A stretch of 60,586 nucleotides of DNA from contig NW_019217960.1 of assembly GCF_002571385.2 (NCBI RefSeq), positions 381,199-441,784 on the forward strand, in the 5' to 3' direction. The DNA comes from Stylophora pistillata (lineage: Eukaryota). This document shows, piece after piece, positions 1-60,586 of the stretch. The stretch's first letter is position 1; each line of letters opens with the position of its first letter. The translations under genes were made by a program, and so were the position numbers. A model generated the notes under the pieces. That model was not told the origin of the DNA. It was given only the letters and a program-made list of their open reading frames with translations, and made no database searches.

Positions 1-479
1 AAGGCTGATAGTTTCTAAAGAAACTGTTTGGCGCTGCGTCGGTGGGGGTAACGAAATAATTTGAATATATCAACAAAGTTGAAATGGTAAATTGGCCACC
101 GTTACGGCTATAAAAGCTGACGTTTCGAGCGTTAGCCCTTCTTCGGAGCGTATAGAAGAATTGTGGGTTGTGTGTGCTTTTAAAGGCAGAAAATGGAGCT
201 ACGTGATTGGTGGGGACATGGGAACGAGAATTTTAATTTATTCGTGTTTTTCTCGTTGCCATGTTCCCACCAATCACGTAGCTCCATTTTCTGCCTTTAA
301 AAGCACACACAACCCACAATTCTTCTATACGCTCCGAAGAAGGGCTAACGCTCGAAACGTCAGCTTTTATAGCCGTAACGGTGGCCAATTTACCATTTCA
401 ACTTTGTTGATATATTCAAATTATTTCGTTACCCCCACCGACGCAGCGCCAAACAGTTTCTTTAGAAACTATCAGCCTT
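1..479. mobile_element. Palindromic Penelope-like element end (inverted pLTR arms) carrying hammerhead motifs
   Basis: 1-230 is the reverse complement of 250-479 with 2 mismatches; same family at 15733-15975 and 23072-23283. Confidence 0.75.
331..364 (+). ncRNA. Minimal type-I hammerhead ribozyme, core variant (CCGAAGA-A..GAAAC-GUC); mirror copy at 116-149 on minus
   Basis: Stem I GCU/AGC, stem II GGGC-UAAC-GCUC, palindromic ACGU stem III. Confidence 0.6.
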
Positions 480-598
480 CAACCTAAGTTATGTTTGGTA
501 GTAGATAAACAGAGACATCTGAAACTCCTTTCTGGCCTTGCCTGTCATGTTGTTTAATGCACTGTGCTTTTCTCTCCCACTTTATTTTTCTCTTTTAG

Positions 599-664
599 AT
601 ATTTGCAGGGAAATGAAGTTGTCTTTCTGCCCACGTTTCCCAAATTGAACAATCTTGATACTCT
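599..664 (+). CDS. mega-TSP exon: LRR ([22 protein letters not shown])
   Basis: ttttag|...|gtaagt, phase 2-2, LRR pattern. Confidence 0.8.
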
Positions 665-3600
665 GTAAGTATCACACAGTGTAGTGATATCTCCTGAACA
701 GCAGTGGTGTTGTTGTAGTTTTAGGTAAACGAAGATCAAACCTGTTATGAGGATCTAAAAAATTCCCACCATTAGTTTTATCTGATGAATTTTTTTCTTC
801 GCCAAGTAGTGTCATAAGTAATGTTAGTTTTTGTTACTCCAATAAAAGTTTGTGCTTCGGCTGATTTTTCGTTTATTTATTTGTTTTTAGCAACCTAGGG
901 AATAACCGGATAGAGAATCTTGGTCAAGACTGTTTTGGTGGACTCCCAAAGCTAGGAACTTTGTAAGTAGCCATTTAAGATACAACTGAGTACAGTTACA
1001 ATAGTGCACTGACATGCCCATACTTGGCTGCTTAATCTCGAGATAATTTCTGAAACTTGTGAGGTGATGAGAATATGAAAAGGCTCAGGTTAAAAAAAAT
1101 TCCCGATAAATGATCGAAAACTGTTACATTTACTATGAAATCTTATTTCAATTTTCTTTTAATGTCCAAATTTCGCGAAGATTTATATTTAAAAACATGA
1201 CCCATCACTTTCACTGAGATATGTATCGTGTGCACACTATGACTTTTATTTGTTTTGCAGACATCTTAATAACAACAATTTCGCTTGCGACTGCAACGTC
1301 TATAACTCCATTGTCGCTGTCATAAATGCCCTTTCTCAGAGTAGGGCTGCGACTTGCGCTTCTCCATCTCGTGTAGCTGCTGTAGAATTTTATCCTGGAG
1401 GATCTTATGAACTACAACCTGTTCAGGATTTCACATGCTGTACGTATTATATTATTTTCCTTCATTTACTTTATCCAAGACCTCTGTCCATAATCTATAC
1501 GCTTAAACAGTTTTATTAATGTTTAAAAATGCATGATCGGAAGCGTGCAGTTGATTATTTAACTTTTCTCTCTCTTCCCTCTAGCACCGGTGAATATTAC
1601 TGCAACAGCCCCGGGAGATTTCCAGCTGAGAGTGGACTGGTCACGACCCTCCTCACTTTATCCGCCACTCATAGTTGATAAAAACACTACTTATACGGAT
1701 ACGTGGAGTATTACGACTGTAAATGTCCTCAGGTTTACTTAACTTGTAGATACAACTAGTTGAAGATGTTTTTCTAAAAAGAATGGAGTAAGAGCTTTAC
1801 TGTTAAACTTAGTTAAGATGTATCCTTCTGGAACAGGAAAGGGGGGCTTCATGGTTATGATAATTTGTTCTGTTCAAAAACACCAGAAAATCAGGTTTTC
1901 CCCTAAACCTGAAAATTCCATAAGTTTTAAAATTGTATTATCCTCGCTTATTGGTGACTGTTAGTCAAAGAAAAATGAAATTAAACCCACAATTAGCTAT
2001 AATTGAACACACTTATTCCAGAAAAAAAAAAGAATTAGCAAAAAATTGACAAAGTGTCTGGCTTTGCAGTTCTTTCTTCCTCTCTCTGTTGATATTAAAC
2101 TCTTAGATTGTCACCTGCCTTAACACTGTTGTCACTGCTATTATCACCCTTGTCATGGTTATTACCTCATAATTATGTACGAGGCGGTGGGCTGGTATAT
2201 AGCACTCTCCTCCAAATGGAGAGGTCCTGGTGCAAGCCCTGGCAGGGTCATTCTTGTGCTATAAACTTTGCTCTAGTGGTGCTTCGCTGTGCCGAAGTGA
2301 GAGGCATAACTACCGACGAACTGTCTTGGAAATATGATGAAATGGTGGAAGTTATTTGGCTCAAGAGGTTTCCCTTGGACCTTTGACAAGTACTCTTGAT
2401 GTTGCTTAGACATCGTACCATGTTTAATATCAAAGCGCTTTTCATACTATTCGATTTTGTTTATCATAGGTCATAAGTGTGGGGTACAACTCAACGTGCG
2501 ACAGCGCAGACGCTCCGTCACTCTTTGGCTCCACACAAAGCGAGTTTATCTTGTTTGTTCAAGCCGATGGTGTCCAAGCAGGGATTGACTATGTGTGCTA
2601 CGTAACCATGACAGTAACAGCCTATAATGGGACAAACCAAGATAACAGTACTCAAGGCGAAATTGAAACTCAGACCTCCCCTAAAAGTGAGGAAGCAACT
2701 GTTACTACATTAGAAGGAAAAGGTAAGTATACGCTTGGAAGGGTGTCGCAATGAATATTATTCCCTCCTCCACGTTTTGCCTAAATTTTATCGAGAGAGA
2801 AATTCAAGACCTGAGATCTTCTACAGACCTCCTCCGAAAGAAAACGGTTGCAAAGTTATTCTTATGCTCAAGACATTTCGGGTATCGGTATTGATGTTAT
2901 ACTAATTGCACGTGTTTTCCGAACTTTGCGCTCACCTGAAATCTCCGAAAATTGGAGCAGAAGAAGAAAAAATGTCCTCAAGCTTTTATCGCATCCAAAT
3001 CTCAGTGCCTGAGGCTGTCCAAAAAGTTGTTTTCATGATATGCTGATGCGCTTGTGGGGCCAAATAGGAATAATTTCTTAGTTCCAGTATTTTGAGATTT
3101 GTTGTGGGAGTGTTTAATAAAAGTTTGCAGTATAAGATTTTTTAAATTTTACTAAAGCAAGAAAAAAAAGGCACTTGAAAGATCCTTGATGAAGAATGAC
3201 GACAAAAGCAGCAAAAAGCTCTCAAAATATTAATGAATAATCATTTTCCCGGATACCCAGGCCTGTCCTGAAACAAAGCTCAATGCAAGGCCTTCGATAC
3301 AGAAATCAACTCTTACCCTCTCTGGCCTCAGTTTCACAGTGAGACTATCAAGAACTCGCAAATGACCTTTTCTTTTAAAATTTAAGTGAGCGTTCAACTC
3401 ACTGATGTTTTTGTTTTCTTTCAATCAGCTCCTGTGACCAATGTATCGCTAAACAGTTCCAGTTACTACTTGGACATTATTTATTACGATTTCCAGTAAG
3501 TTGATGTGATTCATGACAATACTTAGAAGGGCGGATCGCGACTGACCTTGCCATTTCTTTGTAATATTTTCATCGTTTGGAATGCTTTTTGTTATGACAA

Positions 3601-6600
3601 TTCTCCATTAGTATATACGCCATCGTTAGTCAAAATGTATAGAAGAGATGGTTGTTTGAGTAATAAGATATTCAGTTTAATGGCATTAAGGTGTCAGACC
3701 ACTGAGAAGAAACTGTTCCACATTGCCTCGTAGTAATATGTAATTTTATTATACTCAAATGTGGTGTGGTGATCACAGATTGAAGTACCTCAGACGCTAT
3801 AACTTTACTTTGACCCCGCTTAGCTGTAGTCGCGTTTGCTATTTTGGTTACTTTGAGGGCTCTAAACTTGAATGTTATTTTGAGAAAAGTTGTCTTTTCA
3901 AAATATCAGTCAAACAAACAAACAAACTAGAATGATTTCCGTACTTTTAATGAAATTATCCTTAACTGGCTTTTTGTTACCTCGTTTTCTAATAGGAGCA
4001 CTTCAAGACCTCTAAGGGTTTGATATTTGTTGCAATTTTCATGTGGGTAACATCTGTAAAATTTTGTTCAGGTCTTCCCATGTTGATTTCACTGGTCTTG
4101 GTGCATTCAGAGGTGATCTGTATCGAAATCCCCAATATGTTCAGAGCCCTTATGGCAGCTGGTTGTCCATATCAAGCAGCCCTACCTCTGATAGTTTCTC
4201 TCAGTGGTTTAGACGTTTTTCCAGCCAGAACTATCATTATGAAGAGAAGTTCGAGCTAGGAAAACAGCTGGAGAGAGATGCAAATGGGAATACGGTGTTC
4301 CGGCATTACAACGACAAGTTCTTCCCAGTTGATGGCCGTGGATGGGGTGCAGAAGGACAGAGGGACTGCTATACTAATGCACTTAGGAACTATGGGTATG
4401 GATTTTTTTAGACTCAATTGCCTTTTGTTTGTCATTGGGTGTGTTTCTTAGCTATAAGACTACTGTCAGAATGAAATGCAAGGAATTGTGTCAAGTCTTT
4501 TTTACCTGCTATGTTCCTTTTTCAGCTTGCAGCTCACCTCGTTGACGTTTCTATTCCTATTGAAACCCATGGGCCTAATGACCTCAAAGAGACTTCAAGT
4601 CTTAGACGTTTAGTATGGGAGGAGACTAAAAGGGGGTGGAAGATATAGCAAACCTAATGGGATGTCTAGGATTCCCTAAAGATTGGAAACAACTGAGTAG
4701 ACATAGTAAATGTGTGACAATGAAATAAACAGAAGTATAGCGAATGCTACATGATTTAATTTCAATTTTTCAGTTTCACTGCTGCAATAAGTACCGGATT
4801 CAACTTTTCTGGTGATGAAATTTTTTCCTTCTCTGGCGGTGAAGAATTGTGGGTATTCATTGACAAGAAACTGGTGGTGCAGATATTTACTGATCCATCA
4901 GAAACGGATGTTCCATGTCGTTCTATAAGTTTAGCTGATGTTGGTACGACTCAAAGTTTGTGATACAGTTCACTCCTACTTAATTTGATACGATCTAAAA
5001 CGTTTGCAGATTCACTTTACCCCCGTCGAGAGGGGGTCTGGGGAATGTTACCAAGAGTGAGTGGGTGGGATTATGGGAGATCATAGAAATCATCATACCC
5101 TTGTCTGAAGAAAAGGTCATCATTAAGCCGTGAGAATAAGGCTAAAGATGGAGCGGAAAAGAACTAGCCTTTTTTTTTAAGTTGACACCATAGAGGTAGT
5201 TCTTAAATTAGCAAAGTAGAGTACCATTCATGAGAAAGGGGATGGGGAATGGGAGGGATGGTGCACGGACGCTGTTGTACCTTTAATTTCCACCTGTGTT
5301 GTGTTTAATGTACACGCTTTACGGACCTGTTTTACATTTTGCTGTTTTGTTTTCAATTAAACCACTGGGCTATGCTTTCTGGAAGTCAAACAGTGGCACT
5401 CGGGTTTCACTTTCTCTTGCATAAAAATGACCCGTGGATTGGCAAAATCTTTATAAAAACGAAAATGAAAATGTATTTATTTATGATGCAGTCGAAATCC
5501 AGCCACGTTATATTAGAAACTCGATATAGGTGAGTTTTAACCATGTCTTACAAAAGTTAACTTACAGTGACATCTCATATTGTAGTATGTGTTACAAGTT
5601 TGTTTTACTGATCTTGCAGCTTCGACTGAGTCTGTTATTCCTCAAAATGGAACAGTAATCGGAGGAAAATGCCAAGTCACAGGGGCTTTACAAGCAGAGA
5701 AAGTTAGCTTATCTCTTAAGGTAATAACTTCATTGAGAAATGTTGTGATCTGAGTTTGGAATTCCCTTTTCTGTTCTTTTCATACTTTATTTGTAGTGTT
5801 CTTGTGCGATCTATACTACTTCTTTCAGGCTCTGATGTTCTGTTTTGGTCCAGTTCAGTCTGGTTTAGTCTTTTATAGTCTATTCTTGTCAAATCTAGAG
5901 TAGACGAGTCCCATCTAGTCATGCCAGTATAGTATAGCCTGATTTGGTTTGTCTCGTTATAACTGGACCATTAGACTAGTCTAGTCAATTTCTAGTCTAG
6001 ATTATTTCATCCCAATCGGTTCTAGTCAAGTAAGGACTAAACTTATCCAGTCTGATCTAGACTTGTTTAGCCCAGCCTCTTTTCGTTCGGTTTGTTTAAG
6101 AGAACCAATCAGGTCGATCTTTGGCAGTGAAGGTTAGGCAGGTTACGCATGTTTGGGTTTTGTCTTCTAAAGATTAGTCTGGTTATGGCTGGTTTGGTCT
6201 GTTCTGTTCTTATTTGCCTTAAGTTGGTGTGGTCAGATCCGTTTTGGTCTGATTTGATCCATTTTGTTTGCAGTTCTCACTTTCGCCGGTCTGATTTAAT
6301 CTGGTTTAGTCTGTTCTTGATTATATAATCCCTGTTCTTGATTATACAATTCCTCTTCTTGATTATACAATCCCTGTTCTTGATTATACAATCTCTGTTC
6401 TTGATTATACAATCCCTGTTCTTGATTATACAATCCCTGTTCTTGATTATACAATCCCTCTTCTTGATTATACAATCCCTCTTCTTGATTATACAATCCC
6501 TGTTTAGACGTCTAATTCTGTCTGGTGTTACTTAAAGTTACTCTAGTGCGGACAATTCGGTTTCTTCATGAAATAGCAAGGCGGGTGAAGTTTGGCGTAC

Positions 6601-9600
6601 AATTAGGGATGTAGCGAAGGGTAAACGACAATACAATCATAAGAATGTTGAGATGAAGCCACTGACCACGATTTCACCTCCTATTTTTGAATGATCTAAT
6701 TTAATTTAGGTGAGAGTAGTTTAGTTTATCAGTTTCTTTCAAAACAAACCTTCATTCTAACTCTTAGCGTTTTATTGCCGTTCCCTGAAGGTGAATGAAC
6801 CATACCGTTTGGATGTATTCGTCGCTGAGAGATTCCTATGCAACTCACACATTTTATTCCAGTCAAGTGGCGCTTCATTCCTTCCACCTCTTGACTATGT
6901 GGCTACTGTCAGTGAGAACGCACATGTTGGCGTTATTGTGCAGGTGAAATGTTTGTTTTCTTGTTTCTACCCAACCATACGAAGAAATATTAAGAAAAGG
7001 GTGTCTCTTACAGACTCTGATATGAGTTAGGGGTTGGTCAGTCTTCGACTTTAGTTTTATCATTGTTATTTGTGTTAACTATCAACTTAAAAACAAACTT
7101 TGGGAACTCCTATCGTTTCAAACTTGTGTACTTCATACCGCAAAGCGACTTCGAACTTATTCGGAATACTGTCGGCGATAAGTCGAAACTCACTGATAAT
7201 CGAGTGGTTTATCTCCTCAAAGACGTCGTAAACACTGAAACACATCATCAACACTGGTGTAAGCTGCGCGAATAACTTCGTGTGACACGATTTTCTATCT
7301 AACACATATATATTGTCGTTCACTCACTGATTTCTTCGCATCTGGTCTAGAACGTTCATATTGGAGACGCTTTCTCGTCTGGGCCTTACAACGTCGACAT
7401 TTTGGAAGGAAATGAGCAAGACCGATTCGAAATTAAAAATGGGGCCTACGCAGCACCATCTGCACCCACCACTCCTTCTCCGCCCACTTTTATCCTTGAC
7501 GGAGAGTCAATTGTGTTGTGTCCCAATGCTACTGATGATCGAGTACTTCCAATACCTTCAGTTAATTCAGGTAAGAAGCAATGATAAAACCAGGTCTGTT
7601 TCAAGACGTGCTTAATGTGTGTGGACCAAGTTAACGTTATATTTCAGACAGGGTGACTCGTGATGTGTGCACCAACATTAGCACTGGCATTGGAAATTAA
7701 TTGTAATTGGGAGCAATATCCTTTTAGGTTTAAACTTTTACTTTTGCAAACCGACTGAGGATAACAATCATAATATCAAGTCTGAAAGTATCGAAGAGAA
7801 ACTTTGTAGAAAACAGTATTCTGGGCTTCATTTTGAATCTGTTTCCTTCTCGTATCAGTCATAACAGATAGGTTTCGTGTACCATTTTTATACTAAACAG
7901 ACAAAATGTGCTGCTCGACTCTAAGGCATGTTTTGTTACATGAAACTCATATTTATCTCTTTCACTTTGACTCCCCAGGAATTCAGTCATTCACCTCCAT
8001 TGCCACATCTATAGCTAAACTAACGCTGAAAGAGCCTTTGGATTTTGAGTACACCTCATATTATCTGTTATACCTAAGGATAACCGATACTGTTAAAGGA
8101 TGGACAGGCAACATTTCAATCAAAGTAAGTTATTAGTTTTTTTTCGTTTTCGTGGTAGTTGTAAGAAGAGCTTGTAGCTAATGGTCATTCCCTAGATACA
8201 TGTAATCCCCACCTTTCCCCCTCTTTCTTACGTCACTAACTCGCCTCGCAACTACAAACATTTTAATGCACACAAAAAATTGCTTTCGACTGAAATCTTT
8301 GGAAAAAATCTTAGCATTTATTTTACGATGATAGTTTTATAACTTTACGATGATAATTAAAACAGATAAAGGAGAAGAAGTGAAAAGGAAGGGGATGAAA
8401 TGTCATCCCTGGAAGTATTATACCAAGATCTTTGTGCTAAATGAAGTGGGAGGTTAACACATGCAAATTTTTGTGAAGGTTGTGATATTTTATCCTTTCT
8501 GGTCCCACCCGCGTGCAATACAATAATTTCTAAAATGATCAACTGTTTGGTTTGGATCCCTGGTATTTTGTGCTTCTGTAGGTTGTTGTTGAAGACTACA
8601 ATGATCACTGTCCATTTTTGAAAGAAGTCAACATAGATTTAGACCTGGAGCCAATCCCACCACTTCGCAAAGAAGCGTTCTTCACGGCTGTAGCCACTGA
8701 TAAAGACAGCGGTGTGAACGCTCGGATCACATACAACGTTAGCGAACCAGAGAGAATGTGCGTAAAGTGCAGCATAGATAAATAGATCATTTATATAGTC
8801 ATATCAGACTAGTTTTAATCTCTAAAGAAAAGCTTATGCTGAGGTCGCTACGAAGTCCAGGCTGCCTCATCATGATTTTCAGGTGTTAAAATTCGTAAAG
8901 GTATAGAAAAGTGATAAATTCTCCTTGGAAATTAATTTCATTGAAGAGTAAAGTTAAGCCACATGGCGTGTCGTTAGATATGATCACTTGTTGCCACAGT
9001 GATTCGTCGAGGATTGTAAATTAAAGCAGGGAGGTGTCCTTCAACAATATTATTGCAAATATGTCTTTCATGGTGCTTCCAAGTTAGCTTTTATATTTTT
9101 TCTTGTACCATTGTTGAGATAGGTAATTGTTCCATGGTTTATTGTAGTTATAGTGGTGTGCAGCGACCAGGAGCATATATAATCCGTCTGGACGAGANNN
9201 NNNNNNNNNNNNNNNNNNNNNNNNNNNNNNNNNNNNNNNNNNNNNNNNNNNNNNNNNNNNNNNNNNNNNNNNNNNNNNNNNNNNNNNNNNNNNNNNNNNN
9301 NNNNNNNNNNNNNNNNNNNNNNNNNNNNNNNNNNNNNNNNNNNNNNNNNNNNNNNNNNNNNNNNNNNNNNNNNNNNNNNNNNNNNNNNNNNNNNNNNNNN
9401 NNNNNNNNNNNNNNNNNNNNNNNNNNNNNNNNNNNNNNNNNNNNNNNNNNNNNNNNNNNNNNNNNNNNNNNNNNNNNNNNNNNNNNNNNNNNNNNNNNNN
9501 NNNNNNNNNNNNNNNNNNNNNNNNNNNNNNNNNNNNNNNNNNNNNNNNNNNNNNNNNNNNNNNNNNNNNNNNNNNNNNNNNNNNNNNNNNNNNNNNNNNN

Positions 9601-12600
9601 NNNNNNNNNNNNNNNNNNNNNNNNNNNNNNNNNNNNNNNNNNNNNNNNNNNNNNNNNNNNNNNNNNNNNNNNNNNNNNNNNNNNNNNNNNNNNNNNNNNN
9701 NNNNNNNNNNNNNNNNNNNNNNNNNNNNNNNNNNNNNNNNNNNNNNNNNNNNNNNNNNNNNNNNNNNNNNTCCTCTTTTCATTTTCCTCATATTTTTTTC
9801 TATTCTATACCTAAAATATTGTCGTATTTAATAGTCCGCACATCAACGCCACGAAGTTTTATGTCAATAATGGTACTGAGGTGGTGTGGAGCAATAAGAC
9901 TGTGAAATGGACCTACAAATACTTCGTATTTGCTGTGGATGGAGGTTCACCAAAACGCGGTGATGGTATCCCTTTGAATATCACATTTGATGCTACTTGC
10001 GAAGTGACGGGGGCTGTTGTAGCTGATCCAGGTACTGGTGAGGTGTTCTTTAGAGCGCCTGGGCTTACAGGATCTGAATACCGTAAGTACCTCATAAGAA
10101 GCGTACACTATTTAACAATTGTTCTATCAGTACGCGTCGGATATTAAATGCTAAATGGCCACAACTATCATATCCTAAAACTGGTGCTTTTGCTTTTGTT
10201 GTAATTTGGACTCTAATCATCCAAATCCGCTTCGAACATTGCAAATAAACACTTTGTTTAATCTGCAAAAAAAAGAGTGGATGTGTGATCCATGGTATAT
10301 AAGCTCAAATGGCTCATTCTGAAGACCATTCAAAGAGCAGGATTGGCTAAGTTTTAAGGTCAACTGTTTTCCGTAAGAAAGAAATGCAGGCTCAGTGTAT
10401 TGCCTATCTTGCCAATGAGCTCTCTGTAGCTGATTTGGTAGGATATTATACAATTAGCATGGCCCTAAAAGAAGGTTGGCAAAAACTTTCTTTTGCTCCT
10501 CTTCAAACCTACATTGCCACCGAATTTTCAGCGAACTAAAGAATGAAAGATATGTTTTTTAAACTGAATCTTGCAGTATTGTGGTAACCACAATATTTCT
10601 ATTCAACCTCTAGCTTTAAACTCCACCGAAAAGCCGAGATGTCGCGGGTGCACTCATGGATATTTCTGTGTTGGAGATGGAACTGAAGAGCGATGTGGAC
10701 TCGCTTCACCAACAGAATTCTCCTTTGGTTCCGCAGCGACATGTTCACCTTGTCCCGAGGGATGGGTAAGTGGATGTAGTGTGCTTATTTCTAGGAAAGA
10801 GTGGGAGTGTTTTGAAGTTTTTTCACTAGCCTGTACCGACCGAAACCTTTGATTTTTGGAATGTTTATTTAATCTTAAAAGCACCCTCGAATCCCCACGT
10901 GTCCCAATAGGTTGTGTTTCGATAAGCGAGAGCACCAAGCGTTACATTACCTGTGCATTCTATTTTCAGCTCTGTGTGAATGGTACCGCGCTCCCTTGTC
11001 CAGAGAGTACACATGTCAAGTGCAATTCAACGGTGGGTGTCCTACAAAATATTCTTTCCACAGAATCATTATTGCAACGACAGTGGTTGGCATTAAAACA
11101 GACAAACTAAGCAGGGTCAAATGTGCCCGGGAACATCGAACCCGATGAGTATTTCGTTGAATTTCTAGTGGTAAGCGCAGCAGCGGATTTTTTATCGTAC
11201 TGACCTCAGAATTGAGCTCCAGCTTGACCGGTTTCGTTGTATCCTGTTCTTGAGCAAGATACTTTACTTTCAATTAGTGTGTCTGTGACCCTAAAAAGAA
11301 ATATCATTAAATAAGCACCATATGCATGACATGTCACGGAAACCGGGAAATAACTCCAACATAACCTGGCAAGTGAGTCATTAAACTACCAGATGCCACT
11401 TTGCAATAAATTTCGACTCCGTCCGGAAGCTTCTACTTAGTTTGGAGAACAGATTTTAGCTTTTGATTAACGATATTTCTCTTGTCTTGCTAGTGGTGCC
11501 CCGAGAATTGCTTTGACTGTGAACCTGGTACAGTTTGCTTTGAGGGAAGGAAGCACGACTGCACACCAGGACGATACAGCGATGGAAAAGGTTGGTTCGA
11601 AGTTTGGCGGTTGTTGTCGATGAGAGCTCACAATCATGATATGAAAATAGCTTTGCAGATTTTGCAGACATCAACCAGCACTACACTAAAAACACGCACG
11701 CGTCTTTCAATATGAATAAGCCTAGAATTGAGAGTACCAGTTCGTTACTAATCATATTCAAGTCCAATTGATTCACGATATGTATTATTTAGGACTTAAA
11801 CGAGAGCTGTGTGTGAAGTTTCTCTAAGCGAACTAAGAAAATCTGCTCGCAATGATAATTTACACTCTGCTGGAACGAATTTTCGTTTCTTTTCTCAGGC
11901 TTCCCATGTACGCTTTGTCCTCCGGGTAGCTTTAATAACGTGTCTCGTGCACAAACCTGTGAGTGTTGCCAGGATGGTTACACCAGCACATACATGAAGA
12001 CCAGTTGTCGGCAATGTCCTGCCAATGAATGGGCAAAGCACGGAAGTTTCCCGAACTGTTCCATGTGTCAGACTTGTTTTAATCCTGAGGACTGTGAGTA
12101 TGAATCTCTATATTTGCTTATTCACTGGGTGTTGTCCTGCTATTTTCTTAAGTGATAACATGATATCTCTGACCTATGGCGATGGATCTGCATCCAAGTT
12201 ACGTATATCTCAGTACAAACGGCAAAGCGCAAAAGGGTTCCTATAATTATTCCTTAAAAGGCGATTTCGAACTTTGTCTAATGGTAAACGAGACCAATAC
12301 ACAATGTTAACGAATTTTCTCGTAAAAAAATGCTAAAAAAAAAATGAGTCGCTTCCTCACTTCTTTACCAGAAAACTAAATTTGGGCTCCTTTTCATATT
12401 TAAGAGGTTTTTGAGAACCTTTGGTCATAGAGGGACAAGTTTTTCTGCCATTCTTAATAAATGTGTTCTAGAGCTTATCAAATTTCGCGATTCACTTGTT
12501 CGCTCTTTATAATTTATTCAATAATATTGCCTTTAGCTTAGTCACGTTTTGTTACTTTGCTTTGTTTAAGTTTCTCTCCAAGAATGAGTTTGTAAAATAA

Positions 12601-24600: not shown

Positions 24601-26700
24601 AGTCACTCACTCTATCTGTAAATCAGTCTATAAGTCTAAGCTTTTCAAATACGCTGATTTATGAATAATTGCATTGGACGCCATCAGAAGGATGAATTGA
24701 CAGGATAATGTCTTTTAAGTTATATTATGCTTCTTTAGGAGGAAGCTGACGGTCGACTCACCTATAAGAAGCGAAACTTAGTTTTTTCAAAATTTTAGCA
24801 TGAAATAATTCTTGACAAAATTCACTCTTTTCTCATTTTCAGCCTACCAACTTGAACTTTTTGTAAACGGTTCATCCGTTGGATCAAAGAGTGATGTATT
24901 GCCTCACACCTGGGTAGGTCTCTTTGTAACGTTTGGTTACCTCTAAAGTTCTTTAAAGTAACTCAATATAAAACGAAGGCAAGACTCTTGTTTTTATAGC
25001 TCGAACGAGAGATTGCCGGACTGCAGCGTACAACAATAGACTTCCAGCCTCAGACCCTACCGACTCTCAGGAGTGACTAGCATCTAGTTTCCTTCATGAT
25101 ATCACCCCTGAATCACTCATTAAGGTCACGAGAATAAAGGAAATGATCACAAGCTAAAGAAGCACGTGATTGTCAACTGAAGCAAATTCTTCCTCTTCAG
25201 CCCTCAGGAAATGAATAGGGAACAGTATGGAGAATATGCATACCGATGTTAGAGTGAAAAGGGTTAAAGAATGAACACACTCTTGCAAAATGTCGGGCTC
25301 TTCCATCCCGGTTGGGTAGGGTATGCTCAAAGAAATTAGCCTAAAAAATTTGGGAAAAACTTGAAAAAACGCAGACAGGAAATTAAATTTATGCATAAAT
25401 TCCCACCTTTGGCCTCCTTCACCTCTCTGTAACTTGGAGAAAGTTGAAATTGTATTTCCTATTTTTCTAGTGGTCTTTTAGTGACCTTCTTTTGTTTTTC
25501 TATTTCTCTTTTAGTCGTCTCGTGACCTTCTTTATGTGGGCCGTGACAACAGTAATTACTTGAAAGGAACTGTGGATGACGTAAGTTTGTTTAGTCCTGA
25601 GGTTGCTTTTGTTTTCATTTACCCTCTGAGTTTTCGGAGAACATTTTTCATTGTCAATGAATAGTTACTTTCAATGAAGAGGACTGTGCAACTTCTTGAC
25701 TGCTGTTATAAGAGCCAATTCTCAAAGTTATTCAAACAGGGTAGTCAGTGCGCAGGAGTTGTCGTAAATATTCAAGTAGGAGAACTTGCTCTTACTTTAT
25801 AACAGTCGATATCCAGTCGTTTCGAACCACGGTTGTTTCGTACCCAGTCAATTCGTATTCAAATTCAAGAGAATCAAGTAGGAATCAAATATATTCGGCC
25901 ACCATTATGATATATGACCCCGTTTGATTGTTTAGCAGCCCCTCTCGACACTGGATTTGAATGCATTACCATGCTTAATCAAACTTTGCCTTGTAATATT
26001 TCACCTCATAAGCAGTTTGATCGTCTAGCTAGCGTGTGTTGTGTGCGACAAACACGATTCTGAACAGAAATATTCCAAGTTTAGGTGGGGCTCAAGCAAT
26101 AACAGTTTCTTTATAAACTTGCCCCCTTTATTTACTTTGTACAGTTGACTCTGTGGGGGGTGTATGTCGAAGACGCGGATATTGTTAATTACATGAAAAC
26201 TGCCGGCCTGTCGTTACCCATCCACAAGGGTGTGGTCAGAGCACATTTCAGTATGGACGAGACTTCTGATTCAATCATTCTTGATCAAGCGGGAAATGGT
26301 TACCATGGAAATCTAATTGGCGGAACAAGTTTCGTCGCGGTGAGTAACGTGTTTGATGGTTCGTGATCTGCTATAATTAGGAAATGCTCCTGTGAAATGA
26401 CTAGTCTTAGGAACCCTTTGAGCAACTTGGGTGTGGCATATTTTGAAGGATATGGGTCTCGCAAATCTTGGGTCCTCGAAACCCAGGGTATCCTGCATTA
26501 TGAAATATGATATTAAATAGGTTGTTGCTCATGTTGTTCGACTTAAAACTGATATTCACGTAATGGAAAAAGTACTGTTTATTTGTTTTGTTTCATAGAG
26601 CTCTGTCGACAAGAACCGTTTTGTACTAACATTCCCAAACAATAAGAGGAGGAGACGAAGAAGTGTAAATACGCCCTGGTCGCAACACAATGAACTCTAG
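599..26700 (+). CDS. Mega-thrombospondin-like secreted protein (5'-partial; 41 coding exons in window, ~1838 aa): LRR, LRRCT, FN3, fibro-slime/PA14, 2 cadherin, GCC2/3-like Cys repeats, 4 EGF, TSP type-3 repeats, TSP C-terminal L-lectin, LamG, furin site + HNEL
   Basis: Hand-spliced exons with GT-AG ends and matching phases; summed length 5518 nt stays in frame to TAG at 26698-26700. Diagnostic motifs: [17 protein letters not shown]...DxDxDGxGDAC repeats, VDFSG...[18 protein letters not shown]. Confidence 0.9.
891..962 (+). CDS. mega-TSP exon: LRR ([24 protein letters not shown])
   Basis: Classic 72-bp phase 2-2 LRR exon, ttttag|...|gtaagt. Confidence 0.85.
1261..1439 (+). CDS. mega-TSP exon: LRRCT cap ([11 protein letters not shown]...C..P...C)
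   Basis: tgcag|...|gtacgt; NxFxCDC motif. Confidence 0.85.
1585..1718 (+). CDS. mega-TSP exon: FN3-like, N-half ([21 protein letters not shown])
   Basis: ctag|...|gtaaat; donor chosen by phase. Confidence 0.75.
2470..2722 (+). CDS. mega-TSP exon: FN3-like, C-half (..[16 protein letters not shown]..)
   Basis: catag|...|gtaagt, open frame. Confidence 0.8.
3429..3495 (+). CDS. mega-TSP exon: start of fibro-slime/PA14 (..LDIIYYDFQ)
   Basis: tcag|...|gtaagt, phase 1-2. Confidence 0.75.
4072..4395 (+). CDS. mega-TSP exon: fibro-slime/PA14 ([24 protein letters not shown])
   Basis: ttcag|...|gtatgg; motifs match the fibro-slime/psi-factor family. Confidence 0.85.
4774..4943 (+). CDS. mega-TSP exon: fibro-slime core ([25 protein letters not shown])
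   Basis: ttcag|...|gtacga. Confidence 0.85.
5620..5720 (+). CDS. mega-TSP exon: insertion within fibro-slime domain
   Basis: tgcag|...|gtaata, phase 1-0 fits neighbours. Confidence 0.75.
6311..6504. repeat. 21-bp minisatellite (TTCTTGATTATACAATCCCTG) x9
   Basis: Direct inspection. Confidence 0.95.
6791..6943 (+). CDS. mega-TSP exon: end of fibro-slime ([10 protein letters not shown]) and start of cadherin 1 ([12 protein letters not shown])
   Basis: gaag|...|gtgaaa. Confidence 0.85.
7351..7570 (+). CDS. mega-TSP exon: cadherin 1 (GNEQDRFEI) with Pro/Thr insert
   Basis: ctag|...|gtaaga. Confidence 0.8.
7979..8124 (+). CDS. mega-TSP exon: cadherin 1 ([19 protein letters not shown])
   Basis: cccag|...|gtaagt; LDxE motif. 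Confidence 0.85.
8582..8757 (+). CDS. mega-TSP exon: cadherin linker/cadherin 2 ([23 protein letters not shown])
   Basis: gtag|...|gtgcgt; DxNDxxP and AxDxDxG motifs. Confidence 0.85.
9198..9770. other. Assembly gap (573 N)
   Basis: N run. Confidence 1.
9835..10082 (+). CDS. mega-TSP exon: cadherin 2 end ([13 protein letters not shown]..)
   Basis: atag|...|gtaagt; phase 2 matches the preceding exon. Confidence 0.8.
10614..10765 (+). CDS. mega-TSP exon: Cys-rich GCC2/3-like repeat
   Basis: ctag|...|gtaagt; CxxGxFC..CxPCPxGW. Confidence 0.85.
10970..11032 (+). CDS. mega-TSP exon: Cys-rich ([21 protein letters not shown])
   Basis: ttcag|...|gtgggt. Confidence 0.75.
11494..11590 (+). CDS. mega-TSP exon: Cys-rich ([32 protein letters not shown])
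   Basis: gctag|...|gttggt; restores phase; absent from the ORF track. Confidence 0.8.
11899..12093 (+). CDS. mega-TSP exon: ephrin-receptor-like/GCC Cys repeat ([19 protein letters not shown])
   Basis: ctcag|...|gtgagt. Confidence 0.85.
12671..12801 (+). CDS. mega-TSP exon: EGF 1 ([27 protein letters not shown])
   Basis: ttag|...|gtagga; TSP-type EGF. Confidence 0.9.
13313..13528 (+). CDS. mega-TSP exon: EGF 2-3 ([14 protein letters not shown])
   Basis: acag|...|gtgagt. Confidence 0.9.
13989..14138 (+). CDS. mega-TSP exon: EGF 3-4
   Basis: acag|...|gtatgg; [15 protein letters not shown]. Confidence 0.9.
14705..14809 (+). CDS. mega-TSP exon: EGF 4 end / first type-3 repeat ([12 protein letters not shown])
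   Basis: ttag|...|gtaagt. Confidence 0.9.
14891..14995 (+). mobile_element. LINE 3'-end fragment with (TTA)n tail
   Basis: Shares CCTGTAAACTAGCT..TAAG..TTT..CCAC.TTAAA with the LINE 3'UTR at 40311-40353. Confidence 0.55.
15283..15390 (+). CDS. mega-TSP exon: TSP type-3 repeat
   Basis: gcag|[17 protein letters not shown]..|gtaagt. Confidence 0.9.
15625..16072. repeat. Older degenerate palindromic hammerhead-bearing repeat, host of the above insertion
   Basis: gactgacgtttggacg.. inverted against ctctgatgatgac..tcgagacgtcagtc. Confidence 0.5.
15733..15975 (+). mobile_element. Penelope-like palindromic insertion with 13-bp direct repeat ACTCTGATGATGA (15720-15732 / 15976-15988); hammerhead variant at 15827-15860
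   Basis: Near-identical to the 1-479 family; inverted 5' part; flanking direct repeat. Confidence 0.75.
16167..16329 (+). CDS. mega-TSP exon: TSP type-3 repeats
   Basis: ccag|[23 protein letters not shown]..|gtaaga. Confidence 0.9.
16886..16998 (+). CDS. mega-TSP exon: TSP type-3 repeats
   Basis: gtag|..[23 protein letters not shown]..|gtacgt. Confidence 0.9.
17489..17544 (+). CDS. mega-TSP exon: degenerate type-3 repeat ([19 protein letters not shown])
   Basis: gtag|...|gtgagt, phase 0-2. Confidence 0.8.
17571..18272. mobile_element. MITE/fold-back element with ~200-bp terminal inverted repeats
   Basis: GGTTACCGTGCACCTTCAGGGG.. at 17571 inverted against ..CCCCTGAAGGTGCACGGTAACC at 18272; no clean TSD. 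Confidence 0.8.
19487..19572 (+). CDS. mega-TSP exon: TSP type-3 repeat
   Basis: ttcag|[12 protein letters not shown]..|gtacat. Confidence 0.9.
19802..19915 (+). CDS. mega-TSP exon: TSP type-3 repeat
   Basis: atag|[14 protein letters not shown]..|gtaaac. Confidence 0.88.
20245..20420 (+). CDS. mega-TSP exon: last type-3 repeat / start of L-lectin
   Basis: gtag|..[18 protein letters not shown]..|gtatgt. Confidence 0.88.
20805..20862 (+). CDS. mega-TSP exon: TSP C-terminal domain ([20 protein letters not shown])
   Basis: ccag|...|gtttgt. Confidence 0.8.
21483..21673 (+). CDS. mega-TSP exon: TSP C-terminal L-lectin ([18 protein letters not shown])
   Basis: gtag|...|gtaaaa. Confidence 0.9.
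21746..21820 (+). CDS. mega-TSP exon: L-lectin ([14 protein letters not shown])
   Basis: acag|...|gtgagt. Confidence 0.9.
21909..22006 (+). CDS. mega-TSP exon: L-lectin ([17 protein letters not shown])
   Basis: tcag|...|gtaaca. Confidence 0.9.
22221..22364 (+). CDS. mega-TSP exon: L-lectin end (GGRLG..Q..VIWS.L..RC)
   Basis: ttcag|...|gttagt; frame stays open past the usual TSP C-terminus. Confidence 0.9.
22466..22842 (+). mobile_element. tRNA-derived SINE
   Basis: A-box-like TAACTCAATTGG and B-box GGTTCGAGCCC head, unrelated body, (TAAAT)n tail. Confidence 0.75.
23072..23283 (+). mobile_element. 5'-truncated Penelope-like copy with 13-bp TSD TCTTAAATAAGCA (23059-23071 / 23284-23296)
   Basis: Matches 270-479; hammerhead copy has a GTC>GAC change. 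Confidence 0.75.
23550..23630 (+). CDS. mega-TSP exon: LamG/ConA-like start ([11 protein letters not shown])
   Basis: gtag|...|gtgctt. Confidence 0.85.
23878..23982 (+). CDS. mega-TSP exon: LamG (FTISTWV)
   Basis: tgcag|...|gtatga. Confidence 0.85.
24076..24173 (+). CDS. mega-TSP exon: LamG (WHHLAYRYD)
   Basis: ctcag|...|gtaaga. Confidence 0.85.
24328..24420. repeat. (CACT/CAGT)n microsatellite
   Basis: Direct inspection; degenerate CAGT/CAAT flanks 24225-24630. Confidence 0.9.
24843..24913 (+). CDS. mega-TSP exon: LamG (LELFVNG)
   Basis: ttcag|...|gtaggt. Confidence 0.85.
25052..25267. mobile_element. Degenerate MITE ending ..AAAGGGTTAA
   Basis: Resembles an abundant coral TTAACCC..GGGTTAA short element (from memory); left TIR decayed. 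Confidence 0.45.
25515..25580 (+). CDS. mega-TSP exon: LamG ([13 protein letters not shown])
   Basis: tttag|...|gtaagt. Confidence 0.85.
26145..26339 (+). CDS. mega-TSP exon: LamG end ([18 protein letters not shown])
   Basis: acag|...|gtgagt. Confidence 0.85.
26599..26700 (+). CDS. mega-TSP terminal exon: [33 protein letters not shown]
   Basis: catag| phase 0, TAG at 26698-26700. Confidence 0.8.
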   Translation, partial: SSVDKNRFVLTFPNNKRRRRRSVNTPWSQHNEL

Positions 26701-29442
26701 GAATAGGAAACTTGTTGTTGTTGTTATTTTATTTTTTTTTTTTTATTTTTTACAATTCTTTTTGGTTGAACACTCACAAATGTCAACTTGAACAATATAA
26801 ATGTAGAACGTGCTTAGTATGCTTCTGATGCAGGCCGCTAGCAACTGTTTTTGACCTTTTTTGAACTATTTATTGTATTTAAGGTACACTAGGTTGTGAA
26901 AGAACTCATATTTTTGATACGTGAAATTGATGTTATTTGATTGAGTGATAATGTTTATTTAAAGCTTTTTGCATAATACTAGTCTTCGAAGTCGAGCTGA
27001 TATTAAGTCTTTATTAAGAAAAAATTTTTCCAATCGTTATTTAGTTTCACTCCATTCGCTAAAACAATTTTGAATTCTAAAAGTTACTGAAAGTATTTTG
27101 TGCTTTTTGATAGCATACACATGTACGTGTTGCAGACAAGAAAAGTACACAATGATATTTATATTTGTTTACTTCTTCAAAAGTTACAAGCGATTTTATA
27201 TTTGCAACCAAGGTCAAAATTGAGGGAAAATTCCCTCTTTCCCACCTCTAAATGTTGGTGACGCGTAAATTGGACTCCACCAAAACAGTCCAAAATTGAT
27301 CAGTTAACACATACTTTTCCTTGCAACATGGTACGGCTCGTACTGAATCCAGCGAACAGTTAATGGAAATAGATAGTTACCAACTCAGAAAGTGTTGATC
27401 AAAGAATTTACTTGAAAGTATATTACAGCTTTAATCATAGTAGGGCCGGAGTGAAACGGATTGAAAACAAAAATTGTAGAGTTGACTGTTCGTACTTGTT
27501 GTCTTGTTTTGGAGGCTAAGTTATTTAAATCAATGGTGTTTTATTTGATCTGTGGTAGATTCTAAGTTATTTAGACAGCATTCGCTTATCTATATTTCCA
27601 TGTGACTGTGACACTTTTCTATCGAATTCCTATCAAAAGATGCAACGAGAAATGTAAGTCAGAACCAGGTTTTTAGAGGGCGATTTGCATTACTCCAAGT
27701 TTAGCTGTTGAGATATAAGCATATGGCTTTTCTATACAGTTAAACATAGGGTTACTGTAAGCCGGAGTTTCGAGCAACTCAAGCCGGGTATATCACTGAC
27801 AGATGTAATTATACGATAGAAGAAATCGACGGAGAAGAAGTAACAACTGATTTCTTGAAGGAGTTTGAAATGTTTATTTTTGATAGCCATTAGTATTACG
27901 TAGTATATTTTGTAAAATGCAGGCATTTGACGTTTTTCAGCACCACGAGAATTGTCAATAAACAACGTTAAGGTTAACCAAAAAGAGTCATTGTTTCTTA
28001 GCTTTTGGCAAGAGGATCAAAATTTCGGTTTTTCATCGCATTGCATTCATACCATGCGTACTATTGTAGAGTACGTTATGCAACTGATATAATTTTGGGA
28101 AATTTCAGCGCACCAAGTGGTTCCCAATCCTTAGAGATACTGAGGAGACAATTTACTTGACCCTCCTCGCCCCCCCCTCCCCTCTTTCCCTTTTTTGTTA
28201 ATGTTCTTTTTGTTTTTACTTTAGTCTCGCCGAAAACAATAATCACATTAAGAAAAAGAAGTAAGTGAAAGATGAGTGAAATGAAGAGAGAATTTTTCTT
28301 TTTTTTCTTTTTATTGATTCGATTTTTGTTTTCGTTTGAAGTAAGCTAGTTCCGGTGAGGGAAGTTTTACCATTTTCAAACCTTGAATTTGTTGGAAATC
28401 CCTGATTGAGGAATACCTCTCGATACAACTACTGAGTGAAAAAATCAAATTTGAAATTAACATTCTCTTTCAATAGAATGATTGTCAGATTCGAGTGAAT
28501 AAAAAAGAAGAATATCTACAAATCCACAGAAAAATCAATCAAGTCAAGATTTAATTTATCCTTTAGATTTTATGACTAAATACACGCAGTTAATTCTACT
28601 ATTGGATTTTAATAGGTTTTTTTATGTTATTTATGGCTTCGTTGCTCCACTGGAATAAACAAACCTCGAGGTTCTTCTTTAGCAACCGTCTCATAAAACC
28701 CAGCTGGAAAACTAGTTATTCCTGGTTACAAATTCTACCAGTAAATATGTTTGGAGCTCTGACGATGTGTAAGTACCAGAGTGACGTTCCAAGAGGTACT
28801 TCGCAAGAACCAACTTTTTACACATTCACCTTTGTTACTCATGAAATCAGCTTCAACCACAAAAGGACTACTTGATAGAATGTGCGGAACTAAGGGAAAC
28901 TACATCTGTCTGATGGTCTGCTTGTTTGATTGTTTGAAATTATGCTAACGTAACAATACTACTCTTGAAAGAACTAGTAACAGATTTCTTCAAAAAAAAA
29001 AAGAAAAACTCAACTTTCTAAAAATGATACAAGAGAAGTCTAAAGAGTTGGACGTAATATTGTTATTATTTGTCATATCTCTCCAATCTCCATGCCATGC
29101 CTTTATGTGGTTCTGGTGGTCTCAAACCCAAAGGCCGCGCGTAGGATATGCGGTGTTCTCATTTTTCTGCAAAGCAGTAAAAGTTCTATCAATTAAGATG
29201 GTGCAGTCACACGAGCAAAAGAAAAATGGTATTCATAACTGCACAACTTACAGCAGAGAATTTAATTAGCAAAATAAAAAATACGGCTCTTATTATAGAG
29301 TAGGTATACTTGCGAGGGCGTTTGTGTATTAAAATTTTTATTTTATTTTACGAGGCTCAACAAGAGCAATATTATTATGGTCATACTGAATGTGCGCTAC
29401 TGGAAGACTTGAAGCTTTGTTCTCAGGGGTGGTTGGAACTTT

Positions 29443-29468
29443 CTAATAATTTCTGAACTGCGTTGTCA
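29443..29468 (-). CDS. Candidate terminal exon (VTTQFRNY*)
   Basis: AG at 29470-29469, phase 1, AATAAA ~100 nt downstream (29347-29342). An alternative acceptor at 29167 gives EK*. Confidence 0.3.
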
Positions 29469-32400
29469 CTTTCAAATGAAACTTTCTCACGTTTTAACTT
29501 GGTTAAACGCGAAATGATGACAATGGTTCCGTTCTTTTTACTAAGGAGCATCCTCTCAGTTAGTTTAAAATCAGGCTGCGGATCTTGCGCCAGTTATTGA
29601 ACCGACCCAGTGCAGCAGGGAAGGTAGTTTCTAAACGATCATCCTTAATTGCTAATGTGTCAGACAACATGAATGTAAAACGAACAACTTGCCACGGCAA
29701 TCATAGAGAGACTTGGAGGCTTCTTTTCCAAAAGTGTGTGTTCCTCTGGGACACGAAATACAAGAGAATTTGGCTCTTTTATTTTGGTAATGCTTCACGG
29801 CACATTTTTGGCATAGTGCTTTGCTGGTATCGTAAAAATAGCCAGCTTTACAATCAACTAAATAGTTTATAAATGAGGAAAAGTAGAAATGGCTGATCAG
29901 AATTTTTCAAACATACCTGGTATCATGAATAGCTTTTTTATTTAGTTCAAGGGCATAGACTATTTTTCATATTTTCGTAAGCCTTCCTATGTATCATGCA
30001 TGGAACTGATTTTATTTTCACCATCGGCAAGTAGGGGAATCTACACAACGTCTTTAAGGTATGGTTAAAATCATTTTTAGTAGAATGAGAGTAAAGTAAA
30101 TCGGATAATAAAAGGTTGAAAAACGAAAAATTAAAAGACTGTTAAGGAGTAGGATGTTTACCTGTTTAAGTGAAGTCATCCTCCTCTATTACAACCATGC
30201 CCCCATAACTGACGTTTTATCATATGCAAAACTGAACCACGAGAAAATTGATAAAAACAAGTATATTACCTGTTTTTTGCGTTTTTGTGTAAGTGCTACT
30301 GTCGTCATTAATGCACTCAACGTCAACATTCTCAGCTTTGCACTTGTCACGGAAGGTAGGAAGCTGGCAGACCATTCGAAACACTGACGAGTTCAGTACC
30401 TGTATGAACCGCTGCTGTATTTGTGACATCACTTCAGGGGTTCTACAATCTCCGCTGTAATAATACATCCCTCCCGCCATTTTGAATGTATTTGGCTTGT
30501 ATGGTACTGAAAGAGATGGCAGGCATTCCTTAACAAAGCGCTTGCCAATTCTATCCCGCGCGTGGCAGGTTTCTGAGTTGGGTTGTTACAGCGTTTCTCG
30601 TTCGCGACATCACAAAAACAAATTAAAATTTCAACTGAATTTTCGCTCGAAAAAATTATCATTCTGAAAATCCTATCACTCCAGTGGCATTTAAGGCAAG
30701 TCAGTTGTTTCAAACGTTTTGGAAGCTATTTTCAAAATGGAATTGCCTGCAGTTCGTTCATGATGAAAATTTTCAAAACATAAATTGTGCTTTTGAGCAC
30801 GTCATGCGACTTATTATAATTGATTATTTACAATACTTACTAGAACAATCAGGCCAGTGTCTTGACAGCCACATTCCTCTTTCATTGCAAAACCACACCC
30901 CAAACGCTCTCATTGGTCTCGTAAAATCCCATCCGATGCTACAAAATGGAGTACAATAGCGTCCCATTGACCAGGTTGTGCAAGCAATTGCCCCATTCCT
31001 GGGTGGTTTTTTCACAAAACATCTCTTGTCTGACGCGAAACACAACAAATAGAAAGAAGAGCCGGTTACCACGACGATGATTGAATCGAGAGACGAAGGA
31101 AGGGTACAAAAACAGTAAAATGACACGTACAAGTGGACTATCCACTATGATTTGTTCCAGTGAGAAATGCAGAAAGAGGTTTATTTACCTCATTCACCTC
31201 ACAAAAGGCATCATGCAATATTTTCGCTCATGTCACAATACTTTGAGATCAAATCTATTACAGAGACAAAGGAAGAAAAAAAAACATAACCCCCCATCCC
31301 TCCTTCCCCCCCCAAAAAAAAAAGTTTGAAATATGGTATCTCGAGGACCAAGTAAAAATTTGATATTCTAAAAGCAAAAATATTCATTTTATCACGTTAT
31401 GGAGTTACTCTCACAAACGGAGCAGCTTGTCTTCATTCATGGGATTCACCAGACAACTCTGAGGGCGTATTCTTTCAAAAGCACTGATTAGAAGTATTTT
31501 AGGTTAATACGATTTTTTTATACCCAGTTATCACCTGTGTGTGTTTTAGGATAAACCTAGACAATGAGAAACCCAACAAAACGAGAACGTTTATTGTCAA
31601 AAGGGTCTATTTGAAAAGGATTATATCTCACCGTGGCAATCGTGACGCGACTTGGAGGCTTCCGCACCGCGAGTGTATGTTCCTTTGGGACAGGGTATAC
31701 AGGTCACCTGTGCCTTATGATCCTGGTAATGGTTCACAGGACATTTCTGGCATGAGGCTTTGTCAAAATCGTAGAAATAGCCAGCTTGACAGCTTTCTGA
31801 ATAAAGAGGAAAGATAAAGTCTTAGTGATGGGGCACTTTTTCAAACCAGTTCTATTTTCGTTAGCGTTATGGGTTTTTCCAATTTTTTTTCGGACCATCA
31901 ATAAAAGATCTCTTTGTTCAACTTGGTATATCGGACATGTTTTCCCCCCATTGACGAATTTAATTTTGACCACATAGAACTCTCCTCATTCCTCGAAACT
32001 TCCATCTGAGGTAATGGTTTTTGTGCTGCTGCTGCTGCTGCGAATTGCAAATTCCAATCAGCTGAATTGCGAAAACACGGTACAAGCGATGAACATGATA
32101 TTTTTACGCCTCTGTCAAAAAATATATACAGTTGAACAACTACATCTAACTTTACGTTTTACAGCTAATGTACTGGTGATGCATCTATAGGTTTGCCAGA
32201 TTGTTTAGAGTCATTCAAATGATAGTTGTTTAGTTACGTTATGGAGTCTTATGCAACTGCTGGACATTCGCATTCAATTGGTGGGCGGGTGAGATCAAGC
32301 AATTTTTTTCTACCTAATAAGGATGGTGTACCTAAGCATTCCTTCCTCGATTTTGAAGCTTCTTGTCCCAGGGTGGTAGTTCCATTGGGACAAGGAACAC

Positions 32401-60586: not shown

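Follow-up and report, generated by a model that had tools for sequence, protein, structure and literature searches.

The window analysed here is a stretch of 60,586 nt from Stylophora pistillata (GCF_002571385.2, NW_019217960.1, 381,199-441,784, forward strand). An initial annotation, made from the sequence alone, had proposed that it encodes a fibro-slime/PA14 domain inside an animal extracellular matrix (ECM) protein, with the Ca-binding Asp motif rewritten. This raises the questions of which gene the domain belongs to, how an animal came to carry it, and what it may bind now that its motif has changed.

Splicing and expression of the domain exons

The motif series was said to run over five exons, and all of its motifs are present on the + strand where they had been placed. 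Besides those in Table 1, these are HVDF (4079-4090), SFSQWF (4193-4210), [10 protein letters not shown] (4319-4348), NYGFT, which spans the 4395/4774 junction, and [10 protein letters not shown] (6803-6832). The junctions joining the exons have GT..AG borders, and the joined reading frame contains no stop. The four junctions within the domain were found in RNA contigs from both contig runs, and every one of them also in the raw reads of one of the two raw-read runs. A pseudogene or a chance series of motifs is thus ruled out: the domain is spliced, open and expressed, and its profile score is far above that of shuffled sequences (see below). Contamination by a symbiont or a bacterium is ruled out by the GT-AG introns within an animal gene. 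No sequence variants are listed in 4823-4879, and a tRNA search of the window found none.

Table 1. Coordinates of the PA14 domain exons and of the other parts of the host gene
Feature	Position in window	Strand	Content	Evidence
Domain exon 1	3429-3495	+	first strand; YDF 3485-3493; domain start ~3464	RNA junctions, translation
Domain exon 2	4072-4395	+	N-terminal half ([23 protein letters not shown]); Cys 4367-4369	RNA junctions, homologues
Domain exon 3	4774-4943	+	GGEE; DLGGxH replaced at 4880-4897; first insert Cys 4916-4918	TIGR02148, profile alignment
Domain exon 4	5620-5720	+	beta-hairpin insert; second insert Cys 5670-5672	RNA junctions, model strands 181-200
Domain exon 5	6791-6943	+	last domain strands; conserved Glu-Arg 6827-6832; Cys 6839-6841; domain end ~6871, then start of cadherin 1	
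GGEE replacing GDDD	4835-4846	+	first Asp to Gly (4838-4840), second to Glu (4841-4843)	profile alignments; inferred register
Last LRR exons and Cys-rich LRR cap	600-1437	+		translations by eye; tblastn of full-length coral mega-TSPs
FN3-like domain	1585-2722	+	exons 1585-1718, 2470-2722	RNA junction; Pfam fn3 weak on homologues (E 0.13; E 0.003)
Cadherin domains	7351-10082	+	exons 7351-7570, 7979-8124, 8582-8757, 9835-10082	junctions, mapping; Pfam on homologues
Ephrin-receptor-like Cys-rich region and EGF domains	10598-14809	+		exon mapping; Pfam on homologues
Thrombospondin type 3 repeats and TSP C-terminal domain	15277-22368	+		exon mapping; Pfam on homologues
Second ConA/LamG domain and basic C-terminal tail	23473-26700	+	stop 26698-26700	tblastn, Pfam on homologues

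The host gene

The host of the domain is a mega-thrombospondin (mega-TSP), a point that the initial annotation had missed. Aligned by tblastn with full-length mega-TSPs of corals, all exons fall into the expected order, and the homologue matches cover residues 195-2807 of a 2810-aa mega-TSP, with the 5' end of the coral gene outside the matched span; the family is also described by a signal peptide, a length of more than 2,700 aa and the lack of a coiled coil. The LRR region begins 24.7 kb or more before the window, where LRR residues 195-638 of the full-length coral protein match; the LRR cap matches 1274-1438. The N-terminal LRR is followed by central cadherins (Pfam Cadherin on homologues: E 2.7e-8 and 1.8e-9), EGF, TSP type 3 and TSP-C domains and then a second ConA-like domain. 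This is the architecture described for mega-thrombospondin by Shoemark et al. 2019 (PMC6526912). In that paper a role in the mesoglea is proposed, and the protein is needed for Hydra head regeneration, which is blocked by its knockdown. PA14 is named there once, for the Hydra member only, without subfamily or motif analysis.

We retrieved mega-TSPs from cnidarians, bilaterians and the sponge Sycon via their C-terminal region, and all 50 of them carry the domain, which goes beyond the published description in being family-wide, of fibro-slime type and with a rewritten Asp pair. Across 43 mega-TSPs, its mean pairwise identity (41.8%) lies above that of FN3 (31.3%), cadherin 1 (37.9%), LamG (37.1%) and LRR (39.1%), TSP-C being at 48.0%; the domain is therefore not decaying. 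With this, a central block of 240 residues that had lacked annotation is assigned in a matrix protein that ranks among the oldest of animals, and it is assigned throughout a family in which Pfam misses the domain. The result extends a known family and does not define a new system, as PA14 had been reported for one mega-TSP and examples of PA14 lacking the pair were already known; new here are the family-wide presence of the domain and its motif states.

Match to the fibro-slime family and predicted fold

The exon with the GGEE motif alone matched TIGR02148 with E 4.6e-9 and 36.6 bits, which is below the cut-off of 45 bits. When 13 mega-TSP homologues were searched with the same model, three passed (49.7, 49.5 and 45.6 bits), nine scored 31.9-41.6 bits and Sycon gave no hit. 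A profile built from 26 non-animal fibro-slime proteins scored 112.9 bits (E 5.8e-34) against the spliced domain, whereas none of 500 shuffled versions exceeded 7.3 bits. Profile-profile alignment (HHalign, probability 99.9%) placed GGEE on GDDD and QIFTDP on DLGGVH. The likeness to the Fibrobacter proteins of TIGR02148 extends over the whole domain, with ~190 aligned positions, a common motif series (W-Y/F, FFPxD, NYxFT, WVFI, AER) and the same strand order in the models. Pfam PF07691 matched the window exon weakly (E 0.051, 13.8 bits; cut-off 24 bits) and none of six bilaterian mega-TSPs at E 0.1. Amoebozoan fibro-slime matches came from Difflugia and Acytostelium, and the ESM Atlas yielded only bacterial or unrecorded PA14-type clusters (0.88-0.91).

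The fold was predicted for the domain of a homologue, that of Acropora cervicornis, and not for the window's own sequence (pLDDT 92). Foldseek ranks 1-8 for this model are fungal PA14 adhesins, with Cea1A as the best match (E 1.4e-4), and the top three VIA matches are PA14 domains (Z 9.1, 8.7 and 8.6; rmsd 3.2-3.5; 126-146 aligned). TM-scores to PA14 lectins are low (0.26-0.35). A bacterial-type model with intact motif matches the same PA14 set. The domain is thus predicted to be a PA14 beta-sandwich, in which Gly-Glu would lie where a strand is interrupted by two residues, the site of Asp-Asp in the bacterial model. Taken with the profile scores and the host gene, this bears out the proposal that an animal ECM protein contains a fibro-slime/PA14 domain.

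Sequence searches of the PDB gave two matches with the animal profile (CD59, E 0.14-0.16) and ten with the non-animal profile, none of them PA14 (E 0.043 or worse), all at chance level. The PDB copy searched holds no structure of the fibro-slime subfamily, so Ca2+ binding by GDDD is taken from PA14 homology. The PA14 C-type lectins (Cea1A/Epa/Flo5, MpPA14, RsgI PA14) are the best structural matches of the mega-TSP domain, which differs from them by the missing Asp-Asp pair, large insertions and an identity of only 6-15%. In motif state it is nearer to C. thermocellum PA14B and KpFlo4, both without the pair (PMC6852018, PMC6218569). In PA14B the pair is Asn-Gly, the crystal contains no Ca2+, and pectin is not bound (PMC6852018).

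The calcium-site motif

The register of the Asp pair was derived from the strand break in two models and from the spacing relative to canonical PA14 domains. It depends on these because aligning ten canonical PA14 domains of the coral with the fibro-slime and mega-TSP profiles gave nothing significant (HHalign, probability <5%). By this register, Gly-Glu would replace the Asp-cis-Asp pair of PA14 C-type lectins, a group also marked by an Asn in CBL2 and by Ca2+-dependent glycan binding. Among 47 full eumetazoan domains, the first position is Gly in 46 and Ala in one, the second is always acidic (Glu 26, Asp 21), and the third is acidic in 42. Neither GDDD nor DLGGxH occurs in any of the 47, and the His of the latter is gone in all; the downstream Glu is kept in 46. 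Another residue takes the place of a further His, which follows ER in 72 of 96 domains from outside animals. The claim that the Asp motif is rewritten and DLGGxH lost therefore holds for eumetazoan domains generally, and the rewrite is not coral-specific. Nor is loss of the pair rare: it is common among PA14 domains, 5 of 12 canonical ones inspected in the same genome being without it.

In Sycon, the one sponge species sampled and a long branch, DLGGLH is kept and the other Asp is lost instead, with Leu at the second position. Sponge and eumetazoan lineages may thus each have lost one Asp separately from an ancestor with an intact site, which would make the contrast a minor example of how a lectin site is lost step by step. 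In short, the mega-TSP domain differs from the fibro-slime family by GG[DE][DE] in place of GDDD, by the loss of DLGGxH and of the His after ER, by two Cys pairs and by its animal ECM host.

The cysteine insert

A Cys-containing insert with its own exon had also been described. The insert does fill 5620-5720, yet only one of its two Cys (5670) lies there, its partner (4916) being in the preceding exon. A second pair, at 4367 and 6839, had been missed. All four Cys are present in 45 of 47 eumetazoan domains, and the remaining two sequences lack the outer two together. We infer two disulfides, 4916 with 5670 and 4367 with 6839. The insert pair also occurs in five proteins other than mega-TSPs, with intact GDDD and DLGGxH; from their EGF domains and signal or membrane segments, our guess is that these are eukaryotic. 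An origin of the insert as an animal-specific exon is ruled out, as its Cys pair spans two exons and occurs outside mega-TSPs.

Distribution and origin

The domain had been proposed to be either ancient or horizontally acquired, and the evidence upholds an ancient origin and goes against a recent transfer. It sits at the same place of the same gene in annelids, molluscs, a nemertean, echinoderms, hemichordates, amphioxus and the sponge. In a tree calculated without the motif and insert columns, the eumetazoan copies form one clade (98/98) that splits into cnidarians (99/92) and bilaterians (98/86). Constraining Sycon to group with the eumetazoans gave a higher likelihood (p-AU 0.617). A recent acquisition from bacteria by corals or cnidarians would fit the closest non-animal matches, which are mostly bacterial or unnamed, and the failure to find a choanoflagellate or other holozoan homologue among 30 proteins looked up by name. 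We nevertheless consider it very improbable: bilaterians and a sponge share the location, the tree follows the cnidarian/bilaterian split, and the domain contains four introns with positions alike in a paralogue. Within animals, the domain is inherited vertically. Its deeper source may be protist or bacterial; that stem animals received it by an ancient transfer is a distinct claim, and a possible one.

A quick tree placed the animal domains close to the proteins with the Cys insert (SH 88, two further rows being included), but a careful tree did not; the grouping of the two is neither rejected nor shown (AU p 0.451). Mega-TSPs of ctenophores, placozoans, Hydra and Nematostella were the target of a third homologue search; the 18 proteins that it yielded added no animal taxon to those already sampled.

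Function of the domain

Since the Asp pair is lost, calcium-dependent lectin action is likely gone. We give about an even chance to the reading that the domain is a vertically inherited fibro-slime-type PA14 module of mega-TSP that has lost the pair, is likely braced by disulfides and binds independently of calcium. The canonical Ca2+/sugar site would be lost, and a binding surface formed by the invariant acid together with Glu-Arg would be retained. This putative module would probably not act as a C-type lectin but bind a mesogleal ligand, either a protein or a matrix polymer. The retained acid, Glu-Arg and the two Cys pairs are defined residues for mutation.

Given the acidic second and third positions and the retained downstream Glu, a remodelled metal site is possible. 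The domain might then still be a Ca-dependent lectin, with Ca2+ held by the retained Asp/Glu, by the acid after it and by the downstream Glu, and with the Gly admitting a different glycan. The best fold matches are lectins, and a CBL2 Glu was proposed as a Ca ligand in a PA14 model of TraA (PMC3325183). We regard this as rather unlikely, as the first Asp and both His are gone, Sycon has Leu at the second position, and the reports of tolerated changes concern conservative ones (Asp to Asn), while Asn-Gly abolishes Ca2+ binding (PMC6852018); a Ca-independent role would be more likely than a modified Ca-lectin. Slightly less likely still is the reading that the domain has no ligand and is a structural spacer separating FN3 from cadherin, in which the conserved residues would only support the fold. 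Many invariant positions are indeed Gly, Trp, Phe, Cys or Pro, the window domain has Ser at one position where the other 46 of 47 have Arg, and the pair is missing from several canonical PA14 domains of the genome, as noted above. A mere spacer accords poorly with a domain in which conservation is higher than in the FN3, cadherin and LamG domains flanking it, and with an acid kept in all 47 sequences in an exposed strand break.

More speculative, and in our view improbable, is a scenario in which the first animals built mega-TSP around an intact microbial-type Ca-lectin from the non-animal Cys-insert subfamily. Sponges and eumetazoans would then have disabled the Ca site independently, with the lost Asp differing between them, and in eumetazoans the Gly-Gly-acid site would have become a new, conserved receptor-binding surface required for the part that mega-TSP plays in regeneration. 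Fibrobacter, myxobacteria and amoebae use lectins of this type to adhere and to recognise one another socially. By their description, myxobacterial TraA and Dictyostelium PsiA/DicA1, extracellular PA14-type modules in cell-cell recognition and signalling, are possible functional analogues (PMC3325183). Unlike the mega-TSP domain, TraA keeps its pair (Asp183-Asp184) and is calcium-stimulated (PMC3325183).

A transcribed fibro-slime/PA14 domain in a mega-thrombospondin

RNA over 2400-9100 of the window was drawn from two contig runs and two raw-read runs. All eight joints between the exons listed below are supported by contigs in both contig runs, and each of the four joints within the domain is additionally supported by raw reads in one raw-read run of the two. 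As expected for a forward-strand transcript in a stranded library, first mates map to the reverse strand; the spliced reading frame has no stop across 536 codons. The motif positions of the initial annotation were confirmed on the forward strand.

Exons joined by RNA over 2400-9100 (window coordinates)
Exon	Strand	Evidence	Remark
2470-2722	+	RNA GT..AG joints	
3429-3495	+	RNA GT..AG joints	domain exon
4072-4395	+	RNA GT..AG joints	domain exon
4774-4943	+	RNA GT..AG joints	domain exon, carries GGEE
5620-5720	+	RNA GT..AG joints	domain exon
6791-6943	+	RNA GT..AG joints	domain exon
7351-7570	+	RNA GT..AG joints	
7979-8124	+	RNA GT..AG joints	
8582-8757	+	RNA GT..AG joints	

Against a profile of 26 non-animal single-domain fibro-slime proteins, picked after GDDD had been seen in them, the spliced domain reaches 112.9 bits, compared with 7.3 bits for the highest-scoring of 500 shuffles. 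When the domain exons are scanned singly, the family model TIGR02148 hits the one with GGEE at E 4.6e-9, with a score below the family cut-off, and has no match in the other four. With a model of the Acropora cervicornis domain (44 sequences, pLDDT 92, pTM 0.91), Foldseek placed fungal and bacterial PA14 lectins at the top (E 1.4e-4, TM 0.26-0.35). In VIA-align, only three of 48,161 chains reached Z >= 8, namely Cea1A (9.1), the PA14 domain of an RTX adhesin (8.7) and that of RsgI (8.6). An intact-motif control model matches the same PA14 set with similar E-values. The fibro-slime/PA14 identity, which the initial annotation had staked on a profile or structural match, therefore stands, and the rewritten domain in the mega-thrombospondin (mega-TSP) is real.

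The host is a mega-thrombospondin in the sense of PMC6526912, where the term is defined. Full-length coral proteins align exon by exon over the window, from the leucine-rich repeats to the second LamG domain, and end at 26700; matches to coral homologues extend the leucine-rich region at least 24.7 kb upstream of the window. The second fibro-slime match in the genome is a paralogous mega-TSP on another contig (C526, 54011-69263, forward strand, loci L002-L005), with 54% identity over the region compared, GGEE in its domain and the same exon breaks. An N-filled assembly gap occupies 9198-9770; RNA contigs pass from 8757 directly to sequence that matches 9835, so the gap seems to have cost no coding exon.

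Among the papers found with mega-TSP terms, only PMC6526912 uses them. Its text names PA14 for the Hydra mega-TSP, and its figures or supplements may show more. Both "PA14" and "mega" are absent from the main text of the 2025 Nematostella matrisome paper (PMC12549020). Fibro-slime papers among those listed have, judged by title, microbial subjects only. Within this search of open-access papers, we found no report of family-wide presence, fibro-slime assignment or motif change.

Distribution among animals

Using the TSP C-terminal part of an annelid mega-TSP as the sole query, we examined the best 120 of 1808 matches and assigned 50 of them to mega-TSP from their Pfam lists. All 50 carry the domain, and PF07691 (Pfam PA14) is absent from the precomputed Pfam lists of every one; the remaining 70 have no match to it at E < 1e-3 (best E 0.069, non-animal profile). 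Together with the window domain and five sequences found via the domain itself, 56 of 56 match the non-animal profile below that threshold. Named carriers include cnidarians (corals, an anemone, an octocoral, Clytia, Sanderia) and bilaterians (annelids, a nemertean, molluscs, echinoderms, hemichordates, amphioxus); the retrieved set holds no ctenophore, placozoan, Hydra or Nematostella sequences. The domain of the calcareous sponge Sycon matches the non-animal profile at E 2e-14 and an animal profile built without Sycon at 1.9e-17.

Motif states and register of the Asp pair

Motifs were tallied in 47 full eumetazoan domains, setting aside eight partial gene models and Sycon. GGEE is present in all 14 cnidarian-type rows; the 33 bilaterian rows have GGDE (13), GGEE (8), GGDD (5), GGEA (3) and one each of GADE, GGDG, GGDA and GGED. 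DLGGxH occurs in none of the 47, and the Glu of the later AER motif in 46. At 4790-4792 the window domain has a Ser where the other 46 have Arg; no variant is listed in the RNA runs covering the position. Sycon reads N-T-D-L-E at the GGEE position and retains DLGGLH and all four Cys.

For comparison we took the best 150 of 2083 profile matches (E 0.001), 11 of them named mega-TSPs. From 93 of the other 139 came 111 Asp-motif domains (GDDD 105, SDDD 4, ADDD 1, GTDD 1), a count that is no unbiased frequency because the pattern itself demanded the Asp motif; 109 have DLGGxH or a close form. The 46 proteins unmatched by the pattern include 18 with GG[DE]x that resemble mega-TSP fragments and one with SADD.

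Strands 136-141 and 144-149 of the Acropora cervicornis model are separated by a break of two residues, Gly142-Glu143; where a protein with intact motifs was modelled, Asp174-Asp175 forms the equivalent break between strands 168-173 and 176-181. In this genome's canonical PA14 domains, S-D-D stands at equal spacing from the flanking hydrophobic residues. Judged by strand breaks and spacing, the Asp-cis-Asp pair most likely corresponds to the first two Asp of GDDD; a direct profile alignment of canonical PA14 with fibro-slime, a further check of this register, was not significant. In the same register, eumetazoans most likely lost the first Asp of the pair and Sycon the second.

Cysteines, insert and origin

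All four Cys (4367, 4916, 5670 and 6839) are retained in 45 of the 47 eumetazoan domains. The outer two are jointly absent from two acroporid paralogues (P0220, Acropora palmata; P0225, Montipora capricornis), which suggests the pairs 4367/6839 and 4916/5670. The insert forms an extra hairpin following the strand that stands in for DLGGxH. Five non-mega-TSP proteins (P0050, P0062, P0064, P0096, P0134), two of them with EGF domains, combine intact GDDD and DLGGxH with a Cys-containing insert, whose first Cys lies four residues past the His, identical to Sycon; named cyanobacterial proteins have Cys-free inserts at the same loop. These inserts show that the segment is not an animal invention and that the loop is a general insertion site. 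A 21-bp tandem repeat (6290-6525) lies in the intron following the insert exon.

The larger tree (60 domains selected from 104, 14 animal and 46 non-animal; 131 columns excluding motif, Cys and insert positions) groups eumetazoans (98/98), cnidarians (99/92), bilaterians (98/86) and the five Cys-insert proteins (98/84). Sycon is a long branch in it without firm placement; constraining it with eumetazoans raised the likelihood by 4.04 (p-AU 0.617). The smaller tree (41 rows, Sycon excluded) gives animals 99/97 and the Cys-insert group 77/84 and supports no one sister group for the animals; a union of these two groups is neither rejected nor established (p 0.451). Judged by these trees, the domain is vertically inherited within animals. 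Its source before animals may have been a protist ancestor or an ancient transfer, which the trees do not separate.

Likely function

PA14 lectins bind sugar via Ca2+ held by the Asp-cis-Asp pair and CBL2. The genome has at least 24 PF07691 matches (loci L012-L023), many in long single open frames; of 12 canonical PA14 matches inspected among these, five lack the Asp pair. Elsewhere, a naturally occurring Asn-Gly variant contains no Ca2+ and does not bind pectin (PMC6852018), lectin function is reported as apparently absent from six Komagataella paralogues that lack the motif (PMC6218569), and anthrax PA14 has no such Ca2+ site (PMC3325183). Loss of the pair is thus ordinary, and in the mega-TSP domain it most likely abolished the C-type mechanism. 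Fibrobacter fibro-slime proteins are linked to cellulose adhesion by a mechanism described as not understood (PMC4668043), so we infer even the ancestral fibro-slime chemistry.

Mean pairwise identity among mega-TSPs, at approximate boundaries, is 41.8% for the domain against 31-39% for its neighbours, with TSP-C at 48% and TSP3 at 55%, and an acidic residue is kept in the strand break of every eumetazoan domain (n = 47). Conservation at or above that of the neighbours and the retained acid lead us to prefer, with about an even chance of being right, a retained Ca-independent binding surface. On the same two observations a remodelled Ca-lectin ranks lower and is rather doubtful, and a mere spacer, ranked below both, is unlikely.

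Other features of the window

A near-perfect intronic hairpin occupies 1-479 (230-nt arms, 99% complementary, 19-nt loop); shorter palindromic relatives lie in other introns (15731-15948, 23070-23254), and all are MITE-like in appearance. At 14820-14894, in the intron immediately after an EGF/TSP3 exon, lies a 93% copy of part of that exon (14713-14787). ORFs judged by eye indicate an adjacent reverse-strand gene at about 32660-49437 with YWTD-like, sushi-like and HYR-like exons, as well as reverse-transcriptase-like fragments and a THAP-like zinc-finger ORF on the forward strand (38517-39077, 59556-60062 and 58269-58700).

Follow-up and report, generated by a model that had tools for sequence, protein, structure and literature searches.

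Does the very large, matrix-type protein encoded by LOC111331710 (XP_022792613.1) of the stony coral Stylophora pistillata end in a signal for return to the endoplasmic reticulum (ER), and could this signal be removed by a protease? Part of the gene lies in a stretch of 60,586 nucleotides of contig NW_019217960.1, here called the window. A preliminary description made from the sequence alone had read it as a giant thrombospondin (TSP) with a dedicated tail of 33 residues as its last exon, in which a polybasic run is followed by HNEL and the stop codon. It further proposed that the protein is held in the ER until a convertase removes the tail. The exon and its two motifs were found as described, in the sequence and in RNA (Table 1).

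Gene, product and 3'-end

Of the S. pistillata mega-thrombospondin (mega-TSP) gene, the 3' two-thirds fall within the window. An ortholog of 2799 aa from Pocillopora verrucosa (P0168) is collinear with the window from position 892 to 26691 (tblastn), and the C-terminus of the RefSeq model (P0156) is identical to the tail encoded in the window. A matching first exon with a signal peptide is located 34 kb upstream (L042:5809-6105) and is collinear with the ortholog P0155; the upstream portion of the gene is partly N in the assembly.

The product, about 2,800 aa long, is probably routed through the secretory pathway and comprises a signal peptide, leucine-rich repeats (LRRs), cadherin and ephrin-receptor-like modules, EGF, TSP type-3 repeats, TSP_C, and a second ConA-like domain. 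Pfam searches identified EGF_CA (2e-07) and TSP_3 (8.9e-08) besides the TSP_C matches listed in Table 1, as well as a complete Laminin_G_3 domain (1-151/151, E 9.9e-19) in the spliced ortholog P0047. The cadherin exon of the window had no Pfam match when searched alone. The N-termini of orthologs of 2,762-2,812 aa are signal-peptide-like, and LRR and cadherin are among the precomputed Pfam families of these orthologs; signal peptides were found in P0155, P0159, P0161, P0163-P0165, P0167, and P0168. By this domain composition, and by the second ConA-like/LamG domain and short terminal sequence that follow TSP_C, the product is a member of the mega-TSP family. A canonical thrombospondin (TSP-1 to -5/COMP) was ruled out by the approximately 230 residues located beyond TSP_C (ConA-like 2, extension, and tail) and by an N-terminal part made up of LRR.

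According to Shoemark et al. (2019, Mol Biol Evol), the L-lectin/TSP_C domain of mega-TSPs is followed by another ConA-like domain and then by a terminal sequence; cnidarian members are listed from Acropora, Porites, Nematostella, Hydra, and Exaiptasia (PMC6526912). This only paper on the family treats them as extracellular matrix (ECM) proteins, without a secretion test. The reading as a giant thrombospondin is corrected to that of a mega-TSP, for which the continuation behind TSP_C was already known.

The splice junction proposed for the last intron, 26339>26599, was borne out by RNA. A GT..AG joint 26338/26339 > 26598/26599 is present in assembled RNA contigs of X1, X10, and X11, and 14 raw X24 reads with 11 different starts contain the same joint. 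In the genomic sequence, GTGAGT directly follows the upstream exon end and AG occupies 26597-26598. An AG two bases downstream, which had been considered as a rival acceptor, is not among the RNA joints listed. The RNA contigs form a chain from 22219-22364, the last of the TSP_C exons and the only one of these with RNA-checked borders (joint 22364>23550), through the five exons coding for the second ConA-like domain and the penultimate exon to 26599 and onward. Because they run uninterrupted from there to 27858-27920 (27920 in X11) and past 28149 in X10, the exon at 26599 is terminal and carries a long 3'-UTR. RNA depth in the intron amounts to about 2% of the exon depth, so that a tail-less form resulting from intron retention is minor at most. 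Variants at 26673 and 26676 in the X10 and X11 RNA are both synonymous. Spliced cDNA-like contigs from other species (L020, L022, L027, L029) share the exon-to-tail junction.

Table 1. Features of the mega-TSP gene in the window and the basis of their assignment.
Feature	Position	Strand	Basis or remark
Mega-TSP gene (LOC111331710), part inside the window	892..27858	+	Residues ~980-2799 of full-length Pocillopora ortholog, plus 3'-UTR
Exons for TSP C-terminal (L-lectin-like) domain	21464..22364	+	Pfam TSP_C, E 1.6e-21 and 1.4e-15
Five exons of second ConA-like / Laminin_G_3 domain	23550-23630, 23878-23982, 24076-24173, 24843-24913, 25515-25580	+	RNA joints
Penultimate coding exon, 65 aa, phase 0/0	26145..26339	+	RNA joints
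Last intron, 259 nt, GT..AG	26340..26598	+	Sequence and RNA joint
Last coding exon, 33 aa, in frame (phase 0), its last 18 residues holding basic run, spacer and HNEL	26599-26697	+	Sequence and RNA
First 15 codons of last exon	26599..26643	+	End of conserved extension, not a linker; alignment
Polybasic run KRRRRR, candidate proprotein-convertase site	26644..26661	+	Sequence, ortholog conservation
Variable spacer SVNTPWSQ	26662..26685	+	Little conservation among tails
C-terminal HNEL, candidate KDEL-type ER-retrieval tetrapeptide	26686..26697	+	Fits PROSITE [KRHQSA]-[DENQ]-E-L
Stop codon TAG	26698..26700	+	Sequence
3'-UTR, minimum extent (at least 1.2 kb)	26701..27858	+	RNA contigs and depth

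Conservation of the tail and the preceding extension

The comparison of C-termini suggested in the preliminary description covered 28 distinct ortholog and paralog tails, all named species being scleractinians. They belong to two paralog clades sampled from Stylophora, Pocillopora, Acropora, Montipora, Porites, and Oculina, with three additional sequences that show only about 40% identity in the preceding exon. The two clades had diverged before the lineages of Acropora and Stylophora parted, and both are represented in the S. pistillata genome.

Both motifs are kept in all 28 tails. Each of them contains R-[RK]-[RK]-R followed by S, D, or N, in agreement with the furin/convertase consensus R-X-[KR]-R. 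In S. pistillata the cut is predicted after 26661, where KRRRRR is followed by SV, ahead of the Ser at 26662-26664. The P1' residue is S in 23 tails, N in 3, and D in 2, and P2' is V, I, or L in 23 of the 28; this combination of P1' and mostly aliphatic P2' residues suggests a protease site and not simply a patch of basic residues. The AF2 model has a pLDDT below 50 in the tail region including the basic site, a value that would fit exposure and flexibility of this segment but does not demonstrate them.

At the C-terminus, E at position -2 and L at -1 are invariant (28/28), and position -4 is H in 27 tails and K in one (KQEL). Eight different residues (N/S/V/G/E/Q/M/R) were found at position -3. 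Besides HNEL, the tails end in HSEL, HVEL, HGEL, HREL, HMEL, HEEL, or KQEL, all of which fit the extended KDEL code. The KDEL-receptor code accepts every residue except Pro at -3 (PMC2140024), and at the sequence level the constraint on the tails matches this experimentally mapped code. HNEL was correctly named as a KDEL-receptor signal: in RAP it acts via ERD2/KDEL receptors (PMC13753777, citing Bu et al. 1997), and the ER retention of LSDV003 is mediated by HNEL, too (PMC13753777). Raykhel et al. (2007) reported that many proteins with KDEL-like ends are located in the ER even without those ends and that some of these motifs retain weakly (PMC2140024).

The spacer between the two motifs comprises 2-13 aa and is little conserved in sequence, with a partly conserved aromatic residue (W/F/Y). 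Among further sequences, a distant relative from a Tara metagenome (L010) retains the conserved extension described below but has neither motif, and an xEL end is missing from the Desmophyllum model P0158, perhaps owing to an annotation error.

With the last coding exon a conserved module of two linear motifs is added, a predicted furin-type site followed by H-x-E-L. Whereas the terminal sequence of mega-TSPs was called 'nonconserved' (PMC6526912), our comparison reveals such a two-motif module at least in stony corals. The terms KDEL and furin each have 0 occurrences in that paper. No earlier account of this arrangement was found, in line with the preliminary description, which knew of none for TSPs.

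The tail is preceded by a conserved extension of about 80 aa starting in the penultimate exon, which encodes the end of ConA-like 2 and the extension with the pattern AGLxxPIHKGxVRAH...GNxxHGxL. This exon had 152 library matches, the best of which were the same exon in other species. The extension reaches into the last exon, where S1, D4, R7, F8, P13, and N15 show little or no variation. The notion of a dedicated tail exon therefore holds for the basic site and HNEL, but the first 15 residues belong to the extension. In the AF2 model the second ConA-like domain has a pLDDT of 80-96; for the extension no fold was predicted, although it is conserved. The part of the extension in the penultimate exon resembles the lead-in of a LamG_3 repeat.

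A proposed removable ER-return tag and its alternatives

From the tail we infer receptor binding, cleavage, and a coupling of the two. 'Hold-and-release' by a removable C-terminal tag is plausible, and we regard its being right or wrong as evenly balanced. The full-length precursor would be bound by the KDEL receptor in the cis-Golgi and returned to the ER, and the longer stay there would fit a very large, disulphide-rich, Ca-binding protein. In the late Golgi or trans-Golgi network (TGN), a proprotein convertase would cleave escaping molecules at their basic site. This cut would permanently remove the retrieval signal, and the mature protein would be secreted without it. The genome contains a KDEL-receptor gene with several exons (C42:316231-320016) and 36 matches to proprotein-convertase P domains. 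Furin-type enzymes are mainly found in the TGN, and KDEL retrieval takes place mainly from the cis-Golgi. An efficient retrieval signal would thus hold most molecules away from the protease, which speaks against hold-and-release. The findings of Raykhel et al., the relative L010, and the Desmophyllum model P0158 count on the same side.

More tentatively, and with somewhat less confidence, we propose that mega-TSPs of stony corals, possibly of all anthozoans, may carry an ancient, purpose-built removable ER-return tag, in which a KDEL-receptor ligand sits some residues after a convertase site, with retrieval setting the ER dwell time of the giant Ca-binding protein and a single late-Golgi cut leading to irreversible export. 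In a variant of this proposal the freed H-x-E-L peptide would report cargo flux to the KDEL receptor. If true, the removable tag would be the first case in animals of an ECM protein with a conserved retrieval signal that a protease can take off, and an ancestral function based in the ER would be tied to the thrombospondin superfamily.

The main rival to hold-and-release is a resident or dually located mega-TSP, of which H-x-E-L would keep a substantial pool in the ER and Golgi for an intracellular job, e.g. a chaperone- or escort-like role or one in the ER stress response. The basic run would then serve another purpose, such as tuning of receptor binding, glycosaminoglycan binding, or a cut only after leakage. 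We consider such a pool rather unlikely. It accounts for the conservation of positions -4, -2, and -1 in the same way as hold-and-release, and retrieval operates upstream of the compartment in which furin is active. RAP, an escort chaperone of the ER, carries HNEL as its signal (PMC13753777), and vertebrate Thbs4 has documented roles in the ER and the secretory pathway (PMC5063588). However, conservation of the basic site is no less strict than that of H-x-E-L, and the site always lies 2-13 residues upstream of it and has protease-like P1' and P2' residues. Moreover, EGF, TSP type-3 repeats, cadherin, and LRR are domains characteristic of extracellular proteins, and mega-TSPs as a family have been called ECM-related (PMC6526912).

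We assign a still lower probability to conservation that has nothing to do with the KDEL receptor. The tail may be a C-terminal propeptide or a partner-binding motif freed or exposed by a convertase outside the ER, its likeness to H-x-E-L being coincidental. Convertase-released C-terminal peptides are common in secreted proteins, the spacer contains the partly conserved aromatic residue, and, since the extension is conserved without a predicted fold, an interaction module is presumably present anyway. Yet freedom at exactly -3, combined with fixed -4, -2, and -1 positions and a free carboxyl end, is the signature of KDEL ligands (PMC2140024) and unexpected of a binding motif, and neither sequence nor length of the spacer is conserved. 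Chance or neutral sequence and a wrong gene model, finally, are very improbable. An end of the type [KRH]-x-E-L is expected in about 1/1,000 proteins (our estimate from average residue frequencies), but both explanations are refuted by RNA joints in 4 runs, by the identical RefSeq C-terminus, and by the occurrence of both motifs in every tail of two clades that split before the Acropora-Stylophora ancestor.

Comparison with known proteins

A removable retrieval tag of the kind proposed for the coral tail is known from the plant KDEL-tailed cysteine endopeptidases CysEP and SH-EP, in which the tail on the precursor is removed proteolytically at maturation. These differ from the coral protein in kingdom, in the protease involved, in their route by ER-derived vesicles to the vacuole, and in that the tail is lost at a site not of the furin type.

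The coral tail belongs to the same class of C-terminal tetrapeptides as those of RAP/LRPAP1 (HNEL) and the liver carboxylesterases (HIEL, HTEL, HVEL), whose H-x-E-L ends are standard ER signals (PMC5818367). These are small proteins resident in the ER that have no convertase site next to the tetrapeptide, whereas the coral protein is giant, matrix-type, and multidomain, its basic site lying 6-17 residues from the end. For the partly retained secretory proteins MANF (RTDL), CRELD2 (REDL; PMC11358006), and AGR2 (KTEL; PMC2140024), a KDEL-like end and receptor capacity govern release. They are small, and they leave the ER through saturation or because the motif is weak, not through proteolytic loss of a tag.

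In architecture and size of about 2,800 aa the coral protein equals the mega-thrombospondins (PMC6526912). With the canonical TSP-1 to -5/COMP it has EGF, type-3 repeats, and TSP_C in common, and Thbs4 likewise acts in the ER (PMC5063588). Canonical TSPs, for which a coiled coil is characteristic, differ from the coral protein in their N-terminal LamG domain, in ending right after TSP_C, and in lacking LRRs, a second ConA-like domain, and an xEL end. Orthologs of Acropora cervicornis are listed at NCBI under the misnomers 'COMP' and 'Thrombospondin-4'.

Terminal exon of the mega-TSP gene

The coordinates and translation that the preliminary description had given for the C-terminal tail of the mega-TSP gene LOC111331710 were correct on re-reading of the window sequence. 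For 22150-28149 the sequence was compared with three assembled RNA contig sets and one raw-read set of the same coral species. The junction 26339>26599, for which an RNA check had been proposed, was found with GT..AG borders in all four sets, the raw reads contributing 14 reads with 11 different starts. Eight exons were chained by RNA contigs (22219-22364, 23550-23630, 23878-23982, 24076-24173, 24843-24913, 25515-25580, 26145-26339, and 26599 onward). No further joint was found 3' of 26599 in contigs extending to 27858-27920 and, in one run, past 28149. Since these contigs are unbroken, the exon is terminal and the 3'-UTR is at least 1.2 kb long. RNA depth in the last intron was approximately 2% of exon depth; hence, a tail-less form resulting from intron read-through, which has its stop at 26364, is at most minor. 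Two RNA runs contained the tail variants 26673 G>C and 26676 C>A, both synonymous, and the UTR of the contigs carrying them differed at about 3-4% of positions.

Features of the mega-TSP terminal region and further features of the window (window coordinates)
Feature	Position	Strand	Remark
Interspersed repeat, copy within mega-TSP gene	83-487	+	
Tandem repeat	6310-6532		unit LDYTIPV
Interspersed repeat, copy within mega-TSP gene	15783-16028	+	
Interspersed repeat, copy within mega-TSP gene	22852-23286	both	in mega-TSP intron
Tandem repeat	24195-24665		unit SLTH
Penultimate exon	26145-26339	+	ends ...GTC GCG, then GTGAGT; 65 aa
Acceptor AG	26597-26598	+	sequence reading
Last exon	from 26599	+	phase 0, in frame, 33 residues; sequence reading
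First 15 residues of last exon	26599-26643	+	[15 protein letters not shown]; conserved end of extension
KRRRRR	26644-26661	+	basic run
Spacer SVNTPWSQ	between KRRRRR and HNEL	+	sequence reading
HNEL	26686-26697	+	C-terminal tetrapeptide
TAG stop	26698-26700	+	sequence reading
Region of neighbouring genes	30800-37100	-	opposite strand
Exons with HYR/sushi-like repeats	~30.8-37 kb and 41.5-42.7 kb	-	
Retroelement reverse-transcriptase open frame	38538-39077	+	
Region of neighbouring genes	41500-49450	-	opposite strand
Exons with LDL-receptor YWTD beta-propeller-like repeats	44.1-49.4 kb	-	
Retroelement reverse-transcriptase open frame	59408-60553	-	381 aa

Gene architecture and the extension preceding the tail

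Single exons of the window matched the Pfam models EGF_CA, TSP_3, TSP_C (two exons) and, weakly, Laminin_G_3. Named proteins were reached by searching with the 65-aa penultimate exon and then with natural spliced orthologs. Throughout, window exons served as queries one at a time, and natural spliced orthologs (L020, L022, L027, L002, and the proteins with P numbers) stood in wherever an unbroken protein was required. The C-terminus of XP_022792613.1 ('uncharacterized protein LOC111331710', S. pistillata, 2,229 aa) is identical to that of the window. Full-length orthologs of 2,762-2,812 aa were found in Pocillopora damicornis, P. verrucosa, Acropora palmata, Montipora capricornis, and Oculina patagonica. 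In P. verrucosa, the stretch of the protein between residue 980 (position 892) and the C-terminal residue (26691) aligns collinearly with the window. Two metatranscriptome contigs from other corals (L022 and L027) contain uninterrupted 1,433-codon frames running from a PA14-like region to the tail, which places the domains from the PA14-like region through the tail on one transcript. In its predicted architecture the window gene matches the mega-thrombospondins as defined by Shoemark et al. 2019 (PMC6526912). In these proteins a signal peptide precedes about 1,000 aa of LRRs and a cadherin domain; the TSP C-terminal region and a further ConA-like domain come next, and a terminal stretch termed 'nonconserved' closes the protein (PMC6526912). 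The contrast previously drawn with canonical thrombospondins, which stop right after the L-lectin domain, is true but beside the point, since continuation past TSP_C is already known for mega-TSPs (PMC6526912).

The RefSeq model XP_022792613.1 begins within the LRRs and is about 550 N-terminal residues short of the Pocillopora orthologs. At 34 kb upstream of the window, a segment collinear with that of Acropora (L042:5809-6105; G000:C177:347007-347303) encodes MARYH..., a hydrophobic core, and then VPSHG. This segment is likely the true first exon with the signal peptide; 12.6 kb of the DNA between it and the window, within the upstream stretch C177:341199-381198, are N. In Acropora cervicornis, three mega-TSP paralogs sharing one 4.49-Mb contig (P0152, P0155, and P0157) are publicly named 'Cartilage oligomeric matrix protein' or 'Thrombospondin-4'.

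In the spliced ortholog P0047, Pfam assigned TSP_C to residues 35-234 and a complete Laminin_G_3 to 243-389, followed by 81 more residues. In the window, this extension runs from within exon 26145-26339 through residue 15 of the last exon, and its sequence is strongly conserved (AGLxxPIHKGxVRAH...GNxxHGxL...S-x-VDKxRF...P-x-N). The view of the last exon as a dedicated 33-aa tail therefore holds for its last 18 residues, which form a variable-plus-motif tail, and not for the first 15, which belong to the extension. The middle of the extension is similar to the segment leading into tandem LamG_3 repeats of bacteria, phmmer matches to multi-LamG proteins being the sole basis of this likeness. A homologous-protein search with residues 370-470 of P0047 yielded no match beyond P0047 itself. 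AlphaFold2 was run twice on the natural ortholog L020, from a 26-row and a 44-row alignment; the second ConA-like domain reached a pLDDT of 80-96, and the extension and tail stayed below 50 in both runs. As these values gave no support either way, two candidate readings of the extension (26145-26643) were dropped, namely a circularly permuted strand completing the ConA-like domain before it and the folded relic of another LamG repeat.

A conserved pair of C-terminal motifs

Tails were taken from genomic contigs of many corals, where they were located downstream of the conserved exon and behind an AG acceptor, as well as from directly spliced cDNA-like contigs, named proteins, and a second paralog on contig C526. 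This resulted in 31 tails, of which 28 were distinct. Contigs ending before the tail exon were left out (L003, L006, L008, L009, L013, L016, and L046), and no tail was found within the DNA at hand for L021, L026, L030, L031, and L032. All named species in the comparison are scleractinians.

The ortholog alignment called for in the preliminary description, built from stony-coral and other sequences, contained both motifs in every distinct tail. The basic site R-[RK]-[RK]-R was present in 28 out of 28. It was followed at P1' by S (23 tails), N (3), or D (2), and at P2' by V, I, or L in 23 tails and by A, Q, or G in the rest. The spacer of 2-13 residues was little conserved except for a frequent aromatic residue. 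Position -4 was H in 27 tails and K in one, position -3 was variable (N, S, V, G, E, Q, M, or R), and E at -2 and L at -1, with the stop always next, were invariant. The module was also present in L007 (HEEL), P0047 (HEEL), and P0077 (KQEL), where the preceding exon is only about 40% identical. The second mega-TSP paralog of the same genome (G000:C526:84951-85151, L043:1012-1122) ends in RRRR, a 13-aa spacer, and HMEL-stop. Two paralog clades (SSVDK... and STVDK...) both occur in Acropora, Oculina, and Stylophora; hence, both copies have retained the module from a time before these lineages diverged. It is not universal in the wider family, since the more distant Tara Oceans metagenome contig L010 retains the extension and ends in ...HRTLIHL without a basic run. 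A Desmophyllum pertusum model (P0158) reads RRRRR SLDSWTRHSG followed by about 60 hydrophobic residues and no xEL end; this end is probably mis-called.

The RNA joints in four sets and the motifs in 28 distinct tails rule out both chance and a wrong gene model. The best reading, to which we give about even credence, is that of the preliminary description. The KDEL receptor would return the mega-TSP precursor to the ER, and a convertase of the late Golgi would then cut off the retrieval signal and thus commit the protein to secretion. In a survey of 152 variants, position -4 took K, R, H, and a few others, -3 any residue but proline, -2 strongly E, and -1 preferably L or F (Raykhel et al. 2007, PMC2140024). 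Judged from sequence, the free and fixed positions of the mega-TSP tails are exactly those of this receptor code. HNEL itself is a functional signal of RAP with retention via ERD2 proteins (Bu et al. 1997, as cited in PMC13753777), and the poxvirus protein LSDV003 depends on it to be retained in the ER (PMC13753777). The basic run fits R-X-[KR]-R, with P1' and P2' residues of the protease type, as a putative convertase site. Coupling of site and signal is suggested because the putative cleavage site precedes the signal in every tail, lies near to it, and is equally conserved. The predicted prerequisites for retrieval and cleavage are present, namely a signal peptide in the full-length orthologs, a multi-exon KDEL-receptor gene (C42:316231-320016), and 36 matches to convertase P domains in the genome.

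The main rival, possible if rather unlikely, is a resident or dual-location mega-TSP in which the basic run would serve a different purpose. Residence is favored by the site of retrieval, which comes before the compartment of furin, and by vertebrate Thbs4, which functions within the ER in roles that are debated (PMC5063588); the constant proximity and equal conservation of site and signal argue for the removable signal. A receptor-independent role of the C-terminal peptide is distinctly improbable and fits poorly with the free -3 position.

Thrombospondins are textbook extracellular proteins. An ER-retrieval-type C-terminus with a cleavage site in an early-branching branch of the superfamily would make the question of intracellular TSPs directly testable, and the 35-residue module is transferable to any reporter. 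The gene model, the mega-TSP family, and each motif singly were already known; the conserved pairing of the two predicted motifs at mega-TSP ends is new. In the mega-TSP paper the terminus is described as nonconserved, with no mention of KDEL or furin (PMC6526912); our alignment corrects this view, at least for stony corals. A literature search for a furin-removable KDEL signal yielded nothing relevant, and a search for LOC111331710 or XP_022792613 found no paper and thus no link to a skeleton proteome. The module may represent a general device for very large matrix proteins, a protease-removable retrieval tag. Practical uses could lie in the biology of calcifying coral cells and in engineered secretion of difficult proteins.

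Repeats within the mega-TSP gene

Both tandem repeats are open in all three forward frames; the one with unit SLTH is located inside an RNA-confirmed intron and showed no RNA depth. The three copies of the interspersed repeat have a common translated core (...[26 protein letters not shown]). At about 22950-23349 RNA word depth was 100-1000 times the exon depth, with many inverted joints, indicating that this repeat family is transcribed and very abundant.
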